Shown: positions 1 to 64,000 of the stretch, piece after piece
Position numbering within the stretch: position 1 is the stretch's first letter
How the letters are laid out: each line of letters opens with the position of its first letter
Origin: Chitinophagaceae bacterium
Lineage (GTDB): Bacteria > Bacteroidota > Bacteroidia > Chitinophagales > Chitinophagaceae
Length of the DNA: 64,000 nucleotides
Reading direction: 5' to 3'
Assembly (NCBI GenBank): GCA_044226045.1
Contig: JBGAHR010000002.1
Coordinates: forward strand, 97,059-161,058
The notes under the pieces: generated by a model
Database searches by the model: none
Told to the model about the DNA's origin: nothing
The model's input: the letters and a program-made list of their open reading frames with translations, nothing else
Position numbers and translations under genes: made by a program

Positions 1-2634
1 GTGCAGGTAATCGTACCGGATGTCTCCGGCACTGTTGCGGGGAGATACCGTAGCGATCTTTTTAAAATCCGTTCCATTGGAACTGTATTCAACCTCAAAA
101 TGATCAACATTGATTTGTGCAGACACGACCCAGCTCAACTGGTTTCCTGTTTCCACTCCCCATCCCCTGAATTCTTTCATCACCACGGGTAATGTCATAG
201 GAGCGAGATCCACTTCCCACAGTCCACGACCATAGGTACCCAGCCGGAGCTTTCCGTTGGGAGCTATTTGAAGGTCATTTGCCATAATAGCATCACCGAG
301 TCCTGTACTATAACTGACCCAGTTAACCGAAGTGGTGGCACTCAGCGTACCAGTGGTGGGTACCCAGTTGGCCACATACACGCCAAGGTCGTTTCCAACA
401 TATACCTGGCGGGGATTGGTCGGGTTGATATAAATGGTATTATGGGGTACATCGGGCAGGTTGCCACCGATATCGCTCCAGCTTGTACCTCCATTTAAGC
501 TCAGGTACACATGCGAGGTGCCGAAACCGGAAAGCGTAACAATAACCCGATTGGGATCATTGGGATCTGTTTCGATGTCTGAATAATACCTGTCAGGTAA
601 TGTACCGGTGATTTCTGTAAAGGTGGGAGAAGCCACGGTTGCGTTGGCGGTCTTCCAAAGCTTGCTTCTCACGCCATTGGCCGGTGCGGTAGAAAAATAA
701 ACAAGGTTATCGTTTGGTGCTACCATTGATATAGCAGGGTTTTGAGACCCGGCAATCGGCGCACCTCCATTGAGATCGGTGAAACTGTTTCCGCTGTTGG
801 TTGACCTTTTGAATACGTTGGTGCCGGCGAACATATAGGCGGAGCCGCTGGTCTTGCTGAAGACCATCGGCACATTAAAGCAGGCATATTCAGAAGCACC
901 CACAGCGCCTGTTCCTGCTCCGAATGAAGTTCCGGAATTGGTTGATCTCCTTCTGTTGAAATAATAAGACTCAACCAGCTGAATGGTACCGTTAGAGTTC
1001 ATCGCGGCATGAAAACCGTCTCCGAGGTTACCGATCCGGCGACAGCCCTGGTTTCCTTCATATACCATCGCTTCATTGTCCTGCAGGCCCAGTAACATAT
1101 AATTGGCATTGGTGGGGTGCTGGGCCATGTTGGCATATATCTGCGCTGTATTCAATCCACCATTCAGTGTATTGAAAGCCGTTCCTCCGTTGGTGGTTCG
1201 GAACAAACCGCCATCTGTACATAAGTAAAAAGTATTGCCCGTTGCATCGTTGGGTGAATTCACAATCCGGTGAACATCGGCATGAACATAGCCGGTAGTA
1301 TTGGAAGCCCCTTCTGTCAGGTCTCCCACGGTTGTATTGTTGATATCCCAGGAACTCCAGTTACCGGTTTTGGTAAAGCTGGATCCTCCGTTAGTGGACG
1401 TATAAGTATCCAGTTCTCCCCAGATAATCCGGTTGGCATCGGCTGAACTTACGGCCACGTCATGTGCGTACCAGCCCTGGTTACCGAGGATGGTAGTTAC
1501 ACCCGATGCGGCAGCTGCAGCCCAGGTAGCACCCTGGTCGGTGGAGATATAAAGCCCCTGCACATCACTGGTGTTGGGGTCTCTTCCAATACTGGCATAT
1601 ATCCGGTTGGGATTATTGGCACTGATCGCCAACTGAATCTTTCCGCTGATCGGGTTGGGTAAATTGGGAGAAGAAAGCTTGTTGAATGTCGGCGTGGCAG
1701 CGTTGGCATTTGTACTTTTATAAATACCCGTGCCGGTGCTGGCAAAGTTACCACAGCCAACATATAATGTATTCGGATCGCCCGGCTTGAACACCATATC
1801 CATGGCGTATGGAATATTGAGCACTAACGTCCAGGTAGAACCGCTGTTGGTTGTTCTGTATACTCCATCAGTGGTTGCCGCAAAAACAGTAGAAGGTGTG
1901 GTGGGGTTGATCACCATATCCATTACTCCTTTCAGACTTGACTGTGAAAAATCGAGCGATTTGGTCCAGGTGGTGCCTCCGTCGGTGCTTTTTAAAATGC
2001 CGATTCCATAAGTTCCGCGGAATACGCGGATATGTCCGGCTCCGGTGGAACCACCGGGGTTGGTACTATATACTTCACCGGTACCGATATACAACTCGTT
2101 TCCGTTGGAAGGGTTAACTGCAATGGAACCCACGCCCAATACCGGGAAACCGGTGGGGACATACTGCCAGTTGATCCCGTTGGCCGCACCGGTACCTCCA
2201 TTGGTGGTCTTCCACAAACCACCGCTGGCCGACCCTACCCACATAATGTTGGCATTGGTCGGATGAAATCCGATGCTTAAAATTCTTCCGGAAAAATTCA
2301 TGGGAGCCAGCACACTCCAGTTGCTGGCGGTGACGCCGGTTTTGGCGATATTGTCTTTGGCAGTGACCGCCATGGCCTGAGCCATTTTATAGGCGCTGTT
2401 GAACTCAGTGGCGTCGAGTTCGTTGTTGGGATAGGCCCTCATCTCGGTCCACAACTCCATTTGCTTCAACACTTCAGGAACACCTTCGTGTTCTTCCGCC
2501 TCTCTTTCCTCCTCCTCTCTCCATTCATTATAATAGTGAAAACCCACAGAACTGAGGGTAATTAATAAGGTAAGACTAAGTAGAATCTTAAAGAGCCTAA
2601 AACGGGTGGATTTTTTCCCTTCTAGTTTTTTCAT
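1..2634 (-). CDS. Secreted BNR/Asp-box beta-propeller (VPS10/glycosyl-hydrolase-like) protein, probable T9SS cargo; runs off the left edge and is absent from the ORF track
   Basis: Hand translation from ATG 2634: MKKLEGKKSTRFRLFKILLSLTLLITLSSVGFHYYNEW...GRILSIGFHPTNANIMWVGSASGGLWKTTNGG (BNR repeat). The same frame at the window edge reads ...TLPVVMKEFRGWGVETGNQLSWVVSAQINVDHFEVEYSSNGTDF, the LPV Ig-like module that precedes T9SS CTDs in this genome. The interior was only spot-checked for stops. Confidence 0.85.
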   Translation of the reverse strand, partial: MKKLEGKKSTRFRLFKILLSLTLLITLSSVGFHYYNEWREEEEREAEEHEGVPEVLKQMELWTEMRAYPNNELDATEFNSAYKMAQAMAVTAKDNIAKTGVTASNWSVLAPMNFSGRILSIGFHPTNANIMWVGSASGGLWKTTNGGTGAANGINWQYVPTGFPVLGVGSIAVNPSNGNELYIGTGEVYSTNPGGSTGAGHIRVFRGTYGIGILKSTDGGTTWTKSLDFSQSSLKGVMDMVINPTTPSTVFAATTDGVYRTTNSGSTWTLVLNIPYAMDMVFKPGDPNTLYVGCGNFASTGTGIYKSTNANAATPTFNKLSSPNLPNPISGKIQLAISANNPNRIYASIGRDPNTSDVQGLYISTDQGATWAAAAASGVTTILGNQGWYAHDVAVSSADANRIIWGELDTYTSTNGGSSFTKTGNWSSWDINNTTVGDLTEGASNTTGYVHADVHRIVNSPNDATGNTFYLCTDGGLFRTTNGGTAFNTLNGGLNTAQIYANMAQHPTNANYMLLGLQDNEAMVYEGNQGCRRIGNLGDGFHAAMNSNGTIQLVESYYFNRRRSTNSGTSFGAGTGAVGASEYACFNVPMVFSKTSGSAYMFAGTNVFKRSTNSGNSFTDLNGGAPIAGSQNPAISMVAPNDNLVYFSTAPANGVRSKLWKTANATVASPTFTEITGTLPDRYYSDIETDPNDPNRVIVTLSGFGTSHVYLSLNGGTSWSDIGGNLPDVPHNTIYINPTNPRQVYVGNDLGVYVANWVPTTGTLSATTSVNWVSYSTGLGDAIMANDLQIAPNGKLRLGTYGRGLWEVDLAPMTLPVVMKEFRGWGVETGNQLSWVVSAQINVDHFEVEYSSNGTDFKKIATVSPRNSAGDIRYDYLH

Positions 2635-2844
2635 AAATCGGATTTTCGCTAATAGTATCTATTTACAAATATATAGGTAAACGTTTAGGATAGATAAATA
2701 TTTTACCCCAAAACACATAGATACAAGCGTTTATTCGACAGATTGACGAATATCATCGATTAAAATCCTGTTAGGGAAACAATACAGGCAGAAAGCTCGT
2801 AAAAATACCAGGGGCTTCTACGAAGATTACAAGATGGAAGTAGC

Positions 2845-3540
2845 TTACTGAAACATCGAATCGGGAATTCCTTTGTTGATCACATAGTCGGAATAGGAGA
2901 TCTCTACCTTCCCTTTCTGATTTTTGGCAGCGTTTTTATCAGTGGCGGGAGAACTGGTTTCGTAGTCTAAAGCCAGCCCTTTAGGGAGCTTGTAGTCTTT
3001 GGTATTGAATATAAATACAATCTTGTCTGGCAAACCCCATTTGGCAAAGCGGCCATAACTCATTTCCATTTCGTAGGTGCCATTGTCTTTGGTAGTTGAA
3101 GTGGCTTTGTAAATCAAAAGATCTTTCTCGTTCACATACAGTGTGGAAACGACCACTTCACTGGATTCATCCAGGGGCAATAGCTTTATAATGGTAATCG
3201 GAAGGCCGTTCAGTGTGGTGGTACCGGCCTGGATGGCTGTATAATTATCGCCGGCAATCATGGAATTTAAACTGATACTGACACCGCCTTTGGGCGTTAC
3301 AGTAAGACCATCCTGTTTCTTTATCCTGAATTTATTAGGCTTTTTAAAGTAAATGGCTACATCGGAGTCCGGAACCTTCATGAACGACACATCGATCTTC
3401 ATCTTTCCCTTTGCCTGGTAGTCATTCACCGTAGCCAGTTTGGCTTTCACTTTGGCAGCCAGGGCAGCCGCATCCTGCGAACGGCCCTGCATAACAATCG
3501 CCATCAGCGCACAACAGACCAAGAAAACTCGTTTCGTCAT
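2845..3540 (-). CDS. LolA-like outer-membrane lipoprotein carrier/sorting protein
   Basis: 231 aa with signal peptide; beta-rich pattern AIYFKKPNKFRIK and TLYVNEKDLLIYK typical of the LolA fold. Confidence 0.65.
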   Translation of the reverse strand: MTKRVFLVCCALMAIVMQGRSQDAAALAAKVKAKLATVNDYQAKGKMKIDVSFMKVPDSDVAIYFKKPNKFRIKKQDGLTVTPKGGVSISLNSMIAGDNYTAIQAGTTTLNGLPITIIKLLPLDESSEVVVSTLYVNEKDLLIYKATSTTKDNGTYEMEMSYGRFAKWGLPDKIVFIFNTKDYKLPKGLALDYETSSPATDKNAAKNQKGKVEISYSDYVINKGIPDSMFQ

Positions 3541-3714
3541 AGAAGTACGAAGTTAGGGCAAAATGGGAGTTGGAGTTAATGGCATATGGTTAAATCCATT
3601 TAAGAATTCATTGGTAATGCAAAATGGAGCCCCTTGTTTAATGAGTGGGTGAATGCAGGAGAAAAGATAAAACGCCAACCAATGTGAAACGATATGCCTG
3701 AAACGCTAAACTAT

Positions 3715-4638
3715 TTACAAAAACGAATCACTATCCCTGTAAGCCTTTATCAGCGCCATCTCTCCTTCTTTACCAGGTTGGGCGTTTCCGTGTTCCATTC
3801 CCAATATTCCACGGTAGCCTTTGGCGTGAATGTGCTTGAAAATATTTTTATAGTTCATTTCGCCGGTAGTGGGTTCGTTGCGGCCCGGGTTATCGCCGAT
3901 CTGGAAATAACCGATCTCGTCCCAGCATTTGTTGATGTTGGCAATGATATTTCCTTCATTGCGTTGCATATGATACATATCAAACAATATCTTGCAGGAA
4001 GGGCTTCCCACAGCTTTACATATCATATAGGTTTGATCGGAGTGTCGCAGGAAGAGGTCGGGGTTGTCGCTGAGCGGTTCCAGCACCATCACCAGTTTAC
4101 CCGGCTCCAGTATGCGGGATGCCTTTTTGAGTGCGGTAATGACATTCGCGAGTTGCATGTCGTAGCTCAGGCTGCGTTCATAATTTCCAGGCACCACGGT
4201 GGCATGGGTGGCGTTGCAACGTTTGGCCACCTCCAAGGCTTCGCGGCAATCCTTTTCCATCCTGTCGATAAACTCCTGTTTACCGGTGGTTAAAGACGTT
4301 TTCCAGTGCCAGCTGTCGGATGTGATCACAAACACGCCCATGGTCATACCCAGTTTGGCCAGCGTATCGCCAATCTTTTTCTGCTGTTCAACCGGGCGGG
4401 ACATCATTCCATTGTCTTCAATACCCCGGAAGCCCATATCATAGGCCCATTTGATCTGGTCTATGAAATCACTTCCCCCATTGTTTCTGAACATGCCATC
4501 ATGAATGGCATAATTAAGATTGAAGGGCTTATCCGATACAGGGTTCTCATTGGTATCAGCGGCCCTGGCAATGGCGGAACCGGCCAGCAGTGAACCGCCG
4601 GCCAGCAGAGACTTTTGCATGAAATGACGTCGTTGCAT
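3715..4638 (-). CDS. Tat-exported hydroxypyruvate isomerase/xylose-isomerase-like TIM barrel protein
   Basis: MQRRHFMQKS twin-arginine signal; LVMVLEPL, ILFDMYHMQ, YFQIGDNPGRNEPTTGE and GMEH motifs of the Hyi/AP-endonuclease-2 family. Confidence 0.85.
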   Translation of the reverse strand: MQRRHFMQKSLLAGGSLLAGSAIARAADTNENPVSDKPFNLNYAIHDGMFRNNGGSDFIDQIKWAYDMGFRGIEDNGMMSRPVEQQKKIGDTLAKLGMTMGVFVITSDSWHWKTSLTTGKQEFIDRMEKDCREALEVAKRCNATHATVVPGNYERSLSYDMQLANVITALKKASRILEPGKLVMVLEPLSDNPDLFLRHSDQTYMICKAVGSPSCKILFDMYHMQRNEGNIIANINKCWDEIGYFQIGDNPGRNEPTTGEMNYKNIFKHIHAKGYRGILGMEHGNAQPGKEGEMALIKAYRDSDSFL

Positions 4639-4781
4639 GTTAGTACGTTTGAGGAACCTAAGTTATGCGTTCTGCTTCGATTCGATGATACAATTTACGC
4701 AATCGTTTTACCTATTTTCACCTGTGTGGACTATTGGCCGTATTCATGTTTTATTATTGTGTAATTTACCCGATCAAACTA

Positions 4782-5741
4782 ATGGATGTGAAAAGAACAG
4801 GATTGATTGCGCTCATCACTTCAATGGCATTTACAGGATTTACGCAAACTGGTAATTTCAACTCCTACGATCAGACGATTCCGGGATCGACGGTTTCTTT
4901 TAAAATGATTCCGATTCCGGCCGGTCGTTTTCAAATGGGCAGCCCTGAAAATGAAAAAGGTCGCCGATCCGATGAAGGTCCTGTTCATGGCGTGGATATA
5001 GCCGCCTTCTGGATGGGTGAGCATGAGGTGACCTACGATGAGTTCCTGCTTTTTTTTAATGACGAAGAAACCAGTCGCAACTCGGATGTGGATGCAGTTA
5101 CGAGGCCCACACCACAATATATTGATCTCAGCTGGGGAATGGGCAAGCAGGGTGGATTCCCCGTCAACTCCATGAGTCAGCATACAGCGCTGATGTATTG
5201 CCGTTGGCTTTATAAAAAGACTGGTATATTTTATCGGTTACCCACCGAAGCGGAATGGGAATACGCCTGCCGGGCCGGCAGCAATACGGCATTTTACTTC
5301 GGTGAGGATGAAAAGCAATTGAAAGAATATGCCTGGTATGCCGACAACAGCAAAAATAAATACCAGAAAGTAAAGCAAAGGAAACCCAATGCCTGGGGAT
5401 TGTATGATATGATTGGAAATGTAGCCGAATGGACGCTGGATCAATACGACGAATCTTTTTACAGCAAGCCGGATGCAACGGTGGCCAATCCGCTGAACCC
5501 TGTTACTAGCCGGTACCCGCGGACGGTAAGAGGCGGAGGGTACCTCGACAAGGCCGATGGTTTGCGCTCTGCAGCAAGAGCTCATTCCGAAGCATCCTGG
5601 AATAAAAGAGATCCGCAAATCCCGAAAAGCAAATGGTGGCTTACAGATGGCATGTCCGTTGGCTTCCGTCTTGTTCGACCACTGCAACAACCCTCGGAAG
5701 CCGATATCAGGGCTTTCTTTGAAAAATACCTTTCACCCTGA
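4782..5741 (+). CDS. Formylglycine-generating enzyme (SUMF1/FGE-sulfatase) domain protein
   Basis: RLPTEAEWEYACRAG and PNAWGLYDMIGNVAEW signatures; start moved to ATG 4782, which gives a signal peptide. Confidence 0.85.
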   Translation: MDVKRTGLIALITSMAFTGFTQTGNFNSYDQTIPGSTVSFKMIPIPAGRFQMGSPENEKGRRSDEGPVHGVDIAAFWMGEHEVTYDEFLLFFNDEETSRNSDVDAVTRPTPQYIDLSWGMGKQGGFPVNSMSQHTALMYCRWLYKKTGIFYRLPTEAEWEYACRAGSNTAFYFGEDEKQLKEYAWYADNSKNKYQKVKQRKPNAWGLYDMIGNVAEWTLDQYDESFYSKPDATVANPLNPVTSRYPRTVRGGGYLDKADGLRSAARAHSEASWNKRDPQIPKSKWWLTDGMSVGFRLVRPLQQPSEADIRAFFEKYLSP

Positions 5742-5792
5742 TTATTGCTTTTATTAAAAAACTGAATTCATCAACATAACCAGCATTGACAT

Positions 5793-7136
5793 ATGGAAAA
5801 GAACCAACAACCTTCCCGTCGTGATTTTGTAAAACAAAGCTCCATCCTTGCAGGCGGATTGATCGCCGCGCCATTGATGAGCCAGGCCGCGAATTATTTT
5901 TCCGGCTCCGACTCTGTCATCAAAGTAGCCCTGATCGGATGCGGTGGCCGTGGCACCGGCGCCGCCATGCAGGCCATGCTCAGCAAACAAAATGTAAAGC
6001 TGGTGGCTATGGCCGATGCATTCCGCGATCGGCTGGATAGTTGCTATAAAACGCTCACGGCAGAGGATATCTCCGACTGGAGTGGCGTAAAAGGGAACAT
6101 CAAAGACAAGATCGACGTTCCGGAAGAAAGGAAGTTTGTAGGATTCGATGCCTACACAAAGGCTATTCCGCTGGCCGATGTAGTTATTCTCACTACCCCT
6201 CCGGGCTTCCGTCCGATCCATTTTGAAGAAGCCGTTCGCCAGGGCAAACACATCTTCATGGAAAAACCGGTAGCTACCGACCCCGCCGGTATTCAGCGAG
6301 TACTGGCGGCCGCCGAAATCGCCAAACAGAAAAAACTGAATGTGGTGGTTGGACTGCAACGCCATTATCAAAACAGCTACCGCGAATTATTCAAACGCAA
6401 AGACCTCATCGGCGATATCACTTCCGCACAGGCCTGGTGGAACAATGACGGCGTTTGGGTAAACAAACGCAAATACAATCAAACAGAAATGGAATACCAG
6501 ATGCGTAACTGGTATTATTTCGTATGGCTTTGCGGCGACCACATCACTGAACAACATATCCATAATATAGATGTGATCAATTGGTTCAAGGGCGGTTACC
6601 CGGTAAAAGCCCAGGGAATGGGAGGCAGACAGGTACGAAAAGGGAAAGAATATGGTGAAATCTTTGATCACCATTATGTAGAATTCCAGTATGCAGATGG
6701 TTCTATCCTGAACAGCCAGTGCCGGCATATTCCAGGCACCATGAGCAAGGTTGATGAGTTACTGGTGGGCACCAAGGGAAAAATATTCGCCGGAGCAGCC
6801 AATATCGTTGACCACAAAGGAAAAGTACTGTACCAGTTCGATACAAAAACAGAAAACAATCCCTATCAAACCGAACACGACGAATTATTCGCTGCCATTG
6901 CCAAAGGAGAGTATAAATTCTCCGATGCCGAAAACGGCGCTAAGAGTACCATGACTTCCATCCTGGGAAGAATGGCCACCTACAGCGGGCAGGTAATTGA
7001 ATGGGACAAAGCCATTAACAGCGGCATTGATCTTCATCCGAAAGTATATGACTGGAACGCAGCACCACCTGTTCTGCCTAATGAAGATGGCTTCTATCCC
7101 GTAGCCACTCCGGGAGTGACGAAGTATGGGGTGTGA
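5793..7136 (+). CDS. Tat-exported Gfo/Idh/MocA family oxidoreductase
   Basis: SRRDFVKQS Tat signal; VALIGCGGRGTG Rossmann motif; HIFMEKP motif. Confidence 0.9.
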   Translation: MEKNQQPSRRDFVKQSSILAGGLIAAPLMSQAANYFSGSDSVIKVALIGCGGRGTGAAMQAMLSKQNVKLVAMADAFRDRLDSCYKTLTAEDISDWSGVKGNIKDKIDVPEERKFVGFDAYTKAIPLADVVILTTPPGFRPIHFEEAVRQGKHIFMEKPVATDPAGIQRVLAAAEIAKQKKLNVVVGLQRHYQNSYRELFKRKDLIGDITSAQAWWNNDGVWVNKRKYNQTEMEYQMRNWYYFVWLCGDHITEQHIHNIDVINWFKGGYPVKAQGMGGRQVRKGKEYGEIFDHHYVEFQYADGSILNSQCRHIPGTMSKVDELLVGTKGKIFAGAANIVDHKGKVLYQFDTKTENNPYQTEHDELFAAIAKGEYKFSDAENGAKSTMTSILGRMATYSGQVIEWDKAINSGIDLHPKVYDWNAAPPVLPNEDGFYPVATPGVTKYGV

Positions 7137-7270
7137 GTTTATTGGTTTATCGTTTATCGTTTCAGGTTTCACGTTGTATCCATGCCTAAAAAACGTTTAC
7201 CGGTTTTCAGACTGAAACAATAAGCGTGAAACGATAAACCTGAAACGATAAACGATAAACTATAAACCAA
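7137..7270. repeat. Inverted-repeat element built from TTTATCG/TTTCAGG heptamers between convergent genes
   Basis: Left arm gtttatcgtttatcgtttcaggtttcacg; right arm cgtgaaacgataaacctgaaacgataaacgataaac is its near reverse complement. Confidence 0.85.
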
Positions 7271-7277
7271 GAAACTT

Positions 7278-8117
7278 CTAACTCAAAATATCTTTCCTCT
7301 TAAACACCACCAAGGCGGTGGTAACGAAGATAAAAATGTGCAATAAGAGCACACCTGCCGATTTGAATACGCCGGAATAGATCACTTTTTCGTCGAAGAA
7401 ACGTTTCCATCCCAGCATATGGGAGGTGAAGAGGTAGGGCTTTAAGGCATTGAACAGCGGCAGGTCCATGGTGGTCAGGATGGTAAACACTATCACAATG
7501 CTCATGGTAGCCACGATGGGGCCGATGGAGTTCTCGGCAAAGATGGACAGCAGGAATGACAGCGCCGCAACGGTAGTCATAGCTATGGCAGCGAACCCGA
7601 ATGCACCGAAGTATCGCCACATCAGGTCACCCGACTGCAGAAATACTACCACATCTGTTTTCTGATTGATCATGTCTCCGGGTCCGAAAACCAGGTAAGA
7701 AACGCCCAGTGCCAATATTGCCATCCAGATCAGCAATAATAAAGTATATACTACTGAAGCCGCAAACTTGCTGAGCAACAGAGACGACCTGCTTACCGGT
7801 TTGGCCATGATCAGCCGGAGGGTTCCCATATTTGCTTCTCCCGCAACCATGTCTCCCCCCACCAGGGCTACCAGCAAAGGCACATGTAATAGCAGTGTTT
7901 GCAATACGATAAAACAGACCATATAAGCCGTCACCTTTTTTCCGTCGATAGAGAAGGTCTGTGTAAGTGATTGCAGCATGAAGTTGATATACGATTCGCC
8001 ATCCAGGTAAAAGGCCAGCTGAATGAGTGTAACGATCACCCCGATCGCTATAAAGGCAATATAGGTTCTTGGCCTCTTGAATATTTTAAACAGCTCAATT
8101 TTTAAAATCGTCCACAT
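7278..8117 (-). CDS. ABC transporter permease (ABC-2 type membrane protein)
   Basis: About 6 TM segments; VAGEANMGTLRLIMAKPVSRSSLLLSKF motif; overlaps the ATPase gene end. Confidence 0.85.
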   Translation of the reverse strand: MWTILKIELFKIFKRPRTYIAFIAIGVIVTLIQLAFYLDGESYINFMLQSLTQTFSIDGKKVTAYMVCFIVLQTLLLHVPLLVALVGGDMVAGEANMGTLRLIMAKPVSRSSLLLSKFAASVVYTLLLLIWMAILALGVSYLVFGPGDMINQKTDVVVFLQSGDLMWRYFGAFGFAAIAMTTVAALSFLLSIFAENSIGPIVATMSIVIVFTILTTMDLPLFNALKPYLFTSHMLGWKRFFDEKVIYSGVFKSAGVLLLHIFIFVTTALVVFKRKDILS

Positions 8118-9030
8118 GCTGGTTTGCTGTTGTTAATGAAAGAAAATATTCCTCGAGAGAATGACGGGGTTGCAAACCGAGAATCTCTACCTCGCGGCGG
8201 CTCATGTCGGCTGCCAGCTGAGGAACCCTGGTTTTGTCCATCTCGAAAATGAATTCATTCCGGTTATGCTTCTTTAGATATTGTTTCCATTCAGATTGTT
8301 CAATCGCGGTGGCTGCCTTTTCGGGATTGCCGGTTTCGAGGATGACCAACATCCTGGCGGGATCAAAGAGATCCTTTACAGATCCTTCTACGATTTTTTT
8401 ACCCTTGTCAATGATCAGCATGCGGTCGGCGATCAGTTCAATTTCGCTGAGCAGGTGTGAAGACACCAGCACTGTTTTACCCAGGTGCCGGCTCAAATGG
8501 AGTATCAGGTTCCGGACGTCTGCGATACCTTGCGGATCGAGGCCGTTGGTCGGTTCATCGAGAATGATCAGTTGCGGGTCATGCACCAATGCAACTGCCA
8601 GGCCTAACCGCTGTTTCATACCCTGGGAGAATGTTTTCACCTTGCTGTCTTTCCGGGCATCCAGTCCTACCTGTGCCAGTTGCTGCATCAGCCGCTGATG
8701 GCTGCTGTCGGCGCCACTCATACGGGCAAAGAGACGGAGATTCTCATATGCCGTGAGGTATTTATACAGATCCGGTCTTTCTATGACTGCGCCAATTCTG
8801 GAAAGGATTTCATGACGGTGCGTTCGGAGATTCATCCCAAACATTTCAATTTCCCCCGCCGTCGGCTCCACCAGGGTGAGTAACATCCGGATGGTGGTGG
8901 ATTTACCCGCTCCATTCTGTCCGAGGAAACCATACACCTCCCCTGCCTGCACAGAAAACGACAGGTCTTTTACCGCCTCGAGATCCCGGTAGGCTTTACT
9001 AAGATTTTTTACATTGATGATTGCAGACAT
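8095..9030 (-). CDS. ABC transporter ATP-binding protein
   Basis: Walker A GQNGAGKS, signature FSQGM, Walker B IILDE, H-loop SSH; likely start MSAIINVK at 9030. Confidence 0.92.
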   Translation of the reverse strand: MSAIINVKNLSKAYRDLEAVKDLSFSVQAGEVYGFLGQNGAGKSTTIRMLLTLVEPTAGEIEMFGMNLRTHRHEILSRIGAVIERPDLYKYLTAYENLRLFARMSGADSSHQRLMQQLAQVGLDARKDSKVKTFSQGMKQRLGLAVALVHDPQLIILDEPTNGLDPQGIADVRNLILHLSRHLGKTVLVSSHLLSEIELIADRMLIIDKGKKIVEGSVKDLFDPARMLVILETGNPEKAATAIEQSEWKQYLKKHNRNEFIFEMDKTRVPQLAADMSRREVEILGLQPRHSLEEYFLSLTTANQHVDDFKN

Positions 9031-9141
9031 AAGCACAAAAGACATTACAAAATACAACCTAAATGGTTCTATTTCATTAAAAAATTGTTTTTTAAGGATT
9101 TACAGATGTGATTTCACGTCAAAAAAATAGGCTTCCGTGAC

Positions 9142-9172
9142 TTGCATTTTCTGATTCCAACTATTACTTTTG
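9142..9172 (+). promoter_or_regulatory. Bacteroidota sigma70 promoter (-33 TTG, -7 TACTTTTG)
   Basis: TTG at 9142, 20-nt spacer, TACTTTTG at 9165-9172, about 200 nt upstream of the 9374 start. Confidence 0.65.
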
Positions 9173-9373
9173 TTCATATTCGTTCCATCCTCTGATAATC
9201 CACCCAATCTCCCAACCATTTTTACTGTTCACTTTTCCGATAGCAGATTCCAATGGCTATGAATCATTGACAAACCGTTTCGTACACCCTTTATAAGCGA
9301 ATTTTCCCTCCTCTGAAATGCCTGGTGGCTTTATGCACCTATCGCTTATTTCATTACTCTGAAACTTACAACA

Positions 9374-10807
9374 ATGAAACGGAATGTTTTACTCGCATCC
9401 GCATGGATGATTGCTTCACTTACGGCATTTTCACAAACAACAGAAGATTTCAATTCCCGTCCGGGCACTTCCGTAGATGAAGTGAAGGGATTTTTGCAGG
9501 ATCATTGCTGGATGTTCTCCAATATGGAAACAAGCAGCAATGGATGGCAGCCGGGTATTGAAGGAGATGGAACCATCGTATCCACATCAGGCAATTTTCC
9601 AGGCCAGGTCTCTAAAATATATACTCCCTTACTGGAGATTCCCGGATCTATTACTGTTTCCTTCAAATATAAATTCAACAGCCAGGTAAACGGCGCACTG
9701 AAACGTTGGTTTAAACTGTACCTGGTGAATGCTGAGAATGAAATTCAAAGCCAGCTGGATGTATTTGAAATTACCGGCGCCAGCAACCAGGAAGTATACA
9801 CCTATTCAAAAAGCTTCGGTGCCGGTTCGGGCCTGTACAAACTGCTGATCACCTACGAAGGAAACCAGGGCTCTACCCGTGTGGGAATCGATGAACTGGA
9901 AATTTCTGCCTCACAACATTACTCACTGGGTTGCAACAGCGCGCCGGTAGCGATGGACGATCATATCACCGGGCTGGCAAACCGTACGGCACATGGAAAT
10001 ATCTGCAGCAACGACTACGATACGGACAATGATCCTTTCAATTGTTACGTAGTCACCAATTCACCCAACGGAACAGTTACCATCAACCCCGATCGCAGCT
10101 TCAGCTTTGTTCCCAATCCCGGCTTCACCGGAAACAGCACCAGCTTTACCTACCAGATTTGTGAAACCGGCCTGGCGCCTCTTTGTTCCAATACGGCTAC
10201 GGTTACCATCAATTTCCCCACCGGTGGATTCCTGCCGGTAAGCATGATCGATTTCCATGGCTTGTATAAAAACGATGGCAATGTTGAAATCAGCTGGACT
10301 ACCACATTCGAACAAAACAGTGACAGATTCATTATCGAAAGAAGCCTGACTGGTAACAACTGGGAAGAAGCAGGAAGTGTAGCCGGAAAGGGTATCTCAA
10401 CAGTAAAAACAACTTACAGCTTTATCGATAAAGTGGGCCGTAATACCGCCATCAAAAAAGATCTCTATTATCGTTTGAAGATGGTCGACAAAGACGGCAA
10501 GGTAAGCGTAAGTCGTATCCTCGTAGTAAGAGTGTACAACACTTCCAACACAAAAATGATCAGCGTATCGCCGAACCCGGCGAAGAACGATATCGCCGCC
10601 ACCGTTCAACTGAATCAATCGTCAGTAGTGGTGTTCCGGGTATTGACCGGAGCAGGCACTGAAGTGATGCGCAAATCATACAAACTTGGTGAAGGCTCTA
10701 ATAATATTCTCCTCGACGGTACCGCCCGATTAACGCCAGGTATGTATATCCTGGAAGTTGTGGTGAACAACCACGAAAGAATGCTGGTAAAACTGATCAA
10801 GGAATAA
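9374..10807 (+). CDS. T9SS type A sorting domain protein with Ig-like (cadherin-like/Big_9) domain
   Basis: Signal peptide; APVAMDD...NDYDTD...NGTVTINPDRSFSFVPNPGFTG Ig repeat; FLPVSMIDF module; C-terminal VSPNPA...LTPGMYILEV...KLIKE CTD. Confidence 0.85.
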   Translation: MKRNVLLASAWMIASLTAFSQTTEDFNSRPGTSVDEVKGFLQDHCWMFSNMETSSNGWQPGIEGDGTIVSTSGNFPGQVSKIYTPLLEIPGSITVSFKYKFNSQVNGALKRWFKLYLVNAENEIQSQLDVFEITGASNQEVYTYSKSFGAGSGLYKLLITYEGNQGSTRVGIDELEISASQHYSLGCNSAPVAMDDHITGLANRTAHGNICSNDYDTDNDPFNCYVVTNSPNGTVTINPDRSFSFVPNPGFTGNSTSFTYQICETGLAPLCSNTATVTINFPTGGFLPVSMIDFHGLYKNDGNVEISWTTTFEQNSDRFIIERSLTGNNWEEAGSVAGKGISTVKTTYSFIDKVGRNTAIKKDLYYRLKMVDKDGKVSVSRILVVRVYNTSNTKMISVSPNPAKNDIAATVQLNQSSVVVFRVLTGAGTEVMRKSYKLGEGSNNILLDGTARLTPGMYILEVVVNNHERMLVKLIKE

Positions 10808-10831
10808 GAATTTGTAAGGTTTAACAGAGGT

Positions 10832-10874
10832 AAAAAAAGTCCCCCGTTCTGCACTGGCAGCGGGGGTTCTTTTT
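10832..10874. terminator. Bidirectional intrinsic terminator
   Basis: A7, CCCCCG..CTGC ACTG GCAG CGGGGG stem, TTCTTTTT; follows the stop at 10807. Confidence 0.8.
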
Positions 10875-11146
10875 GGGAGCGAAAGCGGGAGCGAGAGCGG
10901 GAGCGAGAGCGGGAGCGAGAGCGGGGAAACGGAAAGGGAAACAGAAACGGGAATGGAGCGAGCGATGGCGAAAGCGAGAGCGTGAGCGAGAGCGGGGAAA
11001 CAGAAACAGGAATGGAGCGAGCGATGGCGGTAGCGAAAGCGGGAGCGAGAGCGAAAGCGGGAGTTCATTCTGCGTGTTCAGCACCTTCAGCCATTCGCAT
11101 AATTCGTATAATTCGCGTAATTCGCATAATTCGCATAATTCGCATT
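10875..11146. repeat. Composite repeat cassette: GCGAGA/GCGGGA/GGAAAC hexamers, GCTGAA-type spacer, AATTCGCAT nonamers
   Basis: Directly visible tandem units filling the gap between convergent genes. Confidence 0.9.
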
Positions 11147-11149
11147 CAC

Positions 11150-11440
11150 TCACTTACCTGCCGTCAAATACGTCTGCAGATTCTTCACATACTCTTCGAA
11201 GGCGGTGATACCAAGCGGAGTTATTTTGCAGATAGTTTGGGGGTAATTGTCTTTGAATTGTTTGATAACATCTATATACCCTGCTTCTTTCAACTTATTG
11301 ATCTGAACACTGAGGTTGCCGGCGGTGGAATTGGTTTTTTCGCGAATAAAGGTAAACTCCGCCTCTTTCACTCCAATAAGAAGCGAAACAACAGCCAGCC
11401 TTAACTGCGAGTGTAATATGGGATCTAAGTCTTTAAACAT
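11150..11440 (-). CDS. Winged helix-turn-helix transcriptional regulator (MarR/ArsR-like)
   Basis: LDPILHSQLRLAVVSLL...TAGNLSVQINKLKEAGYI...ITPLGITAFEEY. Confidence 0.85.
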   Translation of the reverse strand: MFKDLDPILHSQLRLAVVSLLIGVKEAEFTFIREKTNSTAGNLSVQINKLKEAGYIDVIKQFKDNYPQTICKITPLGITAFEEYVKNLQTYLTAGK

Positions 11441-12050
11441 TTACCGCCTTCCTGTTTGTTTTCCTGAACTCTATCATAGCAAGATGACCCGGAATAATAT
11501 ATCCGGCCATTACACCGGCAGCATGAATCAACATGACGTACTGGTAATCTTGAACAAACAGTCCGCCCAATCCGCATGCCGATGTAATATAGGACCCGAT
11601 AATGGAAGGTTTGAAACTAAATATCGTACCATAGATTAAAATCCAGAATCCATACAGGCCCAGTAAAAGACAAAAACCGGTAGTAGGCATGACCACTCTC
11701 AGATTCATGGCCACAATGATGATCATAATGGAAATGAAAAAACCGATGTTGAGGCGGTTAAACAAATCGGAAGTATATGTCTTCACTTTGGGCTGCCGGC
11801 GAATGAATAAAAACCGAACTATTTCCACCACCAGCATCAAAAGAGTGATCATCCCGAAAATATTCCAAAAGAAATACTGGCTAAACCAAGTCGTTTTTGT
11901 ATTGACAAATGAAAGGACAGAAGCCATAAACAGCATCCATCCCCAGATGATCCAGCCGATACCATTGTCTTTCTGCTCCCGCTTGGCTTCCCCGATCATT
12001 TGCTGGATGATACGCAGACTTTCTTCCCTGGATAGTTGATGCTCTTCCAT
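11433..12050 (-). CDS. Hypothetical integral membrane protein (about 6 TM), paralog of the upstream gene
   Basis: Hydrophobic segments; N-terminus LSREESLRIIQQMI resembles LSGAESMQIIQNMI of the neighbour. Confidence 0.75.
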   Translation of the reverse strand: MEEHQLSREESLRIIQQMIGEAKREQKDNGIGWIIWGWMLFMASVLSFVNTKTTWFSQYFFWNIFGMITLLMLVVEIVRFLFIRRQPKVKTYTSDLFNRLNIGFFISIMIIIVAMNLRVVMPTTGFCLLLGLYGFWILIYGTIFSFKPSIIGSYITSACGLGGLFVQDYQYVMLIHAAGVMAGYIIPGHLAMIEFRKTNRKAVNV

Positions 12051-12052
12051 AA

Positions 12053-12649
12053 TTAACTGTTTACTTTTTTATGTTTCGCTCTTAACTGGTAACCTGGAAT
12101 AATCCAGGCCACAGCCACCGCCGCAACCAGTTCCAGGCTTTGAAATATGTATGGTGTAAGGCTGGCCACGATCGCCAGTATCCAGCAAAAGATCCCCCCT
12201 ATCACCAGGGAACGAAGCCGAAGGATGATGCCCGAAAGAAAGGTCGGGATTCCGTATGAAATCAGTAAAACCGGATTAAAAAACTTATAATACCCGGGGC
12301 CTAACAGTACACCCAGAATAAAGGAGTTCAGGAATATGACTATGACAAAACAGATCCAGACATATTTCAGTATCTCACCGGTATAAGTTTCAACTCTCTT
12401 TTGCTTCTTTTGCTTGCGTACATATAAAAACTGAATAACCAGCACTGCCCAGGTAAGGAACCAAACCACGTAATGCCAGCTGACTTCAAAGAAATACAAT
12501 AATACAAACTGACTGAGGCCGCAGATAACTACCGCCCATCCCCATAATAAATAACTAAACCCGTTCTCGCTGAACTGGTTTTTGGCTTTGTTGATCATGT
12601 TCTGGATGATCTGCATACTTTCTGCTCCGGAGAGCGGCTCATCCTGCAT
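12053..12649 (-). CDS. Hypothetical integral membrane protein (about 6 TM)
   Basis: Hydrophobic segments; shares LSxxES.., W.WG and .V.TYT..L motifs with 11433-12050. Confidence 0.75.
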   Translation of the reverse strand: MQDEPLSGAESMQIIQNMINKAKNQFSENGFSYLLWGWAVVICGLSQFVLLYFFEVSWHYVVWFLTWAVLVIQFLYVRKQKKQKRVETYTGEILKYVWICFVIVIFLNSFILGVLLGPGYYKFFNPVLLISYGIPTFLSGIILRLRSLVIGGIFCWILAIVASLTPYIFQSLELVAAVAVAWIIPGYQLRAKHKKVNS

Positions 12650-12668
12650 AGTGTTCGATTTAATCGTT

Positions 12669-12676
12669 CAAATATA
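12669..12676 (-). promoter_or_regulatory. Internal -7 promoter box TATATTTG for the membrane-protein/wHTH genes
   Basis: Plus-strand CAAATATA, 20 nt upstream of the 12649 start. Confidence 0.55.
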
Positions 12677-12680
12677 AATT

Positions 12681-12704
12681 AGTCCCGGCCGGATGGCCGG
12701 GACT
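12681..12704. other. Perfect GC-rich hairpin without a U-tract (mRNA stability/processing or weak terminator)
   Basis: AGTCCCGGCC GGAT GGCCGGGACT, a 10-bp perfect stem. Confidence 0.7.
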
Positions 12705-12713
12705 TAATCCACA

Positions 12714-13370
12714 TTATTTCAACTGCGATAGCAACATCTGCACCTGGCCCTTGCCCCATTGCGGATGTATGTTGCTTTCCGGCTTAAAAGTTTCGTACTT
12801 CTTGAGAGACTGCTCGAACAATGCTTTTGCTTCTGTTTTACTTCCGCCAAACTGTTCCGGCGTATAAAACTTGTCCTGGCCTTCGAGGAGGTATACTCTC
12901 GGATTATCAGGATTGATCGCTTTGGCCTTTTCGAGTGCCTGTGCTGCCTTCGGACCTTCTGTCTGGTACCTGTTCATCGGATCGGCCATCAGGCGAAGAG
13001 AAGACACCATTTTACGTACGCAAAGGATTTCGGAATTGTCTTTGCTGATCGCTTCAGCCTTGTCTAAAAGCTGATCGGCCTGATCTGCCTCGGGGTCTGT
13101 CTTATCCGCAAAACCACCCATGCTTCCGCCACTCAGTGTATACCCGGTCATTACATGACAAAGCGCTGCATAATAATAAGGCAGCCATTGTGTTTTTTCG
13201 GCGTCGCCAATCCGCTGAAAGGCATTGGCCAGATCTTTAAAACCATCAATATTCCTGGTTGTATCGAATATGGCCAGATTTTGTTCCATGGCTTTTGTGT
13301 AACGTTCACTTTGAGCGAAGGTGGTTACAGACAAGGCAACCAGTAACAGGGAGAAAAGCAGCTTTTTCAT
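12714..13370 (-). CDS. Secreted alpha-helical TPR-like hypothetical protein
   Basis: Start MKKLLFSLLL at 13370 (signal peptide); QWLPYYYAAL, AINPDNPRVYLLEG and HPQWG motifs. Confidence 0.75.
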   Translation of the reverse strand: MKKLLFSLLLVALSVTTFAQSERYTKAMEQNLAIFDTTRNIDGFKDLANAFQRIGDAEKTQWLPYYYAALCHVMTGYTLSGGSMGGFADKTDPEADQADQLLDKAEAISKDNSEILCVRKMVSSLRLMADPMNRYQTEGPKAAQALEKAKAINPDNPRVYLLEGQDKFYTPEQFGGSKTEAKALFEQSLKKYETFKPESNIHPQWGKGQVQMLLSQLK

Positions 13371-13420
13371 ATTGTTGTTTTTATTTTTCAGATTAAGTGA
13401 ATGATGATTAAGTGACATTA

Positions 13421-13720
13421 TTAGTCCCGCTGGTTTCTTTTCAATTTCTCATACTCTTCTTCCACACTATTTGCGCGGGGCGCTACATAGGCGCCTACAA
13501 AGTGAAATACCAATCCGATTCCCCACCCTATGGTAGGCCAGATGGCCCAGGGTAATCCCCGATTGGTATAGTGCCTTCCCGAGAAGTACCAGATAGCCCA
13601 GAAGAATCCGTTCATTACCAGGTATACCAGGAGGTGTGTTCTGAAACTGACCCTTTTTTGCGCGATCTCCCAAAGAACGGGGTCTTTTCCGGGCGGCGGG
13701 GGTGTGGGCTGATGTGACAT
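13421..13720 (-). CDS. 2TM domain-containing protein
   Basis: AQKRVSFRTHLLVYLVMN...WAIWPTIGWGIGLVFH, two TM helices. Confidence 0.8.
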   Translation of the reverse strand: MSHQPTPPPPGKDPVLWEIAQKRVSFRTHLLVYLVMNGFFWAIWYFSGRHYTNRGLPWAIWPTIGWGIGLVFHFVGAYVAPRANSVEEEYEKLKRNQRD

Positions 13721-13747
13721 ACAGAATCAATTTTTATTTATACTTTA

Positions 13748-15994
13748 TTAAAGGGCGCTGTTCATCACTTCGTCGGAACGATCTACTCCGAAACTCAGGA
13801 AGGCGCCAATGAAAACAAACATCCGGGAAGGCGGAACAATAGCCTGCTTGCGGAGACCATTGTACGAATACTGGTATCCATACACCTGGCGGATATTGAA
13901 GATATTGCTCACCTGCAGCACATACACATCATACACTTTCGGTTTCTTCTTTCCAATGAACGGAAGGTAATTGATCGAGAAACTCACGTTGTGATATTCC
14001 GGTGTGCGGCCCATATCATTGAACTTATAATTGGCTCCGTCAAATCCGATGTTGTAATAAGGGCGACCGCTGGCAAAGTTGTAAGCCGCATTGAGGTTCA
14101 TCTTCCAGGGCGAAACGAATTTCTTTACGATAAGTGAAGCCGTGTGTTTGGCTGCGAAGTTGGGTGTGATGGCTGATGGAAAATTCAGGAAATCACGTTT
14201 GGTATCGAGATAGGAATACGAAATCCAGTAGTCGAGATTTTTGATGTTCTTCTTGTCTCTCCAGAAAAATTCAATCCCTTTGGCATCTCCATACCCATTA
14301 TTATTCAAAGCCACTTCCCTGCCTGCAGAAAAATCTGTCTTCACCAGGTCTTCATATTTTTTATAGAATACTTCCACACGGAAAGTGGTTCTGTTCTGCA
14401 CTTTCAGGTATTGTGCGATATAGTGCGTTGCCTTAGCGAAAGTGAGCGCACTGCTGGTTGGCAGGTATTTTCTCTCCGGCGTTTGATAAAAGATTCCATA
14501 GGCCAGGGAAGCCTGGTTTTCTTTATCAAACTTGTACGCAACCGACGCTCTCGGTGCAAAATTGGTTTTATCCAGGATGGCGGAATGCTCCAGGCGACCT
14601 CCTATTTTAGCAGCGATGTTGTTGGTGATGTAGATATCTGCTTCCCCGAACGCCGCTTTGAGGTTTTCATTCACCACCAGCGGATAGGTATTATTGTTAT
14701 AATCGGTGAAAAGACTTTTTTCATGGCTATAATTATATTCTCCACCGAAACGAATGCCAGACAACCCTCTTAAGCGACGTTCAAGTACTATCCGCGCGTT
14801 GAGGAACTGACCCCGATTGTCTACCCTGAATTGTTTGAACTCCAGGCCGGAAACCAGGTCATCCTCTTTGTCGGCATTTTTCATTCCGCTGTTGATCTTG
14901 TCCCTGTTGAAAGAAAAAGAAAGGCCGGTATAGATTTTCCATTTCCTGCTAAGACTTTCTTTCCAGGAAAAATTATGATAGGTATTCGAGTTGCTCAGAC
15001 CGAATTTGTCGAATAAACCCAGTGAATCAAGACTGTTGGTTGTAAATGCCATCCGGTTCGAATTGAAGTAACCATAATACTTCAACATCCCCGTTTTGGA
15101 GGTTTTGATGCGAAAGTTCGCATCTGCCCCATGTATTTCAGGTGATTTGGAATAGTCCTGTTGTTGTTTGAATACTGCAAATGCAGGAGCCAGGTTGGTG
15201 TAATTATAACTGCCACCCCAGGAGTATCTCTTTTTGGGATCGAGGTATTGGTAACCGCCACTGGCTCCTAGTACGGATATACCCAGGTTGGCAGTTGTTC
15301 TTTCGGGCAAATCAATAGATTCAAGGATGAGTGCTGAAGAAAGTGCTTGTCCGTATAATGCCGAATAACCTCCGGTGCTGAAAACGGTTCCTTTAAATAT
15401 GAAAGGCGAAAAGCGGCTGAAGGCTGCGATATTGGGTGCGCCGGTAAAGAAGAAATTATTAACCAGGGTTCCATCGATAAAGGTTTTTGTTTCCGCAGCG
15501 GTTCCTCCTCTTACAAATAATCCTTCGCTTTCCCCTACTGTCTGAGCGCCTGGAAGTGTTTTCAGGGCTCCTGTGATATCACCATTAGCGCTGGCCGTTG
15601 TAACAATGTCGATGGGATCGAGAATAGCAGCCGCGCGTTTGCGGTCGCTTGCCTCAAAACTGCCCGCTGAAATCACTACCGCCGTCAGTTCGTTGGGCTC
15701 TTCTTTCATTACTATATTAATGGTGATGGTTCCTCCGGCGAGGTTTACTTTCTGTTCCTGCAGTTTATACCCGATGGAAGTGTACAATAATATATGATCT
15801 CCTTTTTCCGTGGTTCGGAAACGATAATTACCGGTAGAGTCTGATGTACCTCCATCATAACTGTCTTTTACAGCGATACTGGCGCCTGAGAGAGGCTTTC
15901 CTTTTTGATCCCTGATCTTTCCCGTAACGACCGTTTGAGCGGAACCCATCAGAAAGGAAAGCAGCAGCAGCAGAATCGGTATAACCTTGAACAT
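13748..15994 (-). CDS. TonB-dependent receptor with N-terminal carboxypeptidase-regulatory-like domain
   Basis: VTGKIRDQKGKPLSGASI N-domain; plug GDITGALKTLPG...LFVRGG; beta-barrel-like C-terminal part. Confidence 0.88.
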   Translation of the reverse strand: MFKVIPILLLLLSFLMGSAQTVVTGKIRDQKGKPLSGASIAVKDSYDGGTSDSTGNYRFRTTEKGDHILLYTSIGYKLQEQKVNLAGGTITINIVMKEEPNELTAVVISAGSFEASDRKRAAAILDPIDIVTTASANGDITGALKTLPGAQTVGESEGLFVRGGTAAETKTFIDGTLVNNFFFTGAPNIAAFSRFSPFIFKGTVFSTGGYSALYGQALSSALILESIDLPERTTANLGISVLGASGGYQYLDPKKRYSWGGSYNYTNLAPAFAVFKQQQDYSKSPEIHGADANFRIKTSKTGMLKYYGYFNSNRMAFTTNSLDSLGLFDKFGLSNSNTYHNFSWKESLSRKWKIYTGLSFSFNRDKINSGMKNADKEDDLVSGLEFKQFRVDNRGQFLNARIVLERRLRGLSGIRFGGEYNYSHEKSLFTDYNNNTYPLVVNENLKAAFGEADIYITNNIAAKIGGRLEHSAILDKTNFAPRASVAYKFDKENQASLAYGIFYQTPERKYLPTSSALTFAKATHYIAQYLKVQNRTTFRVEVFYKKYEDLVKTDFSAGREVALNNNGYGDAKGIEFFWRDKKNIKNLDYWISYSYLDTKRDFLNFPSAITPNFAAKHTASLIVKKFVSPWKMNLNAAYNFASGRPYYNIGFDGANYKFNDMGRTPEYHNVSFSINYLPFIGKKKPKVYDVYVLQVSNIFNIRQVYGYQYSYNGLRKQAIVPPSRMFVFIGAFLSFGVDRSDEVMNSAL

Positions 15995-16010
15995 CTTTGT
16001 AAATTTATCT

Positions 16011-16038
16011 CAAAAATAAAGTAGTTTACAATATAAAC
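16011..16038 (-). promoter_or_regulatory. -7 box TATTTTTG with adjacent palindrome GTTTA-N5-TAAAC (candidate operator)
   Basis: CAAAAATA at 16011-16018; GTTTACAATATAAAC at 16024-16038. Confidence 0.5.
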
Positions 16039-16100
16039 CAAATAAAGTTTAGTGTTTTCGTAGAGAAGATAACTAATTGATTGTGTGTACTCGGTAAGAG

Positions 16101-16177
16101 GTTTGCGGTTGGCGGTTGGCGGTTGGCAGTTTGCGGATGTTGGATTGGTAATTCGTATGATTCGAGTAATTCGCGTT
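16101..16177. repeat. TTGGCGG heptamers followed by AATTCG nonamers
   Basis: ggttggcggttggcggttggcag, then aattcgtat gattcgagt aattcgcgt. Confidence 0.75.
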
Positions 16178-16179
16178 AT

Positions 16180-16243
16180 AAAAAAAGAGCCCCCCTGTGG
16201 AAACAGGAGGGCGTTTGTTGATCGTACCCTTTAAAAAAATATT
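16180..16243 (-). terminator. Intrinsic terminator preceded by a conserved 26-nt motif (copy 1 of 3)
   Basis: Minus strand: ..TTTTTTAAAGGGTACGATCAACAAAC GCCCTCCTGT TTCC ACAGGGGGGC TCTTTTTTT; the stem mismatch is a G-U pair only on the minus strand. Confidence 0.8.
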
Positions 16244-16474
16244 AATGCGAATTATGCGAATTATGCGAATTAGGCGAATTATGCGAATTAGGCGAATTAG
16301 GCGAATTAGGCGAATTAGGCGAAACGCTGAGGGCGCAGAAGACGCCGAATAAACTGTCGGGCTAACGCATTGCTTTCTCTTTCCGTTTCTGTTTCTCTTT
16401 CTGTTTCTGTCTCCCTTTCCGTTTCACTTTCTTTTTCTCTTTCTCAACCTCTTTCTGTTTCTCTTTCTGTTTCT
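16244..16474. repeat. Composite cassette: CGAATTA(T/G)G nonamers, ACGCTGAGG-type units, TTTCTC/TTTCTG hexamers
   Basis: Directly visible; the hexamer end abuts the stop codon at 16475. Confidence 0.9.
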
Positions 16475-17806
16475 CTACTTCGATTTTACAAATTGCTGGG
16501 TAATCGTTTCACCTTCTGCGCTGGCTCTTACAATATAGGTGCCAGACAGCAGGGAGCTGATATCCATTACTTCGGTCTGACTGGCATTGGTTCTGGCTAC
16601 TCTTTTTACGGTTTGTCCGCTTACGTTGAAAATATCGTATTGAACCTTTTTGTCTTGCCAGGAGGATGGTATGGTCACCCGCACTTCATTAACCGCCGGG
16701 TTGGGATAAACCTGTATACTAAGTGACTTTGCTCCTTCTGTGAATTTCACCAGCCTGGTCTCTGAATAACGATACTTCTGATCCATGTCGATCATACGCA
16801 GGCGGTAGTACAGTATTCCTTTGGCAGCAGGCAGTGCATTATCCTGGTAAGAATATCTGCTTTCCAGCTCGGTGGTACCGTTGGCAAACACCATTGCGAT
16901 ATCCTTGTATTCGCTGCCATCGGTGCTTCTTTCGATAACATAGGCGCTCAGGTTTTCTTCCCTGGACGAAACCCAGCTAAGCATTGGCTTCTTATTATCC
17001 AGTTTAACGGAGAACGACTTCAGTGTTACCGGAAGGCCAAGTTCTACAGGCTTCTGGTAGGTAAATGCTTTAAACCAGAAAGAATACATCCGGTCGGCAG
17101 CGCCGCTGGATCCTGTACTGTGTCCGCCGGTGCGGATACGCAAGGTATTGACTGTTTGATATGTTGTTGTAGCCATTACGCGGGTGGCCGAGGTGTCGAT
17201 ATTTGTATAGTTGGCAATCGGACCGTTAAACCGGGTTCCCACAACAGTGTTGACGCTGTTGATCATTTCCCAGATGCTGGCATACTGAAGCTGGGTATTG
17301 TTTTCGAGTGTGTAGGATTTCTGTCCATAGAAGCTTACCCACTCATTGATCTTGTCGGCATTGCCATCGATGTCGAGCGCGGTGATATTGAAAGCGCTTA
17401 CATTGGCCGGTGAATTATTGCTGTTTACAAAACTGATAGTAAACTCCATCCACCAGTCGCTGGTACCCGATGGGGTGGTACCATTATTATAGGTAACCTG
17501 TGGCTGAAATGCTTTGTCGAATCCGGTTGTTGCCAGGTCGATGTCTACCAACTTCACCAATGCGTTTGACCGGCCGGTTATCTTAACCAATGCATTCACT
17601 CCAGCTGTCACATTCGTGAATTGGTAGATTGCATTGTCTTGTCCGGCTTGTCCGGACTGTAAGGAGGGATTCTTAAATATGAGTTCCTGCTGAGCTTTGG
17701 CCTTTGGCAAGAGAGCTCCTAAAAAAACAAGGGTCACCAGACAGGCTTTACGAAGTGTTGCAAAGCCATTCTTTCTGTTGATACCAGGGTAAAATTGCTG
17801 TTTCAT
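16475..17806 (-). CDS. T9SS type A sorting domain protein with uncharacterised N-terminal beta domain
   Basis: Likely start MKQQFYPG at 17806; LGLPVTLKSF module; CTD IQVYPNPAV...LLSGTYIVRA...QFVKSK. Confidence 0.85.
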   Translation of the reverse strand: MKQQFYPGINRKNGFATLRKACLVTLVFLGALLPKAKAQQELIFKNPSLQSGQAGQDNAIYQFTNVTAGVNALVKITGRSNALVKLVDIDLATTGFDKAFQPQVTYNNGTTPSGTSDWWMEFTISFVNSNNSPANVSAFNITALDIDGNADKINEWVSFYGQKSYTLENNTQLQYASIWEMINSVNTVVGTRFNGPIANYTNIDTSATRVMATTTYQTVNTLRIRTGGHSTGSSGAADRMYSFWFKAFTYQKPVELGLPVTLKSFSVKLDNKKPMLSWVSSREENLSAYVIERSTDGSEYKDIAMVFANGTTELESRYSYQDNALPAAKGILYYRLRMIDMDQKYRYSETRLVKFTEGAKSLSIQVYPNPAVNEVRVTIPSSWQDKKVQYDIFNVSGQTVKRVARTNASQTEVMDISSLLSGTYIVRASAEGETITQQFVKSK

Positions 17807-17896
17807 GATTAGTACGTTTAACTTTTTCAATTGGTACAATAGATGAAAGTTTACCGCAGGTAATTGGAGGCAATAACAAGAGGAATGGATTTATTT

Positions 17897-18190
17897 ATAC
17901 GCGAATTATACGAATACACGAATTACTCGAATTAGGCGAATCGCTGAGGGCGCTGAAACACTGAATCACCGCTTACGCTGTCGCTACCGCTCTTTCACTT
18001 TCTCTTTCTGTTTCTTTTTTCGTTTCCCTTTCTGTTTCTCTTTCTGTTTCTCTTTCCCTTCTGTTTCTCTTTCCGCTCTCGCTCCCACTCACGCTCCGTT
18101 TAACGCTCCCGCTCCCACTCCCGCTCCGTTTAACGCTCTCGCTCTCACTCCCGCTCCGTTTTCCGCTCCCGCTCTCGCTCCGTTCAACCC
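17897..18190. repeat. Composite cassette (nonamers, GCTGA units, TTTCTC/CGCTCC hexamers)
   Basis: Same module order as 16244-16474. Confidence 0.88.
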
Positions 18191-18203
18191 TCCCAGGGTT
18201 TTC

Positions 18204-18265
18204 AAAAATGGCCATCCCGTAGAAACGGGACGGCGTTTGTTGATCGTACCCTTTAAAAAATATTT
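18204..18265 (-). terminator. Intrinsic terminator plus conserved 26-nt motif (copy 2)
   Basis: Stem GCCATCCCGT AGAA ACGGGACGGC at 18211-18234, then GTTTGTTGATCGTACCCTTTAAAAAA. Confidence 0.78.
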
Positions 18266-18400
18266 ACACGAATTATACGAATTATACGAATTAGGCGAAT
18301 CGCTGAAAACGCTGAGGACGCTGAAAACACTGAATGAATCACCGCTCTCGCTGTCGCTTACGCTCAGTCTACCGCATCCGCTTCTTCTGTTTCTGCGCTT
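18266..18400. repeat. Short composite cassette
   Basis: cgaattata nonamers, aacgctgaggacgctgaaaacactgaa, then CGCTCT/CGCTGT hexamers. Confidence 0.8.
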
Positions 18401-18606
18401 GTTTTGCGGCGAACAGTCGTTCGACTATAGACTTAAGCCCATAAATAAAAAACTAAGATTGTTACCTTTCATGAGGAAGAAATGGACAGGTGGTATTTGT
18501 GAGGATTGGAAGGAAGGAATACCATCAGGTTCAATTATGAATAGCCTGCAATTTCATAAGGCATTTTCAATATGGCAGCTTGTTCACGCTGCCTGACCAA
18601 ACCTGT

Positions 18607-18668
18607 AAAAAGAGTCATCCCGTAGAAACGGGACGACGTTTGTTGATCGTACCCTTTAAAAAATATTT
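18607..18668 (-). terminator. Intrinsic terminator plus conserved 26-nt motif (copy 3)
   Basis: Stem GTCATCCCGT AGAA ACGGGACGAC at 18614-18637, with a compensatory change relative to copy 2. Confidence 0.8.
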
Positions 18669-18885
18669 ATGCGAATTAGGCGAATTATACGAATTGGGCG
18701 AAACGCTGAGGACGCTGAATACCCAGAGGACGCCGAATGAATCACCACTCCCGCTCCGTTTAACGCTCCCGCTCCGTTTGCCGCTCCCGCTCACGCTCTC
18801 GCTTCCACTCTCTCTTTCCCTTTCTCTTTCTGTTTCTCTTTCTCTTTCTCTTTCCCTTTCTGTTTCCCTTTCCGTTTCTCTTCGA
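18669..18885. repeat. Composite cassette abutting the stop of 18886-20244
   Basis: Nonamers, ACGCTGAGG units, CGCTCC/TTTCTC hexamers. Confidence 0.88.
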
Positions 18886-20244
18886 TTATTTCTTCACGAT
18901 CCTTTGTGTTGCAGATTCGGTTCCGTTCGACACTTTCACTACATACATACCAGCTACCAGGCCATTCACATTGAGGGTTTCTGTTTGACCAGATCTGTTC
19001 ACCGCTGCATGCTTAACCAATTGACCGTTGATATTGAAAAGATCGATTGATACGTTCTGATTCTGCCAGGTTGCAGGTACTGTTACCCTAACTTCATTCA
19101 CTACCGGATTGGGATACACTGATACTTTTACCTCTTCCTGCTTGTCGCCGATGCGAACCAGTCTGACTTCAGAGTATTGGAATTTTCCATCTAAATCTAC
19201 CATTTTCAGTCTGTAGTAGAGTACCCCTTTTGTATCTGTATTCAGCGCGTCGGAGTAACCATAATTTTGTTTTACGTCAGAGTTGCCGTTTGCAAATACC
19301 ATTGCTACATCCTGGTAGCTTACACCGTTGCTGCTGCGTTCGATTACAAAGTGGCTCAGTTGCTTCTCTTTTCCGGTTACCCAGTTTACAGACACTTTCT
19401 TGTTGTTAACAGTTGTATTGAAATCGAGCAGCACCAGGGGCAAGGTAAAATTGGCCGGTGTCTGATAAGTAAAGTTCTTAAAGTAGAAAGAATACATGCG
19501 GTCGGAAGCGCCATTGGCAGCTGATGCCACTCCACCTGTGCGAACACGGAAGCTGTTACGGTTCTGAAAAGTAGCAGTAGTCATTACCTTGGTTCCGCCG
19601 GTGTCGATGTTTGCGTAGTTGTCAACAGGACCATCGAAGCGTTTGCCGTCGAGAGTCAGCAATCCCGACAATGTTTCGAAAAGGTTGGAAACAGTCAGCA
19701 ATGAGTTAAGTTCGAGTGTATAAGACTTCAACTCGTACAGGGAAACGAACTCATGCAGTTTATCGCCATTTCCGTCGATATCGATGGCTGAAAGTACAAA
19801 CTGGTTTACAGTAGTGGCATTGGTCGTATTACGGTTAACGAAGCTGACCTCGAATTCCATCCACCACTCGGCAGCGCCGCCTGTATTTCCATTATTGTAA
19901 GAAACCTGTGGCTGCCAGGCTTTGTCCCATCCGGTATTCGTCAGATCGATACTCACCAGGCTAACGAGGCTGCTTGAACGCTGTTTGATCGTTACCAGTG
20001 CATCCACATCATTCGATACCTGCGCAAAACGATATACGGCGCCGTCCTGACCAGCTACACCGGATACCAGGGTTGCATTTTTCCAAACCAGTTCAGGAAT
20101 GTTGTTGTTATTATTGGTAGCAGACGCTGTGTAGAAGGCAAAAAGTGATACCAGCAAGGTGATCAGAATCCTGCGAAGAAGAGCAGGCTGGTATACGGGT
20201 ATAGCAATAGCTTGAGGGCACAGGTACGTTTTCATTTCTTTCAT
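18886..20244 (-). CDS. T9SS type A sorting domain protein, tandem paralog of 16475-17806
   Basis: ELVWKNATLVSGVAGQDGAVYRF vs ELIFKNPSLQSGQAGQDNAIYQF; shared WWMEF, DIDGN and DRMYSF motifs; CTD VYPNPVVN...LVAGMYVVKV...RIVKK. Confidence 0.87.
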   Translation of the reverse strand: MKEMKTYLCPQAIAIPVYQPALLRRILITLLVSLFAFYTASATNNNNNIPELVWKNATLVSGVAGQDGAVYRFAQVSNDVDALVTIKQRSSSLVSLVSIDLTNTGWDKAWQPQVSYNNGNTGGAAEWWMEFEVSFVNRNTTNATTVNQFVLSAIDIDGNGDKLHEFVSLYELKSYTLELNSLLTVSNLFETLSGLLTLDGKRFDGPVDNYANIDTGGTKVMTTATFQNRNSFRVRTGGVASAANGASDRMYSFYFKNFTYQTPANFTLPLVLLDFNTTVNNKKVSVNWVTGKEKQLSHFVIERSSNGVSYQDVAMVFANGNSDVKQNYGYSDALNTDTKGVLYYRLKMVDLDGKFQYSEVRLVRIGDKQEEVKVSVYPNPVVNEVRVTVPATWQNQNVSIDLFNINGQLVKHAAVNRSGQTETLNVNGLVAGMYVVKVSNGTESATQRIVKK

Positions 20245-20521
20245 TTTTAAGGGACAGATGCTGTACGTTGCGGCCCATAGGAAGCTGGAAGAGAACCAAG
20301 AATTTCTAAAGGAAGTTGGAGAAGTATCGGGAATTAATTGAACTCACTTATTGGAGCTCTTCAGAGGAGATTCGGATCATTTTCGGTCAGTCGACCTGTT
20401 TTTTCGATCAATGTGTTGTTTTCATCGATCAACAGTACAAAGATTGCTTCTGAATTCCGTAGATGCAATAGTAATTCTACGATTTTTGATTTTTTTTTGA
20501 AAATTTCTGTGAGACAGGCAC

Positions 20522-20558
20522 AAAAAAAGAAAGGAGACCTCTTGCGAGATCTCCTTTC
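20522..20558 (-). terminator. Intrinsic terminator directly after atpA
   Basis: GAAAGGAGACCTC TTGC GAGATCTCCTTTC stem; A7 on the plus strand gives U7 on the minus strand; mismatch is G-U on minus. Confidence 0.8.
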
Positions 20559-20582
20559 CGTTCATTTATAAGCTGTTACTTA

Positions 20583-22160
20583 TTATTTATACTGGGGGAT
20601 GATGGTATTGGCCAGTTCCACCATTTTCTTCAGACCGTCTTCGGGCAGGTTACCCTTCTTGAATTCAGCCATTACATCCGGAAGTTTGTTTTCCATTTCC
20701 ATGAGGAAGTGTTCTTCAAACTCTTTCACCTTTTTCACAGCCACATTTTTCAACAGACCCTGCGTACCGAGGTAGATGATAGCTACCTGCTTTTCTACCG
20801 TAAACGGAGTGTACTGAGGTTGTTTCAGGATTTCCACGTTTCTGGCTCCTTTATCGATTACGTTCTTGGTAGCTGCGTCGAGGTCACCGCCGAATTTAGA
20901 GAAGGCTTCCAGCTCACGATAAAGAGCCTGGTCGAGTTTCAGTGTACCCGCCACCTTTTTCATCGACTTGATCTGCGCGTTACCACCCACACGGCTAACC
21001 GAGATACCCACGTTGATCGCCGGGCGGATACCTGAGTTAAACAGGTTACTTTCCAGGAAGATCTGACCATCGGTAATCGAGATCACGTTGGTGGGGATAT
21101 AGGCAGATACGTCACCGGCCTGTGTTTCGATAATAGGGAGGGCTGTCAAAGAACCGCCACCCTTTACTTTACTTTTCAAAGATTCAGGGAGGTCGTTCAT
21201 GTTCTTGGCAACGTTATCATCGCTGATTACTTTGGCAGCGCGTTCGAGCAAACGACTGTGCAGGTAGAATACGTCACCAGGATAGGCTTCACGACCGGGT
21301 GGGCGACGAAGCAGGAGAGACACCTCACGATAGGCAACAGCCTGTTTGGAAAGGTCATCATAGATGATCAAAGCAGGACGTCCGGTATCGCGGAAATATT
21401 CACCGATCGCCGCGCCGGAGAACGGAGCATAGAACTGAAGCGGAGCAGGATCAGAGGCAGATGCAGCTACAATGGTAGTATAGGGCATCGCGCCGTTATC
21501 CTCGAGGGTCTTCATAACTCCCGCGATAGTGGAAGCTTTCTGACCGATCGCTACATATATACAATATACCGGTTTACCGGCCTGGTAAAATTCTTTCTGG
21601 TTGATGATCGTGTCGATCGCGATGGCTGTTTTACCAGTCTGGCGGTCGCCGATGATCAATTCACGCTGACCACGGCCAACGGGGATCATCGCGTCGATCG
21701 CTTTGATACCTGTTTGCAGGGGTTCTTTAACCGGCTCACGGAAGATTACACCGGGAGCTTTACGTTCCAGGGGCATTTCATACTTTTCGCCGGCGAGCGG
21801 TCCTTTACCATCGATGGGTTCACCCAGCGCGTTTACTACGCGGCCGAGCATTCCTTCGCCTACATTGATAGAGGCGATCTTACCCGTACGACGAACTTTT
21901 GATCCTTCTTTGATATCGGTGCTTTCACCCATCAATACCACACCCACGTTGTCTTCTTCCAGGTTGAGGGCGATTGCACGAACACCATTCTCGAATTCAA
22001 CGAGCTCACCACTGCTCACGTTGTTCAGTCCGTACACGCGGGCAATACCATCACCCACCTGCAATACGGTACCTACTTCTTCGAGATCGGCACCCGCATT
22101 AAAGTTGCTGAGCTGCTGGCGCAATATCGCCGATATCTCATCTGGTTTAATTTCTACCAT
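20583..22160 (-). CDS. atpA: F0F1 ATP synthase subunit alpha
   Basis: GDRQTGKT Walker [41 protein letters not shown]. Confidence 0.98.
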
Positions 22161-22182
22161 TGTTTATCTGTTTAAGTCGTTA

Positions 22183-22746
22183 TTATCTGATCTTGTAAAT
22201 AAAGTCGTTGTTCAGGAACTGGCTTCTGACTTTGTTAAGGTCGTAAGCAATGCTGGCGTCTACCAGCTGGTCGCCAATTTGTAAAACAAATCCGCCGATG
22301 ATATCCTGATCCACCTCTGTTTTCAGTTCAATATTCTTCATCTGAGTCTGGCTCTTCACCTTTTCGATGATGGCCTGCCTGAGTTCTTCACTCGCCGGTG
22401 CAGCGGTGGTCAGCTTTACAGTATAAATCCCTTTTTGGGTTTTATACTGTTCGATGAAGGCCGTGCTGATTTCGGGGAGGTTTTCTTCCCTGCCTTTGTT
22501 CACCAGCAGACGGATGAACGCGTTCGTCATTTCACCAGTTCTATCGCCGGTAACGGCCTTGATGATTGCCAGCTTTTTGTCGGCATGGATCACCGGGCTT
22601 TTCAGCAGGTTGGTAAAGTCCCGGCTGCTCTTGCAAAGTTCCTGCAGGTAAAGCATATCGCTATACACCTGTTCGAGCTGGTTCTTCTCGTTGGCTAAAC
22701 CGATCAGGCTCTTGGCATATCTTCCGGCTAAACGGGGATTCGGCAT
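22183..22746 (-). CDS. atpH: ATP synthase F1 subunit delta
   Basis: RLAGRYAKSL; IIGGFVLQIGDQLVDASI; operon position. Confidence 0.95.
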   Translation of the reverse strand: MPNPRLAGRYAKSLIGLANEKNQLEQVYSDMLYLQELCKSSRDFTNLLKSPVIHADKKLAIIKAVTGDRTGEMTNAFIRLLVNKGREENLPEISTAFIEQYKTQKGIYTVKLTTAAPASEELRQAIIEKVKSQTQMKNIELKTEVDQDIIGGFVLQIGDQLVDASIAYDLNKVRSQFLNNDFIYKIR

Positions 22747-22800
22747 GTTGTGTAAACTAATTTTTTATGATGGAAAGGATGATTGCTCACCCTTCTTCTC

Positions 22801-23313
22801 TTAATTCAGTTTGATTTCGTTTGAAAGCTGCTTGATATAGTTCTCCTGTTCAGCCTTGCCCGACAGTTCGCGACGGAGCACCTTCTCGGAAACTTCAATA
22901 ACAAGGTTCCCAACCTGGTTTTTCACATCGGTCAGTGCAGCCATTTTCTGAGCCTGGATAGCAGCCTGTGCATCCGCCACAATTTTGTTGGCTTCAATTT
23001 TAGCCTGTTCTTTGGCTTCATTGATGATGCGGTCTTTTGTTTCGCGGGCTTCTTTCAGCATCAGCGCTCTTTCTTCACGGGCTTTGGCCAGCAATGCTTC
23101 GTTCTCACTCTGCAACTGGGCCATCTCCGCTTTTACGCGCTCGGCAGTTGCCAGCGAATCATTAATGGTTTGCTCCCTTTTCTTAACAGCGCCCAGAATC
23201 GGTTTCCAGGCATAACGTGCCAGCACAAACAGCAACAACAGGAAAGAAAGGGTTGTCCAGACAATCAATCCAATGTCTGGTTTAATCAGCGGATTTATTT
23301 CGGCAAAAAACAT
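22801..23313 (-). CDS. atpF: ATP synthase F0 subunit b
   Basis: N-terminal TM, AWKPILGAVKKRE, long coiled coil. Confidence 0.95.
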   Translation of the reverse strand: MFFAEINPLIKPDIGLIVWTTLSFLLLLFVLARYAWKPILGAVKKREQTINDSLATAERVKAEMAQLQSENEALLAKAREERALMLKEARETKDRIINEAKEQAKIEANKIVADAQAAIQAQKMAALTDVKNQVGNLVIEVSEKVLRRELSGKAEQENYIKQLSNEIKLN

Positions 23314-23340
23314 ATAAGTAATGTGTTTTAAATCTTTTTG

Positions 23341-23376
23341 AAAAAGCCCCTTTCGCCCTGTGCTGGGGGGCTTTTT
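23341..23376. other. Hairpin between atpE and atpF
   Basis: AAAAAGCCCC...GGGGCTTTTT. Confidence 0.65.
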
Positions 23377-23382
23377 GGTAAA

Positions 23383-23604
<222 letters not shown>

Positions 23605-23627
23605 TTATAAAGAAAAAAAGATGATTA

Positions 23628-24692
23628 TTAATGATGATGATCTCCATGATGTTCCGGTGTTGCCAGGCTGATATACACAGCAGACAACAACGTGAAGATG
23701 AAGGCCTGGATAAACGCTACCAGCAATTCAATCATACTCAGCGCCAGCGTAAATGGTACCACTACTGCGGAAACATACACGGACTTCAACACGAAAATCA
23801 GGCAAACGATACCAAGGATCAACACGTGACCGGCGGTCATGTTGGCAAACAGTCGCACCATCAGTGAAATCGGCTTGGTAAACACCCCGATAAACTCGAT
23901 CGGAGCCAGGAATATTTTCATAGGAACAGGAACACCCGGCATCCAGAAGATATGCTTCCAGTAAGCCCCGTTTCCGTTCACATTTACTATGATAAAAGTG
24001 AAAATAGCCAGTGTGAAAGTAAAGGCGATATTACCGCTGAGGTTGGCACCACCCGGGAAGAAGGGTACCAGACCGAGCAGGTTGTTAATCAGGATGAAGA
24101 AAAACACGGTGAGCAGGAAGCCCATATACTTTTCGTATTTCACCCCGAGGATCGGCTTGGCCACATCATCTCTGAGCAGCATGATTACCGGCTCAATAAA
24201 GCCTGCAAGACCTTTAGGAGCCTGCACGCCACGCTTTTTGTACGACCTTGCTACGCTGAGGAAGATAACCAGGAGCAGGAATACAGACAGCAACAGAGAA
24301 GCAACGTTCTTGGTAATAGAGAAATCCCATACTTTATGGGAAGCTTCTTCGTCTACTTTGCCATCAGCGCCAAATACTTTGATCTTGCCTTCTTCAATAC
24401 CATACAGATAGTTACCCTGGTATTTTTCCTGTCCATGATGGAAATGACCGGATGAAAACACCTCAAGACCTTTGTCGGTGTAGAGGATGACGGGAAGGGG
24501 AACCGAAGTATGACCGGCAATATGCCACTCATGGGCATCCTTGATGTGCTCGAAAATTACCTCCTGCGGATTGAATTTTTCGTCCTTAGCCTCCTCATGA
24601 TGCTCTCCCTGACCAATGGCTACATTAGAAAAAAACATCATACCTATCGTGAAAACCGCTACCCATAAGGATTGTAGACGTCGAACCAGCAT
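23628..24692 (-). CDS. atpB: ATP synthase F0 subunit a
   Basis: FFFILINNLLGLVP; KPISLMVRLFANMTAGH with the conserved Arg; ELLVAFIQAFIF. Confidence 0.97.
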   Translation of the reverse strand: MLVRRLQSLWVAVFTIGMMFFSNVAIGQGEHHEEAKDEKFNPQEVIFEHIKDAHEWHIAGHTSVPLPVILYTDKGLEVFSSGHFHHGQEKYQGNYLYGIEEGKIKVFGADGKVDEEASHKVWDFSITKNVASLLLSVFLLLVIFLSVARSYKKRGVQAPKGLAGFIEPVIMLLRDDVAKPILGVKYEKYMGFLLTVFFFILINNLLGLVPFFPGGANLSGNIAFTFTLAIFTFIIVNVNGNGAYWKHIFWMPGVPVPMKIFLAPIEFIGVFTKPISLMVRLFANMTAGHVLILGIVCLIFVLKSVYVSAVVVPFTLALSMIELLVAFIQAFIFTLLSAVYISLATPEHHGDHHH

Positions 24693-24712
24693 ACCTGTTT
24701 AAAAATTTGGCG

Positions 24713-24720
24713 CAAAGATA
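24713..24720 (-). promoter_or_regulatory. -7 box TATCTTTG of the atp operon
   Basis: Plus-strand CAAAGATA, 20 nt upstream of atpB. Confidence 0.6.
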
Positions 24721-24884
24721 AGGGTTGGTCTGCCGAAAAATTGAAAAAAATGAAAATGATTAGCGGGTTTTTTCACAAGGAATTACCCACATTCTATTCC
24801 CGCCAAAAATACCTCAGAAAAGGGGTGCAAAACCGGCTGGGGAAAGGCTGATTCTCGGGGTGTTTTCCCGACCGTGGAATATTG

Positions 24885-26675
24885 TCAGGCGGGCTGGGTT
24901 TGCTTTTCGAACTGCATTTTGTGCAGGTTGGCATAAAACCCTCCCTTCTGCATCAGCTGATCGTGGGTACCCATTTCCCGGATTACGCCTTTGTCCATCA
25001 CGATGATGTTATTGGCCTTCCGGATAGTCGACAGCCGGTGGGCAATGACAATGGAAGTGCGGCCGGCAATAAGTTTGTCGATCGCATGCTGGATCAGTAT
25101 TTCGCTTTGGGTATCAACGGATGAGGTGGCTTCGTCGAGGATCAGGATTGATGGGTTGTAGAGCAGTGCCCGGATAAAGGATATGAGCTGTCGTTGACCG
25201 AGGGAGAGGGTATTTCCCCGTTCCATCACATTATAATTATATCCGCCGGGCAATTGCATGATGAAATCATGCATATCGATCATTTTCGCCGCTGCAATGA
25301 CCTGCTCGGTGCTGATATCGGGGTTTCGCAGGGTGATATTATCCATGATGGATCCTGAAAACAGGAATACATCCTGCAAAACAACTCCAATATTCTTTCG
25401 GAGGGAATCCAGCTTGTAATGGTCGATGGGAACATCATCAATCCGGATCTGGCCTTTCTGAATATGGTAAAGGCGATTCAGCAGGCTGATGATGGAAGTC
25501 TTGCCGCTGCCGGTATGGCCAACCAGCGCAATGGTTTCTCCCGGGCGGGCCATGAAACTGATATCTGACAGGACATATTTGTCGCCGGTATACGAAAAGC
25601 TGACTTTATCGAACTCTATTTTTCCTTTTACTTCTTTCGGGTCATAGGTTTCGAGTGGAGAGGGATGAATATAGTCTTCATTGTCCAGCACTTTGAACAC
25701 GCGTTCGCTGGCAATCATTCCCATCTGCAGTACGTTGAACTTATCGGCAATTACCCGAAGCGGGCGGAACAGCAGGTTCAGGAAGAGCATGAAGGAAATG
25801 ATTTTTCCGGCCATTTCACCGGCTTCAATACTTGTCATTCCCATCGACCGGGTGGCAGCCCACCATACGAGTAATCCGGTGGAAACGGCGAGTATGATCT
25901 CTACCAGTGGAAAGAAGACTGAATAAGCGAAAATGGCATTGATATTTGCATTTCTGTGTTCGCGGTTGATTTTACGAAACTTGTCGAACTCTTTGTCTTC
26001 GGCTGCAAAAGACTGCACTACCTGCATGCCGGTTAAATGTTCCTGTACAAAAGCATTCAAAGCCGCCACGGCATTTCTAACCCGGATAAAAGATCTGTTT
26101 ACGCTTTCTTTAAAGAAATAAGTTGCTACGATCAGGAAAGGGAAAGGAGCCAGGCAGATCAGCGTGAGCTTCCAATCAATGAAAAACATCACCAGCAAAA
26201 TAGAAATGATAGACAAGAGATCGGCAATGATGGGGATAAGACCTTCCGCGAAAATATCATTGATCGATTCAATATCATTAATGGTTCGGGTGGTAAGTGT
26301 ACCTATCGGGGTTTTGTCGAATTGAGACAGGTTCAACCCCAACACCTTACCATATACCTTCTGCCGAAGATCGTTGACTACATTTTGTCCGAGCCAGGCG
26401 GTGATATAGGTAAAATAAAAGCGGAAGGCGGATTCAATCAGCAACAGGCCGATCTGAATCAGGGTGATCCAGATCACCCAGTTCAAACTTCCCTCCATCA
26501 CATATTTATTGATGGTATGCTGTATCATCCAGGGCCTTGCAGGTGCGAAAATAGCCAGCAAAAAAGCCAACACGATAGAAAGATAAAAGCGCCTCCGGTA
26601 AGGACGCGCATAATGGAACACACGCTTCAACAGGCTAAAATCAAAAATCTTCTTCTTTACGTTCTTATCTGGCAT
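24885..26675 (-). CDS. ABC transporter fused permease/ATP-binding protein (MdlB/MsbA-like)
   Basis: TMD plus NBD: GHTGSGKTS, LSLGQRQ, LILDEATS, IAHRLST. Confidence 0.92.
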   Translation of the reverse strand: MPDKNVKKKIFDFSLLKRVFHYARPYRRRFYLSIVLAFLLAIFAPARPWMIQHTINKYVMEGSLNWVIWITLIQIGLLLIESAFRFYFTYITAWLGQNVVNDLRQKVYGKVLGLNLSQFDKTPIGTLTTRTINDIESINDIFAEGLIPIIADLLSIISILLVMFFIDWKLTLICLAPFPFLIVATYFFKESVNRSFIRVRNAVAALNAFVQEHLTGMQVVQSFAAEDKEFDKFRKINREHRNANINAIFAYSVFFPLVEIILAVSTGLLVWWAATRSMGMTSIEAGEMAGKIISFMLFLNLLFRPLRVIADKFNVLQMGMIASERVFKVLDNEDYIHPSPLETYDPKEVKGKIEFDKVSFSYTGDKYVLSDISFMARPGETIALVGHTGSGKTSIISLLNRLYHIQKGQIRIDDVPIDHYKLDSLRKNIGVVLQDVFLFSGSIMDNITLRNPDISTEQVIAAAKMIDMHDFIMQLPGGYNYNVMERGNTLSLGQRQLISFIRALLYNPSILILDEATSSVDTQSEILIQHAIDKLIAGRTSIVIAHRLSTIRKANNIIVMDKGVIREMGTHDQLMQKGGFYANLHKMQFEKQTQPA

Positions 26676-26685
26676 GTTATTGAGT

Positions 26686-26753
26686 GAAAGTCAAAATTCA
26701 AAAGTCAAAATTCAAAAGTCAAAATTCAAAAGTCAAAAGTCAAAATTCAAAAT
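26686..26753. repeat. GTCAAAA/TTCAAAA heptamer array
   Basis: About 9 tandem units just upstream of the ABC gene start. Confidence 0.88.
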
Positions 26754-26796
26754 TGTGACAACCTTACTCTGAAACCATTGGGTTGAGTTAGCAGCT

Positions 26797-27063
26797 ACTG
26801 TTTCTGTTTCCGTTTCCGTTTCTCTTTCTCTTTCCGTTTCCCTTTCTCTTTCCGTTTCTCTTTCTCTTTCCGTTTCTCTTTCTCTTTCCGTTTCTCTTTC
26901 TCTTTCCGTTTCTCTTTCTCTTTCCGTTTCCCTTTCTCTTTCCGTTTCCCTTTCTCTTTCCCTTTCTGTTTCCCTTTCCGTTTCCCTTTCTCTTTCCCTT
27001 TCCGTTTCTCTTTCTCTTTCCGCTCTCGCTCCCACTCCCGCTCCCATTCCCGCTCCCGCTCCC
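26797..27063. repeat. Long hexamer array (TTTCTC/TTTCCG/TTTCCC grading into CTCCCG)
   Basis: About 44 units, purine-rich on the minus (mRNA) strand, starting at the stop codon of the upstream gene. Confidence 0.92.
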
Positions 27064-29264
27064 TACAGTTCTCCCATCGCTTTCCTGTATGCTTTTATAA
27101 ACAGGGCTCCGAGGTTTTTGTACGGCGGAATGTAATCATCGAATTTTTCCTTGGAGTCGGCATTGGTGAACCTGGAATCGAGGTCTTTCCACATGCTGAG
27201 CCATTCGATATTTCGTCCGGACAGCAGCGTGCTGTTAATAGCCTGCAAGATAGGCTCATTTACATGCATGGTGCCGGTTTGTTTGGAGGAAATGATATGG
27301 GCATCGTGACTAATCGACAATACTTCGTTGATATTATTGTATCCGCCGCAGGAACCGAGAATGACGATCCTGGCCGTAGGCATGATGCGTTTCATGGTGG
27401 ATTTTACATGGTAACTATGACCACGATGCACATAGATCGTGGGTTTGAGCTTTTTATCGTAGAGAAAATCGCTCAGTTTGTTGATGGCTTCTTCATCGAG
27501 GTCTTCGCCTTTTTCACTGAAAAGTGGCTTATTGGCGTAAATCTGGATCTTATGACCTTTCAGAGAAGTGATAGCCACCCATTTCGGATTATCCTGTATT
27601 TTCCAGTCGGCCTTATTTCTGAAATTTCCCAGGAAGCTGACATAGGAGTTCTGTCCGTCCTTGTCTTCGTCGCCATAGAAAAATACCTGCATAATGATGC
27701 GCCCGCTGTCATCTTTCAGCTTTGAATAGTCGATAGAATAAACGGGGGGAATTCCCAGTGAAGAAGACAAATCAACTTTCTGGGAGGTATCGGCCGACTT
27801 GAAAAGTATCTGTAGAATGTTATAAATGACCGATCCCTTTTTGTTGGTCAGGCGATTATTTTTTTCGTAGTTGGTTTGTGCTTCCTGGCGAATAAAAGCG
27901 GCCAGGTTAGGGTTTTTATCCACGATGCTGCTGTAAGAATCCGCCACATCCACCGCTTCTTCTGTTCCATCTGTTTTCTCCAGGCCGATGACAAAGGCTT
28001 TCATTAGAATATTTTCATTGCCTTTTTCCATTCTTGACAGAAAATCATTGAGAGTATTGTATCCTGCGCAGATCTTTATAAATTTTCTGAAAAAATCCGC
28101 ATTCACGCTCATCAGGAGGCTGTCGCTACGAGGATTTGTCATTCGTTGAAAGATGCGGGGATAAACTCCTTTTACAAAACTCGAGGTATAGATCTCATCT
28201 TCCCCTAGCACAGCCAGGTAATAGAGTTCCTGTGGAGTCAGGCCATCGAGTCTTTTGAATCGTATGGCTTCATTGTTCACAGAGTGCAGTGCATTGATCT
28301 CCCTGATAAAATACTCTTTGGCTTTGCGCGCCATCATGTCGACCAGCGACCGCATTTCCCTCGCCGTATCCCGATAGGGAGGTAGCAGTCGGCCGGCATA
28401 TTCGATGCGGGTCTGGACCATCAGGCGATAGTACGCCAGGTCGTTTTCTCTCACTTTGTCGATATCGGCCAGTGTTATTTTTCCGCGCAGTATATTTTCA
28501 AGGAAGGGGAAATACAGTCTGCCGCTTTTACTGTTTGCCATCTGGGCAACAGTGCGAATCAGCGTATCAGGATGTTGCCTGATCCGGTTGCCCAGGGAAT
28601 TATGAGCCTGTGCAACATCATATAGTTTCTGGATATCCAGGTGACCGGCAATTCTGATCAGACTGTCGGTAAAATAGTAACTGGTGTTATTTTTCAGAAC
28701 ATTGAAAATCTCTTCCGGGTGCAGACCGCAATATTTCCTGACCAGTTCGATTCGGGAAGCGGGCACCCCGGGATTCTCAGATGGATACAGAAAACACTCT
28801 ACCAGAATTTTTCCAACGGCATAACTGTTGCGGTCGATGACTGGTTTTATGCTTTCACCCCGGCTATCGAGTAACAGGCTTTCCTGGAAGGCATTGACCA
28901 GTGCAGAGGCTATTTCGGGAGAGAAATCGGGTTTATTCCAGTTCTCGTTGTATCCCCGTAGCATATATTCCACACTACGGAGGTATTTTTTCTTGGTATT
29001 GGTGGTTGTGCTGCTGTCCAGCTCAATTTTCTTCTGAATCTGATCAACTTCACGGATCAGGGCATTTTTCACCGCCAGGTTGATTGCAGGATCGGCCGTG
29101 ATTTTTACCTCACCCTGCTCATTCAGCAATCTTTTCTGTTGTTTGTCGATATTGTCGTGCCAGAGGAGGCGGTCCGTCGCTATTTTATAGGGCATATCCT
29201 GCGCCATCAGCCACTGACAACCCAACAAGGCCACTGAAAGAGAGGTAAGTAAAAATTTCTTCAT
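27063..29264 (-). CDS. Large secreted hypothetical protein; possible C-terminal caspase-fold (clan CD) cysteine peptidase domain
   Basis: Signal peptide MKKFLLTSLSVALLG; C-terminal TIYVHRGHS...RIVILGSCGG His/Cys pattern. Confidence 0.7.
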   Translation of the reverse strand: MKKFLLTSLSVALLGCQWLMAQDMPYKIATDRLLWHDNIDKQQKRLLNEQGEVKITADPAINLAVKNALIREVDQIQKKIELDSSTTTNTKKKYLRSVEYMLRGYNENWNKPDFSPEIASALVNAFQESLLLDSRGESIKPVIDRNSYAVGKILVECFLYPSENPGVPASRIELVRKYCGLHPEEIFNVLKNNTSYYFTDSLIRIAGHLDIQKLYDVAQAHNSLGNRIRQHPDTLIRTVAQMANSKSGRLYFPFLENILRGKITLADIDKVRENDLAYYRLMVQTRIEYAGRLLPPYRDTAREMRSLVDMMARKAKEYFIREINALHSVNNEAIRFKRLDGLTPQELYYLAVLGEDEIYTSSFVKGVYPRIFQRMTNPRSDSLLMSVNADFFRKFIKICAGYNTLNDFLSRMEKGNENILMKAFVIGLEKTDGTEEAVDVADSYSSIVDKNPNLAAFIRQEAQTNYEKNNRLTNKKGSVIYNILQILFKSADTSQKVDLSSSLGIPPVYSIDYSKLKDDSGRIIMQVFFYGDEDKDGQNSYVSFLGNFRNKADWKIQDNPKWVAITSLKGHKIQIYANKPLFSEKGEDLDEEAINKLSDFLYDKKLKPTIYVHRGHSYHVKSTMKRIMPTARIVILGSCGGYNNINEVLSISHDAHIISSKQTGTMHVNEPILQAINSTLLSGRNIEWLSMWKDLDSRFTNADSKEKFDDYIPPYKNLGALFIKAYRKAMGEL

Positions 29265-29512
29265 AAAGGATCCTTTCAACCAAACACAAAAATACTACCA
29301 AATCACTGTATACGAACGTCAGACAGGCCGAGGGAGTATAAAGCGGGTTAACAATTTACTAATACGGTAAACAGGCGGCAAAGTAGTGGTGAACCAGTCC
29401 AACAGAGGCTGTTCAAGGGGTTGCCAGGGTCAGATTAACAAATTGTAAACTCAATATGAAGATTTCATGCCCCTGTTTCATTTGTGTAGGTTTGCGTAAA
29501 TTTTACCATTTG

Positions 29513-30196
29513 ATGGAGTCTAAAGGCAAAAAAATCCTCATAGCAGACGATGAGCCGGACATTTTGGAGATCATCCAGTACAACCTGGTAAAAGAAGGGT
29601 ACGAAGTTATCACTGCGAAAGATGGCGATGAGGCCCTGGCCAAGGCCAAGATGCACAAGCCAGATCTGATTATACTGGATATCATGATGCCCAAAAAGAA
29701 CGGGGTCGAAGTTTGTGAGATTTTACGCCTCCAGCCCGCTTTTAAAGAAACACTCATTATCTTCCTTACGGCCCTGTCCGATGAAAGTTCGCATATCAGG
29801 GGGCTGGAAACCGGTGCGGATGACTATGTGAGCAAGCCCATTAGTCCCAAGGTGCTCATCAGCCGGGTAAATGCCCTTTTCCGCAGGGTTCATAAAGACC
29901 AACCTTCCGATACTGTCATCAAAATCGACAACCTGGAAATCGACCCTTCCAAGTTTGAAGTAAAAGTGGACGGTAAATCGATCATCCTCGCCAAAAAAGA
30001 ATTTGAACTTCTGCATCTGTTAGCCTCCCGTCCGGGCCGTGTATTTTTAAGAAATGAGATACTGAGCCAGATTTGGGGAAATGACGTGATCGTTGGCGAC
30101 AGAACCATAGATGTGCATATCCGTAAGGTCCGCCAGAAACTGGGTGTAGACTGCATCCGAACAGTGAAAGGCGTGGGTTACAAGTTTGATTTGTAG
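29513..30196 (+). CDS. OmpR/PhoB-family response regulator (PhoP/PhoB-like)
   Basis: ILIADDE, LIILDIMMP (phospho-Asp), IIFLTA, DDYVSKP; wHTH RTIDVHIRKVRQKLG...IRTVKGVGYKF; start MESK at 29513. Confidence 0.93.
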   Translation: MESKGKKILIADDEPDILEIIQYNLVKEGYEVITAKDGDEALAKAKMHKPDLIILDIMMPKKNGVEVCEILRLQPAFKETLIIFLTALSDESSHIRGLETGADDYVSKPISPKVLISRVNALFRRVHKDQPSDTVIKIDNLEIDPSKFEVKVDGKSIILAKKEFELLHLLASRPGRVFLRNEILSQIWGNDVIVGDRTIDVHIRKVRQKLGVDCIRTVKGVGYKFDL

Positions 30197-30206
30197 TTTT
30201 GTAAAG

Positions 30207-31259
30207 ATGTTCTCCACCAAAAACTTATCTCCAAGGGAACTGTCGGCTTTTACAGCCGCCCTCCTTTCTGTTCCAATTTCCCTTGGCATTTACTTTGTTA
30301 CCGGTAGCTGGAAAATTGGTGCGGGTTCATTGGTATTGATCTTCTTCGGCAGTTTCGGATTGATCCTTTTTACGCTTGAAAAATTCATTTACCGCAAGAT
30401 CAAACTGATCTATAAACTGATTCACCAGACCAAGGCCACCCGCCGGGAGGAAGTATATTTCAAATACATCCTGCCTCAAAAAAGTATCGATGAGGTCAGG
30501 GAAGATGTGGAAGCCTGGGGGGAGAGGCAAAAACAGGAAATCGAACTGCTCCAGCGAAACGAGAGCTACCGAAAGGAATTTCTGCAAAACCTCGCCCACG
30601 AATTCAAAACCCCCATCTTCGCAATCCAGGGTTATCTCGACACTCTGCTGAGCGGCGCGATGGAGGATGAGGCTGTGAGTAGAAAATTCCTCGAAAAAGC
30701 CTCCAAAAATACCAACCGGCTGGTAAACCTGGTAAATGACCTGGATGAAATATCCAAACTGGAATCAGGCGAACAACTGCTGTACAAGCAAAGCTTCATC
30801 ATCCAGGACCTCATACTCGAAGTCTTCGATGCCCTTTCGATAAAAACCCAGCAAAAAAACATCACCCCGGTCATTAAAAAAGGATGCGAAGCGCCGATCA
30901 CTGTTTTTGCGGATAAGGAAAAGATCAAGCAGGTATTGACCAACCTCATCGAAAATGCCAGCAAGTATGGCAAATTGAATGGCACCATTGTGGCCAGCGT
31001 CTATCGAACCGACGACTCCCATGTACTGGTAGAGATCAGCGACGATGGCATTGGTATCGAAGAAGAACATCTCCCCCGCATATTCGAAAGATTCTACCGG
31101 ACAGACGCCGCCAGGAGCCGCGATAAAGGAGGCACCGGCCTCGGATTAGCCATCTGCAAACACCTCATTGAAGCGCACGGCCAAACCATCCATGTCAGAA
31201 GTACTCCCGATGTGGGAACGACCATCGGGTTTACGCTGGGCACGAAGCGGGAAGCGTAA
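30207..31259 (+). CDS. Sensor histidine kinase (PhoR-like)
   Basis: Two N-terminal TMs; H-box LAHEFKTP, N-box NLIENASKY, G-boxes DDGIG, FERFYR, GTGLGL. Confidence 0.93.
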   Translation: MFSTKNLSPRELSAFTAALLSVPISLGIYFVTGSWKIGAGSLVLIFFGSFGLILFTLEKFIYRKIKLIYKLIHQTKATRREEVYFKYILPQKSIDEVREDVEAWGERQKQEIELLQRNESYRKEFLQNLAHEFKTPIFAIQGYLDTLLSGAMEDEAVSRKFLEKASKNTNRLVNLVNDLDEISKLESGEQLLYKQSFIIQDLILEVFDALSIKTQQKNITPVIKKGCEAPITVFADKEKIKQVLTNLIENASKYGKLNGTIVASVYRTDDSHVLVEISDDGIGIEEEHLPRIFERFYRTDAARSRDKGGTGLGLAICKHLIEAHGQTIHVRSTPDVGTTIGFTLGTKREA

Positions 31260-31266
31260 CGAATGG

Positions 31267-31385
31267 CGTTTATCGTTTATCGTTTTACGTTTCACGTTGA
31301 TCGTCCTGAAGAAACATGCCAATAATCATCAGGCAACAAATACAAGAAGCAACGATAAACCTGAAACAATAAACGCTAAACGCAA
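31267..31385. repeat. Heptamer inverted-repeat element (same family as 7137-7270)
   Basis: gcgtttatcgtttatcgttttacgtttcacgttg ... caacgataaacctgaaacaataaacgctaaacgc. Confidence 0.82.
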
Positions 31386-31494
31386 AACCCTGCCTCCGCC
31401 TCAGCATTTCCCATTATTTGCCGAATAAATCCTGGTTCGTGTATATGACAGGGGCTTTACGCGGTGTTATCAGGGTCGTAATCCCAATTATCCT

Positions 31495-32673
31495 ATGAAT
31501 CGGTCTGGCTCTGCCCTGTTGTTTTTACTGGTATTGTCGTCACTCGGCGGCGTTGTTCGGGCACAGACATGTGTAGATCCCCTCAAAACAATTCAATACG
31601 ACACAACTCTCCTGGGAACCGGAAACGGTTACTCCACGGTCAGTTTTCCCAAATTTGACGCCACACTGGGCACTTTGATGGAAATAAGGCTGCAGGCGGA
31701 AATAACACTCAAATACAGCTTCCAGTTAGAAAACAAAGAAAGCATTGCCATCAGTAACTACCGTGTGCGGGTGACCCGGGAGGACGAAATCAGCAGCCCG
31801 GCCCTGATTGACCCGATCTATAATTCGCAGATAAGAACCTATGGGAGCTATGCCCTGGGTGCCTGGGATGGTGTGGCCGGATCCGGTTCGGATTATACCA
31901 ATCGCGGGCCCCTGTTCGTCATGAACCACGCGATCGTTTCACAAACCGTCTACAACGCGGCCGACTACCTTGGAATGGGCACGGTTGATTTCGATTATAA
32001 CTCCATGACCTATTCTTCTGTATTGGGAAGCGTTAACTATACATTCAATGCCACAGCACAGGATACAATCATCTTTCGGCTGCAATATACCTACTGCCCA
32101 AGCTGGTTTTTGAAGGCAGATGTCACCAGTTTCTTTGCTACCAAAAACAGGTTCAATGGCGTGGATATTAGCTGGACAACCGAAAATGAAGAGAAAGACC
32201 GGGTATATGAAGTACAGAAAAGTTATGATGGCAGGAACTTTGAAACCGTTGCGGGCGTTAAAGCTACACCCCAGGCCAATCTCACAGGACACTATCAACA
32301 GGTATATCATTTCCGTCCGGAAGACAACCACCCCAAACTGATCTTCCGACTCAAACAAAAAGAGGCCAACGGCGATATCAAATATTCCATCCTGCGGGTT
32401 GTCGACATGAACCTTTCTACTAACCAGGGCATACGACTGTTCCCGAATCCGGCACGACAGTACACGCAAATTGTCTTCTCCAATCAACAAAGAGGAAACT
32501 GGAAGGTGGAGCTGCTAAATGCCAATGGAGCATTGGTAAAACAACAACAATTCAATAATGCCCTAACGGCGAAGCTGGATGGCTTGTCCTCATTACCCAA
32601 AGGAATCTACTTCATCCGCGCAACCGAACTGGGAACAGGATCGGTAAAGAAACAGGTGCTGATGGTGGAGTGA
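31495..32673 (+). CDS. T9SS type A sorting domain protein with choice-of-anchor-E-like N-terminal domain
   Basis: SFPKFDATLGTLMEI motif; CTD LFPNPARQ...LPKGIYFIRA...KQVLMVE. Confidence 0.8.
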   Translation: MNRSGSALLFLLVLSSLGGVVRAQTCVDPLKTIQYDTTLLGTGNGYSTVSFPKFDATLGTLMEIRLQAEITLKYSFQLENKESIAISNYRVRVTREDEISSPALIDPIYNSQIRTYGSYALGAWDGVAGSGSDYTNRGPLFVMNHAIVSQTVYNAADYLGMGTVDFDYNSMTYSSVLGSVNYTFNATAQDTIIFRLQYTYCPSWFLKADVTSFFATKNRFNGVDISWTTENEEKDRVYEVQKSYDGRNFETVAGVKATPQANLTGHYQQVYHFRPEDNHPKLIFRLKQKEANGDIKYSILRVVDMNLSTNQGIRLFPNPARQYTQIVFSNQQRGNWKVELLNANGALVKQQQFNNALTAKLDGLSSLPKGIYFIRATELGTGSVKKQVLMVE

Positions 32674-32675
32674 GG

Positions 32676-33108
32676 AAAGTGAAAATTGAAAAGTCAAAAG
32701 TCAAAAGTCAAAAGTCAAAAGTCAAAATTCAAAAGTGAACAGCTAACTAGTTCATGCAGTTCAGGAACGCAGAGGACGCCAAGTACCGCTAAGGGCGCAA
32801 AAAGAAATTCAAAAGCCAAAAATAAAACGTTGATCAATATGCGATTCCGTAAAAAAATAGAATTAAATTTTCAGGTTGCTTAGAAAATATTACTTTTTAC
32901 TTTTTACTTTTTACTTTTTACTTTTTACTTTTTACTTTTTACTTTTTACTTTTTACTTTTTACTTTTTACTTTTTACTTACTTTTTACTTTTTTTACTTT
33001 TTACTTTTACTTTACTTTTTACTTTTTACTTTTACTTTTTACTTTTTATTTTTACTTTTTTTTTTACTTTTTACTTTTTAATTTTGACTTTTGACTTTTG
33101 AATTTTCA
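32676..33108. repeat. MITE-like element with heptamer terminal inverted repeats and an internal TTTTTAC array
   Basis: Left gtgaaaattgaaaagtcaaaagtcaaaa; right ttttgacttttgacttttgaattttcac; internal (TTTTTAC)n at about 32890-33077. Confidence 0.88.
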
Positions 33109-33111
33109 CTC

Positions 33112-34233
33112 TCAAACCTTCTCCATCAACTTTTCCGCCAGGCCGAAGCTGAGGGTCATTCCCGCGCCGCCGAGTCCGTTAAATAGATACACACCCGGAT
33201 CCGGGTTTAGAAACAGGTATGGCTCACCGTTGGTAAGCTTGGCATAAATTCCATTCCAGGATTCCAGCAGATTCCATTGCGGGAATTGTGCAAATATCTT
33301 CAGGTAGTCCACGATCAGGTTGTTGATATCACTCCGATCGAACGGATCAAGCGTCAGCCCATATTCATGCGAATCCCCAATGGTCAGTTCACCCGCTTCA
33401 TTCTGAGAAACCATCACATGAATACCCCAATCGAGATATTCCTTCATTTCCTGCCGGAATCGTTGTTTCAATGCGACAAGAGACGGCGCGGCCTCGAAAC
33501 TTTTGTAATGCGCCAGCGACAATCCGCCACACAATGCCGGACCAATGCGCCAGGAGCCTGGAGCCTGAAGACGCATCATTTGCAGCTTGCACTTGGTAAT
33601 TGAAAGAGAAGAAAACAGCTCGGGATAAAGGGTTTCAAAATCTGCACCCGAACACAATACCACCAGGTCTGCCTTGAATGATTCATTCCCGCACCATACC
33701 GTGGTGCCGTCTATTCGGGACACCGCTTTGTTGAAAAGAAATCGGGTCTTATATTTTTCCTGCAGGTAAGCCGGTATGGCCGCGATGGCCTTTTTGGGAT
33801 TCACAATCACTTCATCGGCGCTGTATAATCCTCCCATTAATTGTTCTCCAACAACCGCGGGAGATTTTTGAAGTACTTCTTCCCTGCTCAGTAATTGTAC
33901 AGGGCGTTCTTTGTGATAGGTTTCAAATAGTTCCTGTAACACTTGCCATTCATCTGCCTGATAGGCCAGGTGAAGACTGCCGGCTTCTTCATGCCAGAAA
34001 GCGCCTGCACGACTGATTTCCTGCCAGGCGGCCCGGCTTCTCAAGGCACTTTCATACAGAAACCCTGATGGTTGCCCGATGGGCCAAACCATTCCGAAGT
34101 TACGGATGGAAGCCCCTACGGCCTGCCCGTTTCTTTCGATGATGGTAACTTCATAACCCTGCTGGGAAAGAGATCTGGCAGATGCCAATCCTACGATGCC
34201 GGCGCCGATAACGATGGCTGATTTTTTTGCCAT
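33112..34233 (-). CDS. FAD-dependent oxidoreductase, TIGR03364/HpnW-type (phosphonate catabolism-associated)
   Basis: IVIGAGIVG; GASIRNFGMVWPIGQ; CKLQMMRL; GLGGAGMTLSFG; gene context. Confidence 0.85.
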   Translation of the reverse strand: MAKKSAIVIGAGIVGLASARSLSQQGYEVTIIERNGQAVGASIRNFGMVWPIGQPSGFLYESALRSRAAWQEISRAGAFWHEEAGSLHLAYQADEWQVLQELFETYHKERPVQLLSREEVLQKSPAVVGEQLMGGLYSADEVIVNPKKAIAAIPAYLQEKYKTRFLFNKAVSRIDGTTVWCGNESFKADLVVLCSGADFETLYPELFSSLSITKCKLQMMRLQAPGSWRIGPALCGGLSLAHYKSFEAAPSLVALKQRFRQEMKEYLDWGIHVMVSQNEAGELTIGDSHEYGLTLDPFDRSDINNLIVDYLKIFAQFPQWNLLESWNGIYAKLTNGEPYLFLNPDPGVYLFNGLGGAGMTLSFGLAEKLMEKV

Positions 34234-35501
34234 GAGCCTTGACTGATTTTATACTTCCGGTTAAAATAGAAAAATGATAGTATCACACCCAACACACCAA
34301 TGACCGAAAATCCGATCACGGCATTGGAATAGAACGAAACCCAGTTCAACTGGAGTTTCAATATTTCCTTACTCAGCACGACAAACATGCTTCCGAAATA
34401 TCCCCAGGCATCTGCCATATAAATCAGAAATCCTACGTTTCCTGCAATTCGGAAGCAGGCAATCATTCGCTCGAAAAAAATACAGTTAAAGGGAATATAA
34501 CCCATATACAATCCAAGACCCGTCAATTGCATCCAGGTAGCGCCACTGATCTTTCCGTCGAGAAAAAGAACAGATGAAAGACCCGCGATCAGAAACCCTG
34601 CTGCAATAACGATATGGATCAGTTGAAAAGCCCTGAAATTATTCCGGATTATCACCAGCAGGCTCATCAGGGCCAGCACTATGATGGAAGTGATTGTTTC
34701 GGTTCGGGTAAAAACGGAGGGCTTGCTGCCATACCCCAGGTCATTCCACATATTGGCCATGAAGTTGTCGCGAATGTCGCGCATAACGGTCAGGAACAGG
34801 TAGGTGATCGTGATGATGACAAGCCCCCAGCTAAAATTCCTCAACAACTTTCTTCTGTCTTCCTTGTTCATGGGTAACCGTTGCGTTCGCTCCCGTATGT
34901 CCTGCTCGTCGGGAACGGGTATTTTTTCCAGCAGATAGATAAATAGTATCAGCGGAACAACAAACACCAGTCCGGTCATGAAGCCCAACCATTTTTCGGG
35001 AATCTCCAGGCTGTCTCTTAACCATACCGCTACAGATCGGGTAAACCCACCTGCAAAAATGAAACTAACGGCCATGGCACTTCCGATAAAATCGGTTGCT
35101 CTTCGTCCTTCTACATAGCTGAATACAATGCCCCACATAAATCCCAACATGAAACCATTCAACAATAAACAGATCATTCCAAAAGGCGGCGGCACCAGGG
35201 CAAACAGCAACAGGGCCAGCCAGGAAGTGCCTACCAGGATCGCACTGGTTTTCCATCTTCCCAGTCGTTTCAGTTCGGAAATAAACTTGATGCCGTAAAA
35301 TTTGCTTAACATATAACCGATACCCTGGCTGATGATCAGCAGGGTTTGGTAAGACACCCCCCAATAATTCAGTCCGGGGAAGGTGGCAACCGTAAATGGC
35401 TTTCTGTAGGCGTAGACCGACGCGTAAGTCAGGAACGCTACAACAGCAGCATACAAAGCAGTCAGTACCTGTTGCCGGGTAAATGTGGAGGAAGAGGGCA
35501 T
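34191..35501 (-). CDS. DUF5690 family MFS-like inner-membrane transporter
   Basis: About 12 TMs; YASVYAYRKPF, SYVEGRRATD, GNVGFLIYMADAWGY. Confidence 0.8.
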   Translation of the reverse strand: MPSSSTFTRQQVLTALYAAVVAFLTYASVYAYRKPFTVATFPGLNYWGVSYQTLLIISQGIGYMLSKFYGIKFISELKRLGRWKTSAILVGTSWLALLLFALVPPPFGMICLLLNGFMLGFMWGIVFSYVEGRRATDFIGSAMAVSFIFAGGFTRSVAVWLRDSLEIPEKWLGFMTGLVFVVPLILFIYLLEKIPVPDEQDIRERTQRLPMNKEDRRKLLRNFSWGLVIITITYLFLTVMRDIRDNFMANMWNDLGYGSKPSVFTRTETITSIIVLALMSLLVIIRNNFRAFQLIHIVIAAGFLIAGLSSVLFLDGKISGATWMQLTGLGLYMGYIPFNCIFFERMIACFRIAGNVGFLIYMADAWGYFGSMFVVLSKEILKLQLNWVSFYSNAVIGFSVIGVLGVILSFFYFNRKYKISQGSWQKNQPSLSAPAS

Positions 35502-36182
35502 TTATGAAATTAAGGAAGACAATTGAGAAAGGCTGTCAATGATATGATCGGGATGATAGGCTTCGAGCTGCTCACGGGTGTAGGCGCCAGTGGTAACGCT
35601 GATAACAAGCCCACAGCCTGCATTCCTGCCTTCCTGTACATCCACTTCGGTATCTCCCAGTTTTACAATAGAGGCAGGGTCGCTGATCGATAAGGCCTTC
35701 ATGATCGTCTTGATCATTGATGGAGAAGGACGTCCTTCGTCCACTTCATCGCTGGCAATTACATAATCTATTTGCCGGCCTGTTTGCCAGTTCAGTCGGG
35801 TAAGGATGGTATCGGTAATTGCCCGGGTAAAACCGGTATTCAATGCAACCTTGATTCCTTCCTGCCGGAGCTGGCCAAACAATTCCTCTGCAAAAGGAAG
35901 CGGTCTGATCTCTGTATCGTTTCTGTAAAACTCAATCATTTTGTGAATGAAAGCGTCATGTATCCGGTTGATGGTTTCGTCGTTGATCTCTGCCGGTTTG
36001 TACTTTTCCAACAGGATGCGAATGGCATCTTTCTTACGCCATCCCATCACTTTTTTCACTTCCGCTCTTTCCACTGCAATGCCTGCATCCGCAAACGCGG
36101 CAATGAAGGCATCGGCCACATTACCCCTGTCGTTTACCGTTGTACCGGCCATATCAAAAACCACCAGTTTATATTTGCTCAT
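35502..36182 (-). CDS. HAD-family phosphonatase-like hydrolase (PhnX-like)
   Basis: True start MSKYKLVVFDMAGT at 36182; MGWRKKD cap motif, LNTGF, GRPSP, KLGDTEVD. Confidence 0.85.
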   Translation of the reverse strand: MSKYKLVVFDMAGTTVNDRGNVADAFIAAFADAGIAVERAEVKKVMGWRKKDAIRILLEKYKPAEINDETINRIHDAFIHKMIEFYRNDTEIRPLPFAEELFGQLRQEGIKVALNTGFTRAITDTILTRLNWQTGRQIDYVIASDEVDEGRPSPSMIKTIMKALSISDPASIVKLGDTEVDVQEGRNAGCGLVISVTTGAYTREQLEAYHPDHIIDSLSQLSSLIS

Positions 36183-36210
36183 AATAAATATTGTGTTTCG
36201 CTTCTGAAAA

Positions 36211-36783
36211 TTATTGTTGTTCGAGATGCCTGATGATGCGCAATCTGTAAGGTTCGAGATCGCCCACCGGCTGGTTCTCGATCTTGGCTTCCTCATCCCA
36301 CAGGCGCATCTGTATGATTTGATCAAAAAGAGGATCTGATTCAAAAGCCTTCGCTTCTTCGGTTTCCATTCTTCCCCCCTGGAATTCCAGCGTTTTCCTA
36401 CTGGCTTCCGACAATTGTTCGTAGTAGTCGGGCTTCTTCCATGTAAGATAACGCTTGGCATCTACATGTGACTCCACGAGGCGGATTAACTTTTCCGAAA
36501 ATCCGTGATCACGCAGATAGGCTGCGCCCACTGCTTCGTGATCAATGGTTCCAAATCCGTCCATCTGCGCATGCGTGTCGGCACTTACGCAGATGTGACC
36601 GATATCATGCAAGAAAGCAGCGAGTATTACTTCATCATCGTACCCCTGTTTCAGCGCCAGTTCTCCCGCCTGGTACATGTGTTCCAGTTGTGTTACTTTT
36701 TCTCCGGCATATTCCTGACCGCCATAATCACTGAACATGGTTAGGATGCGATCGGCTATCTCGGCGGCTTGTAAATGATTCAT
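36211..36783 (-). CDS. phnZ: HD-domain phosphonate oxygenase, PhnZ-like
   Basis: YAGEKVTQLEH, LHDIGH, HEAVG, HVDAKRYL and RLWDEEAK match the PhnZ diiron ligand pattern. Confidence 0.8.
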   Translation of the reverse strand: MNHLQAAEIADRILTMFSDYGGQEYAGEKVTQLEHMYQAGELALKQGYDDEVILAAFLHDIGHICVSADTHAQMDGFGTIDHEAVGAAYLRDHGFSEKLIRLVESHVDAKRYLTWKKPDYYEQLSEASRKTLEFQGGRMETEEAKAFESDPLFDQIIQMRLWDEEAKIENQPVGDLEPYRLRIIRHLEQQ

Positions 36784-36787
36784 GAAA

Positions 36788-37858
36788 TTATTTTAAGGCG
36801 GATGGAATAGAATTAGCTACCGGATGATTGGCGGTAAACCGAAAACCAAGCAACTCGGCAATCGTAGCGGCGATTTGTTTTTGATACAGCTGCCCGTTGG
36901 TTTTCACTTCACCGAGTGGCGCGCTGTCGGGACCCATCACAGCCAGCCAGATCTCATGAGCGTCTTCAATTTTGGAACCGTGGTGTTTCCAGTTTGACTT
37001 CACGAGGTCGCCTCTGCCATGATCACAGGTAATCAGCAAAGTGGTCTTATCCTTATACACAGGATTCGATTGAATATAATTCCACAGATCGCCGATCATC
37101 GCATCCTCAGCCGCTGCCGCACCAATGTACTGATCATACAGGCCACCATGCGCGTAATCATCGGTTTCATCAAAGGCAATATACAACACCCTCGGCTGAT
37201 AGCTCTTCAGGTATTCACGGGCTGCCATATAAGTGATGATATCCGGTCTTACACCAATGGGTCTCGGCGTCAGGAACTGCATATCATTCAGCACTTGCAA
37301 GGTGGGATTGGGAAAATCGATTTTTTCTACGTCGGCATTCACATATACCCCACTCCGCGGTTCATTGAGTATATATGGAAAGGCATCCCAGGTAGTGAAA
37401 GCAGCCACTTTCCCCTGGAAACCTTTTTGCTTGTTGAGAAACTCCAGCACGTTTTCGTTCTTGTTCAGGATCTTGTCATTTGAATTGACAGCCGTATCAG
37501 GATAACCAGTGAAGATTTCGTTGTATCCGGGATAAGAGAACCAATAAGGATTGGCGTTGTCTACCTTGTTTCCATAACGGCGATTGCCATATAGCTGTCC
37601 CTTTTCTGCAACAGTCTTCCAAAGAAAAGGAAACAGCCTGGCGCGGCTTTCCTGTTCGGTAGCGGCGGCATATTTGCTTTTTAACCCGTCGCGGTCGCGG
37701 GTAAACGTGGAATCAGCAGACAGGACAGGATCCAGTCCTTTAAAAATCTCCTGCCAGCGCATACCGTCAAGCGTAACGATTATTATGTTTTCAGTCTTTC
37801 TCTGAGAAGAGGCTGAAAGGGAAATGAGAAGTAACGAGTATAAAAGGATTCTTTTCAT
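36788..37858 (-). CDS. Periplasmic alkaline-phosphatase-superfamily (AlkP/phosphoglyceromutase-like) hydrolase
   Basis: Signal peptide; IIIVTLDGMRW, FSYPGY nucleophile region, DETDDYAH, TCDHGRG. Confidence 0.82.
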   Translation of the reverse strand: MKRILLYSLLLISLSASSQRKTENIIIVTLDGMRWQEIFKGLDPVLSADSTFTRDRDGLKSKYAAATEQESRARLFPFLWKTVAEKGQLYGNRRYGNKVDNANPYWFSYPGYNEIFTGYPDTAVNSNDKILNKNENVLEFLNKQKGFQGKVAAFTTWDAFPYILNEPRSGVYVNADVEKIDFPNPTLQVLNDMQFLTPRPIGVRPDIITYMAAREYLKSYQPRVLYIAFDETDDYAHGGLYDQYIGAAAAEDAMIGDLWNYIQSNPVYKDKTTLLITCDHGRGDLVKSNWKHHGSKIEDAHEIWLAVMGPDSAPLGEVKTNGQLYQKQIAATIAELLGFRFTANHPVANSIPSALK

Positions 37859-37870
37859 AAAACAAATTTT

Positions 37871-37901
37871 AAAAAAGGGCGGAACCTGGACAAGTTCCGC
37901 C
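37871..37901 (-). terminator. Intrinsic terminator-like hairpin between susD and the AlkP gene
   Basis: Minus strand GGCGGAAC TTGTCCAG GTTCCGCC CTTTTTT. Confidence 0.72.
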
Positions 37902-37957
37902 GTTCGATTTAAACTGCTCGATTGCTATTGATTTGCCCGAGATCGTTGATGAATATT

Positions 37958-39535
37958 CTATTTAACTAACCAAAGTTGTCCGTTGATATCGTCCTGTCCC
38001 CCAAACTGGGCATCCAGAGCGGCTTTCAGGTTTTCGCCATTTCTGTTTGCTTCGTAAGAAGGATAGGTCCAGCGCGAAGGAATCTTTCCGTTGTTACCGA
38101 TGCCTATACCTACACTGAAGGCAGGTACGCCGGTACGACGGAAGTTGTAATAGGCTTCCCAGCCGGAGTTCTGGAAGAAAGCCAGGTATTTTTGTTTAAG
38201 AATCTTGGTAAGACCGGCATCACCTGTCTCATATTTCACTCCTGCCTGGTTGTAATAGGTGTTGAAGTCAAAATTGAAGCTGGCAGTTGTCCAGTCGCCC
38301 AGTGATTTACCAATGGCAAGGTAGTAAGCGGTATTGGCGCCATCGTGTATGCCATAAAAGGCCTGTGATGTCTGGATACCCTTTTTATACCAGCTTTCGG
38401 CATCGCCGGTGATCCATCCACGATTGATGGCTTCTGCCATATTGAAGCAAAGTTCAGTATAGCCAACAATAATAAAATCTTCAGCCGTGAAAGTTCTGTA
38501 ATAGCGATAACGATTGATATGAGATATGCTGTAGCTCAGTGCCTGGCTCTCCATGATGTCGAGAGATACCCCTGTACCGGGTGCTACAAAGGCCCTGAAA
38601 TCCGTGGGTGACCAGCTGTTGTCGTTCACCAGTTTCCAGGCGGGCTCGCAGGTAACGAGTACGCGGGGATCTTTAATATCTGTGCAGCCTTTTACATAGG
38701 TTTCTGCCATATTATACCGCAATGCATCGAAACCAAAACTTACCGGGTTGGTAGAATAGTTATTGATGTTAGCGATATACCGATAGGAGAAATCGTCATC
38801 TGCACTGTTGAATATCGGGTTGGCGCTGGCGTTGCCGATTACTTCAGCGAAACGTTGTTTGATTTTCAAATCAGCATCTGCTTCCTTTTTGCTGAGTGCA
38901 ATCAATACACGCAGTTTAAAGGTGTTCGCCAGTTTCCTCCATTTCATGAAATCGCCCTCGTAAAAGAAATCGCCTTTGAGCGTATTGTCGTTGGCAACCC
39001 GAAGGGCTTCAAAATCCGCGTTGGCTTCATCAAGCCATTGAATGATCTGCAGGAAAACCTGTTTCTGCGAATCGTACTTGGGTTGAAGAGATTCCAGTCC
39101 TTTGGCCGCTTCACTCATTGGCACATCGCCCATCAGGGAAGTGAGGTTATAGAAATAGAAAGCTTTCAGGAATTTACCAATTGCGTGATACGGAGTCTTG
39201 TCTGAGCCGGATGCCTTCGCAGCTTCTTTTTCCATCTGAACAATATTTTTCAGAATGGAGAGGTACACATCGAATGGTCCGCCGTTCCAGTTGTATTGAT
39301 TATCGCCATAGTATTGATAATTGCGGCAATAAAACTGGTTATAACGGGCTACTGCACCCCAGGGTTCCACTCCTCCCAACCCTCCTGACAGACTGTTGAG
39401 CAATCTGTTCAGGATCAGGTTTGGCGGAACGGTAGTGGATATGTTGGGGTTTTTCTGAAGGTCTTCATACTTTTTACTGCAGGCACCCAACAACAGCACG
39501 ACTGCCAGCAGGAATATGTTTGTGATCTTTTTCAT
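37958..39535 (-). CDS. SusD/RagB family outer-membrane lipoprotein
   Basis: Lipobox LLLGAC; LTSLMGDVPMSEA, PKYDSQKQV, EAYYNFRRTG; follows SusC. Confidence 0.92.
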   Translation of the reverse strand: MKKITNIFLLAVVLLLGACSKKYEDLQKNPNISTTVPPNLILNRLLNSLSGGLGGVEPWGAVARYNQFYCRNYQYYGDNQYNWNGGPFDVYLSILKNIVQMEKEAAKASGSDKTPYHAIGKFLKAFYFYNLTSLMGDVPMSEAAKGLESLQPKYDSQKQVFLQIIQWLDEANADFEALRVANDNTLKGDFFYEGDFMKWRKLANTFKLRVLIALSKKEADADLKIKQRFAEVIGNASANPIFNSADDDFSYRYIANINNYSTNPVSFGFDALRYNMAETYVKGCTDIKDPRVLVTCEPAWKLVNDNSWSPTDFRAFVAPGTGVSLDIMESQALSYSISHINRYRYYRTFTAEDFIIVGYTELCFNMAEAINRGWITGDAESWYKKGIQTSQAFYGIHDGANTAYYLAIGKSLGDWTTASFNFDFNTYYNQAGVKYETGDAGLTKILKQKYLAFFQNSGWEAYYNFRRTGVPAFSVGIGIGNNGKIPSRWTYPSYEANRNGENLKAALDAQFGGQDDINGQLWLVK

Positions 39536-39555
39536 TTTCTGATCGCTTGTTAAGT

Positions 39556-42500
39556 TTAGAAAGTGAGATTGATGTTCACACCGAATCGACGGGTGGTTGG
39601 TGTTTGCAAATCGGAGCCGGCAGCCTGTGTGAACTGATCAGGATCCACGTCTTTGTATTTCTTGGGGAAGAAAAGCAACAGGTTCCTTCCTACAAATGAT
39701 ACTTCTGCTTTGCGAATGAAAGATTTGCCGAGAACGGAAGCCGGTAATGAATAGGTCAATGTCACTTCACGCAGTTTGGCAAATGTTTTATTGATGATAT
39801 TCAATTCCTGGATGCCTGCATACCGGCTTGCATAGTTCTGAACGGAAGTAGACTTTGTATTGGGAGCTACAGTCAGATCTTTGTAGTTGGTGATCTCACC
39901 GGTAATAGGATCAAGGATGATGTTGCCTGTAAGGGTGATGCCTGGTTGAACCAATGAACCTGCACCTACGTCATCGGGTCTGTGTTCACCCCAGAGGCCG
40001 GTAGCTGTTTCCAGGTGTCTTCCGCCCTGCAGTGTTTTCTGGCGAACATAATCATGAAATACACCACCTACTACTCCGTCAAACTGGAAGCTCAGACGAA
40101 AATCTTTATAGCTGAAGCTGTTGGTAATACCCCATGACCAGTCCGGATCGGCTTCTCCAAAAATTCTTCTGGCGCTGCCCTGTCCGGCATCTCTGAAACG
40201 CATCAGCAATCCATCGGATCCATGAACGAGCTGGCCATCGGGTGTACGGATGAATCCTTCACCATAGATCAGATCAACCGGAGAACCGTCCTTGCTCCAT
40301 GCATCGGGGTTCGGATGTTTTACCCAGCGACGATCGAATGTAGACCAGTTAGCTCCTACATTCCAGGTAAAGTTCTTGGTGCTGATGGCAGTACCTGTTA
40401 AAGAGATTTCCCAACCGCGGTTACGATAGCTGCCATAGTTGGCAATGATGCTGCTGTATCCGGATGCGGGAGAAATGATGTCTGTACGATTGTACAGCAA
40501 TTCTGACTTGGAATTGAACCAGGTTACGTTCAGGCCCAGTCGATTCTTGAAGAAACGGAGGTCGGCGCCGAGCTCAATGGTCTTTTTGTTGTCGGCTTTC
40601 AGGGTTGAATCCAGCAGACCGTCGGCATAGCTCGCTCCGAGTTCGTTGTTGTAAGTACCGCTGTTGCTGATGTTATAACCGATAGAAGTCAGATCATAAA
40701 TACCCATATTGATCGGGGAATAGTAGTTCTGACCATAACCCTGACCGGTACCGAATCCGATATTGGGCTGCGCGATGTTTGCATAGATCTGTGCGCTTCT
40801 GCCCTGTGCATAAGAGCCTCTCAATTTCAGGAAAGTGAGCTGTGATGGCAGATTCAAATAATCCGACAAAACAGTAGAGGCGCCAAAAGAAGGATAGAAA
40901 TAAGTGTTATTGCCTTTGGGCAAACTGCTGGCTTTATCCAAACGACCGGTGGCATTCAGTGTCAGGTATTTTCCCAAACCAAAATCAAAGGAATAGTAAC
41001 CACTGATGAACAGGTTCTCCAAAGCAACGGAGGCGGCTTTACCCGGACGCAAGGTATTGGCAAGCGTGTACAGTCCTGGTACACTCAGGTAATCGGTTGA
41101 AGCGAAACTTCCGTTATAGCGCGCGTTACGCACGTTTCCTCCCACAAATCCATCCACCGTAAGAAAATTCTGGAAGAATTTGCTGGCGTATTTAACCTGC
41201 ACTTCGTTATTTGCTTCGAAGAAAGTGCGGCTGTCTTCGCGATAGTCTCCCAGTCTTTCGTCGCGACCATAGGCACCGGCCGATACCGGCATCTTCTCCT
41301 GGCGGAAAATGTTATAAGTAGAAATACCCGGACGGTACATGAACTCAAAGTCTTTCGCAAACTTCCAGTTCAGGGACACATAACCATATACGTCGTTTTT
41401 ATAGTGCGGACGCAACCATTCATACACCATGAACCAGGGATTGTTGTAACGCTGGTATTCTGCATAAATCTGCTGTGTTCCGATTTTGCCCGGCTGCCAA
41501 TAATTGCGCATATCATCCATGCTCCAGTCTGCACCAGCCCAGATCACCACGTTATAGATCATACTGTTCGGACCATAGTTTACGTCCGGGAAATTGGGAG
41601 AGTACTGACGGCTGTAATTGATATCAGCGGTAACTTTCAGTTTGCTGCTGAAAGTGTAGCCGGCGCTCAGGTTGAAGTTGGTTGTATTGAGGGCCATATT
41701 GGGAACGATGGCCTTCTGATAAGTATGTCCTACCCCGAAACGCAAATCATACTTTTCCCCACTCGCTGCAACAGCAATGTGGTTGGTGCTGAGGATACCG
41801 GTATTCAGGAATTTTTTGAGGTTGTCTTTTCCACGAGCGATCCAGGGCGTGGGAATGATATTACCGGTAAACTTGGAACCATCACCGAAGGTGGTTACGT
41901 AAGTGTTACCCGGATCCACTTTACCGTCATACTGAGGGATCAACTGTCCATCGAAGCGGGGACCCCATACATCATAGTCGTTGTCGTTCACACCGCCACC
42001 AACACCATCTTTAAAGGCATACTTGCCTCTTGAACCCGGGCCGTACTGATCCTGGTAGATCGGGAAAGCCAGGAAGCCTTTATCAAACATGGTGCTTGAG
42101 TTGAACTCGATGGAGAATCCGCGTTTGTCTTTGGTGCCTTTCTTTGTATTGATAACGATCGCTCCATTACGGGCAAGGCTGCCATACAGGGCGGAAGCTG
42201 TTTGTCCTTTCAGGAAGGTGTAACTCTCGATGTCATCGGGGCTGATATTCCAGGTATCTGTAGTAATAGGAACACCATCCACTACGAACAGCACATTTCC
42301 TTCTCCACGGAAATTGATGGAAGGCTGACGCAACAGTTCGTTGTTGATGTTCACTACCAGGCCTGCCACTTTACCTTTCAAACTGTTGATGGCATTGGGT
42401 TCACGTGCTTTCACCAGCTCCGCAGTCTTCACTTCCTGGATAGAATAGGTGAGTCTTTTGGATTCCTTTTTAATACCCAGCGCTGTTACCAGCACTTCAC

Positions 42501-42825
42501 TCATCGAACGGGGATCCTGTTCAAGAGAAATTACATAGGTATTGTCATCACCGATCGTGAGTTCGGTCTTCTTGATACCTACCCCACTAAACACCAGCAC
42601 ATCGCCGGATTTAGCATTAATAACAAATGTCCCTTCGGCTGAAGTAGACACACCGGACTTGCTGTCCTTAATCATTACGGAAACACCGGGAATACCGGTT
42701 TGATCTTTGGAAGAAATGGCCTTACCAGAAATCAGTCTTGTAGCCTGTGCTTGTACAAGAAAAGGAATGGCCATCAGAAAAAACAAAGCCACCCATCTTC
42801 CAGGGGCGTGTCGAAACGCTGGCAT
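39556..42825 (-). CDS. SusC/RagA family TonB-linked outer-membrane protein
   Basis: VTALGIKKE, LFVVDGVP, PDDIESYTFLKG..ASALYGS.A.NGAIVINTKKG SusC signature; C-terminal Phe. Confidence 0.95.
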   Translation of the reverse strand: MPAFRHAPGRWVALFFLMAIPFLVQAQATRLISGKAISSKDQTGIPGVSVMIKDSKSGVSTSAEGTFVINAKSGDVLVFSGVGIKKTELTIGDDNTYVISLEQDPRSMSEVLVTALGIKKESKRLTYSIQEVKTAELVKAREPNAINSLKGKVAGLVVNINNELLRQPSINFRGEGNVLFVVDGVPITTDTWNISPDDIESYTFLKGQTASALYGSLARNGAIVINTKKGTKDKRGFSIEFNSSTMFDKGFLAFPIYQDQYGPGSRGKYAFKDGVGGGVNDNDYDVWGPRFDGQLIPQYDGKVDPGNTYVTTFGDGSKFTGNIIPTPWIARGKDNLKKFLNTGILSTNHIAVAASGEKYDLRFGVGHTYQKAIVPNMALNTTNFNLSAGYTFSSKLKVTADINYSRQYSPNFPDVNYGPNSMIYNVVIWAGADWSMDDMRNYWQPGKIGTQQIYAEYQRYNNPWFMVYEWLRPHYKNDVYGYVSLNWKFAKDFEFMYRPGISTYNIFRQEKMPVSAGAYGRDERLGDYREDSRTFFEANNEVQVKYASKFFQNFLTVDGFVGGNVRNARYNGSFASTDYLSVPGLYTLANTLRPGKAASVALENLFISGYYSFDFGLGKYLTLNATGRLDKASSLPKGNNTYFYPSFGASTVLSDYLNLPSQLTFLKLRGSYAQGRSAQIYANIAQPNIGFGTGQGYGQNYYSPINMGIYDLTSIGYNISNSGTYNNELGASYADGLLDSTLKADNKKTIELGADLRFFKNRLGLNVTWFNSKSELLYNRTDIISPASGYSSIIANYGSYRNRGWEISLTGTAISTKNFTWNVGANWSTFDRRWVKHPNPDAWSKDGSPVDLIYGEGFIRTPDGQLVHGSDGLLMRFRDAGQGSARRIFGEADPDWSWGITNSFSYKDFRLSFQFDGVVGGVFHDYVRQKTLQGGRHLETATGLWGEHRPDDVGAGSLVQPGITLTGNIILDPITGEITNYKDLTVAPNTKSTSVQNYASRYAGIQELNIINKTFAKLREVTLTYSLPASVLGKSFIRKAEVSFVGRNLLLFFPKKYKDVDPDQFTQAAGSDLQTPTTRRFGVNINLTF

Positions 42826-42870
42826 AAACAGAAGTTTTGATTGTTTGTGAGAGAGAATTTGATTTCAGCG

Positions 42871-42937
42871 CGAAACTATCGAGTGCGTATTAAGCGAGGT
42901 TTATCGGAAAATGAATGAATACTTAACGAAATGTTAT
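42871..42937 (-). promoter_or_regulatory. susC promoter: -7 TAGTTTCG plus five 11-bp-periodic Pho-type hexamers
   Basis: Plus-strand hexamers at 42888 TATTAA, 42899 GTTTAT, 42910 AATGAA, 42921 ACTTAA, 42932 TGTTAT. Confidence 0.72.
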
Positions 42938-42969
42938 GTAAAAATATCCGCACACGTTTGCGTAGTGAT

Positions 42970-43025
42970 TTAAAACAACGGTAACCTGCTGTTCATATTC
43001 AGTACACAATTAATAAGCTACTTTG
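42970..43025 (+). promoter_or_regulatory. plcP-like gene promoter: four phased hexamers plus -7 CTACTTTG
   Basis: 42970 TTAAAA, 42981 GTAACC, 42992 TTCATA, 43003 TACACA; -7-like box at 43018-43025. Confidence 0.62.
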
Positions 43026-43041
43026 TAAAACCCAACTCCGC

Positions 43042-43875
43042 ATGGAAAGACGCGCTGTAGATGTAGTCGTTATTTCTGATGTACACCTTGGAACATTCGG
43101 CTGTCGTGCCAAGGAACTGGTGGCTTACCTTAAAAGCATCAATCCAAACATTCTTATTCTGAATGGGGATATCATTGATGGCTGGCAGTTCTCCCGAAGA
43201 TATTTCCCTGCCACTCATATGGCGGTCATCAAAGAAATACTGAACCTGATGATGAAAGGAACAAGAGTGTTCTACATCACCGGTAATCACGATGAGCTTC
43301 TCCGCCGATACACCGATTTCAACCTGAGCAATTTTACCCTGACCGATAAACTGGTGCTGGAGATCAACAACAAGATGACCTGGATCTTCCATGGCGATGT
43401 ATTCGACAACACCACCAAAGGAAGCGCCAAACTATTGGCCAAACTGGGAAGCAATGGATACGGAATGCTCATCCTTTTCAATCGCGCGATAAACTCTTTA
43501 TTGAAGCTCGTTGGCAAAGACCCTGTTTCTATTTCCAAAAGTATCATGGCCAGTGTAAACAAGGCTGTTACCAAGATCAACGATTTTGAACAGATTGCCG
43601 CCGAACTGGCCATCGAAAAAAAATTCGATTATGTGATCTGCGGACATATTCACCAGCCACAGCAAAGAGTAATAGAAACAGAACAGGGCAAGGTCACTTA
43701 TCTGAACAGCGGCGACTGGGTAGAACATTTAACAGCCCTCGAATATCATCACGATACCTGGAAAATCTTTACCTACAACGAAAAGGATTTCGAACATACC
43801 GCTATTCAGTTTGAGGCGAATCCGAACGTGATGACGGACGAAATCAGTTTCTATATCAATTCACTGGCTATTTAA
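43042..43875 (+). CDS. Metallophosphoesterase of the UDP-2,3-diacylglucosamine diphosphatase/YbbF group (PlcP-like)
   Basis: SDVHLG, LNGDIID, GNHD, FHGD, CGHIH, NSGDW. Confidence 0.85.
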   Translation: MERRAVDVVVISDVHLGTFGCRAKELVAYLKSINPNILILNGDIIDGWQFSRRYFPATHMAVIKEILNLMMKGTRVFYITGNHDELLRRYTDFNLSNFTLTDKLVLEINNKMTWIFHGDVFDNTTKGSAKLLAKLGSNGYGMLILFNRAINSLLKLVGKDPVSISKSIMASVNKAVTKINDFEQIAAELAIEKKFDYVICGHIHQPQQRVIETEQGKVTYLNSGDWVEHLTALEYHHDTWKIFTYNEKDFEHTAIQFEANPNVMTDEISFYINSLAI

Positions 43876-43885
43876 ACAATCAGGT

Positions 43886-44920
43886 ATGAAAATATTTTAT
43901 GCAGTGCAGGCTACCGGAAACGGACACATCAGCCGCGCAATGGAGCTGCTGCCTTATTTACAGCAATATGGAAAAGTAGATATCTTTCTCAGCGGTGCCA
44001 ATAGTACCCTTTCACTCGACGGGCCAGTAAAGTATCGGAGCAAAGGCTTAAGTCTTTTCTACACCTGCGATGGCGGCCTTGATTATTCAAAAATTGTCAG
44101 CAATATCGCACCTCTGCGCATCATGAAAGAGGTAAGGGACCTGCCGGTAGAAAAATATGACCTGGTGATCAATGATTTTGATTGTATCACTTCCCTGGCC
44201 TGTTCCAAAAAGAAGATTCCATCGGTAAACTTCGGTCACCAGGCAAGCTTTCTATCACCCAATACCCCACGCCCGGAAAAACCCAGCCGGATGGGAGAAT
44301 GGATCTTAAAAAACTATGCCCGGGCCACCCACCATATCGGCCTTCACTTTCAATCCTACGACGACTTTATTTATTCCCCGGTGGTTAAAGAAGAAATTCT
44401 GAAAGCAACTCCATCCGATAAAGGATATATTACGGTTTACCTGCCCTCCTATTGTGATCAGCAATTAAAGAATACTTTCAGCCGGTTCTCCCAACATCGT
44501 TTCGAAATCTTTTCTCATCAAAAAAAGGAAATTACGTTTGAAGGTAATATTCGCTGGCTTCCGGTAGACAGGCATCAATTCAACCGCAGCCTGATTAACT
44601 GTCATGGAATTATTACCTGCGGTGGGTTTGAAACGCCTGCGGAAGCCCTGTATCTTCAAAAGAAAATCATCTCCATTCCCATCCAGGGTCAGTACGAACA
44701 GCAATGCAATGGCGCGGCATTGGCCAGGCTGGGCGTTCCCGTTCTCTCCAAAATCACCGACGACTTCGATGATCATTTCAACGGATGGATAGAACAGAAA
44801 CAATCTCCCCGGGTTACTTACGCCCATACTACAGAAGATATCATCCAAAAACTAATGCTCCGTTGCAGCAACCTCCGCTTCGAACTAGACTTCACCTATC
44901 CTGACCTGATCTTTAACTGA
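43886..44920 (+). CDS. Glycosyltransferase family protein (GT-B, MJ1255-like)
   Basis: QATGNGHISRA, LVINDF, ITCGGFETPAEALYL, QYEQQCN. Confidence 0.85.
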   Translation: MKIFYAVQATGNGHISRAMELLPYLQQYGKVDIFLSGANSTLSLDGPVKYRSKGLSLFYTCDGGLDYSKIVSNIAPLRIMKEVRDLPVEKYDLVINDFDCITSLACSKKKIPSVNFGHQASFLSPNTPRPEKPSRMGEWILKNYARATHHIGLHFQSYDDFIYSPVVKEEILKATPSDKGYITVYLPSYCDQQLKNTFSRFSQHRFEIFSHQKKEITFEGNIRWLPVDRHQFNRSLINCHGIITCGGFETPAEALYLQKKIISIPIQGQYEQQCNGAALARLGVPVLSKITDDFDDHFNGWIEQKQSPRVTYAHTTEDIIQKLMLRCSNLRFELDFTYPDLIFN

Positions 44921-44925
44921 TACGT

Positions 44926-44964
44926 ATTATTCGTATAATTCGTGTAATTCGTGTAATTCGTGTA
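44926..44964. repeat. AATTCGTGT nonamer array
   Basis: attcgtat aattcgtgt aattcgtgt aattcgtgt. Confidence 0.8.
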
Positions 44965-44965
44965 C

Positions 44966-44998
44966 AAAAAAAAGGTCCCCTGGTAGAAACCAGGGGAC
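44966..44998 (-). terminator. Minus-strand intrinsic terminator with GT-TTCT-AC loop and no upstream CDS
   Basis: GTCCCCTGGT AGAA ACCAGGGGAC perfect stem with A8 on the plus side. Confidence 0.8.
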
Positions 44999-45065
44999 AC
45001 TGTCACATGAGAAAAATTCTGATTAGATAACCAAAACGTATCATTGAATAACCAAAAGAACTACG
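44966..45065 (-). ncRNA. Candidate small RNA (about 100 nt)
   Basis: Lies between two minus-strand terminators; internal TTTTGGTTAT x2; upstream Pho-type hexamers; no ORF of note. Confidence 0.35.
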
Positions 45066-45142
45066 GGCTGCAAGTTGCAGTTGGAATGTTACTTCAACGT
45101 GAAAGACTGTTATGCTACTATTAATAGTTTCGAAGGGTCCAT

Positions 45143-45172
45143 AAAAAAACCTCCCCCGTAAAACGGAGGAGG
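45143..45172 (-). terminator. Terminator of the TBDR-lipoprotein operon
   Basis: CCTCCCCCGT AAA ACGGAGGAGG with a G-U pair on minus; A7 on plus. Confidence 0.78.
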
Positions 45173-45204
45173 CTGTACATCGAAAAAGAGTATGTGCGTA
45201 GGGA

Positions 45205-46665
45205 TTACTTACCGTTGAAAGAAGTCCAACCTTTCCACCAGGTAGCATCTTCACCAGCCGGAGCGATTGCACCACGGAAGGTTACTACTTTAAAGAAAGG
45301 ATCAGCCACTTTTGGATCAGTGAAAGCTGCGCCATTCAGGATTTTCTGGTTACCGCTTGAACCGGCAAACGGAGTAGGATCCGGAGCAGCGTAGTTGAAC
45401 GGTTGAATCAATTTAGCATCCGCAGAGTTCGTCAGGATGTCGTTGTTGTAGAAGCTGCTGGTAAACCAGGTCAGCATGCTGGCATCTGATTCGCCGGTTG
45501 GAGCGCTTCCACTTACAGAATATTTAATATTGATGGTGTTACCTGCCAGTGTAGTATTGCGGATGCGGAGCGTGCTGTCTTTGATGTTCAGATCGGTTGG
45601 TGTACCGGTGCTGGCATCGATCAGAATACCCTGTGGCCAACCCATGATGATGGAGTTGTAAATAGACAGTGCCGAGTTCCTGCGGATCTGTGCACCTGCA
45701 CGGAACAGTGAGTTACCGGCATTATTTAATGTAGCGCGGGGACCGATAGCAGTGATGTTGGAGAAAACTGCGCTGGTTTTGGGAGTAGCTGTTGTACCAC
45801 TGGCGTTGTTATCGCTCTCGAAAGCTTCCGAGGTAGAAATGTCAGCGATCAGTGAATCACGAATCACGAGACCAAACTGAACTTTTCCGGAGAAACCGTT
45901 ATCGGTATCGAAATCGTCGTCCTGTGTTTTGTAGGCAATGAGGTATTTGCAATTAACGGTACCACCAAACCATTCGTAAGCATCATCCTTTGCATAGATC
46001 ACCTGAACGTGATCGATAGTAGTGCCACTACCAACGGCAGCCAATGTAAGGCTGTTGATCTCTTTATCAGGCTGGAAGGCATAGCCGGCATATTCAATTC
46101 TTACGTATTTCAGGGTGCCTGAGTTATCGTCGGAAACCGGCGTGGGGGCCACTGCGTCGCCAGAACCGGCAAGACCATCGCCGTTGGCATTGTCGATACC
46201 ACCTTCAACCTGGTACAGTCCGTTCACACCATTGAAGCTGGTGTTGATAGGCGCTTTACCGCAAAGAACGATTCCACCCCAGTCGCCTGAGCTTGGATTC
46301 GGAGCAGCCGAAGTGAAGATGATGGGTTCGGTAGCTGTACCCACCGCATTGATTTTAGAACCACGCGTAATGATCAGAGCAGCCACATCACTTCCACTGA
46401 AGGAACCTTTAATCACTGTACCCGCTTCGATATTCATGGTATGATTGCCTACCATGTATACCAGTCCTTTCAGAATATAAGTATTCTCTTTGCGAAGCGT
46501 AGTATCGGCATTGATCCTGCCAGACAAAGTGATCGTCTGACCGGTGCTTCCACCACCAGGGCCTGGAACGATGATGATTTCTTTTTCACCATCCATTTCA
46601 ATTTTACGGCAGGCGTTGAAAGCGAGTCCTGCGAAAGCGACTAAAAACAAAATACTCTTTTTCAT
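45205..46665 (-). CDS. Uncharacterised outer-membrane lipoprotein, probable right-handed beta-helix
   Basis: Lipobox LAFNAC; repeated beta-coil patterns (SGTLKYVRIEYAG, DDAYEWFGG, DDDFDTDNG, AFESDN). Confidence 0.8.
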   Translation of the reverse strand: MKKSILFLVAFAGLAFNACRKIEMDGEKEIIIVPGPGGGSTGQTITLSGRINADTTLRKENTYILKGLVYMVGNHTMNIEAGTVIKGSFSGSDVAALIITRGSKINAVGTATEPIIFTSAAPNPSSGDWGGIVLCGKAPINTSFNGVNGLYQVEGGIDNANGDGLAGSGDAVAPTPVSDDNSGTLKYVRIEYAGYAFQPDKEINSLTLAAVGSGTTIDHVQVIYAKDDAYEWFGGTVNCKYLIAYKTQDDDFDTDNGFSGKVQFGLVIRDSLIADISTSEAFESDNNASGTTATPKTSAVFSNITAIGPRATLNNAGNSLFRAGAQIRRNSALSIYNSIIMGWPQGILIDASTGTPTDLNIKDSTLRIRNTTLAGNTINIKYSVSGSAPTGESDASMLTWFTSSFYNNDILTNSADAKLIQPFNYAAPDPTPFAGSSGNQKILNGAAFTDPKVADPFFKVVTFRGAIAPAGEDATWWKGWTSFNGK

Positions 46666-46696
46666 CTGTGTTTTTATTTGTGTTTAGAGAGTTTAT

Positions 46697-49481
46697 TTAT
46701 AATGAATAACTGAACGTGATGCCGAAAGTGGTTCCAAACTTCCTGGTGAAACGATAAGCGTCTTTCCCTTTCTGGAAGGTTGTTTTGCTGTCGGCATTCT
46801 GGTAGAAATATTGTGTCTGGTTCAGGAGATCCTGTACATTCAGCCTGATCTCAGCTTTGTTCTTCAGGAATTTCTTGGATGCCTGGAAGTCGAGCAATCC
46901 GCGGGGTGCCTCGTAAATATCAGGAGAACCCGCACCGGATGTTAAATCACCCACCAGATAAATTCTTTCGCCGATCTGGTTGAAGAGAAGCGTAAAGTTC
47001 AAACCGGCTTTCTCTACATCATACAACAAGCCGAGGTTGATCAGGTAGGGAGACTGCCCTTGCAGAGGACGATCGACCTGGAAGCCTTTGTCTTTAATAC
47101 GGCTGTAGATATAAGCGGCATTGGCCTGGAAAGTGAAGTTGCCCAATCCCTTGATGAAGTCCAGTTTCTTGCGAAACTCCACCTCAGCGCCATACGAAGT
47201 TGCTTTCTCGGGATTCTGGAAACTGAAAGTGCTTGCACCACCGCTGCCTTCATTGAAGATCTGCTCGATGGGCTTATCGAAATGTTTGTAAAATACACCT
47301 GCTGTGAGCACTTCACCCGCACGTGGATACAACTCGTAACGCAAATCGAAATTGGTTACCTTGGTACGCTCCAGGTTCGGGTTACCCTGTACAGAGGCAT
47401 TCAATTCGAAATCATAAATATTCAGGAACGACAGCTCTCTCAGTTCTGGTCTGATCACCGTTTGTGATCCCGAGAGACGAATATTGGTCTTGGCGTTGAC
47501 TTTATAAGTAGCATTCAGACCGGGCAGGAAATCGGTTACCTGTGTATGTGTGTGTCTTGGGTCGTATTTCTTTACACTTCCTACCAGCTGATCGTAGTTT
47601 TCGATACGAAGTCCCCATACCACGCGAAGTGCGTCTGTAAGCTGGTTATCCAACTGAAGGAAGCCGCCATTCAGAATGGTATTAGCGAGGTAACGGAACG
47701 TGTTTCCTTTGATGGCATCAAATCCAAACTTGTTACCGGTGCCATCACCAAAATTGGCAGGATCAAAAACCACATCGGGTGCCAGTTGACGAAGGGCGTC
47801 ATTGTCTATTGGAAGGTAGTTGGCAAAAAGTTTCGCGTCATACAGGCGGTCTTTGATCTGCAACATATAACCGCCTTTCAGTGCCTGCCCTCTGCCACCA
47901 AACATTTTGAAATTGTAAGTAAGATCACCACCTGCCGTATAGATATAGTCGCTCAGGTTCTGGTAGATACGGCTACCGCTTTGTTGTGAAAGGGTGTTGG
48001 AGATCACCAGTCTGTAAGGGTCATTGGAGCCCTGCGACTTTGAATACAGGATTCTTCTCTGATCGGGAATATAACCATCGAGGATGTTGAAAGCTCCGTA
48101 CCATTTCAGCTTAAGCGGCTTTAATATAGTGTGGTCGCCGGATGCCTGTACAGTAAAGAAGGTATTTTGTTTGAAAGTCAACTCGGGTCCTGAGAGGTCA
48201 TCATCGCGGTTGTAATCGATACCGCTCCTGCGGGTAACGTAGTTGGGAGAGTTGACATTCACAATTGATTTGATAGATATCTTGTTGAAGTTGTTCAGCT
48301 GAATGCTCAGGCTTCCCAATGCACCTACCTGCACATCCTGGATATACCGATCATCGTTGAAATTGTAGTTGGTACTGAAAACTGTTCCAGACAATGAATT
48401 GGAGCGGTTCAACAAACGGAGGTAACGATTGGTCTTATTATAAGTAACACCCAGCGTACCACCAATAGTCTTCCCAAAAAGTTTTGTATTGAAGCCCCCA
48501 TTCAATTGGAAAGAAGTATTCAGGGGAGCTGACGTTTTCTCCGGAGTCCAGGCATTCCTTAATTGCTTTCCGATGGCAGTCTTCTGTGCAGGCGTCAATA
48601 CGTCGAAGTCTGATTTAGTGGTATAGGAAGAAGGCAGACCGCGGGTGCCATCATCGATGCCCAGCCAGTCTGTTCTGCCGCCTTTGTCTTTGTAAAAATC
48701 CTTTCCAATGGTTTGTGAGTTGAAACCGGTGCCCACCTGTACATTCAAAAATCCTTTAGAGGGAATGTCTTTTGTATTCACCTGGATCAATCCGCCCGCC
48801 CATTCACCAGGATACTCTGGCACGAATGCTTTATTGATAACGATATTATCAATCATGGCTGCAGGGATCAGATCAAAAGAGAATGTTTTACGATCGGGCT
48901 CCGTACTGGAGAAAGGATACCATTCAGCATCGCCTGGTTGTAGCGATCGGCCAACCCTCTTACAATAATGAATCGTCCTTCCTGGATACTGGCACCTGGC
49001 GTACGCTTCAGGACTTCACCCGTGTTTTTATCGGGAGAACGGCGAATGGTTTCAGCAGAAATAACAGAAGCCACCGTATTGGTGTTCTTCTGGAAGGATA
49101 TCATCGAAGCGGCTGTTTCGCGGCGGGCGTTTGTTCTGTTGGCCGTAACCGTAACAGCACCCAGGTTTTTACTCGATACAGACAGCACGATATTCAGTTC
49201 GGTTACCTTTCCTTCTGCCACTTCAATTTCGTCAACCGTCTTTTTTTCGTAGCCAACCGCAGAATTCGAGGGTATATTTTTTTCCAGCCGCGAGCGTAAG
49301 CAGGAAGTTACCTTCACCGGAACTGGTAACACCTCCCGGAGCGCGGAAATTTTAATAGATACGCCGGCAACCGGTTCATTCTTTTTCATTGAGAACCTTA
49401 CCGGATATCTTGCCTGTTTTGAGAGAACGCAGTAAACGAACAAATCAACAGGGCCAGGAGTAGGAGGTAATTTTTGCTCAC
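46697..49481 (-). CDS. TonB-dependent receptor; 5' part frameshifted in this copy
   Basis: Continuous ORF 46697-48856 ending in GITFSYSL; indels near 48912, 49260, 49340 and 49385 relative to the second copy. Joining 53916-53004 to 48570-46697 gives one 2787-nt frame (928 aa). Confidence 0.8.
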
Positions 49482-49588
49482 GAGTAACTGTTTATTTGCG
49501 GCAAAAGTATCCCCGCACTGTTACCGTCCTGTTACTCCAATGTAATGGAATTGTGACCTCAATGTTACCGGAATGTTACCTGCCTGGT

Positions 49589-50888
49589 TTAGAAGCGGTA
49601 TTGCATGCGGCAGGTGAAGATATTATCGGCCAGATCGGTGGTGTAGCCGGTCAGATTGGTCTTTTCATTGTTAACAAAATGATACCAGAGCAACAGCTTC
49701 ACGTTCTCATTGATATAATAATTATAGCCCACACCATAGTTGGTATATTTAATATTAGTGGCATTCACTTTGGTTCGCCTTTCCAATATCTTTTCCCACA
49801 CTTTCGTGTTAGATCGTACCAATCCAGTTTGAACGCAAGCTGGTGATAGGTGTTAACAATGTTCTGAAGAAAATAAATAAATGCGCCGTTGAATGGACGT
49901 ATATAATAACTGGTAGCGCCCAATAATACACCGGTGTTTCGCTGGTAGCAGCACTCGAAGTTGATGCCCACCAGTACTCCCCCTGATTTCCGTGAAGCCC
50001 CACTGGTGTTTCAGTTTACGCACCTGGGCATCGAACCCGTAATATTTCGGGGATTTTAGTGCCCACATTGAGAGGAGTGAATCCACTTCAAAGGTTTCGC
50101 CGGATATGCCCTTTCGCTACCTGGTATTCGTATTTCTTACTTTGCAGAATACCGCCATTCATGGTGAGAACCCCGCTGAAACAAAAAACGCTCTTATTAA
50201 TAGGTAAGGCTTCCAGCGATTCTTCCGATATAATCCTTGTATTGATCAAACTCTCCCGGTCCGTTCAAACCCTGACCATTGAACACACCCAGGTCAATCT
50301 TGAAAAATCTAAACCGGGAGGCAGGATTCAGCTTTCAGAAGCTGACCATCGCTCCACGAAGGTCTCTTTTTCGGTTTTTCATCAATGTCTGAGGCATGCG
50401 GCCACGCTCCGGCGATTCCCGATCCGTGAAGCAAGGTTAACTTCATATCCAAAAGGACGGGCAAACACCCCTGTGGTAAAGGCAAATTGTCTCCATTTAT
50501 TTTCAAACAAACGAATCCAGGCATCCCGCACATTTACGCCTCGTTCTGTTGCATCGATCTGAAAAACGAATTGCATAAGAGGGCTGCTGGTATTGATTGG
50601 ACCTTAGATAATCGAGTCGTATCCTGCTTCGGCGAAGCACGAACCGATCATTCGAATTCGTTGCAAATCACCCCCTTCAAAAGTGCGTGCACCCCTTTGA
50701 TTGTGAAACCGGAATTGAGGCTGAATAACCACTGAAACGCAACCGGTCATATCTGTATAAATATCAAGTATCCCTTTCGCCACAGACTTGCTCGTATCGA
50801 TCATATCCATGAGAAACTGGCTTTCAGCTACTTGAACAAGCAGTAAAAACGTAATAAAGAAGTTTCAGGAGTTAACAATTGCTTCGCT
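49589..50888 (-). pseudogene. Frameshifted copy of the phosphate-selective porin gene
   Basis: Fragments match 54024-55340; start codon lost. Confidence 0.85.
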
Positions 50889-51012
50889 GTTAAATTAACA
50901 TTTCGCGCAAAAGGTAAAAGGAGCCTCGGACGCCCCGTATTAAATTGTTACCAAATGTTTCCTCTTGCCGGGTTGGTCTATTTCGACTAATCTTTGCGCA
51001 AAACTTAGTTCC

Positions 51013-51644
51013 ATGGGATTGAATTCAATCATGAAGTGCTTTACGCCAAAAGACAGGCTTTATTCTTTTTGAAGAAGTGGCAGACAATCATTTCTGCGAT
51101 GGGCAAGACCCCTCAAAAGTGGTGACAGAACCCGATTTTTGATAAAGAGCCTCCATCATCTCCAAAGTAGAAGACCTGGAACACCAGAATGATGAAATGA
51201 CTCACCGCATTTTCACCGAACTGGGTCGCAATTTCATCACATCCTCGATCGCGAAGACATTCACTACTGGCTTCAGCTCCTGGATGATATCTGCGATTAT
51301 ACCGCCACAGCACAAAAGATCAACTTCTATAAAATAAACCTACAATGATGGTATCCAGAAAATGGCCAATCTGGATTCGAGCAGGGTTCGTGACCATATC
51401 CGTACCGCGGTTGCGAACTGCGTAACATGCGCAATATGCGCAGCATTACCGATGCGCTGGTAAAGTGAATAGTATTGAAAACCAGACGGACGATATTTTT
51501 GACTGTAGCATCGACCGTTTGTTCGAAACAGAACCCGACGCGAAAGAAGTGATCAAAGAAATCTACCAGGTGATGGAAGTGGTGATTGATAAATGCGAAG
51601 ATGCCGCCAATGTAATTGAGTCCATCATCATCAAATACGCATAA
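51013..51644 (+). pseudogene. Frameshifted copy of the DUF47 gene
   Basis: Matches 55465-56112 with deletions. Confidence 0.85.
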
Positions 51645-51691
51645 TTAAGGAACAGGAAATAGATTTTCCTTTACTTCCATTTGTATTTATT

Positions 51692-52716
51692 ATGACTTTT
51701 TTCTTGTTATCATCATTGTTCCTGGCGCTGGTTTTGATTACATCAATGGATTTCGCGACGCGCCAACAAATGCCACTATTGTATCTACCAAGGTGCTGGA
51801 CCTTTTCAGGCGATTGCTATGGGCTGAATCTTCAGCTTCGCGGCTTTTTTGTATCAAAATACATCGTTGGTGAATTCAAAATCGGTAATACCCATCGCCA
51901 AACCGGTGAATGAACACTTCATTACGCTTGAAGTAATCTTTGCCGGGTTGGTAGCCTCATCGCCTGGAACCTGCTGACCTGGTGGTTTGGTATCCTTCCA
52001 GTTCGAGCCACACCTTATTGGGTGGATTCGCTGCGGCGCAGCCCTTGCCAATGCTGGTCATCTTTCAAGATGGTATCGATGTAATTAATTACGCCTGGGT
52101 GATTCCTACTTTCCTGTTCATTTTTCATGCCACTCATCGGAATGATCATTGCCTTTATCATTACGCTGCTAATCATCAATCTCTTCCGAAAAGCCAATCC
52201 TTATCGGGCTGGAGAGCTGGTTCAGAAGATTGCAGCTGGTATCTTCCGCATTGTTCAGCCTCGGCCATGGTGGTAACGATGCCCAGAAAGTAATGGGGAT
52301 CATTGGAGCAGCTTATATTTTTTATGAAAACAAAGAGGCGTAGACCTGACCTTCCTTTCACCCAATTTGTAAATACCTATAGGTGCCCTCGCCAGCTTTA
52401 CCGCCATTGCCATTGGCACCATGAAAGCGGTGGGTGAAAGATTGTAAAACAATGGGAACCCGCATTACGAAAGAACACCGCTGGAAGGCGTGAGCGCTGA
52501 AACTGCCGGAGCCTCTACCCTATTCCTGACAGGAGAAGCTGGGTATCCCCGTGAGCACTACACATACCATCAATCGATCATTGGGGTGGGCGCCACCAAA
52601 CGACTTTCTGCTGTTAGATGGGGAGTTACCATTAACCCAATGGCTGGATCCTCACCATTCCCGTAAGCGCCCTGCTCGCGGCACTGGTGTTTTATATCAT
52701 GAAACCGTTCCTGTAA
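51692..52716 (+). pseudogene. Frameshifted copy of the PiT transporter gene
   Basis: Matches 56159-57196 with indels. Confidence 0.85.
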
Positions 52717-53002
52717 ACTACAGTTACGATTCCTTTAAATTACGGATTACGAATTACGGATTACGGATTACGAATTACGGATTACGAATTACATATGGAT
52801 TATTAATTACGAATTATTTGATGTAAAAACAACCTGTCGTCCGCATTTCGTCATCTGTAATTACACTTGCTCATTGACCAATTAACCAATTGGCGTATTG
52901 CCAAATTGCATTCCATCCGTAATTCGTCATCCGTCATTCGTAATCATCATTGGCTCATTGACCAATTGGCGTATTGGCTCATTGCCTACCCATCCGTGTA
53001 CC

Positions 53003-53916
53003 CCGATGGCAGTCTTCTGTGCAGGCGTCAATACGTCGAAGTCTGATTTAGTGGTATAGGAAGAAGGCAGACCGCGGGTGCCATCATCGATGCCCAGCCA
53101 GTCTGTTCTGCCGCCTTTGTCTTTGTAAAAATCCTTTCCAATGGTTTGTGAGTTGAAACCGGTGCCCACCTGTACATTCAAAAATCCTTTAGAGGGAATG
53201 TCTTTTGTATTCACCTGGATCAATCCGCCCGCCCATTCACCAGGATACTCTGGCACGAATGCTTTATTGATAACGATATTATCAATCATGGCTGCGGGGA
53301 TCAGATCAAAAGAGAATGTTTTACGATCGGGCTCCGTACTGGAGAGAAGGATACCATTCAGCATCGCCTGGTTGTAGCGATCGGCCAACCCTCTTACAAT
53401 AATGAATCGTCCTTCCTGGATACTGGCACCTGGCGTACGCTTCAGGACTTCACCCGTGTTTTTATCGGGAGAACGGCGAATGGTTTCAGCAGAAATAACA
53501 GAAGCCACCGTATTGGTGTTCTTCTGGAAGGATATCATCGAAGCGGCTGTTTCGCGGCGGGCGTTTGTTCTGTTGGCCGTAACCGTAACAGCACCCAGGT
53601 TTTTACTCGAAACAGACAGCACGATATTCAGTTCGGTTACCTTTCCTTCTGCCACTTCAATTTCGTCAACCGTCTTTTTTTCGTAGCCAACCGCAGAGAA
53701 TTCGAGGGTATATTTTTTTCCAGCCGCGAGCGTAAGCAGGAAGTTACCTTCACCGGAACTGGTAACACCTCCCGGAGCGCCGGAAATTTTAATAGATACG
53801 CCGGCAACCGGTTCATTCTTTTCATTGAGAACCTTACCGGATATCTTGCCTGTTTGAGAGAACGCAGTAAACGAACAAATCAGCAGGGCCAGGAGTAGGA
53901 GGTAATTTTTGCTCAC
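53003..53916 (-). pseudogene. Intact but truncated 5' third of the TonB-dependent receptor (second copy)
   Basis: ORF 52927-53916 follows the TBDR to AQKTAIG, then runs into repeat sequence at the junction. Confidence 0.85.
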
Positions 53917-53936
53917 GAGTAACTGTTTATTTGCGG

Positions 53937-54014
53937 CAAAAGTATCCCCGCACTGTTACCGTCCTGTTACTCCAATGTAATGGAATTGTGACCTCAATGT
54001 TACCGGAATGTTAC
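53937..54014 (-). promoter_or_regulatory. TBDR promoter: -7 TACTTTTG plus six 11-bp-periodic TGTTAC boxes
   Basis: 53954 TGTTAC, 53965 TGTTAC, 53976 TGTAAT, 53987 TGTGAC, 53998 TGTTAC, 54009 TGTTAC; duplicated at about 49502-49579. Confidence 0.82.
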
Positions 54015-54023
54015 CTGCCTGGT

Positions 54024-55340
54024 TTAGAAGCGGTATTGCATGCGGCAGGTGAAGATATTATCGGCCAGATCGGTGGTGTAGCCAGTCAGATTGGTCTTTT
54101 CATTGTTAACAAAATGATACCAGAGCAACAGCTTCACGTTCTCATTGATATAATAATTATAGCCCACGCCATAGTTGGTATATTTAATATTAGTGGCATT
54201 CACACTGGTTCCAGCCTTTCCAATATCTTTTCCCGACACTTTCGTGTTGGGATCGTACCAATCCAGTTTGAACGCAAGCTGGTGATGGGCGTTAACAATG
54301 TTCTGAAGAAAATATATAAATGCGCCGTTGAATGGACGTATATAGTAACCTTCGGTAGCGCCCAATAATACACCCGGTGTTTCGCTGGTAGCAGCACTCG
54401 AAGTTTGAGTACCCCACCAGTACTCCCCCCTGATTTCCGTGAAGCCCCACTGGTGTTTCAGTTTTACCTGGGCATCGAACCCGTAATATTTCCGGGGATT
54501 TTTAGTGCCCACATTGGAGAGGGAGGAATCCACTTCAAAGGTTTCGCCGGCGGTGCCTTTTGCTACCTGGTATCTGTATTTGTTACTTTGCAGAATACCG
54601 CCATTCAGATATGAGAACCCCGCTGAAACAAACACGCTCTTATTAATAGGGTAAGGCTTCAAGGCGATTCTTCCGATATAATCCTTGTATTGATCAAACT
54701 CTCCCGGTCCGTTCAAACCCTGACCATTGAACACACCCAGGTCAATCTTGAAAAATCTAAACCGGGAGGCAGGATTCCGGCTTTCGAAGCTGACCATCGC
54801 TCCGAGGTCTCTTTCGGTTTTCATCAATGTCTGAGACATGCGGCCACGCTCCGGCGATTCCCGATCAGAAGAAGCAAGGTTAACTTCATATCCAAAAGGA
54901 CGGGCAAACACCCCTGTGGTAAAGGCAAATTGTCTCCATTTATTTTCAAACAAACGAATCCAGGCATCCCGCACATTTACGCCTCGTTCTGTTGCATCGA
55001 TCTGAAAAACGAATTGCATAGAGGGCTGCTGGTATTGATTGGACCTTACATAATCGAGTCGTATCCTGCTTCGGCGAAGCATGAACCGATCATTCGAATT
55101 CGTTGCAAAATCACCCCCTTCAAAAGTGCGTGCACCCTTTGATTGTGAAACCTGGAATTGCGGCTGAATATAACCACTGAAACGCAACCGGTCATATCTG
55201 GTATAAATATCAAGTATCCCTTTCGCTACAGACTTGCTCGTATCGATCATATCCATGAGAAACTGGCTTTCAGCTACTTGAACAAGCAGTAAAAACGTAA
55301 TAACAAAAAGAAGTTTCAGGGGAGTTAACAATTGCTTCAT
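54024..55340 (-). CDS. Phosphate-selective porin O/P-like outer-membrane protein
   Basis: Signal peptide; RFSGYIQPQFQ, FMLRRSRIR, VRDAW, TGVFARPFG; C-terminal YRF; context. Confidence 0.8.
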   Translation of the reverse strand: MKQLLTPLKLLFVITFLLLVQVAESQFLMDMIDTSKSVAKGILDIYTRYDRLRFSGYIQPQFQVSQSKGARTFEGGDFATNSNDRFMLRRSRIRLDYVRSNQYQQPSMQFVFQIDATERGVNVRDAWIRLFENKWRQFAFTTGVFARPFGYEVNLASSDRESPERGRMSQTLMKTERDLGAMVSFESRNPASRFRFFKIDLGVFNGQGLNGPGEFDQYKDYIGRIALKPYPINKSVFVSAGFSYLNGGILQSNKYRYQVAKGTAGETFEVDSSLSNVGTKNPRKYYGFDAQVKLKHQWGFTEIRGEYWWGTQTSSAATSETPGVLLGATEGYYIRPFNGAFIYFLQNIVNAHHQLAFKLDWYDPNTKVSGKDIGKAGTSVNATNIKYTNYGVGYNYYINENVKLLLWYHFVNNEKTNLTGYTTDLADNIFTCRMQYRF

Positions 55341-55358
55341 GTTAAATTAACATTGGCG

Positions 55359-55448
55359 CAAAGGTAAAAGGAGCCCGGACGCCCCGTATTAAGAAATTGT
55401 TACCAAATGTTTCCTCTTGCCGGGTTGGTCTATTTCGACTAATCTTTG
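55359..55448. promoter_or_regulatory. Divergent porin / DUF47-pit promoters with phased hexamers
   Basis: Minus -7 TACCTTTG at 55359-55366; hexamers 55387 TATTAA, 55398 TGTTAC, 55409 GTTTCC; plus TTG at 55417 and AATCTTTG at 55441. Confidence 0.65.
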
Positions 55449-55464
55449 CGCAAAACTTAGTTCC

Positions 55465-56112
55465 ATGGGATTGAATTCAATCATGAAGCTTTTTACGCCA
55501 AAAGACAGGGTTTTTTATTCTCTTTTTGAAGAAGTGGCAGATAATGTTTCTGCGATGGGCAAGACCCTCAAAGAAGTGGTGACAGAACCCGATTTTGATA
55601 AAAGAGCCTCCATCATCTCCAAAGTAGAAGACCTGGAACACCAGAATGATGAAATGACTCACCGCATTTTCACCGAACTGGGTCGCAATTTCATCACTCC
55701 TTTTGATCGCGAAGACATTCACTACCTGGCTTCAGCCCTGGATGATATCTGCGATTATACTTTCGCCACAGCCAAAAAGATCAACTTCTATAAAATAAAC
55801 CCCAATGATCAGGGTATCCAGAAAATGGCCGACCTGATCGAGCAGGGTTGTGACCATATCCGTACCGCGGTTAAGGAACTGCGTAACATGCGCAATATGC
55901 GCAGCATTACCGATGCGCTGGTAAAAGTGAATAGTATTGAAAACCAGGCGGACGATATTTTTGACCTTAGCATCGACCGTTTGTTCGAAACAGAACCCGA
56001 CGCGAAAGAAGTGATCAAAAAAAGGGAAATCTACCAGGTGATGGAAGTGGTGACTGATAAATGCGAAGATGCCGCCAATGTAATTGAGTCCATCATCATC
56101 AAATACGCATAA
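55465..56112 (+). CDS. DUF47 family (PhoU-like) phosphate transport regulator
   Basis: FITPFDREDIHYLASALDDICD, IENQADDIF, TDKCEDAANVI; upstream of PiT. Confidence 0.92.
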   Translation: MGLNSIMKLFTPKDRVFYSLFEEVADNVSAMGKTLKEVVTEPDFDKRASIISKVEDLEHQNDEMTHRIFTELGRNFITPFDREDIHYLASALDDICDYTFATAKKINFYKINPNDQGIQKMADLIEQGCDHIRTAVKELRNMRNMRSITDALVKVNSIENQADDIFDLSIDRLFETEPDAKEVIKKREIYQVMEVVTDKCEDAANVIESIIIKYA

Positions 56113-56158
56113 TTAAGGAACAGGAAATAGATTTCTCTTACTTCCATTTGTATTTATT

Positions 56159-57196
56159 ATGACTTTTCTTGTTATCATCATTGTTCTGGCGCTGGTTTTT
56201 GATTACATCAATGGATTTCATGACGCGGCCAACTCAATCGCCACTATTGTATCTACCAAGGTGCTGACCCCTTTTCAGGCGGTGCTATGGGCTGCGATCT
56301 TCAACTTCGCGGCTTTTTTTGTATCAAAGTACATCGTTGGTGAATTCAAAATCGGTAATACCATCGCCAAATCGGTGAATGAACACTTCATTACGCTTGA
56401 AGTAATCTTTGCCGGGTTGGTAGCCGCCATCGCCTGGAACCTGCTGACCTGGTGGTTTGGTATCCCTTCCAGTTCGAGCCACACCTTATTGGGTGGATTC
56501 ATGGGCGCAGCCCTTGCCAATGCTGGTCATCTTTCAAAAGATGGTATCGATGTAATTAATTACGCCAAGGTGATTCCTACTTTCCTGTTCATTTTCCTGG
56601 CGCCACTCATCGGAATGATCATTGCCTTTATCATTACGCTGCTAATCATCAATCTCTTCCGAAAAGCCAATCCTTATCGGGCTGAGAGCTGGTTCAGAAG
56701 ATTGCAGCTGGTATCTTCCGCATTGTTCAGCCTCGGCCATGGTGGTAACGATGCCCAGAAAGTAATGGGGATCATTGGAGCGGCTTATATTTTTTATGAA
56801 AAACAAAGAGGAGTAGACCTGACCTTCTCACAATTTGTAAATACCCATATGTGGGTGCCCCTCGCCAGCTTTACCGCCATTGCCATCGGTACCATGAGCG
56901 GTGGGTGGAAGATTGTAAAAACAATGGGAACCCGCATTACGAAAGTGACACCGCTGGAAGGCGTGAGCGCTGAAACTGCCGGAGCCCTCACCTTATTCCT
57001 GACAGAGAAGCTGGGTATCCCCGTGAGCACTACACATACCATCACCGGATCGATCATTGGGGTGGGCGCCACCAAACGACTTTCTGCTGTTAGATGGGGA
57101 GTTACCATTAACCTGCTTTGGGCCTGGATCCTCACCATTCCCGTAAGCGCCCTGCTCGCGGCACTGGTGTTTTATATCATGAAACTGTTCCTGTAA
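56159..57196 (+). CDS. pit: Inorganic phosphate transporter, PiT family
   Basis: GFHDAANSIAT, GIPSSSSH, GHGGNDAQK, GIPVSTTH. Confidence 0.95.
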   Translation: MTFLVIIIVLALVFDYINGFHDAANSIATIVSTKVLTPFQAVLWAAIFNFAAFFVSKYIVGEFKIGNTIAKSVNEHFITLEVIFAGLVAAIAWNLLTWWFGIPSSSSHTLLGGFMGAALANAGHLSKDGIDVINYAKVIPTFLFIFLAPLIGMIIAFIITLLIINLFRKANPYRAESWFRRLQLVSSALFSLGHGGNDAQKVMGIIGAAYIFYEKQRGVDLTFSQFVNTHMWVPLASFTAIAIGTMSGGWKIVKTMGTRITKVTPLEGVSAETAGALTLFLTEKLGIPVSTTHTITGSIIGVGATKRLSAVRWGVTINLLWAWILTIPVSALLAALVFYIMKLFL

Positions 57197-57218
57197 ACTA
57201 CAGTTACGATTCCTTTAA

Positions 57219-57552
57219 ATTACGGATGACGGATTACGAATTACGGATTACGGATTACGAATTACGGATGACGGATTACGAATTACGGATGACGGATTAC
57301 GAATTACGGATGTAAAAACAACCTGTCGTCCGCAATTCGTCATCTGTAATTACACTTGCTCATTGACCAATTAACCAATTGGCGTATTGCCAAATTGCAT
57401 TCCATCCGTAATTCGTCATCCGTCATTCGTAATCATCATTGGCTCATTGACCAATTGGCGTATTGGCACATTGCCAACCCATCCGTCATCCGCAATCCGT
57501 AATCCGTAATTAAATTGGCTCATTGACCAATTGACCAATTGGCAAATTGCAT
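57219..57552. repeat. Two-tier heptamer repeat field (TTACGGA/TTACGAA array, then three composite units)
   Basis: About 13 TTACG(G/A)A/TGACGGA units, then three 75-80 nt units of reverse-complement CCGTAAT/CGTCATC heptamers plus CATTGAC/CAATTGG heptamers. Confidence 0.87.
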
Positions 57553-57641
57553 TCCCCCCTTTACTTCCTTTTTCAAGCCTTTCTGCTTACCTTGGCAATA
57601 ATTTTACCATTAATCGGTTGTAATACAAAAAACTAAAATCC

Positions 57642-58508
57642 GTGAAAGGAATCATTTTAGCAGGGGGTTCCGGTACCCGCCTGCACCCCATTACCTACGC
57701 CATCAGCAAGCAGATCATGCCCATTTATGATAAGCCGATGATTTATTATCCGCTTTCGACCCTGATGCTGGCAGGCATTCGTGAAATACTTATTATCTCT
57801 ACGCCATATGATCTTCCGCAGTTCGAGCGATTGCTGGGAACCGGAAAAAACCTGGGACTTTCCTTCTCCTATGCCGAACAGGCAGTGCCAAACGGACTCG
57901 CACAGGCTTTCGTAATCGGTGAACAATTCATCGGGAACGACAGCGTGGCGCTGGTACTGGGTGATAATATTTTTTACGGTGCCGGCCTCGGCGAACAACT
58001 GGCCAGGAACACCCAACCCGACGGTGGAATCGTTTACGCTTACCATGTGAGCGATCCCGAACGTTACGGCGTTGTGGAGTTCGATAAAAACAACCGGGTT
58101 ATTTCGATAGAAGAAAAGCCGCAGAAACCCAAAAGCAATTATGCGGTACCCGGATTATACTTTTATGATAACAATGTGGTGCAGATCGCAAAAGACCTGA
58201 AACCCAGCCCCCGGGGTGAATATGAAATTACCGATGTAAATAAAGAATATCTTCGCCGCAACAAGCTGCAGGTCTCCATTCTCGACAGGGGAACGGCCTG
58301 GCTGGATACCGGCACATTCGATTCACTGATGCAGGCTTCCCAGTTTGTACAGGTAATTGAACAGCGGCAGGGAATCAAAATCGCCTGTATCGAGGAAATC
58401 GCTTATCGCAAGAAATTCATCGATGCGGCGCAACTCGAAAAAATGGCACAACCCCTGCTGAAAAGCGGATATGGTCAGTACCTGATGAACATCCTGAAAG
58501 AAGATTAA
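57642..58508 (+). CDS. rfbA: Glucose-1-phosphate thymidylyltransferase
   Basis: [46 protein letters not shown]. Confidence 0.97.
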
Positions 58509-58529
58509 ACTCAAAAAGGATTAGATAAC

Positions 58530-59585
58530 ATGAGCAAGATTCTAGTTACCGGTGGTTGCGGATATATCGGATCTCATACCATTGTAGACCTCGTAGAGAA
58601 CGGTTATGACGTAATTTCCGTTGACAACAATTCCAGATCCTCCACACGTCTGCTGGAAGGCATTGAAAAAATCACCGGAAAGAAAATCAAGAACTATAAA
58701 GTCGATCTCTGCAATTTCGACGACACTTACGCGATCTTTACAGAGAACGACGATATTGAAGGAATCATTCACTTCGCGGCGTTCAAGGCGGTGGGAGAAT
58801 CCGTAGAACAGCCCCTCCTTTATTTTGAAAACAACCTCGTATCGCTGATCAACCTGCTCAAATGCGTGCAGGAGTTTCACATACCCAATTTTGTTTTTTC
58901 GTCTTCCTGTACCGTTTACGGCAATCCCGATAAAATTCCGGTCACAGAAAACACCCCTCCCAAGCCGGCTGAATCACCTTATGGTTATACGAAGCAAATG
59001 GGTGAACAGATCATTAATGAATTTGCGAAAGCCAACCTCACACAGGCCATCCTGCTTCGCTATTTCAACCCCGTAGGTGCACACCCGAGTATCCTGCTGG
59101 GCGAATTGCCATTGGGAAGACCCGCCAACCTGGTGCCGGCCATTACCCAGACAGCCATTGGCAAATTACCGCTCATGACCGTATATGGTAACGACTACGA
59201 TACCCGCGACGGATCCTGCCTGCGGGATTTTATCCATGTCAGTGATATCGCACATGCACATACGCTCGCTATACAATATCTACAGAATGCCAAAAATACC
59301 AAGCGTTGCGAGGTGTTCAACCTGGGTACCGGCAATGGCGTAACCGTGCTGGAAGCCATCCGTGCCTTTGAAAAAGTAAGTGGGCAAAAACTGAACTATG
59401 TAATAGGACCCCGTCGCCCGGGAGATGTGATTGCGATCTACGCCAATAACGACCATGCCCGGAAAACACTGGGCTGGAATCCCAAATTCGGCCTGGAAGA
59501 TATGATGAGTACGGCCTGGAGATGGGAACAGAAACTCAAGAACGACGAACTTTTTTATCAAAAGAATACTACCGGACTAAACTGA
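58530..59585 (+). CDS. galE: UDP-glucose 4-epimerase
   Basis: GGCGYIGSHT, FSSSCTVYG, YGYTK, LRYFNPVGAH, RRPGD. Confidence 0.96.
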   Translation: MSKILVTGGCGYIGSHTIVDLVENGYDVISVDNNSRSSTRLLEGIEKITGKKIKNYKVDLCNFDDTYAIFTENDDIEGIIHFAAFKAVGESVEQPLLYFENNLVSLINLLKCVQEFHIPNFVFSSSCTVYGNPDKIPVTENTPPKPAESPYGYTKQMGEQIINEFAKANLTQAILLRYFNPVGAHPSILLGELPLGRPANLVPAITQTAIGKLPLMTVYGNDYDTRDGSCLRDFIHVSDIAHAHTLAIQYLQNAKNTKRCEVFNLGTGNGVTVLEAIRAFEKVSGQKLNYVIGPRRPGDVIAIYANNDHARKTLGWNPKFGLEDMMSTAWRWEQKLKNDELFYQKNTTGLN

Positions 59586-59592
59586 TCGATCT

Positions 59593-60117
59593 ATGTGGCT
59601 CCAATCGGCCTTGTTTTTTGTACTCAGCTTCACTGCACGGAACTTCATCGACCTCGAGAAAAGAACAGTCCTCGACGGTAAGGTGGAAGTGTTGCTGCCA
59701 AAAGACTGGAAGCCGATGAAAGAGGAACTGATCAAAAAGAAATATCCCGGAGCACGACCACCCAAACTGGTGTACAGTGATATCAGCGGAGCCGTCAGCA
59801 TTGCCTTCAACCACACGGATAGCAAGGCAAATCCGGCCACGCTCGACAAATACAGGGAAGTGTTGAAAGAAGGATTAAAGAGCGCCTATCCCGATGCCAG
59901 CTGGGAGGACGAAGGTATCCGGGAACTCAATGGCAAAAAAGTAGGCTTTTTCAAAGTAACCACCGACACACCCGACGATCGCATATATAATTATATGCTG
60001 TTTACCGATCTCAACGGCACCCTGCTGATCTGCTCATTTAATTGCACACAGGGAAGATTGAAGACCTGGAAACCTGTTGCCGAACAAATCATGGGTTCGC
60101 TGACTTTCAAAGAATAA
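59593..60117 (+). CDS. Hypothetical exported protein, possibly PsbP/DcrB-like fold
   Basis: Signal-like N-terminus; VEVLLPKDW...ELNGKKVGFF...LLICSFNC...EQIMGSL pattern. Confidence 0.6.
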   Translation: MWLQSALFFVLSFTARNFIDLEKRTVLDGKVEVLLPKDWKPMKEELIKKKYPGARPPKLVYSDISGAVSIAFNHTDSKANPATLDKYREVLKEGLKSAYPDASWEDEGIRELNGKKVGFFKVTTDTPDDRIYNYMLFTDLNGTLLICSFNCTQGRLKTWKPVAEQIMGSLTFKE

Positions 60118-60240
60118 GAACGGAACATCCGCCTCGTCCATTTATTTTCCACCAGTTAATTTCCCGAGGGGAAAACGAAAGGCGAAAAACGATGATCGCA
60201 ACATAACTTTTCCTTTACTTTGCAGCACCAAATTTTAAGC

Positions 60241-61194
60241 ATGTTAAAGGATATACAGTCAACCGGACAAAAAGATACCCGCAGTGGTTTTGGAGATGGA
60301 ATAGTGGAAGCCGCTCGCAAAAATCCAAATGTAGTGGCCCTTACAGCCGACCTGGCCGGTTCACTGAAACTTAACCAGTTTATCAAAGAGTTTCCCGATC
60401 GTTTTATACAGTGCGGAATCGCCGAAGCCAATATGATTGGTATTGGCGCCGGATTGACCATCGGCGGGAAGATTCCATATACCACCACTTTCGCCAACTT
60501 TTCGACCGGACGTGTATACGACCAGATTCGTCAGTCGGTAGCCTATTCCGGTAAAAACGTAAAAATCTGCGCCTCCCACGCAGGTCTTACCCTTGGAGAA
60601 GACGGCGCCACGCACCAGATCCTCGAAGACATTGGTCTCATGAAGATGCTGCCCGGAATGACCGTGATTGTTCCCTGCGATTACGCTCAAACAAAGGAAG
60701 CTACGATGGCTGTCGCAGAATATGAGGGGCCGGTGTATCTCCGTTTTGGCAGACCCGTCTGGCCTATTTTTACAGCAGGAATGCCCTTCCAGATCGGTAA
60801 GGCTCAATTCTTCTCTGAAGGAACCGATGTTTCCATCTTCGCCTGCGGACATATGGTTTGGAAAGCCATCGAAGCCGGAAAGATGCTGGAAGAAAAAGGA
60901 ATCAGTGTGGAAGTAGTAAATATTCATACCATCAAACCGCTCGATACTGAAGCTGTTCTTCAATCCATCCGCAAAACACGTTGCGCGGTTACAGTGGAAG
61001 AACACAATATCATTGGCGGATTGGGTGATTCCATTGCCCAGGTTGCCAGCAGCCATTTCCCCGTTCCCATCGAATACATTGGTACCAAAGATACCTTTGG
61101 CGAAAGCGGAACGCCCACTCAACTGCTGGAAAAGTATGGCCTCGATACTCCCAATATCGTTGCTGCCGCTGAAAAGGTGATGAAGAGAAAATAA
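60241..61194 (+). CDS. Transketolase family C-terminal (pyrimidine-binding) subunit
   Basis: DTRSGFG, CGIAEANM, GEDGATHQILED, YLRFGR, TVEEHNIIGGLG. Confidence 0.92.
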   Translation: MLKDIQSTGQKDTRSGFGDGIVEAARKNPNVVALTADLAGSLKLNQFIKEFPDRFIQCGIAEANMIGIGAGLTIGGKIPYTTTFANFSTGRVYDQIRQSVAYSGKNVKICASHAGLTLGEDGATHQILEDIGLMKMLPGMTVIVPCDYAQTKEATMAVAEYEGPVYLRFGRPVWPIFTAGMPFQIGKAQFFSEGTDVSIFACGHMVWKAIEAGKMLEEKGISVEVVNIHTIKPLDTEAVLQSIRKTRCAVTVEEHNIIGGLGDSIAQVASSHFPVPIEYIGTKDTFGESGTPTQLLEKYGLDTPNIVAAAEKVMKRK

Positions 61195-61308
61195 ACAAAT
61201 CAGCCAGTCCATTTAGCGGGAATTCGTTGATTTCCCGCATAAAATATTTTCTTTCGCCGTTAAACCCGGGTAGCAAAATCTGTTCTAAACCAACTTAAAT
61301 GCTAACCT

Positions 61309-61860
61309 ATGGCGGTAACCACCCAAGATACCGAGTTACTGATGCAGTTCCGGGATCCGGCTACCAAGGAGAAAGCTTATACCTCTATCATCAGGAAATA
61401 CCAGGAACGTTTGTACTGGCATATCCGTCGAATGGTCGTTGATCACGACGATGCCAATGACGTATTACAAAACGTCTTCATCCGTGTATGGAATGGCCTG
61501 GAAAACTTCAGAGAAGATTCCCAACTTTATACCTGGCTTTACAGAATTGCCACCAATGAATGCCTGACCTTTATGGAACAGGCTAAAAAGCGTTCCGCCG
61601 TGTCGCTTTCCGATGTGGAAAGCGGGCTGGAAAACAAGGTAAAGGCCGATAAACACTTCGATGCCAACAAGTTAGAATGGAAGTTACAGTTGGCGATCCA
61701 ACAACTTCCTGAAAAGCAAAGAGTTGTATTTACCCTACGGTATTACGATGAAATGCCCTATGAAGAAATGAGCCGTGTGCTGGATACATCCGAAGGGGCT
61801 TTGAAAGCGAGCTATCATCATGCCGTAAAAAAAATCGAGGATTATATACTGAATCATTAA
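61309..61860 (+). CDS. ECF RNA polymerase sigma factor
   Basis: Region 2 DANDVLQNVFIRVW...TWLYRIATN; region 4 LPEKQRVVFTLRYYDEMPYEEMS. Confidence 0.93.
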   Translation: MAVTTQDTELLMQFRDPATKEKAYTSIIRKYQERLYWHIRRMVVDHDDANDVLQNVFIRVWNGLENFREDSQLYTWLYRIATNECLTFMEQAKKRSAVSLSDVESGLENKVKADKHFDANKLEWKLQLAIQQLPEKQRVVFTLRYYDEMPYEEMSRVLDTSEGALKASYHHAVKKIEDYILNH

Positions 61861-61892
61861 ACTTTGAGCCAATTTTTTGATCCCAATAAGGT

Positions 61893-62753
61893 ATGAACAA
61901 CAGGATAAACATAGAAAATGAGTGGAAGGCGCTGGTCCCGGGTTTAGAGCCGGTCAGCACTGTTGTACCATATGCGGTTCCCCAGGGATATTTTGAGTCA
62001 TTTCCGGAATCCATGCTGGTGCTGGTAAAAGCCGATCCGGCAGTTTCTTTTGAAAAGGCAGAACAGCCCAACCCATACCAGATTCCTGCAGGATACTTTG
62101 AGGATTTTGCCGGCAAAATGCTGGCGAAAGTCAAAGCTCTGGAGAATGGTTCTGTTGGTGAAGAAATGGAAGCATTGTCTCCTTTGCTGAGCGGCCTGGG
62201 AAAAAAGACACCTTATAGCGTACCCGATGGCTATTTTAATGAACTGCCCGCTAACCTGACTGATGGTGCCCGCGCCATTGAAATAGTGAATGAAGAACTG
62301 GAGAACCTGTCGCCAATGATGAATCATCTCCGGACAGTTCAACCTTATGAGGTGCCGACGGGATACTTTGAGGATTTCGATCAGCAGATGCTGAGGAAAG
62401 TAGCACAGCCTAAAGGAGGAAAGTTGATTTCCATGGGTGGTGCGAGAAAGTGGATTCGATATGCTGCCGCTGCAGCCGTGGCCGGTCTGGTGTTTATTGG
62501 AGCAATGAAAATATTCAATCAAGGTCCGGCCAACGTAACTGGCCCCGAACTGGCCAAAATATCCGATACTGAAATTATCCAATACCTCGATCAGCAGACC
62601 AGTGATCCGGTAGCAGTTACCAACGAGAGCACCGGTAACGAGGTTACCTTTACCTCTGCCGATATGAAAGACATGCTGGCTGATGTATCTGATGAAGAGT
62701 TGCAGAAGTATGTAGACCAGCAGGTAACCGGAGAGTCAACTATTACAAACTAA
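61893..62753 (+). CDS. Putative membrane anti-sigma factor with repeated VPxGYF motifs
   Basis: Four (V/I)PxGYF repeats, single TM AAAAVAGLVFIG, position after the ECF gene. Confidence 0.7.
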   Translation: MNNRINIENEWKALVPGLEPVSTVVPYAVPQGYFESFPESMLVLVKADPAVSFEKAEQPNPYQIPAGYFEDFAGKMLAKVKALENGSVGEEMEALSPLLSGLGKKTPYSVPDGYFNELPANLTDGARAIEIVNEELENLSPMMNHLRTVQPYEVPTGYFEDFDQQMLRKVAQPKGGKLISMGGARKWIRYAAAAAVAGLVFIGAMKIFNQGPANVTGPELAKISDTEIIQYLDQQTSDPVAVTNESTGNEVTFTSADMKDMLADVSDEELQKYVDQQVTGESTITN

Positions 62754-62768
62754 TCACCCGATAATGTC

Positions 62769-63173
62769 ATGAAAAAGTTTTTACTCATATTCTGTTTGTT
62801 CCTGGGAGTGGGAATGGTGAGTTATTCGCAGGATAATGATGGAGGCGGACGTATCCAGGCCTTGAAGATTGCTTTTCTTACCAAAAAGCTCAATTTAAGT
62901 CCGGAAGAAGCCCAAAGGTTCTGGCCTATCTACAACAAGTATGAAGACGAGATCCGCAAAGCCAAACTGGATAACAGAACAGACGAATTGAAAAGAGAAG
63001 AAAAGATCCTGGATGTCAGAAAGAAATTCAATGGTGAATTCCTGAAAGCATTGTCCAGTGAAAAAGTCAATTCTTTCTTTAAGATAGAAAAGGAGTTTAA
63101 TAATTACCTGCAGAAAGAGATCATGGAAAGAAGGCAGCAGCGAATTGAACGCAATCGTCTTCGTCAGCAATAA
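62769..63173 (+). CDS. Periplasmic helical protein (Spy/CpxP-like, ECF-associated)
   Basis: Signal peptide; KIAFLTKKLNLSPEEAQRFWPIYNKY motif. Confidence 0.72.
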   Translation: MKKFLLIFCLFLGVGMVSYSQDNDGGGRIQALKIAFLTKKLNLSPEEAQRFWPIYNKYEDEIRKAKLDNRTDELKREEKILDVRKKFNGEFLKALSSEKVNSFFKIEKEFNNYLQKEIMERRQQRIERNRLRQQ

Positions 63174-63255
63174 CCATCGCCCCGAGATGCGCTGCCAGTT
63201 CAGACAATTACTACCAACCTGATTTCAAAATAGGTGTTTTTCATAGGTTAGCAAC

Positions 63256-63286
63256 GGCCGGCTCTGTTAAGAGCGGGCCTTTTTTT
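63256..63286 (+). terminator. Intrinsic terminator of the ECF operon
   Basis: GGCCGGCTCT GTTA AGAGCGGGCC TTTTTTT. Confidence 0.8.
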
Positions 63287-63379
63287 AATCTCGAATTATG
63301 CGAATTAGGCGAATTGCGGTTGTCTGTTCCGATTAGGCTAAATTTGCAAATCGTTAAATCTGGCAAGAAATAAATTGGC

Positions 63380-64000
63380 ATGAAGATCATTCCACTCTCA
63401 GAAGGATCATTTACGATAGATAAGTCAAAACTTTTTGTACCATTTGATCTGGACAAAGATGATTTACAGAAAAGATCCAATGGTAGTCTCCTGGTTGAGG
63501 TGCAACCATTTGTCCTGATCACTTCTGAAGACATCATTTTAATCGATACTGGACTAGGATTTGAAAAAAATGGAACTATGCAAATTCATCAGAATCTGAT
63601 GGACAATGGCATAAATCCATCAGAAGTAACCAAAGTCCTCCTTTCTCATTTGCATAAAGATCATGCTGGCGGAATTGCAAAAGGACCGAATGGCGAAGAA
63701 CAGAAACTGGCATTTCCAACTGCAAAGTATTATGTTCAACGAAAAGAATTTGAGTTTGCTTTTCAAAAAGGCTTCCCCTCCTATATAACAGATGAACTGA
63801 CGATTTTGCAAAACAATCCACAGGTAGAATGGCTTGATGGTAATGGAGTCATAAATGGCTATATTAAGTATGAAATCACAGGCGCCCACAGCCCATTTCA
63901 CCAGGTATTCTGGGTGATAGATGGCGGAACCACGGCCTTTTTCGGAGGCGATGATGCACCTCAGCTACAACAAATGAAGAGTAAATTTATAGCCAAGTAC
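63380..64000 (+). CDS. MBL-fold metallo-hydrolase, truncated by the window edge and absent from the ORF track
   Basis: Hand translation MKIIPLSEGSFTID...ILIDTGLG...LSHLHKDHAGG (HxHxDH)...GAHSPFH. Confidence 0.88.
   Translation, partial: MKIIPLSEGSFTIDKSKLFVPFDLDKDDLQKRSNGSLLVEVQPFVLITSEDIILIDTGLGFEKNGTMQIHQNLMDNGINPSEVTKVLLSHLHKDHAGGIAKGPNGEEQKLAFPTAKYYVQRKEFEFAFQKGFPSYITDELTILQNNPQVEWLDGNGVINGYIKYEITGAHSPFHQVFWVIDGGTTAFFGGDDAPQLQQMKSKFIAKY

Follow-up and report, generated by a model that had tools for sequence, protein, structure and literature searches.

Short tandem repeat families strung in one order and orientation between the genes of a Chitinophagaceae genome

How do five neighboring stretches of DNA come to carry the same unrelated short tandem repeats in the same order? 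The question arises from a 64,000-nucleotide stretch (hereafter the window) of the 4.7-Mb genome of a soil or freshwater Chitinophagaceae bacterium (G000), a 112-contig draft that is 99.99% complete. The initial annotation of this DNA described five composite repeat cassettes at gene 3' ends, and proposed that they represent either a dispersed non-autonomous element or the product of a templated repeat-adding or copying mechanism. We called arrays with TRF, using score cut-offs of at least 30 and at least 50, and compared the genome with a separately assembled sister species (G003) and with other congeners (G002, G011, G006, and G007). Modules are named by their consensus units: A (CGAATTAYR nonamers), B (ACGCWGARR nonamers), C (CGCTCY hexamers), D (TTTCYN hexamers), and E (GGTTTGC heptamers), with further families, including the I heptamers, given letters only.

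All five cassettes were found where they had been placed, and could be mapped module by module (Table 1). Each reads as A, a fixed joint CGAA[A/T], B, a short linker, and C and/or D, so the common order stands, and all five can be aligned from A across the A-to-B joint into the linker GAATGAA. Placement at gene 3' ends applies to cassettes 1, 2, and 5, which abut stop codons; cassette 3 lies between a terminator and a gene start, and cassette 4 is an orphan. Similarly, the hexamer side meets a gene end, as had been described, in cassettes 2 and 5 alone, while in cassette 1 it is the nonamer side that abuts the stop codon. Higher-order short tandem repeats form a satellite-like system across the genome, of which the composite seen in the five cassettes is the capped version.

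Table 1. Repeat modules and terminators mapped in the window (positions count from its first nucleotide).
Feature	Position	Strand	Makeup	Setting
Cassette 1, tail	10875-11063	-	C (GGGAGC/GAGAGC read on +) and D (GGAAAC) hexamers, 59-nt higher-order period	stops at bidirectional terminator 10835-10875
Cassette 1, B and linker	11064-11092 (B 11066-11092)	-	reverse complement = GGCTGAAGGTGCTGAACACGCAGAATGAACTCC	
Cassette 1, head	11093-11146	-	six A nonamers (CGAATTAYR on minus strand)	3 nt off stop codon (11150-11152) of minus-strand HTH_34 gene
Partial composite	16100-16173	-	E heptamers GGTTTGC (16100-16136), three inverted A units (16148-16173)	upstream of TonB-dependent receptor gene
Terminator hairpin (16189-16212) and 26-nt conserved motif	16182-16243	-		ancestral 3' end of T9SS-tail gene 16475-17839; terminator and motif kept in 5 of 5 congeners examined
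Cassette 2, head	16244-16327	+	8-9 A nonamers, last unit truncated to CGAA	
Cassette 2, B and linker	16328-16372 (B 16325-16352)	+	three nonamers ACGCTGAGG GCGCAGAAG ACGCCGAA	
Cassette 2, tail	16373-16474	+	17 D hexamers (TTTCYN)	runs exactly up to stop codon 16475-16477 of minus-strand T9SS-tail gene
Cassette 3, head part	17897-17989	+	degenerate A (17897-17941), B (17942-17968), linker TCACCGCT...	orphan terminator on one side of cassette, gene start on the other
Cassette 3, tail	17990-18190	+	D (17990-18073), then C in 30-nt higher-order unit (18074-18190)	
Second copy of terminator (18211-18234) and 26-nt motif	18200-18263	-		orphan, without upstream gene
Cassette 4	18264-18400	+	A 18264-18300, B 18301-18336, linker TGAATCAC, degenerate C/D only to ~18400	orphan copy
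Third copy of terminator (18614-18637) and 26-nt motif	18607-18666	-		3' end of T9SS-tail gene 18886-20244
Cassette 5, head part	18667-18746	+	A 18667-18702, B 18703-18739, linker TGAATCAC	
Cassette 5, tail	18747-18885	+	C (18747-18810), then D (18811-18885)	~5 nt off stop codon 18886-18888 of minus-strand T9SS-tail gene
Further chain	26687-27063	+	I heptamers > D (18-nt higher-order unit, 11.9 copies) > C hexamers	
A array	63292-63315	+	A	pairs with inverted A array just outside window (contig C78:161626-161651); the two bracket a beta-lactamase-fold gene and the genome's sole GxxExxY gene (C78:161198-161539)

Short tandem repeats make up 1.3-2.4% of the genome and 13% of its intergenic DNA; the load is 113 kb at a TRF score of at least 30, and 61 kb in 1,009 arrays at a score of at least 50. 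Periods of 6, 7, 8, and 9 dominate these 1,009 arrays, which include nine main families. The repeats are overwhelmingly non-coding, with 88 kb in 657 kb of intergenic DNA versus 25 kb in the 4.05 Mb covered by crude ORF calls with over-extended starts. Families combine into higher-order chains, for example (C D E F)x2 and (G H)xn, with TRF periods of 30, 59, and 76 nt.

These chains follow a genome-wide grammar, A>B>(F>E)>D>C, in which A always comes first in its chain and blocks of G and H alternate. Adjacent modules have the same orientation in 705 cases and different orientations in 130, the bigram matrix is strongly one-sided, and same-family inverted pairs account for ~23 of 835 adjacent array pairs. 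Among 72 A arrays, B lies downstream on the same strand in 27 cases, downstream on the opposite strand in none, upstream on the same strand in one, and upstream on the opposite strand in three (binomial p ~5e-13 for B after A). Relative to the same arrays, C takes the dominant arrangement 38 times (2, 2, and 0 in the others) and D 32 times (1, 1, and 1). The other steps are also polar: F precedes E in 53 cases versus 8 in reverse, E precedes D in 51 versus 0, and D precedes C in 161 versus 15. In an unsupervised test, 198 of 266 adjacent array pairs fell into the commonest of four configurations, for which the random expectation was 101 +/- 4. Module order is far beyond chance, and A>B>E>D>C is also the order in the sister species. 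A rule of order and strand that holds across the genome and in a second species indicates that the cassette behaves as a dispersed non-autonomous repeat family, which was one of the two original proposals.

The boundaries between modules are as regular as their order. The exact A-to-B joint (a CGAATTA unit, CGAA[A/T], then CGCWGA) occurs 18 times versus 2 in the reverse order. At its end B reads CGCTGAA/G, after which comes a linker of T[G/T]AAyt type, and the A/B joint, last B unit, and linker are stereotyped at 25 loci. Because the joints are stereotyped, the copies descend from a common composite rather than from separate slippage events; the initial annotation had likewise argued against independent slippage from the shared order.

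The arrays typically begin 0-4 nt past a stop codon, ahead of the terminator, and array ends peak in this 0-4 nt bin (65 head ends and 46 tail ends); heads often begin right behind a terminator T-run. The arrays occupy dispensable DNA and create 3' untranslated regions of 200-300 nt on many genes. The strand bias relative to genes that had been noted for the cassettes is moderate genome-wide, with the tail towards the gene 3' end in 69% of chains. Tails face a gene start less often than heads do (181 vs 269; chi-square ~28), and arrays directly abutting a stop codon have no preference (head 126 vs tail 113). The proposal that the purine-rich strand is the mRNA strand fails as a general rule: across all arrays, the sense strand of the neighboring gene is purine-rich in 46-53%, and composition varies by module, with E rich in G on the very strand on which C and D are rich in C. 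We also rejected two further ideas. Terminator hairpins do not favor one chain end (11 at heads vs 10 at tails by a strict hairpin score). As for replication direction as the source of polarity, chain orientation per contig tracks neither GC skew (Spearman -0.14, p = 0.55) nor gene strand bias. The cassettes themselves are not hairpins: three RNA folds were no better than shuffled sequence (z = +0.78, +0.84, and +1.72), no partner arm was found for any of the five, and an Rfam 15 covariance-model search of 10500-19200 gave no match at E <= 1.

Comparison with relatives shows the arrays at filled and empty sites. At the orthologous sites of four congeners (G002, G011, G006, and G007), ~6-20 nt separate the stop codon from the conserved motif and terminator, while in this genome and the sister species an array lies between the two. 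Of 46 orthologous gaps, 31 are occupied by arrays in the sister species as well; polarity agrees in 22 of them and is opposite in 9. The repeat families at one site often differ between the two species, and the spectra of unit variants are species-specific. Of 401 genomes in the family, only these two have amplified A arrays: counting runs of three or more A units gave 151 matches in G000, 37 in G003, 1-3 in four other genomes, and none in the remainder. We infer that the composite spread in the common ancestor of the two species, and later too. Unit numbers change fast in place: in a pair of window segments with 93.6% identity over 4 kb, the heptamer units number 7.7 and 13.3, and an additional G-H block is present in one of the two. 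Synteny between the two species was intact wherever inspected.

The DNA next to the window brings in a candidate enzyme. The initial annotation noted that similar repeats often flank GxxExxY and four-helix-bundle genes and saw neither in the window. Profile searches agree, with no PF05635, TIGR02436, or TIGR04256 match inside it, but the TIGR04256 GxxExxY gene lies 140 bp past the right edge, flanked on each side by A arrays. It is the only such gene in this genome, which also encodes four four-helix-bundle genes (TIGR02436/PF05635), each located between inverted arms of the same repeat families (F, I, C, and G/H). Paired, inverted A arrays are rare here (2-3 of 72). A-type nonamers are widespread in metagenomes, where an inverted partner arm accompanies 41 of 112 arrays; at one locus (L104), an inverted A pair encloses a GxxExxY gene, and at another (L152), a candidate four-helix-bundle gene, read by eye, has an A array immediately upstream. 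The metagenome hairpins run from B-like units to A, opposite to the order in this genome. B-like units such as ACGCAAAGA stand on either side of GxxExxY genes in G007. Copy number of these genes as the driver of the arrays was rejected, since the relation, if any, is inverse: GxxExxY genes number 1 in G000, 2 in G003, and 2-12 in the other congeners, and four-helix-bundle genes 4, 3, and 3-11.

We saw no terminal inverted repeats on the cassettes, whose head is an A array and whose tail ends are variable and unrelated, and no target-site duplication in the comparison of filled with empty sites. Inverted cassettes 1 and 2, ~5.1 kb apart (11146 and 16244), might outline a composite transposon, an idea we set aside when a similar inverted pair on contig C37 proved to enclose unrelated genes. 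Carriage by phages was rejected given the absence of the A>B joint from viral contigs, and a one-sided truncation series as in LINE elements given the presence of both prefix and suffix chain types. The suggested link to REP elements and their transposases was not upheld, because the sole Y1_Tnp match in this genome is weak (30 bits), and G000 and G003 have among the fewest matches in the genus. All-against-all BLAST of the chains gave no clean ends for the A-B-C-D composite; the top pairs were overlapping flanks of neighboring chains and then a separate MITE-like family. That family, ~450 bp long, is genuine and inserts into arrays.

Intergenic tandem repeats of 6-9 bp have been on record for decades in cyanobacteria, Bacteroidota, xanthomonads, and sulfur bacteria, and the available text of two papers offers no mechanism (PMC4679880, PMC4692102). 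They include TAACTGA heptamers in Beggiatoaceae, Cyanobacteria, and Bacteroidetes (MacGregor 2015, PMC4679880) and GGGNATC repeats in Xanthomonas and Nostoc (Rehm et al. 2015, PMC4692102). In the portions available, the former describes heptamer arrays that are absent from close relatives at the same gene neighborhoods, the latter places GGGNATC-type repeats often within 50 bp of stop codons, and long intergenic repeats appear as "larger assemblages of heptamer repeats" without an order rule (PMC4679880, PMC4692102). The arrays described here fit this type (to which the STRR sequences of heterocystous cyanobacteria and further long intergenic repeats of 5-11 bp units belong) in having 6-9 bp units, several unrelated families per genome, hundreds of mostly non-coding arrays, and, as far as those texts go, a patchy lineage distribution, absence in close relatives, and nearness to stop codons. 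They differ in unit sequence, the A-B-C-D composite having 9- and 6-bp units, and in that the families follow one another in a constant order and relative orientation, behind a head module and across stereotyped joints.

Other known systems resemble the cassettes in part. Hairpin cassettes whose arms are tandem repeats carry PF05635/TIGR02436 ("23S rRNA intervening sequence protein") or TIGR04256 cargo; in their published form they are ORF-bearing 23S rRNA intervening sequences. The likeness is that repeat families of this genome form inverted arms of such genes, that A-type and B-like units form arms in metagenomes and G007, and that both are anchored beside stop codons; the five cassettes, in contrast, have no partner arm, cargo gene, or excess fold, and their modules are unidirectional. 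MITEs and REP/BIME elements are likewise dispersed, non-coding, and intergenic, with copy numbers from dozens to hundreds and a frequent position at gene 3' ends, but in our cassettes we saw no terminal inverted repeats, palindromic unit, or target duplication, the tail end is variable, and Y1 transposase is nearly absent. CRISPR arrays, with 24-48 bp repeats and unique spacers, were rejected because here units of 6-9 bp follow one another head to tail, with no spacer in between. Eukaryotic satellite DNA, under the "library" model, has higher-order blocks, species-specific variants common to many loci, and fast copy-number change. All three also occur in this genome; however, satellites form megabase blocks, whereas here there are hundreds of 20-700 bp arrays between genes, bounded by a stop codon or terminator.

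Altogether, we favor, with a probability of roughly one half, a lineage-specific, satellite-like higher-order repeat family that was copied between loci by a probably recombinational route, with slippage resizing the units. Gene conversion, template switching, or unequal exchange between arrays would have spread the composite, and slippage would afterwards have resized each module. Selection may purge copies that disturb genes, promoters, or terminators, and may act mildly against those whose head-to-tail direction runs into a downstream gene. Several points weigh against this: recombination among ~1,000 dispersed arrays should scramble the genome too, yet synteny with G003 is intact in the parts inspected, homology alone cannot seed a new site, and well-defined heads are also expected of an enzyme-recognized end. 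Such an end features in a rival that we consider unlikely, in which a small GxxExxY nuclease, or a four-helix-bundle cassette system, recognizes the A (and B) nonamer arrays. Cuts in an A array would be repaired from another A-headed locus, so that neighboring modules would be copied one way from the head, yielding a constant head, fixed joints, and variable tails. This would suit the invariable first place of A and the inverted repeat arms and A, B-like arrays around these genes in G000, G007, and metagenomes (including L104 and L152). Against it, the two amplified genomes have the fewest GxxExxY and among the fewest four-helix-bundle genes, the metagenome hairpins have the reverse order, the chain types form no clear one-sided truncation series, and we know of no nuclease activity on these repeats. 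A related idea, more doubtful still, is that the grammar is the footprint of an undescribed polar DNA-copying process: the A head, a repeat type found elsewhere around GxxExxY nuclease genes, would be recognized or cut, and repair synthesis would copy modules one way into the gap between stop codon and terminator, so that hundreds of 3' gene ends would be repeatedly overwritten by one ordered series.

The recombinational reading must also accommodate that occupancy and polarity have been kept over ~20% divergence, so arrays there could be useful, not merely tolerated. It is possible, but rather improbable, that the arrays are selected cis-elements whose order and polarity are maintained by function: unstructured 3' UTR or intergenic spacers, candidate Rho-loading or insulating tracts on the pyrimidine-rich strand (the role first suggested for the C-rich strand), or protein-binding platforms. 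The polarity shared by 22 of 31 orthologous gaps despite different families, the lower structure of the cassettes than of shuffled sequence, the deficit of tails towards gene starts, and units that keep a conserved core but leave one or two positions free to vary would all agree with function, as would the T9SS locus, where the same place is taken in three species by unrelated repeats (CGCTCC, CAAACCT, and CTCACGA), all C-rich/G-poor on the same strand. However, the arrays have no common composition, those abutting stop codons lack a head or tail preference, and 6-20 nt suffices for close congeners at the same sites. Templated repeat addition, in which a reverse transcriptase or telomerase-like enzyme would synthesize the modules at gene 3' ends on an RNA template, might explain fixed order and polarity, variable unit numbers, and heads right after terminator T-runs, yet it is already disfavored and very improbable: an RVT_1 (PF00078) profile search gave 0 matches in G000 and G003, viral contigs lack the A>B joint, and the arrays are old and orthologous between species. 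Least probable of all is that every locus slipped on its own, or that the assembly is at fault. Short tandem repeats do expand by slippage and the assembly is a draft, but identical non-repeat joints and linkers recur at 18-25 loci, which rules out pure slippage, and the arrays lie inside contigs, between unique genes; their presence at the same sites and in the same order in the separately assembled sister species argues against an artefact.

This genome provides new handles on such repeats, namely a strict order and polarity among the families, copies recognizable as homologous by their fixed joints, and sites that are filled in a sister species and empty in close congeners. These open copying, polarity, and any role in transcription termination to direct test, and if polar copying is true, bacterial 6-9 bp repeats would gain an enzyme and a mechanism. 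The arrays coincide with some contig ends of the draft assembly, and would serve as highly variable markers for strain typing.

The initial annotation had described five composite repeat cassettes with one shared module order, and both Tandem Repeats Finder (TRF) and direct reading confirm them at the positions listed below. In their common reading direction, the cassettes comprise A nonamers closed by a truncated unit CGAA[A/T], B nonamers, a short linker (TGAATCAC, TAAACTG and similar), and the hexamers C and D, which in cassette 4 are present only in degenerate form. A multiple alignment keeps all five in register from A through the A-to-B joint and B to the linker.

The positions of cassettes, motifs and terminators indicate that minus-strand genes encoding T9SS sorting tails run from stop codon to cassette (tail, or hexamer side, first), motif and terminator: the tail of cassette 2 runs right up to the stop codon of one T9SS-tail gene, and the tail of cassette 5 leaves a gap of 5 nt to that of the other. 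Cassette 1 has the reverse layout, with its head (the A side) 3 nt past the HTH_34 stop codon and its tail reaching up to a bidirectional terminator. Cassette 3 is flanked by an orphan terminator and the start of T9SS-tail paralogue 1, and cassette 4 is an orphan copy. The hexamer side thus meets the end of a neighboring gene in cassettes 2 and 5, but not in cassette 1, where the head is at the stop codon, nor in cassettes 3 and 4. The T9SS-tail paralogues have their 3′ ends marked by the terminator hairpin with its 26-nt motif (GTTTGTTGATCGTACCCTTTAAAA); its identity in congeners reaches 100% over 55 nt, and it is tandemly multiplied in the sister species (G003) and two further congeners (G006 and G007), with spacers of 180-290 nt.

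Positions of the cassettes and other features in the window
Feature	Position	Strand	Remark
Ig/cadherin-like protein gene	9374-10807	+	Weak, sub-cutoff match to T9SS sorting tail
Cassette 1	10875-11146		Inverted
HTH_34 gene	11150-11440	-	Last of operon
TonB-dependent receptor gene	13748-15994	-	
Motif plus terminator	16182-16243	-	Hairpin 16189-16212, after conserved 26-nt motif
Cassette 2	16244-16474		
T9SS-sorting-tail paralogue 1	16475-17839	-	
Cassette 3	17897-18190		
Motif plus terminator	18200-18263	-	Hairpin 18211-18234, after conserved 26-nt motif
Cassette 4	18264-18400		
Motif plus terminator	18607-18666	-	Hairpin 18614-18637, after conserved 26-nt motif
Cassette 5	18667-18885		
T9SS-sorting-tail paralogue 2	18886-20244	-	
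atpA	20583-22160	-	
TTACTTT heptamer array	32890-33110		32.7 units
Segmental duplicates	49067-52997 / 53501-57486		93.6% identity over 4 kb, in tandem
Inverted A array	63292-63315		

The window corresponds to C78:97059-161058 of the 4.7-Mb Chitinophagaceae genome under study (G000; 112 contigs). Short tandem repeats in this genome total 113 kb at a TRF score of at least 30; a score of at least 50 leaves 1,009 arrays with a combined 61 kb. Repeats make up 13% of the DNA outside gene calls, which come from our own crude ORF model. Periods of 6-9 dominate. We labelled nine families by hand, oriented as in the cassettes: A (CGAATTAYR) and B (ACGCWGARR), both of period 9; C (CGCTCY) and D (TTTCYN), of period 6; E (GGTTTGC), F (GTTTATC/GTTTCAC), G (ATCCGTM) and I (AAAGTCA), of period 7; and H (ATTGRCYA), of period 8. 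The TTACTTT array falls outside these families. Across the genome, A units vary at two free positions, which mostly read CG, TG, CA or TA, with the second CG of a CGCG context kept (e.g., 16244-16327), a pattern expected from methylated CpG decay or from free transitions beside a constrained core.

Neighboring arrays have the same orientation in 705 cases vs 130 opposed, and the order matrix of adjacent arrays is one-sided. Around the 72 A arrays of at least three units, B lies downstream on the same strand 27 times (downstream opposite, 0; upstream same, 1; upstream opposite, 3), C 38 times (2, 2 and 0, respectively), and D 32 times (1, 1 and 1). Regular-expression counts give F then E 53 times vs 8 reversed, E then D 51 vs 0, D then C 161 vs 15, and the exact A-then-B joint 18 vs 2; G and H form alternating higher-order blocks. 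Unsupervised clustering of units agrees with the hand labels: 198 of 266 adjacent pairs fall in the commonest of four configurations, where 101 ± 4 are expected at random. This genome-wide map upholds the shared order and orientation first seen in the window, and the five cassettes are therefore local representatives of some 50 A-headed composites and several hundred related chains (strings of adjacent arrays).

The joints between modules are stereotyped as well. The A array closes with CGAA or CGAA[A/T] and passes directly into CGCWGA at 25 loci; the last B unit is nearly always CGCTGAA/G, and variants of T[G/T]AAyt..c fill the next 8-14 nt up to the first CGCTC unit. The F-to-E joint reads GTTTCA[C/G]-GTT-GGTTTGC. 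Such non-repeat joints are beyond repeated origin by slippage, as the initial annotation had argued from the shared order, and the composites are therefore homologous copies of a common ancestor sequence. Unit numbers, for their part, change fast. The tandem duplicates in the phosphate-related TonB receptor region have 7.7 and 13.3 heptamer units at the matching place, one carries an extra G-H higher-order block, and their G and H unit numbers differ.

Among relatives, runs of three A units are found 151 times in G000 and 37 times in G003, and are absent from the other eleven congeners. A survey of the family (401 genomes from 151 genera) yielded four further genomes with one to three matches and none in the remainder, and 80 atpA loci of other Chitinophagaceae contain none of the nine families. 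The repeat phenomenon as such is not unique to G000: at a score of at least 50, repeats account for 1.30% of G000, 0.79% of G003, 0.78% of G006, 0.80% of G007, 0.33% of G002, 0.10% of G011 and 0.43% of 80 loci of other genera. The repeats of G006 and G007 are built from other units than those of G000; arrays are solitary in G006, and adjacent families in G007 have a fixed relative orientation (13/13).

Gene order around the cassettes is conserved in five congeners. Filled and empty sites were compared, as proposed in the initial annotation. The orthologous gaps are filled in G000 and G003 and empty in G002, G011, G006 and G007, where the stop codons of T9SS-tail genes are followed within ~6-20 nt by the motif and terminator. 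In G003, where the T9SS-tail protein is 89% identical to that of G000, A arrays stand at matching places in A-then-B order, followed by CAAACCT-type heptamers in place of the C/D hexamers. In the 400 kb sampled from G003, the sole informative sister genome, 53 G000 chains with both flanks mapped correspond to 46 distinct orthologous gaps; 31 of these contain arrays, of the same polarity in 22 and the opposite in 9. Sites with arrays in both species were therefore colonized before the two split (~80% nucleotide identity in genes). The families at orthologous gaps often differ, unit variants are species-specific, and some A positions in G003 have the variant AATCTGCGY. G003 also keeps the orders A>B and A>E>D>C. 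Array content has thus continued to turn over since the split. Between the two T9SS-tail genes of G003 (locus L087, C4, ~6300-7800) stand four to five tandem copies of a unit made up of terminator-motif, A, B and CAAACCT heptamers, with an assembly gap (run of N) inside the block.

Chain ends peak 0-4 nt from stop codons (65 head and 46 tail ends in this 5-nt bin), and chains are enriched between convergent genes (36% vs 15% of all gene junctions). In 69% of chains, the tail points toward the 3′ end of a gene, and gene starts are faced by tails 181 times vs 269 by heads; heads and tails abut a stop codon directly about equally often (126 vs 113). Chain orientation does not correspond to replication direction, and polarity does not track base composition either: the strand on which C and D are C-rich is G-rich in module E.

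The best-supported reading, to which we assign a probability of roughly 0.5, is that these higher-order short tandem repeats form a satellite-like family specific to the lineage. The A-B head, the F-E-D-C blocks and the G-H blocks would be inherited units, and the composite would have reached many intergenic sites through copying that leaves no transposon-type ends, most simply a recombination-type process between arrays. Slippage would then resize each module, and harmless copies may survive, in a compact genome, within the few bases between stop codon and terminator or between terminator and next promoter. Copying driven by a nuclease, in one direction from the A head, is a tentative and rather unlikely alternative. 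Selection for function as unstructured spacers or putative Rho-loading tracts seems somewhat less probable again, and would be compatible with the other readings. In the initial annotation, the purine-rich strand was the mRNA strand of genes ending at the hexamer side, which does not extend to a general rule, given that the gene-sense strand is purine-rich in just 46-53% of arrays.

A templated repeat-adding enzyme, raised in the initial annotation, is very improbable: for one of the reverse-transcriptase kind, RVT_1 matches number zero in G000 and G003. Slippage alone, or an assembly artifact, is the least credible explanation in light of the stereotyped joints. The suggested link to REP-associated transposases was not borne out either, the single Y1 transposase match being weak. 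The cassettes match no known RNA family, and they are not hairpins, as shown by three RNA folds (z = +0.8, +0.8 and +1.7 vs shuffled) and by the absence of partner arms. The A>B joint is absent from viral contigs.

The nearest published kinds are the cyanobacterial STRR repeats, TAACTGA heptamers (PMC4679880) and GGGNATC repeats (PMC4692102). Intergenic regions of Bacteroidetes can contain assemblages of several heptamer repeats, with shorter, repeat-free regions in close relatives (PMC4679880). The GGGNATC repeats prefer positions within 50 bp of stop codons (PMC4692102), near which the G000 array ends also cluster. In the literature on such repeats, we found no description of families strung together in a set order and relative orientation with stereotyped joints.

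G000 encodes four PF05635/TIGR02436 four-helix-bundle genes, each enclosed by inverted arms of one repeat family (F/F′, I/I′, C′/C and H′G′/G), and one TIGR04256 GxxExxY gene (114 bits). The initial annotation had associated similar repeats with such genes and placed none in the window, which is correct for the window itself, but the GxxExxY gene (C78:161198-161539) lies 140 bp past its right edge. An A array flanks this gene on one side, and the inverted A array lies beyond its convergent beta-lactamase-fold neighbor. In metagenomes, the A nonamer is common, on contigs of 21-66% G+C, and 41 of 112 A arrays have an inverted partner within 1.5 kb, with loops mostly of 4-140 nt. A GxxExxY gene sits inside one of these pairs, and at a separate locus (L152) a putative four-helix-bundle gene (read by eye) has an A array immediately upstream. 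B-like CRCRRAG units precede A at these metagenome loci, the reverse of the G000 order, and B-like units frame the GxxExxY genes of G007. Gene numbers do not track the arrays: G000 and G003, with amplified A arrays, rank near the bottom of the 13 congeners in numbers of four-helix-bundle, GxxExxY and Y1-transposase genes.

Two further elements are nested within arrays. A MITE-like element of ~450 bp (C33:41880-42325 and ~45 other places, none in the window) has 17-nt terminal inverted repeats (CACTGTTGTCCGGGGAA) and two C-type hexamer runs in its interior. Its insertions interrupt H or A arrays, with a possible duplication ATTGACCAAT, and several copies are located at the ends of contigs. F/E arrays at several loci (C18:54508-54828, C63:1750-2208 and others) harbor a small hairpin element (…CCTCAGACGAGTCTTATCCGCCGAAGGCGGAGGACG…), reminiscent of the small dispersed repeats reported from heptamer arrays of cyanobacteria.

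Follow-up and report, generated by a model that had tools for sequence, protein, structure and literature searches.

A candidate base-pairing small RNA on the 3' UTRs of T9SS-cargo genes and in stand-alone tandem units of the Chitinophagaceae

The window considered here is a stretch of 64,000 nucleotides from a Chitinophagaceae bacterium (assembly GCA_044226045.1, contig JBGAHR010000002.1). The locus of interest within it comprises atpA, atpH, two genes that encode cargo of the type IX secretion system (T9SS), a TonB-dependent-receptor-like gene, and small unknown ORFs. T9SS-cargo paralog A (18886-20244, minus strand) codes for 452 aa, with the C-terminal sorting domain (Pfam Por_Secre_tail, 6e-16) as its sole recognisable domain, and its gene order is kept in relatives. 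Paralog B (16475-17806, minus strand) codes for 443 aa from the ATG at 17806 and has the same Pfam domain (8.4e-15). The two paralogs are 73-79% identical, and this only in their best-matching DNA stretches. The receptor-like gene (13748-15994, minus strand; 748 aa) is recognised by the Pfam domains CarbopepD_reg_2 and Plug. A non-coding segment (18267-18603, minus strand) comprises approximately 200 nt of unique sequence and minisatellites, and dissection of the repeated units described below identifies it as the counterpart of the body of a tandem unit in relatives. No promoter was found in this segment.

A preliminary description of this DNA had reported an identical 26-nt motif starting at 16213, 18235, and 18638, and exact matches to the motif, GTTTGTTGATCGTACCCTTTAAAAAA, were indeed found at 16213-16238, 18235-18260, and 18638-18663 (plus-strand coordinates). 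With up to three mismatches allowed, no further match was detected in the window (expectation from shuffles, 0) and none beyond the three copies in the whole 4.7-Mb genome. On the plus strand, each 26-mer is preceded by an A-run and by a hairpin with a 10-bp stem and a 4-nt loop (16189-16212, 18211-18234, and 18614-18637, respectively). Read on the minus strand, each copy consists of a U-rich stretch, AAAGGGUACGAUCAACAAAC, the 10-bp hairpin, and a U-run. Copy 1 (16179-16244, minus strand; U-rich stretch and invariant core at 16213-16238, U-run at 16180-16188) lies in the 3' UTR of paralog B and is the last copy before the receptor-like gene. Copy 2 (18201-18266, minus strand; U-run at 18202-18206) stands alone, with no gene directly before it and the non-coding segment upstream. 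Copy 3 (18604-18669, minus strand; U-run at 18607-18611) lies in the 3' UTR of paralog A. Covariance model R1 scored these copies at 85.9 bits (E = 2.5e-19), 86.7 bits, and 86.8 bits, respectively. The hairpin of copy 1 has a predicted energy of -19.2 kcal/mol and the folds of copies 2 and 3 have energies of -19.5 and -17.7 kcal/mol, with the core unpaired in both the minimum free energy and the centroid structures of all three. A 10-bp stem with a 4-nt loop at -17.7 to -19.5 kcal/mol, followed on the minus strand by U5-U7, has the form of an intrinsic terminator, and the placement of copies 1 and 3 behind paralogs B and A is that of a transcription-unit 3' end. Inspection by eye for small ORFs in the units and for coding potential in the core revealed no conserved start or frame.

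The stems of the copies differ, and the compensatory changes pointed out earlier were recovered: copies 2 and 3 are distinguished by one compensatory pair (GCC.../...GGC versus GTC.../...GAC), and the stem of copy 1 is mostly unlike the other two. Across 28 sequences of the genus, compensatory changes occur at all 10 pairs and 98.9% of positions are paired, compared with 31-50% when the partner columns were slid as a control, and RNAalifold yields an identical stem for the genus alignment. A further 60 copies from other genera are 95.2% paired, such that covariation of the stem spans 88 sequences overall. The stems contain many G-U pairs, and these form on the minus strand only. Because they would be A-C mismatches on the plus strand and because the U-run follows the hairpin, the RNA is read from the minus strand, as had been proposed. 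More than 100 copies share one spacing and orientation of core, hairpin, and U-run. A link to a hairpin at 44975 stands only in part. The loop (UUUCUA) is shared, but the conserved 26-mer is missing and R1 matches the hairpin half alone (25.5 bits, model positions 27-66), a resemblance that is generic to terminators. We therefore rejected this hairpin as a fourth copy and consider it to be an ordinary terminator.

Each of the 12 other species in the genus has a homolog of the element, and a search of the Chitinophagaceae recovered it at E < 1e-9 from 12 additional genera. An exact 14-mer of the core is present in 37 of 301 genomes of the family compared with 0 for a reversed control, and an exact 19-mer was found in no fewer than 119 public records, among them those of cultured Niastella, Flavihumibacter, Longitalea, and Puia. 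By chance, approximately 4 matches would be expected in 596 Gb, as estimated from the length of the 19-mer and the size of the collection. One Fusibacter record with the exact 19-mer has no hairpin and was set aside as a chance match. The stretch TTTTAAAGGGTACGATCAAC is invariant, whereas stems and flanks vary. Approximately 20 nt of the core, unpaired as would be expected of the conserved strand of a base-pairing sRNA, are invariant in at least 13 genera across which the adjoining proteins drop to 40-60% identity. The element is thus conserved family-wide and is not a recent local duplication; the preliminary description had named restriction of the motif to three recently duplicated copies as the finding that would overturn it, and searches of the genome and the family yielded the opposite. 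Its proposal of a selected 3'-end RNA element is supported by this distribution, by the invariant strand and fully covarying stem, and by the syntenic locus.

Synteny at the locus is nearly constant and runs from atpA through one or more T9SS-cargo genes and 1-6 elements, often in tandem, to the receptor-like gene, which always follows the last element and here has its own canonical TTTG/TAnnTTTG promoter past the element. In most relatives the element begins 10-25 nt past the stop codon of the T9SS gene, and it was found behind every ortholog of paralog B in the genus (58-88% identity). One genus has a second locus, in which the gene ahead of the element is a T9SS paralog from the same family with 30% identity. 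The tandem units are 86-480 nt long and form arrays of up to 6 in relatives. In one genome, the element follows the terminator of atpA itself, with no detectable T9SS homolog upstream. The existence of such stand-alone and tandem copies runs counter to the view of the element as purely a feature of 3' UTRs. Origin of stand-alone unit 2 as a copy of the promoter or leader of the T9SS genes was rejected, in that 38-40 of 200 shuffles scored equally well. A dispersed repeat (REP- or MITE-like) was likewise rejected, given that only three copies exist, all within 2.5 kb, and that nearly all relatives have one locus per genome. A CRISPR array does not describe the arrangement either, since units range from 86 to 480 nt, the sequence between elements is itself repeated in several arrays, and a terminator ends each unit. 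Upstream of the element, no exact TAnnTTTG box was identified within 150 nt in any of 102 non-redundant copies and no motif occurs at a fixed distance of -33; the sole fixed upstream motif is AAGAG followed by a T-run.

A conserved site complementary to the invariant strand, with CGUACCC as its seed, lies 35-65 nt upstream of the AUG in the leader of an operon unlinked to the element. The products of this operon are a secreted protein of 153 aa and a T9SS protein that resembles zinc metalloproteases; in this genome the operon occupies G000:C56:13118-15202 (minus strand), with the site at 15242-15258. The site reads ..UUGUUGAUCGUACCC(UU).. and was identified in 20 of 28 element-bearing genomes, representing 6 genera, but in none of the 7 homologous leaders taken from element-less genomes. 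It is missing from the other 8 element-bearing genomes (4 genera). Duplexes were computed between 150-nt leaders and the core, with 100 shuffled cores as a control. In the 20 positive leaders, the duplexes have energies of -19.7 to -28.0 kcal/mol (z of -4.5 to -8.7) and none of the 100 shuffled cores performed as well, whereas all 7 leaders from element-less genomes have z above -1.6. The antisense strands of the same target loci reached only -13 to -20 kcal/mol. Although little else in the leaders can be aligned from one genus to another, the complement of the core is at the same place in 6 genera. Deviations within the 7-nt seed are limited to CGUACCU and CGUGCCC, both of which still pair as G-U. 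In three genera, additional exact matches of 14-15 nt in antisense orientation map to orthologs of this operon, and one of the three has two tandem perfect sites.

Within this genome, the best antisense matches to the core have energies of -27.0, -25.5, and -25.2 kcal/mol. The two strongest fall within genes, where the sequence codes for hydrophobic segments of the LLIVLF type; the leader site of the metalloprotease operon is third and is the best outside long coding frames. Taken by themselves, these energies do not exceed what shuffling of the core yields, in that -27 kcal/mol was reached by 4 of 40 shuffles, and the case for the target rests on recurrence across genomes. Paralogs A and B and the receptor gene yielded weak matches as targets (z of about -2 at best), and the 5' region of the receptor-like gene, which has no strong complementarity to the core, is not a predicted target. 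Folds of the target leaders revealed no common structure that hints at a mechanism. With the core itself invariant, compensatory changes between sRNA and target cannot be scored. On the strength of this cross-genome pattern, the leader of the metalloprotease operon is probably a regulatory target of the element.

In the explanation that we favor, each copy would encode the 3' part of a minus-strand transcript. There, the invariant and single-stranded (UUUU)AAAGGGUACGAUCAACAA(A)C is followed by a strong hairpin and a U-run that act as an intrinsic terminator, as in small RNAs that combine a seed with a terminator. Such an RNA may derive from the T9SS-cargo mRNAs, whose 3' ends carry copies 1 and 3, or from a stand-alone unit (copy 2). 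The invariant stretch would pair with the CGUACCC-seed site in the long leader of the unlinked operon, and this pairing would couple the expression of one family of T9SS cargo to another. We infer from the comparative data that a discrete small RNA accumulates, pairs in vivo, and alters expression. The preliminary description had offered three options, namely a 3'-UTR-derived sRNA, a protein-binding site, or a processing signal, and the first is favored among them since a conserved complementary leader site in an unlinked operon co-occurs with the element. We assign a probability of roughly 0.6 to the element being a base-pairing small RNA that is both 3'-UTR-borne and stand-alone and that has been amplified in tandem. 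Slightly better than even, in our estimate, are the odds of the fuller proposal that it represents an undescribed sRNA found family-wide in the Chitinophagaceae, carried both by the 3' UTR of T9SS-cargo genes from an uncharacterised family and by stand-alone tandem genes, and controlling a T9SS zinc-metalloprotease operon through leader pairing of 15-25 nt. A protein partner or further targets for the invariant strand are likely, since 20 invariant nt exceed what a single pairing of 7-15 nt needs.

That same excess of invariance over the requirement for a seed would also be accounted for if the element were solely an mRNA 3'-end module, comprising a terminator and a strand for protein binding or for RNase processing and stability, with the leader site left over from an inverted copy and without a regulatory role. 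Close spacing between the T9SS stop codon and the element is indeed the rule in most species, the stand-alone copies have no detected promoter, and in some leaders (e.g., g70) a hairpin precedes the complement of the core, as in an inverted element. Nevertheless, we regard this account as unlikely, because a neutral relic would have decayed, whereas the complement of the core is kept in 6 genera, within leaders that can hardly be aligned, and only where the element exists. Stand-alone and tandem copies that lack a gene are also difficult to accommodate as modules for mRNA stability. The 20 invariant positions could alternatively be the footprint of a protein on DNA, with one transcription factor binding a double-stranded motif of approximately 15-20 bp at both kinds of loci and the hairpin acting as a local terminator. 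A motif common to two kinds of loci is what such a regulon would produce, and at the second locus a repressor bound to the site, past the promoter region and ahead of the start codon, could act as a roadblock. However, three observations argue against such a regulon: in more than 100 copies the motif keeps one distance from, and one orientation to, a covarying RNA hairpin and its U-run; the motif at the second locus always faces the way that RNA complementarity requires; and the seed deviations are wobble-compatible transitions. Operators at gene 3' ends in tandem arrays are without precedent and no regulator gene is linked, and a DNA-level regulon thus appears quite improbable.

Much less probable still is a role for the element in RNA-guided transcription by a dCas12f and an ECF sigma factor, whether as target site or as companion ncRNA. 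In the dCas12f-sigmaE system, conserved ncRNAs with guide-like 5' ends lie upstream of TonB-dependent transporter genes (PMC13472631). The element resembles the hth-associated ncRNAs of that study in its occurrence in Bacteroidota, in its conserved 5' end, where the 20 invariant nt are preceded by a T-rich stretch, in its position upstream of a TonB-dependent-receptor-like gene, and in the lack of a known promoter or promoter motif (PMC13472631). Unlike those ncRNAs, no dCas12f/TnpB, sigma factor, or HTH partner was found for it, and the dCas12f-sigmaE system has no counterpart to the antisense site in an mRNA leader (PMC13472631). Specifically, NF040570 (guided_TnpB) has no match at E <= 0.01 in this 99.99%-complete genome, whereas control genomes were positive; neither an HTH nor a sigma-factor gene is present at the locus; no copy of the core of 13 nt or more adjoins a TnpB/Cas12f-like gene; and the receptor gene is served by its own promoter after the element. 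The RNA-guided account is therefore largely refuted for this genome. Finally, location of all three copies inside 2.5 kb and beside paralogous genes might suggest that they are identical through recent tandem duplication or gene conversion and function in termination only. The divergence between paralogs A and B, and the invariance of the same 20 nt across at least 13 genera in which neighboring proteins are 40-60% identical, leave this scarcely credible, and family-wide conservation refutes it.

The base-pairing small RNA that we favor can be compared with several characterized systems. The 3'-UTR-derived sRNAs of Proteobacteria of the CpxQ, SroC, and DapZ type are Hfq-dependent and are generated by RNase E processing or from an internal promoter; to our knowledge, Bacteroidota are without Hfq. 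The element resembles these sRNAs in sharing its terminator with a protein-coding gene, in the position of the seed just upstream of the hairpin, and in the predicted linking of host-gene expression to unlinked targets, but differs in having stand-alone amplified copies. Tandemly repeated sRNA genes are known from LhrC1-5 of Listeria and the Qrr sRNAs of Vibrio. As in those cases, several near-identical copies have the same seed and some are arranged head to tail, presumably for dosage; the phyla and sequences are different, however, and here copy number ranges from 1 to 6 between species with units as short as 86 nt. Within the same phylum, FopS and GibS are multicopy small RNAs of Bacteroides thetaiotaomicron (PMC11697453, PMC7366714). 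They are likewise paralogous and multicopy, end in a terminator hairpin, and have a conserved, unpaired 5' portion of approximately 20 nt that constitutes an extended seed (PMC11697453, PMC7366714). One member of FopS is 3'-UTR-derived, and the targets of FopS and GibS are 5' regions of mRNAs with cell-surface or outer-membrane functions, as is predicted for the target here. In contrast, FopS genes are dispersed and have canonical promoters (TTTG/TAnnTTTG or PM2), whereas the element occupies one syntenic locus, often in tandem, and has no canonical -7 box upstream. FopS also acts at the start codon, on SusC, whereas the site predicted here is well upstream of the AUG of a T9SS metalloprotease operon. 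The comparison with FopS and GibS is one of description, with no sequence relationship known and no Rfam match.

We know of small-RNA regulation in the Bacteroidota almost solely from gut Bacteroides. For the Chitinophagaceae, a large family of soil, water, and sludge, literature and Rfam searches yielded no described sRNA that matches the element; no relevant Rfam family matches the region at gathering or permissive thresholds, and the core sequence has no match in the literature searched. As a candidate sRNA, the element is very well defined comparatively, with an invariant seed, a fully covarying terminator, fixed synteny, variable copy number, and a specific, conserved predicted target, and the existence of cultured carriers makes the hypothesis directly testable. 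If correct, it would provide a first example of RNA-level coordination between T9SS-cargo genes and would amount to post-transcriptional cross-talk among cargos of this secretion system, and a second partner, a protein, would be suggested by the exceptional length of the invariant strand. If confirmed, the element would also be useful as an annotation feature, for which a covariance model exists.

A further feature, not universal and missing from the window, is real in some tandem units of relatives (G005, G010, and G009/G012), where a degenerate reverse complement of the core lies right after the U-run.

The 26-mer GTTTGTTGATCGTACCCTTTAAAAAA occurs exactly at positions 16213, 18235, and 18638 (+ strand) of the window (copies 1, 2, and 3), and on that strand an A-run and a hairpin (10 bp, 4-nt loop) precede every copy. 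In minus-strand orientation, every unit comprises a U-rich stretch, AAAGGGUACGAUCAACAAAC, the hairpin, and U5-7. The first 26 nt were unpaired in folds of all three copies, with hairpin energies of -17.7 to -19.5 kcal/mol. One compensatory pair separates copies 2 and 3, the stem of copy 1 is largely different, and G-U stem pairs form on the minus strand only. The 26-mer search and the G-U pairs bear out the preliminary description of three exact copies, their stems, and their minus-strand polarity. Allowing up to three mismatches, a search identified no further match either in the window, where chance predicts 0, or across the entire 4.7-Mb genome. A hairpin at 44975 has the loop in common but lacks the conserved strand, and the covariance model described below matches its hairpin half only (25.5 bits); it was rejected as a family member and is an ordinary terminator.

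All genes at the locus are carried on the minus strand, namely atpH, atpA, two T9SS-cargo paralogs, and a TonB-dependent-receptor-like gene (748 aa; 13748-15994). Copy 3 lies behind paralog A (18886-20244), copy 1 lies behind paralog B (16475-17806), and copy 2 stands alone between them. A 41-codon ORF (MRKKWTGGICEDWKEG...; 18471-18596, + strand), read by eye, lies within the stand-alone unit and stops just short of the copy 3 hairpin.

Each of the 12 other species in the genus carried the conserved core, in one to six copies and always at one locus. An alignment of 28 distinct copies from the genus shows that TTTTAAAGGGTACGATCAAC is invariant while all 10 of the 10 stem pairs exhibit compensatory changes. 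In this alignment 98.9% of cells were paired, compared to 31-50% with slid partner columns and 63% in column shuffles, and RNAalifold independently predicted the same stem. A covariance model built from these 28 copies and searched against 301 family genomes had strong hits in a further 12 genera (E<1e-9), and among 60 copies from these genera the strand was equally invariant and the stem covarying (95.2% paired). The exact 14-mer was present in 37 of the 301 genomes (reversed control: 0), and no fewer than 119 public records contained the exact 19-mer, among them records from cultured Niastella, Flavihumibacter, Longitalea, Paraflavitalea, Flavitalea, and Puia. The selected 3'-end RNA element proposed from the sequence is therefore clearly not restricted to three recent duplicates, and recent duplication alone is excluded as an explanation of the three copies because the core is invariant family-wide. 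No Rfam family matched the element region, and the core sequence had no match in the searchable literature.

Gene order was syntenic everywhere, running from atpA through the T9SS gene(s) and the element(s) to the receptor-like gene. In most species the element starts 10-25 nt after the stop codon of the T9SS gene, indicating that it is the terminator of that gene. Stand-alone copies exist too, often in head-to-tail arrays: one genus has six copies, five of them spaced 122 nt apart, another has four at 86-88 nt spacing, and array units in the window's own genus measure 179-190 nt. At locus L034 (genome G009), a truncated copy of paralog A (233-aa ORF) lies within a tandem array, which shows that the duplications by which arrays expand take in pieces of genes as well. 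In one genome, blastx detected no homolog of the window's T9SS proteins upstream of the element; there, atpA with its own terminator is followed by ~400 nt without evident coding sequence (by eye) and then the element. In another genus, a second locus places the element behind a paralog of the same T9SS family (30% identity).

An unpaired strand of 20 invariant nucleotides must have a partner that is itself invariant. Antisense matches to the core in this genome searched alone revealed nothing above shuffled controls. Additional exact antisense copies were identified in three genera, all in one orthologous operon, which in this genome lies outside the window (contig C56, 13118-15400) and encodes a 153-aa protein and, after it, a 525-aa protein. 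The former is secreted and belongs to no Pfam family. The latter carries the zincin motif HEAGHTLGLQH with sub-threshold reprolysin-like Pfam matches; its C-terminal sequence, together with a weak blastx match of the G015 homologue to the C-terminal part of paralog B, points to a probable T9SS-type sorting tail, and no sorting-domain model matched the protein.

The operon was fetched from 28 element-bearing genomes, and a leader of 150 nt, counted back from the start codon, was tested in each. A sense-strand site complementary to the core was identified in 20 of the 28 genomes (six genera), 35-65 nt before the AUG; it was not found in the other eight (four genera). Core-leader duplexes in the 20 genomes ranged from -19.7 to -28.0 kcal/mol (z -4.5 to -8.7), with 0 of 100 shuffled cores as good, whereas opposite strands of the target loci reached only -13 to -20. 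The conserved island of the site is the seed CGUACCC, and its sole variants, CGUACCU and CGUGCCC, preserve pairing through G-U. In this genome the site (C56, 15242-15258) is the best complementarity to the core outside evident coding sequence, and in one genome two perfect tandem sites lie between the operon's two genes. Of 40 genomes with the element, 28 carried the 153-aa gene, compared to just 7 of 50 without it, and none of the seven genomes with a homologue of this gene but without the element had a leader site (0/7). Neighboring genes showed no convincing complementarity as targets. A comparison of leader folds revealed no common structure, and the long leader has more conserved islands (AAAATAT, CGTTTA, AATCCAAA).

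On this computational evidence, the most economical reading is that the element is a candidate seed-plus-terminator small RNA, which would be produced from T9SS-cargo mRNA 3' ends and from stand-alone amplified units and would pair with the leader of the metalloprotease operon. Core-leader complementarity often reaches into CCCUUU(U)AAAA, which suggests that AAAGGG and a portion of the U-stretch belong to the RNA; cleavage within the A/U-rich stretch would be consistent with this, as would a start located further upstream. None of 102 non-redundant copies had a canonical -7 box in the preceding 150 nt, and AAGAG plus a T-run was the only upstream motif found at a fixed distance.

Alternatively, the element could be purely an mRNA 3'-end stability or processing module and the leader site a relic of an inverted copy. 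However, this does not explain why leaders that have diverged elsewhere keep the site as one of few conserved islands, or why the site is limited to genomes with the element. If the motif instead acted at the DNA level as a transcription-factor site, its fixed association with a covarying RNA hairpin, the occurrence of tandem arrays at the 3' ends of genes, and the constant antisense orientation would likewise go unexplained. Against RNA-guided transcription of the dCas12f type, no TnpB/Cas12f-like gene was found in this genome, neither an HTH nor a sigma gene lies at the locus, and there was no guide-like copy of the core.

A small RNA of the proposed kind would resemble FopS/GibS of Bacteroides thetaiotaomicron, multicopy sRNAs that use an unpaired, conserved 5' portion as an extended seed, end in a terminator, and include one member derived from a 3' UTR (PMC11697453), in its conserved unpaired strand, terminator, and 3'-UTR-borne copies. 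Further parallels are found in other phyla, among 3'-UTR-derived sRNAs and among tandem sRNA families. The element differs in its confinement to one syntenic locus, its lack of a canonical promoter, its predicted target site at a good distance before the start codon, and its T9SS theme.

In some tandem units (L024 in G005, L010 in G010, and L006/L009 in G012/G009), a degenerate reverse complement of the core directly follows the U-run (e.g., TTGATCGCACC and CTTCGTACCC), such that a read-through transcript could mask its own seed. This feature is absent from the window copies and from many genera.

Minisatellites with units of 9, 12, and 6 nt lengthen the 3' UTRs in the window to some 220-240 nt. 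Intergenic minisatellites surround the elements and other terminators (16060-16178, 16239-16474, 17890-18200, 18261-18400, 18664-18885, and 44925-44965), with periods of 9 nt (nnCGAATTA), 12 nt (CTTTCTGTTTCT), 6 nt (CGCTCC), and 8 nt (GGTTGGCG); genome-wide, the 9-nt type has 60 loci and the 12-nt type 17. The closest relative (G003) has repeats that are analogous yet different. Minisatellites are a property of the lineage and do not belong to the conserved element.

The receptor-like gene is served by a promoter of its own immediately after the last element (about 16011-16042, minus strand), and the last element thus also insulates this gene from upstream transcription. The promoter is of the canonical Bacteroidota type (TTTG / TAnnTTTG; consensus as cited in PMC7366714), with a -33 TTTG, a -7 TATTTTTG (TAnnTTTG), and, between the boxes, the palindrome GTTTAnnnnnTAAAC (GTTTA-N5-TAAAC). 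The palindrome is kept across many genera (TTTGGTTTATAAAATAAAC...) and looks like a putative operator for a repressor.

Follow-up and report, generated by a model that had tools for sequence, protein, structure and literature searches.

A SusC/SusD-type outer-membrane pair encoded beside genes for C-P bond cleavage raises the question of whether the two belong to one pathway, and of what that pathway would bring into the cell. Such an arrangement is found at positions 33112-42825 on the minus strand of the window, by which we mean the whole 64,000-nucleotide stretch of Chitinophagaceae DNA analyzed here. We find that this locus type is real and conserved, and we think it probable that it serves as a phosphate-starvation (‘Pus’-type) scavenging locus for natural aminophosphonates. 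An initial annotation had proposed seven co-oriented genes in this region; an ORF check recovered all seven at that span, and profile matches upheld the identity assigned to each:

39556-42825, minus strand: SusC, a 1089-aa SusC/RagA-type TonB-dependent transporter with a signal peptide (TIGR04056)
37958-39535, minus strand: SusD, a 525-aa SusD-like_2 surface lipoprotein (PF12771)
36788-37858, minus strand: AlkP-superfamily hydrolase, 356 aa, exported, of an uncharacterized family (PF01663, PF01676)
36211-36783, minus strand: PhnZ-like HD-domain di-iron oxygenase, 190 aa, cytoplasmic (TIGR03276, 4MLM)
35502-36182, minus strand: PhnX-like HAD hydrolase, 226 aa, of the TIGR03351 type
34191-35501, minus strand: DUF5690 inner-membrane protein, 436 aa, with an MFS fold (PF18943)
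33112-34233, minus strand: TIGR03364 (PbfD-type) FAD-dependent amine oxidase, 373 aa

The only correction to the gene calls concerns the HAD gene, whose longest ORF (35502-36461) runs into the HD gene. The domain itself begins at MSKYKLVVFDMAGTT, and the gene therefore spans 35502-36182, with its start at 36182 instead of 36461 on the minus strand. From susC to the FAD gene the intergenic spacing is 20, 99, 4, 28, 0 and -43 nt, the FAD gene overlapping the DUF5690 stop by 43 nt.

The case for C-P bond cleavage begins with the FAD oxidase, which scores 423.9 bits against TIGR03364 (cut-off 285.1) and is encoded one gene away from the phosphonatase-type HAD. PbfD1 is annotated as a TIGR03364 member, PbfD enzymes oxidize 2-aminoethylphosphonate (AEP) and N-methyl-AEP to phosphonoacetaldehyde, and PbfD2 functions with PhnX alone in an organism without PhnW (PMC10590968). 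The HAD enzyme narrowly misses the TIGR03351 cut-off (210.1 bits vs 218.9), yet this is its best-scoring family, and the synteny characteristic of TIGR03351 and TIGR03364 is present here; against the PhnX family itself (TIGR01422) it reaches 144.6 bits, below the cut-off of 220. Alignment with B. cereus PhnX (1RQL, E 1.6e-21) shows that the DxAGT motif (D10) and the Schiff-base lysine (K50, equivalent to K53) are retained, while the equivalent of His56 is alanine, leaving the PhnX catalytic set incomplete. The motif and the lysine we take, partly from the TIGRFAM description, to be specific to the phosphonatase lineage. Judging by family membership and the published chemistry of relatives, the oxidase would convert AEP or N-methyl-AEP to phosphonoacetaldehyde in the cytoplasm, from which the HAD enzyme would release acetaldehyde and phosphate.

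The HD enzyme may provide a second route. Its best-scoring family is TIGR03276, where 202.7 bits falls slightly short of the curated cut-off (214.6), with TmpB (147.8) and PhnZ1 (129.7) behind. In the alignment with the PhnZ structure 4MLM (E 3e-41), the equivalents of Y24, E27, H34, H58, D59, H80 and H104 are identical to PhnZ, as are those of K108, S126, T129, Q133, R158 and D161, so that the six iron ligands and the binding residues for 2-amino-1-hydroxyethylphosphonate are all kept. The profile searches called for by the initial annotation split, with PF18943 and TIGR03364 exceeding their cut-offs and TIGR03351 and TIGR03276 just below theirs. The HD enzyme would be expected to cleave (R)-1-hydroxy-AEP, yielding glycine and phosphate. 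The locus lacks a partner PhnY*-type 2-oxoglutarate dioxygenase, and the sole PhyH-family gene of the genome, which reaches 36 bits, is unlinked and neighbors an AraC regulator and an aldo-keto reductase; were the hydroxylated compound taken up as such, a PhnY*-type hydroxylase would be unneeded. In the 99.99%-complete genome, PhnW (best match 33.8 bits vs 400.8) and PhnJ are absent and the PhnX-like and PhnZ-like genes are the only ones of their kind, and the locus is therefore its only recognizable C-P cleavage system.

The HAD enzyme's scores below both phosphonatase cut-offs and its missing His56 equivalent, along with the generic fold of the AlkP enzyme, would also suit a pathway without C-P chemistry, in which phosphoethanolamine-type amines from ordinary phospholipids undergo amine oxidation and then HAD phosphatase action. 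We consider this highly improbable given the complete set of iron ligands and 1-hydroxy-AEP-binding residues in the PhnZ-like enzyme and the presumed phosphonatase-lineage traits, DxAGT motif and Schiff-base lysine, of the HAD itself. TIGR03364 enzymes are, moreover, proven AEP oxidases (PMC10590968).

If aminophosphonates are the substrates, the surroundings of the locus suit their use as a phosphorus source. The locus sits inside a phosphorus-acquisition island, beside a PhoB/PhoR-like pair:

29456-31259, plus strand: PhoB-like response regulator and PhoR/PnpS-like histidine kinase, syntenic with the locus in relatives
43042-44920, plus strand: PlcP-like metallophosphoesterase and MJ1255-type glycosyltransferase, divergent from the locus (PF00149, PF13528, TIGR00661)

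The response regulator best matches TIGR02154 (239.6 bits) and NF053854 (223.6 bits), both below cut-off, and the kinase matches NF046044 and TIGR02966. The PlcP-like protein and glycosyltransferase, a candidate lipid-remodeling pair, likewise adjoin the locus in relatives. Elsewhere the window encodes TonB receptors with TGTTAC arrays, a phosphate-selective porin O/P family protein, and PhoU-like and PHO4 genes.

How the substrates of these enzymes cross the inner membrane leads to DUF5690. The protein matches PF18943 at 526.4 bits (gathering score 25), and its AF2 model (pLDDT 86.8) has the MFS fold, with Foldseek matches to PiPT, sialin, G6PT, FLVCR and GLUTs at TM 0.57-0.67; a sequence search of the PDB gave no match. 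On this modeled fold and its gene context, DUF5690 is predicted to import the released aminophosphonate over the inner membrane. The initial annotation's view of it as a dedicated phosphonate permease is not supported. DUF5690 stands alone, without phosphonate genes, in 30/75 relatives' loci, where it adjoins the PlcP-glycosyltransferase and PhoBR-like pairs of their Pho islands, and its tree mixes ‘alone’ and ‘full’ contexts with at least 10 forced changes, its neighbors having been repeatedly gained and lost. This history suggests that DUF5690 may not be phosphonate-specific. It would also fit a Pho-regulon permease for phosphate or organophosphates in general, with aminophosphonates entering by another carrier, and the phosphate and sugar-phosphate MFS carriers among the top fold matches point the same way. 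We nonetheless find such a role improbable here: the locus has no other candidate inner-membrane transporter, the HAD and FAD genes directly flank DUF5690 with 0-nt and overlapping junctions, roughly half of the 20 loci from other families have DAO or HAD genes beside it, and the window already has a PHO4-type phosphate carrier.

Upstream of this predicted import step, the AlkP enzyme may supply its substrate. It matches PF01663 (31 bits, cut-off 23) as well as PF01676, and carries a cleavable-type signal peptide without a lipobox. Residues D31, S108, D233, H237, D279, H280 and H293 are invariant across 28 orthologues, and the AF2 model (pLDDT 90.6) matches only the generic AlkP fold (TM 0.5-0.6); core fold, bimetal site and Ser/Thr nucleophile together place the protein in the alkaline phosphatase superfamily (NPP-like), at superfamily level only. 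Searches returned more than 5500 homologues with generic names and no close characterized relative. We predict a periplasmic phospho(no)esterase, which would split an ester in the periplasm to yield AEP or its 1-hydroxy form (HAEP), a step that we infer from the fold, the signal peptide, and a site complete in metal ligands and nucleophile. ‘Lipids or glycans’ had been put forward as the captured substrate, a claim for which we find one hint: exported PF04185 (PLC/AcpA-family) beta-propeller enzymes, encoded in 21-23 relatives' loci, point to ester-bound, possibly lipid-derived substrates. As it stands, that claim is not supported.

At the outer membrane, SusC scores 444.4 bits against TIGR04056 (cut-off 368.25) and has CarbopepD_reg_2, plug and barrel domains, and SusD, which matches PF12771 (235 bits) and PF12741 (139 bits), has Cys19 right after its signal peptide as the lipoprotein cysteine; a TonB-dependent transporter is thus followed directly by a SusD lipoprotein gene. 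The initial annotation had staked its reading on synteny of susCD with the catabolic genes in relatives, and the reading survives: a co-oriented SusD gene lies upstream in 41/45 Chitinophagaceae loci with a catabolic core (at least two of the FAD, HAD and HD genes), vs 2/30 with DUF5690 alone (Fisher p = 4e-14 on raw locus counts, phylogeny ignored). SusCD, a DAO-type FAD oxidase gene, DUF5690 and HAD also occur together in 5/20 loci from other Bacteroidota families and classes, four with an AlkP gene and three with an HD gene. Phosphorus-releasing enzymes, without CAZymes, are therefore co-localized with susCD and kept in relatives, as in Pus loci. The pair would capture a small aminophosphonate-bearing molecule at the surface and import it with TonB-derived energy. 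The likely cargo is AEP or HAEP, either free or as a small ester, for instance the head group left when a phosphonolipid is deacylated. The complete route envisaged by the initial annotation thereby holds on paper, from outer-membrane import through a periplasmic esterase and an MFS-fold permease to two cytoplasmic C-P routes, and so does its caution that no SusCD pair has been characterized for phosphonates.

The association just described bears on a further reading, in which a Pho island happens to place two separate units side by side: susCD, possibly joined by the AlkP enzyme, would scavenge ordinary phosphoesters without phosphonate specificity, and the HD, HAD, DUF5690 and FAD proteins would use free aminophosphonates entering via porins, through which AEP is small enough to diffuse. 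SusCD pairs at this position belong to several divergent lineages with 28-96% identity, so that their cargoes could differ, and their swapping is what two independent units would predict. AlkP-DUF5690 pairs also occur without catabolic genes (e.g. loci L035, L097 and L103). We still regard two separate units as unlikely, since the presence of SusD follows the catabolic core and neither DUF5690 nor the Pho island, other families show the association too, and all of the phosphonate-linked SusD proteins sampled (10/10) belong to a single Pfam subfamily, PF12771. Further arguments on its side come from the non-coding DNA, which contains three features of interest:

42889-42936, minus strand: phased 11-bp units, a candidate PhoB-type array, conserved in 5 orthologous intergenic regions
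42871-42878, minus strand: candidate -7 promoter box TAGTTTCG, within the invariant block ATAGTTTCGC
37866-37941, minus strand: conserved non-coding element with motif, hairpin and U-tract, a candidate attenuator or leader of the inner module

Upstream of susC, in gene orientation, the units TAAC, TAAG, TCAT, TAAA and TAAT recur in exact 11-bp phase, and the TAGTTTCG box lies 45 nt ahead of the susC ATG. It is one mismatch from TAnnTTTG, which we take to be the Bacteroidota -7 consensus. Units and box are conserved across five species in the PlcP-susC intergenic region, which partly bears out the Pho-type promoter proposed by the initial annotation, but the susC site scores only 13-15/24 against the TGTTAC array, a weak fit beside the 21/24 at two TonB-receptor promoters within the window. 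The neighboring PhoB/PhoR-like pair, these phased units and the published induction of similar Flavobacterium clusters hint, indirectly, that Pi depletion may induce the locus. That this one promoter serves all seven genes is not supported. A terminator scan found a strong terminator-like hairpin in the 99-nt gap between SusD and AlkP, and a single uninterrupted seven-gene transcript is consequently not established. The hairpin belongs to a 76-nt element in which the motif AGCAATCG.AGCAGTTT precedes a GC-rich hairpin of 10 bp (37878-37901) and a U-tract. Covariance model R1 finds one copy in the organism's own genome (75 bits). The element is present in 38/100 relatives' loci, in every case on the gene strand and just ahead of the inner gene that comes first; pairing in the hairpin reaches 98.6%, 2 of the pairs covary, and no Rfam family matches. 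The element's position between susD and the inner genes, and its presence ahead of the inner (DUF5690) module in loci without susCD, both favor two units.

Within a single aminophosphonate-scavenging locus, the hairpin element probably attenuates transcription, which would either raise susCD levels above those of the inner module or let the inner module be controlled on its own. This element and the lone DUF5690 of many relatives are what our analysis adds to the first reading. We offer tentatively, and with low confidence, the proposals that SusC/SusD is a dedicated importer of aminophosphonate head groups and, separately, that the 76-nt element is a new cis-acting RNA (attenuator or leader). 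If so, the pair would bind a ligand other than a sugar, and in a way that differs from the Trp-stacking of PusD1/PusD2, while the RNA would let capture at the outer membrane vary independently of inner-membrane uptake and C-P cleavage, perhaps in response to phosphate or aminophosphonate.

The novelty implied by the initial annotation is not borne out, as published work already mentions this locus type and describes the chemistry of PbfD-PhnX and PhnZ. Lidbury et al. (2019/2020) described PusCD pairs in Flavobacterium, induced by Pi depletion, beside phnX, dao and gpmI-like genes (bioRxiv 10.1101/719427; PMC8115612), and Connolly et al. (2026), who report that PusCD1 and PusCD2 import organophosphorus compounds, called the aminophosphonate-linked pusCD pairs unexplored (bioRxiv 10.64898/2026.09.03.749221). 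The pusCD4/5/6 loci of rhizosphere Flavobacterium (10.1101/719427; taken up again in PMC8115612 and 10.64898/2026.09.03.749221) are apparently of the same type, likened by gene content: SusCD, an AlkP or ‘phosphoglyceromutase’-annotated enzyme, a PhnX-like gene and a DAO-type oxidase. The present locus belongs to a different family, Chitinophagaceae, and the papers on pusCD4/5/6 do not describe a PhnZ-like gene, DUF5690 as an MFS protein, or a leader element. The Pus systems of PusCD1 and PusCD2 in Flavobacterium johnsoniae (PMC8115612; 10.64898/2026.09.03.749221) share with it a SusC/SusD-like pair, exported phosphoesterases, a Pi-starvation neighborhood and the absence of glycoside hydrolases, as well as, on the route predicted here, energy-dependent outer-membrane capture followed by periplasmic hydrolysis. 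PusD1 and PusD2, however, are pf07980/pf14322 proteins with Trp-stacked inositol phosphate or GroPI, whereas the SusD here is SusD-like_2 (PF12771), and their partners are of the PI-PLC or GlpQ type rather than C-P cleaving.

Among catabolic systems, the PbfD-PhnX pathway (Zangelmi et al. 2023, PMC10590968) similarly has a TIGR03364 oxidase adjoining a phosphonatase-type HAD in a genome without PhnW, as in Mariniblastus fucicola (PbfD2), but the HAD here is a TIGR03351 ‘PhnX-like’ enzyme with Ala in place of His56, and the clusters in print come mainly from proteobacteria or the PVC group and are unlinked to SusCD. The PhnY*/PhnZ pathway (McSorley 2012; van Staalduinen 2014; PDB 4MLM) has the same HD di-iron oxygenase, with all iron ligands and (R)-1-hydroxy-AEP-binding residues, and differs in its PhnY*-type 2-oxoglutarate dioxygenase. 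The 2AEP transporters AepXVW, AepP and AepSTU (Murphy et al. 2021, PMC8316502) exemplify 2AEP import beside catabolic genes, the role predicted for DUF5690; AepP is also an MFS protein, described as GlpT-related, while DUF5690 forms a separate Pfam family without a sequence relative in the PDB. Finally, Sus-type PULs share the overall plan, in which SusC/SusD is accompanied by one or more exported hydrolases, an MFS carrier of the inner membrane and catabolic enzymes in the cytoplasm, but the present locus has no CAZymes and no hybrid two-component or ECF/anti-sigma regulator, and where those loci target a carbon source, we propose that this one targets a source of phosphorus.

The initial annotation had read seven co-oriented genes in this region, and they are borne out as minus-strand ORFs filling window positions 33112-42825. 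Profile searches including TIGR03364, TIGR03351, TIGR03276 and PF18943 support the identities it gave them, with TIGR03276 and TIGR03351 matching just below their cut-offs.

Genes of the locus, in order of transcription
39556-42825, minus strand: SusC/RagA transporter (TIGR04056, 444 bits against a cut-off of 368)
37958-39535, minus strand: SusD-like lipoprotein (PF12771, 235 bits)
36788-37858, minus strand: alkaline-phosphatase-superfamily (AlkP) protein with a signal peptide and without a lipobox (PF01663, 31 bits against 23; also PF01676)
36211-36783, minus strand: HD-domain protein (best family TIGR03276, 'phosphonate degradation HD-domain oxygenase', 202.7 bits against 214.6)
35502-36182, minus strand: HAD hydrolase (best family TIGR03351, 'PhnX-like', 210.1 bits against 218.9)
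34191-35501, minus strand: DUF5690 protein (PF18943, 526 bits)
33112-34233, minus strand: TIGR03364 FAD oxidoreductase (424 bits against 285)

Consecutive genes are separated by 20, 99, 4, 28, 0 and -43 nt. The longest ORF for the HAD hydrolase, 35502-36461, overlaps the HD gene, and we set the gene at 35502-36182 because the HAD domain starts at MSKYKLVVFDMAGTT. The gap at 32676-33108, where the FAD and T9SS-tail genes converge, is filled by about 25 AAAAAGT-type heptamer repeats flanked by GTCAAAA and TTTTGAC arms that form a long inverted repeat; this block could be a bidirectional terminator or a MITE-like insert.

This is a genuine locus, conserved in relatives and coherent. Phosphonates are a large, poorly accessible fraction of organic phosphorus in soils and waters, and the most likely function of the locus, which we consider probable, is the scavenging of natural aminophosphonates under Pi starvation. 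Substrates would be captured by SusCD, processed by the periplasmic AlkP protein and taken up by DUF5690, and their C-P bonds cleaved by the FAD and HAD enzymes and by the HD protein.

The HD protein aligns with PhnZ (PDB 4MLM) at an E value of 3e-41 and keeps all six iron ligands (H34, H58, D59, H80, H104 and D161), together with Y24, E27 and the phosphonate-binding K108, S126, T129, Q133 and R158, residues that we take to have the roles described by van Staalduinen et al. 2014. This conservation favors (R)-1-hydroxy-2-aminoethylphosphonate, the substrate of PhnZ, over those of TmpB or PhnZ1. The HAD protein aligns with the Bacillus cereus phosphonatase (1RQL; E 1.6e-21) and has the motifs DxAGT, the Schiff-base lysine K50 (equivalent to K53), GRP and GDT..D, with Ala at the position of His56; in the profile search it scores 144.6 bits against true PhnX (TIGR01422; cut-off 220). 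With this motif set and the His56 replacement we regard it as a PhnX-like enzyme and not a certified PhnX. The FAD enzyme is a member of the PbfD family, whose enzymes oxidize 2-aminoethylphosphonate (AEP) and N-methyl-AEP to phosphonoacetaldehyde, and PbfD2 makes this product in an organism with phnX and without phnW (PMC10590968).

The 4.7-Mb genome (completeness 99.99%) likewise yields no PhnW (best score 33.8 bits against 400.8), nor did searches of it find PhnJ or a second PhnX-like or PhnZ-like gene, so the locus is the genome's only recognizable C-P cleavage system. We considered the genome's single PhyH-family gene as the 'missing' PhnY* partner and rejected it: the gene is unlinked to the locus and neighbors an AraC regulator and an aldo-keto reductase, and a PhnY* partner is thus not evident.

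In the exported AlkP protein, D31, S108, D233/H237, D279/H280 and H293 are invariant among 28 orthologues. A PDB sequence search, a fold search and homologue names gave superfamily-level answers only: the structure model (pLDDT 90.6) resembles YejM, LtaS, sulfatases and NPP at that level (TM 0.5-0.6), and the more than 5500 homologues are all named generically, for instance 'alkaline phosphatase family protein' or 'phosphoglyceromutase'. DUF5690 has no match in a PDB profile search, and its AlphaFold model (pLDDT 86.8) overlays MFS carriers with TM 0.57-0.67, among them PiPT (a phosphate transporter), sialin, G6PT and FLVCR. There is essentially no literature on DUF5690 itself, and the 2AEP importers AepXVW, AepP and AepSTU are unrelated to it (PMC8316502). 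We found DUF5690 in 35 of 401 sampled Bacteroidota genomes, representing 28 of 180 genera. Among 14 control genomes, PF18943 also matches Caulobacter vibrioides, which takes the family beyond Bacteroidota.

Gene order in relatives ties susCD to the catabolic genes, a linkage whose lack the initial annotation had named beforehand as grounds for abandoning its proposal. We scored DUF5690-centered loci from 106 Chitinophagaceae-type genomes by tblastn and restricted the SusD count to the 75 loci whose upstream sequence spans 8 kb or more. An upstream co-oriented SusD is present in 41 of 45 loci with at least two of the FAD, HAD and HD genes, as opposed to 2 of 30 with DUF5690 alone (Fisher p = 4e-14 over the 75 loci, a value uncorrected for kinship). 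The closest relative, an uncultured Chitinophagaceae MAG, has an identical gene order at 82-96% amino-acid identity. SusD identity to the window protein is at least 90% in 1 locus, 65-80% in 4, 55-65% in 2, 40-55% in 19 and below 35% in 15, and all ten SusD proteins sampled belong to PF12771/PF12741, in two score groups. SusCD occurs together with a DAO-type FAD oxidase gene, DUF5690 and HAD in 5 of 20 loci from other families and classes; the AlkP gene is present in four of these five and the HD gene in three. Candidate cultivable carriers of the full locus are Niastella vici DJ57, Niastella yeongjuensis DSM 17621, Paraflavitalea sp. CAU 1676, Paraflavitalea pollutisoli, Lacibacter luteus TTM-7, Terrimonas ginsenosidimutans and Pollutibacter soli.

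Stand-alone and full-cluster contexts are intermingled on the DUF5690 tree, where supported branches force at least 10 changes of context, which points to repeated gain or loss of neighbor genes around a retained permease. Some Niastella genomes carry a stand-alone DUF5690 copy and a full cluster together. Relatives also have extra genes, often inserted after SusD or AlkP and ahead of the HD gene: exported beta-propeller and PF04185 (PLC/AcpA-family) proteins (21-23 loci), an additional SusD-less TonB receptor (20 loci) and a 464-aa protein without a Pfam match (14 loci). Examples of such inserts, in three relatives' DUF5690-centered loci, are L008:3899-6424, L041:6077-8512 and L054:6222-7616. 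The PLC-family enzymes are the only computational clue to ester substrates, and hint that these are possibly lipid head groups.

A second conserved feature lies in the 99-nt gap between susD and the AlkP gene, where a 10-bp GC-rich hairpin is followed by TTTTTT (37878-37901).

37866-37941, minus strand: conserved non-coding element of 76 nt, comprising the motif AGCAATCG.AGCAGTTT, the 10-bp hairpin and a U-tract

The roughly 35 nt before the helix, containing AGCAATCG.AGCAGTTT, are conserved and unstructured. Pairing in the helix reaches 98.6%, and both A-U to G-C covariation and G-U wobbles occur there. We built a covariance model on 14 loci; it finds exactly one match in the genome itself (75 bits) and a match in 38 of 100 relatives' loci, in each case a single one on the gene strand. 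In every match that we compared with the gene maps, the element stands directly 5' of the first inner gene, whether AlkP, HD, a PLC-family gene or DUF5690. In at least 15 loci the element has no susCD upstream and is flanked by a divergent PlcP-like gene on one side and by DUF5690 or HAD on the other, so it is not simply the terminator of susD. We read the element as a putative leader or attenuator of the inner module, and in full loci susCD would then stand downstream of the promoter and ahead of this leader. A search 5' of the hairpin gave neither an antiterminator nor a leader peptide: RNAalifold recovers the terminator helix only, and there is no conserved start codon. An internal promoter or a small RNA of 3' origin is a possible alternative to the leader reading. 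The model has no match in 20 loci from other families and matches weakly (28-30 bits) in loci of the second SusD clade; an Rfam search of the window and the gap gave nothing at any gathering score, with chance-level matches only.

The susC promoter had been described as Pho-type, which we find plausible. Upstream of susC, at 42889-42936, the units TAAC, TAAG, TCAT, TAAA and TAAT (in gene orientation) recur in exact 11-bp phase, followed by a TAGTTTCG box at 42871-42878, and units and box are among the few conserved columns of five orthologous intergenic regions (mean identity 50%). This arrangement fits a PhoB-type array in place of a -33 element. The match to a TGTTAC array with 11-bp spacing is weak (13-15/24). 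With 44 occurrences of a score of at least 15 in the window, this promoter does not stand out by the array model alone, and cross-species conservation is more informative than the score. Two identical TGTTAC-like hexamer arrays with exact 11-bp spacing, at 49519-49579 and 53954-54014 on the plus strand, lie in TonB-receptor promoters. They score 21/24, are the only window sites reaching 18/24 (shuffle mean 0.1), and are the strongest candidates for PhoB-type sites in the window.

The locus lies within a phosphorus-acquisition island at about 29-57 kb of the window. The island includes a PhoB/PhoR-like pair, assigned by best-scoring families that stay below their cut-offs, and a PlcP-like phosphoesterase with a glycosyltransferase. 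TonB receptors accompanied by a lipoprotein, a protein of the phosphate-selective porin O/P family, and PhoU-like and PHO4 genes also belong to it. Features of this stretch with their coordinates are listed below.

43042-44920, plus strand: PlcP/LpxH-like metallophosphoesterase and MJ1255-family glycosyltransferase, divergent from susC
48868-49443, minus strand: 191-aa Plug part of a TonB-dependent receptor
46697-48856, minus strand: 719-aa barrel part of the same receptor
45205-46665: 486-aa lipoprotein after the split receptor, with no Pfam or NCBIfam match

The metallophosphoesterase and glycosyltransferase pair is kept beside the DUF5690 module in relatives and is a candidate for Pho-response remodeling of phospholipids to glycolipids. 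The split of the receptor into two adjacent ORFs (46697-49443, minus strand) points to a frameshift, pseudogene or sequencing error. A segmental duplication relates 48570-51671 to 53003-56139 (offset about 4.43-4.47 kb), with identity mostly 91-100%, one short stretch at 83% and small indels. The duplicated stretch takes in the 5' part of a TonB receptor, the six-unit TGTTAC promoter array, the porin O/P family gene and the PhoU-like gene. Apart from 50059-50562 the upstream copy lacks long ORFs, and it is therefore a decayed duplicate or an assembly artefact.

The locus type is already in print, with its function never put to the test there, and the locus described here is a new member. It adds little to the published idea and supplies testable details: cultivable carriers, a modular architecture around DUF5690, PLC-family partners in relatives and a conserved leader element. 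As far as we could find, neither the leader element nor the modular pattern of gains and losses around DUF5690 has been described before. In Flavobacterium, Lidbury et al. reported SusCD-like 'PusCD' complexes that are induced by Pi depletion, with pusCD4/5/6 co-localized with phosphonatases and a figure legend naming phnX, dao and gpmI-like genes (bioRxiv 10.1101/719427). Connolly et al. showed PusCD1 and PusCD2 to be phosphoinositol-lipid importers, and noted that pusCD-like pairs near aminophosphonate genes must bind by another mechanism, 'which should be explored' (bioRxiv 10.64898/2026.09.03.749221). If the loci work as proposed, DUF5690 would be a new family of aminophosphonate permeases, and TonB-powered SusCD systems would serve C-P compounds as well as sugars and inositol phosphates.

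Follow-up and report, generated by a model that had tools for sequence, protein, structure and literature searches.

The PhoP site of Bacillus subtilis, the core binding site of Liu & Hulett 1998, has the consensus TT(A/T/C)ACA. It consists of direct repeats with an 11-bp period, usually in four or more units; in activated promoters these span the -35 region, on the coding strand, and the OmpR-family regulator oligomerises along them. PHO boxes in general comprise two to eight units of 6 conserved and 5 variable nt (PMC2275107). In E. coli, the 11-bp units (6-7 conserved and 4-5 variable nt) take the place of the -35 element, lying about 10 bp upstream of the -10 equivalent, and activation proceeds via a PhoB dimer bound head-to-tail (PMC9306846, PMC2275107). 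The sites of cyanobacterial SphR and Streptomyces PhoP are likewise arrays of 11-nt direct repeats in which a core is joined by weaker extension units (PMC1906773, PMC2275107).

In Flavobacterium johnsoniae, the low-phosphate (PHO) regulon has been measured by expression and protein abundance (Lidbury et al. 2021, PMC8115612). It includes PlcP, a glycosyltransferase, an OprP porin, a TonB-dependent transporter with PF14905, a hypothetical lipoprotein and PusC/PusD, with phoBR inside the cluster, and these families are induced 5-10 log2-fold at low phosphate (PMC8115612). The words “Pho box”, “promoter” and “motif” are absent from the text of that study (PMC8115612), and a search of the open literature (including PMC4796936, PMC9306846, PMC8115612, PMC12971839 and PMC3547664; subscription journals were outside its scope) found no description of a Bacteroidetes Pho box. 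The 64,000-nt stretch of Chitinophagaceae DNA analyzed here (the window) contains the same gene families together with arrays of phased hexamers that, in our assessment, are likely to be a Bacteroidota form of the Pho box, the operator site for PhoB, which regulates the response to phosphate starvation.

Phased hexamer arrays at four promoters

The array consists of direct repeats, at least two units in a single orientation, with an 11-bp period and with 6 conserved and 5 variable nt per unit. Each unit begins with a hexamer, (G/T)TAA(C/T)A (KTAAYA), that is usually followed by (A/T)T and then by a variable spacer. Within the hexamer, T2, A3, A4, C/T5 and A6 are conserved, and position 1 is G as often as T, while the spacers vary freely. 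The arrays occur only on the coding strand, in the direction of transcription, and they lie over the -33 region, with constant spacing to the -7 box. None of the four promoters has a -33 element; the two proximal units cover its place. Each part of the original prediction that was open to sequence analysis was borne out.

On the minus strand, the susC operon (33112..42825; Pus-type SusC/SusD) encodes SusC, SusD, a phosphodiesterase (PF01663), an HD protein, a HAD hydrolase, a DUF5690 protein and an FAD oxidoreductase. Its -7 box, TAGTTTCG (42871..42878), is preceded by five phased units (42888..42937), TTAATA, ATAAAC, TTCATT, TTAAGT and ATAACA, located 19, 30, 41, 52 and 63 nt upstream of TTCG; individually, these hexamers are weak, with 3-5 of 6 positions matching. 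Divergently, on the plus strand, an operon encoding a PlcP-like metallophosphoesterase and a glycosyltransferase (43042..44920; assigned to lipid remodelling from Pfam and NCBIfam matches) has the -7 box CTACTTTG (43018..43025), followed by a conserved nAAAACC tract. Its four units (42970..43008), TTAAAA, GTAACC, TTCATA and TACACA, start 52 to 19 nt upstream of TTTG.

The operon encoding a TonB-dependent receptor and a lipoprotein has the -7 box TACTTTTG (53937..53944, minus strand) and six phased units (53954..54014, minus strand), GTAACA, GTAACA, ATTACA, GTCACA, GTAACA and GTAACA, at 19-74 nt. An identical box (49509-49502) with a six-unit array is present in a noisy tandem copy (49502..49579, minus strand). 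The TonB-receptor promoter cited in the original prediction lies in this 4.4-kb noisy copy, which is probably an assembly artefact. The gene annotated from its domains as a phosphate-selective porin O/P (54024..55340, minus strand) has the -7 box TACCTTTG (55359..55366, minus strand), and its array (55387..55413, minus strand) contains TTAATA at 30 nt and GTAACA at 41 nt in phase, with the 19-nt slot empty.

These assignments agree with the predicted number of 11-bp-period hexamers at susC (five), plcP (four) and the TonB receptor (six) and reduce that at the porin from three to two, since 10 nt, not 11, separate the proposed third unit, GAAACA, from its neighbor, which puts it 1 nt out of phase. 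Measured from the TTTG or TTCG of the -7 box, the start of the proximal hexamer lies 19 nt upstream in the susC, plcP and TonB-receptor promoters and 30 nt upstream in that of the porin. This geometry is the same as that predicted, in which the nearest hexamer was placed 10 positions upstream of the box, or 21 at the porin, so that gaps of 9 and 20 nt, respectively, separate the hexamer from the TA of the box. The boxes lie 10-50 nt upstream of the start codon. TAnnTTTG had been proposed at all four promoters; it is exact at the TonB receptor and the porin, whereas the susC box contains TTCG and the TA of the plcP box is shifted by one. Both variants are conserved in orthologues, with the TTCG variant present in orthologous SusC promoters (TAATTTCG, TACTTTCG).

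The Bacteroidota sigma-A -7 box TAnnTTTG covers positions -12 to -5 (PMC9723704), which places the starts of the units at about -27, -38, -49, -60, -71 and -82. Direct repeats on the coding strand imply that successive winged-helix domains would be arranged head-to-tail on one face of the DNA.

Recurrence within the genome and across Bacteroidota

Because the regulon is too small for a genome-wide count of offsets to be informative, we ranked promoters instead, scoring 1639 promoters of this genome with a matrix built solely from plcP promoters of other genomes. The plcP, TonB-receptor, porin and susC promoters ranked 1, 2, 3 and 5, respectively, and the probability that all four fall within the top 5 by chance is about 2e-11. 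A matrix scan of the genome had been proposed as the check on the original prediction, with equal frequency of the pattern at random promoters as the result that would count against it; the ranks indicate the opposite. The remaining high-ranking promoters, among them those of FtsY and a coiled-coil membrane protein, look like background. In a whole-genome count of three-unit arrays with TTTG at offsets of 12-27, offset 19 was not enriched (8 intergenic hits versus 2-9 at other offsets), indicating that the regulon in this organism comprises only a handful of promoters. No array was found at the only PstS-like gene in the genome (C65:67571). The DUF47-PiT operon lacks a phased forward array and may share the porin units in reverse orientation. 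In front of the neighboring regulator gene (see below), the canonical phase is unoccupied, and a conserved element of just two units lies about 50-60 nt further upstream. An Rfam search of the window gave no match.

Up to 80 Bacteroidota genomes carry the same arrays, alike in phase and offset, in the promoters of orthologous plcP, TonB-receptor, SusC and phosphodiesterase genes. Across 80 plcP homologues, whose upstream regions were scored with a matrix derived from other promoters, the best four-unit score averaged +8.2 at a period of 11, about -7 at periods of 8-10 and 12-14, and -5 on the opposite strand. When 56 orthologous plcP promoters were anchored on TTTG, the score peaked only at 19, 30, 41, 52 (63, 74) nt. 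Of 12 offsets compared, 19 scored best in 52 of 72 plcP promoters (P = 4e-40, the genomes being related and not independent samples), including 10 of 18 from Flavobacteriales and all 6 from Sphingobacteriales. The peaks in six TonB-receptor orthologues fell at exactly 19, 30, 41, 52, 63 and 74 nt (listed in the order 63, 41, 74, 52, 19, 30), those in SusC orthologue promoters at 52, 30 and 19 nt, and those in phosphodiesterase orthologue promoters at 30, 19, 41 and 52 nt. The same offset analysis applied to operon-internal genes (glycosyltransferase, histidine kinase and SusD) gave no array signal. The plcP and glycosyltransferase genes adjoin each other in 62 of 80 relatives. While the geometry that was proposed as a Chitinophagaceae Pho box is maintained in orthologues, the element is not specific to that family: it is phylum-wide, with the same geometry in Flavobacteriales, Sphingobacteriales and other orders.

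The strongest match outside the window in the first scan lies upstream of dnaB, encoding the replicative helicase, and not upstream of a Pho gene. This four-unit array (G000 C78:17128-17193) is as strong as those of the Pho promoters. A conserved -7-like box (TATATTCG) precedes it by about 17 nt, so that the array lies just downstream of the promoter, and three DnaA-box-like 9-mers, 21 nt apart, are present about 100 nt from it. Among 20 genera of the family, the same arrangement is strong in 5 and can be traced in up to 9. It is not explained by an RNA family or RNA structure, as Rfam identified no RNA family in the dnaB leaders and the consensus RNA fold lacked covariation support. It is conceivable, though we consider it doubtful, that the same regulator as at the Pho promoters also acts directly on chromosome replication through the dnaB array. 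A literature search on choice-of-anchor I proteins yielded nothing useful.

Alternative readings and the candidate regulator

A/T-rich intergenic DNA might be expected to produce such arrays by chance or through its composition, and two results point in that direction: in A/T-rich relatives, four-unit hits outside plcP promoters numbered 66-104 at the wrong periods versus 143 at a period of 11, and the genome-wide count at offset 19 was flat. We nevertheless reject this reading as having practically no chance of being correct, based on the ranks of the four promoters and on the exclusive preference for a period of 11 and an offset of 19, with P values down to 4e-40. Alternatively, the A/T-rich units, spaced about one per helical turn like phased bends, could represent intrinsic DNA curvature or UP-like elements that strengthen promoters without a dedicated transcription factor. 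Such a function would not account for the conservation of specific bases next to freely varying spacers, nor for the strict strand orientation, and the arrays are confined to phosphorus-related genes while strong housekeeping promoters lack them; we therefore regard this explanation as highly improbable.

If a dedicated protein binds the arrays, its identity must be considered. The window encodes an OmpR/PhoB-family response regulator with receiver and Trans_reg_C domains (29513..30196, plus strand) and a histidine kinase with HisKA and HATPase domains (30186..31259, plus strand), which are candidates for PhoB and PhoR. The kinase, a short protein of 357 aa, scores under the PhoR cut-offs and is far shorter than the Bacteroides PhoR model, and it shares both of its Pfam domains with F. 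johnsoniae PhoR, Fjoh_0543. The arrays could instead be bound by one of the eight other full-length OmpR-family paralogues, or the neighboring regulator could sense a signal other than phosphate, in which case the genes would form a separate regulon that is not Pho. This reading is consistent with the scores of the neighboring regulator, which are below the curated cut-offs for PhoB equivalogs (223.6 bits on NF053854, the Bacteroidetes PhoB model, with a cut-off of 270; 239.6 on TIGR02154, with a cut-off of 296.2), with the scores of 133-185 bits that the eight paralogues obtain on the same Bacteroidetes model, with the lack of an array at the PstS-like gene, and with the closest solved structures by sequence, which are MtrA and RegX3 and not E. 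coli PhoB. RegX3, however, is itself a phosphate-starvation regulator. Moreover, the top NCBIfam hits of the neighboring regulator are PhoB models, it matches PhoB better than any other regulator encoded in the genome, with a lead of 38 bits over the next (185 bits) on the Bacteroidetes model, and it is syntenic with the array-bearing operons in 11 relatives, in the conserved order p27063-RR-HK-(PDE)-PlcP-GT-lipoprotein-TBDR-(porin)-DUF47-PiT. The targets are also exactly the genes that are induced by low phosphate in F. johnsoniae, where phoBR is in the same kind of cluster (PMC8115612). Together, these observations make a different regulator or signal unlikely, and we infer that the regulator at 29513 binds the arrays and that it responds to phosphate.

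Assuming that the arrays are Pho boxes, the kinase would phosphorylate the regulator at low phosphate, and regulator dimers would then oligomerise along the array and recruit sigma-A RNA polymerase. The PlcP-glycosyltransferase lipid-remodelling operon, the SusC/SusD organophosphate uptake operon with its hydrolases, the TonB-dependent receptor with its lipoprotein, and the phosphate porin, with its single dimer site one turn farther from the -7 box, would all be switched on. By their domain annotation, the genes downstream of the arrays serve in saving or scavenging phosphorus.

Relation to described Pho systems and significance

Our data suggest that these arrays belong to a known kind of element and not to a new one, since their consensus comes close to that of the PhoP site of B. 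subtilis. The two share a near-identical TTAACA-like hexamer, direct repetition at 11 bp on the coding strand over the -35 region, mostly with at least four units, and, as proposed here, oligomerization of an OmpR-family regulator. The arrays differ from the B. subtilis sites in being set against the Bacteroidota -7 element TAnnTTTG, with the proximal unit 19 nt before TTTG, in having G as often as T at position 1 and in having up to six units. They also occur in another phylum and are predicted to control different genes (SusC/SusD, TonB receptors and PlcP). The E. coli Pho box has a CTGTCAT core in place of KTAAYA and usually two units, and its targets are pstS and phoA, while the PstS-like gene here has no array. 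The cores (CTTAACCT; GTTCACC) and promoter architectures of the cyanobacterial SphR and Streptomyces PhoP sites are different as well (PMC1906773, PMC2275107). The mechanism is therefore a textbook one, and the value of the finding lies in mapping and tool-building, not in a new concept.

Bacteroidota play a major part in the recycling of organic phosphorus in soil, in the rhizosphere and in water. The low-phosphate regulon of F. johnsoniae has been measured, yet the DNA element that defines it was not found in the literature searched, and the arrays described here would supply a candidate cis element for regulons of that type. If PhoB does bind the dnaB array, then a shortage of phosphate would act directly in Chitinophagaceae to throttle the supply of helicase or the firing of the origin. 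A defined unit (KTAAYA, repeated every 11 bp), together with its constant spacing to the -7 box, could be used to build phosphate-responsive promoters for Bacteroidota and would allow the Pho regulon to be predicted from sequence throughout the phylum, a prediction that would take in many hypothetical lipoproteins and TonB receptors.

Gene content and a tandem copy

The window corresponds to C78:97059-161058 in a genome (4.7 Mb in 112 contigs, 46% G+C) that has its closest relatives in the Chitinophagaceae, near Puia. In the window, the genes for an OmpR-family response regulator (29513-30196) and a histidine kinase (30186-31259), candidates for PhoB and PhoR, stand beside the divergent gene p27063 (27063-29279), which encodes a 738-aa protein without a family match and always adjoins the regulator gene. 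A minus-strand operon running from 42825 down to 33112 encodes SusC, SusD, a PF01663 phosphodiesterase, an HD protein, a HAD hydrolase, a DUF5690 protein and an FAD oxidoreductase. The set of proteins encoded behind SusC/SusD (33112-37858) hints at import and degradation of an organophosphate or phosphonate, not of a polysaccharide. Genes at 43042-44920, divergent from this operon, encode a PlcP-like metallophosphoesterase and a glycosyltransferase. A TonB-dependent receptor gene is followed by one for a 486-aa protein without a family match, and the gene for phosphate porin O/P (54024-55340) is divergent from those for a DUF47-like protein and a PiT phosphate transporter (55417-57196). Tandem heptamer repeats (CGTAATC / CGTAATT / CGTTTAT-like) occupy intergenic DNA after PiT (52730-52960 and 57215-57550) and before the gene at 31495 (31260-31300); the same repeats stand upstream of a PafA-like phosphatase gene on another contig (C108:84201).

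The segment 48570-52997 is a direct tandem copy (4.4 kb) of 53003-57486, 94.2% identical to it, with 86 substitutions and 108 indel events between the two. The indels are mostly 1 bp, half lie in homopolymer runs, and they cluster in the interior of copy 1, where the porin, DUF47 and PiT genes are frameshifted remnants and the TonB receptor gene is split. Once 4433 bp are taken out, the receptor gene again encodes an intact protein of 928 aa, and relatives carry the duplicated region once. Copy 1 is probably an assembly artefact, consisting of uncorrected long-read sequence joined by mistake. The TonB-receptor promoter cited in the original prediction (49502-49579) falls within copy 1, and its identical counterpart in copy 2 (53937-54014) is the trustworthy one.

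Phased hexamer arrays and tests against chance

The original prediction described (T/G)TAACA-like hexamers repeated every 11 bp at the susC, plcP, TonB-receptor and porin promoters. When the promoters were written out 11 nt to a row, each aligned to its own -7 box (the Bacteroidota element TAnnTTTG), the hexamers shared one column across all four. Counted upstream from the T of TTTG or TTCG, the TonB-receptor promoter (-7 box TACTTTTG) carries GTAACA, GTAACA, ATTACA, GTCACA, GTAACA and GTAACA at offsets 19-74, the plcP promoter (-7 box CTACTTTG) TACACA, TTCATA, GTAACC and TTAAAA at 19-52, the susC promoter (-7 box TAGTTTCG) TTAATA, ATAAAC, TTCATT, TTAAGT and ATAACA at 19-63, and the porin promoter (-7 box TACCTTTG) TTAATA at 30 and GTAACA at 41. 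The stated place of the nearest hexamer, 10 positions upstream of the box, or 21 for the porin, was right on re-reading. Two of the three units proposed for the porin (30 and 41) are in phase, but the third, GAAACA, lies 10 nt rather than 11 from its neighbor, and the TAnnTTTG box assigned to all four promoters is present at susC and plcP as variants, not exact matches.

Could such arrays arise by chance? In an exact-consensus count of this genome, extreme 4-unit arrays occurred at period 11 only and were few. A genome-wide count of sites by offset showed no excess at 19, indicating that the regulon is small. The comparative tests were decisive against chance. A hexamer matrix derived from promoters of this genome other than plcP was used to score the DNA upstream of plcP in 80 loci with PlcP homologues from Bacteroidota genomes. 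The mean of the best 4-unit scores was +8.2 at period 11 and -5 on the opposite strand; for periods 8-10 and 12-14 it was about -7. Anchored on TTTG, the mean score in these promoters peaked sharply at 19, 30, 41 and 52 and more weakly at 63 and 74, and stayed near -9 elsewhere. Offset 19 was the best of twelve in 52 of 72 plcP promoters (P = 4e-40); by order, the counts were 31 of 41 for Chitinophagales, 10 of 18 for Flavobacteriales and 6 of 6 for Sphingobacteriales. Across plcP promoters the spacers differ freely and the core (G/T)TAA(C/T)A(A/T)T is retained.

A second matrix, built from foreign plcP promoters only, was applied to promoters not homologous to plcP. The six best offsets for TonB-receptor orthologues (n=6) were exactly 63, 41, 74, 52, 19 and 30; SusC orthologues (n=9), which retain the unusual TTCG box, peaked at 52, 30 and 19, and phosphodiesterase orthologues (n=9) at 30, 19, 41 and 52. 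Operon-internal genes (glycosyltransferase, kinase, SusD) showed no pattern with this matrix. In a scan of the genome with the same matrix, the plcP, TonB-receptor, porin and susC promoters named in the original prediction ranked 1, 2, 3 and 5 among 1639. The rank-4 promoter looks like background; that rank aside, scores drop sharply after the top-ranked promoters, and the next ranks include a PafA-like phosphatase together with genes that look like background.

Other sites in the genome

A further good site (C18:3346-3389, plus strand, on another contig) has four units at offset 18, ATAACA, TTTACG and ATAACA plus a GATACA that overlaps the box, and the gene behind it, for a choice-of-anchor I (PF22494) lipoprotein, is likely a further regulon member. 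Upstream of the regulator gene, whose -7 box TAGGTTTG is at 29487-29494, a TTAACAAATTGTAAAC element at 29435-29450 is kept in relatives (loci L012, L014 and L021). This element, out of canonical phase, may control the regulator's own expression or that of the divergent gene p27063. The DUF47-PiT operon has a -7-like box, AATCTTTG (TTTG from 55445), and no in-phase forward array at its promoter; the porin units lie ~45 nt upstream in opposite orientation and could be shared. No array was present upstream of C65:67571-68572, the genome's sole clear PBP_like_2 (PstS-like) gene, which is followed by an unannotated ~557-aa open reading frame.

The genome's strongest non-Pho array (C78:17128-17193, minus strand, on the same contig as the window but outside it) precedes dnaB (C78:15446-17023) and comprises CTAACA, ATAACA, GTAACA and GTAACA. 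An alignment of 11 genera shows a conserved -7 box of the TAnnTTCG type (consensus TATATTCG) ~17 nt before the array, which places the array in the early transcribed region. About 100 nt upstream, three DnaA-box-like 9-mers spaced 21 nt apart (17271, 17292, 17313) sit at a switch in gene orientation; dnaA is on a different contig from dnaB. Among 20 genera of the family, 5 have arrays of 20-30 bits at this site and about 4 more have weaker ones. The dnaB leaders matched no Rfam family, and their consensus fold had no covariation support. The array may be a PhoB operator positioned for repression of dnaB or for a role at an origin.

Relation to known Pho boxes

In Bacillus subtilis the PhoP core site is TT(A/T/C)ACA in four repeats at 11 bp, a consensus reportedly due to Liu and Hulett in 1998, and its hexamer is almost identical to the one described here. 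The boxes of E. coli, cyanobacteria and Streptomyces have the same architecture but other cores. A Pho box consists of 6 conserved and 5 variable nt in 2 to 8 units on one helix face (PMC2275107), and this is the anatomy of the arrays. The -7 box covers -12 to -5 (PMC9723704), so the units start near -27, -38, -49 and so on; the proximal pair overlies position -33, at which these promoters lack a TTG.

The genome's top match to the Bacteroidetes PhoB model is the regulator at 29513, whose 223.6 bits compare with 185 for the next regulator and fall below the model's 270-bit cut-off. The regulator gene lies a few kb from plcP in 11 relatives that keep the gene order p27063, regulator, kinase, (phosphodiesterase), PlcP, glycosyltransferase, lipoprotein, TonB receptor, (porin), DUF47, PiT. 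In Flavobacterium johnsoniae, low phosphate raises PlcP, a glycosyltransferase, a PF14905 TonB transporter, the adjoining lipoprotein and PusC/PusD by 5-10 log2-fold, and phoB and phoR share a cluster with an OprP porin (PMC8115612). The genes here are those of the low-phosphate regulon measured in that species, and we infer that the regulator binds the arrays in a phosphate-dependent manner.

No described Bacteroidetes Pho box was found in the freely accessible literature searched. The words "Pho box", "promoter" and "motif" do not occur in the study on F. johnsoniae (PMC8115612), the Bacteroides fragilis PhoB study identified the gene by genetics only, and the study on PlcP refers to predicted Pho boxes and gives no Bacteroidetes consensus. 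Judged from sequence, an architecture already known from Pho boxes of other phyla appears to have a new, Bacteroidota member. The original prediction of a "Chitinophagaceae Pho box" is supported as to the Pho box and was too narrow as to the family; given the plcP promoters of Flavobacteriales and Sphingobacteriales, the finding is valid for the phylum and not for the Chitinophagaceae alone.
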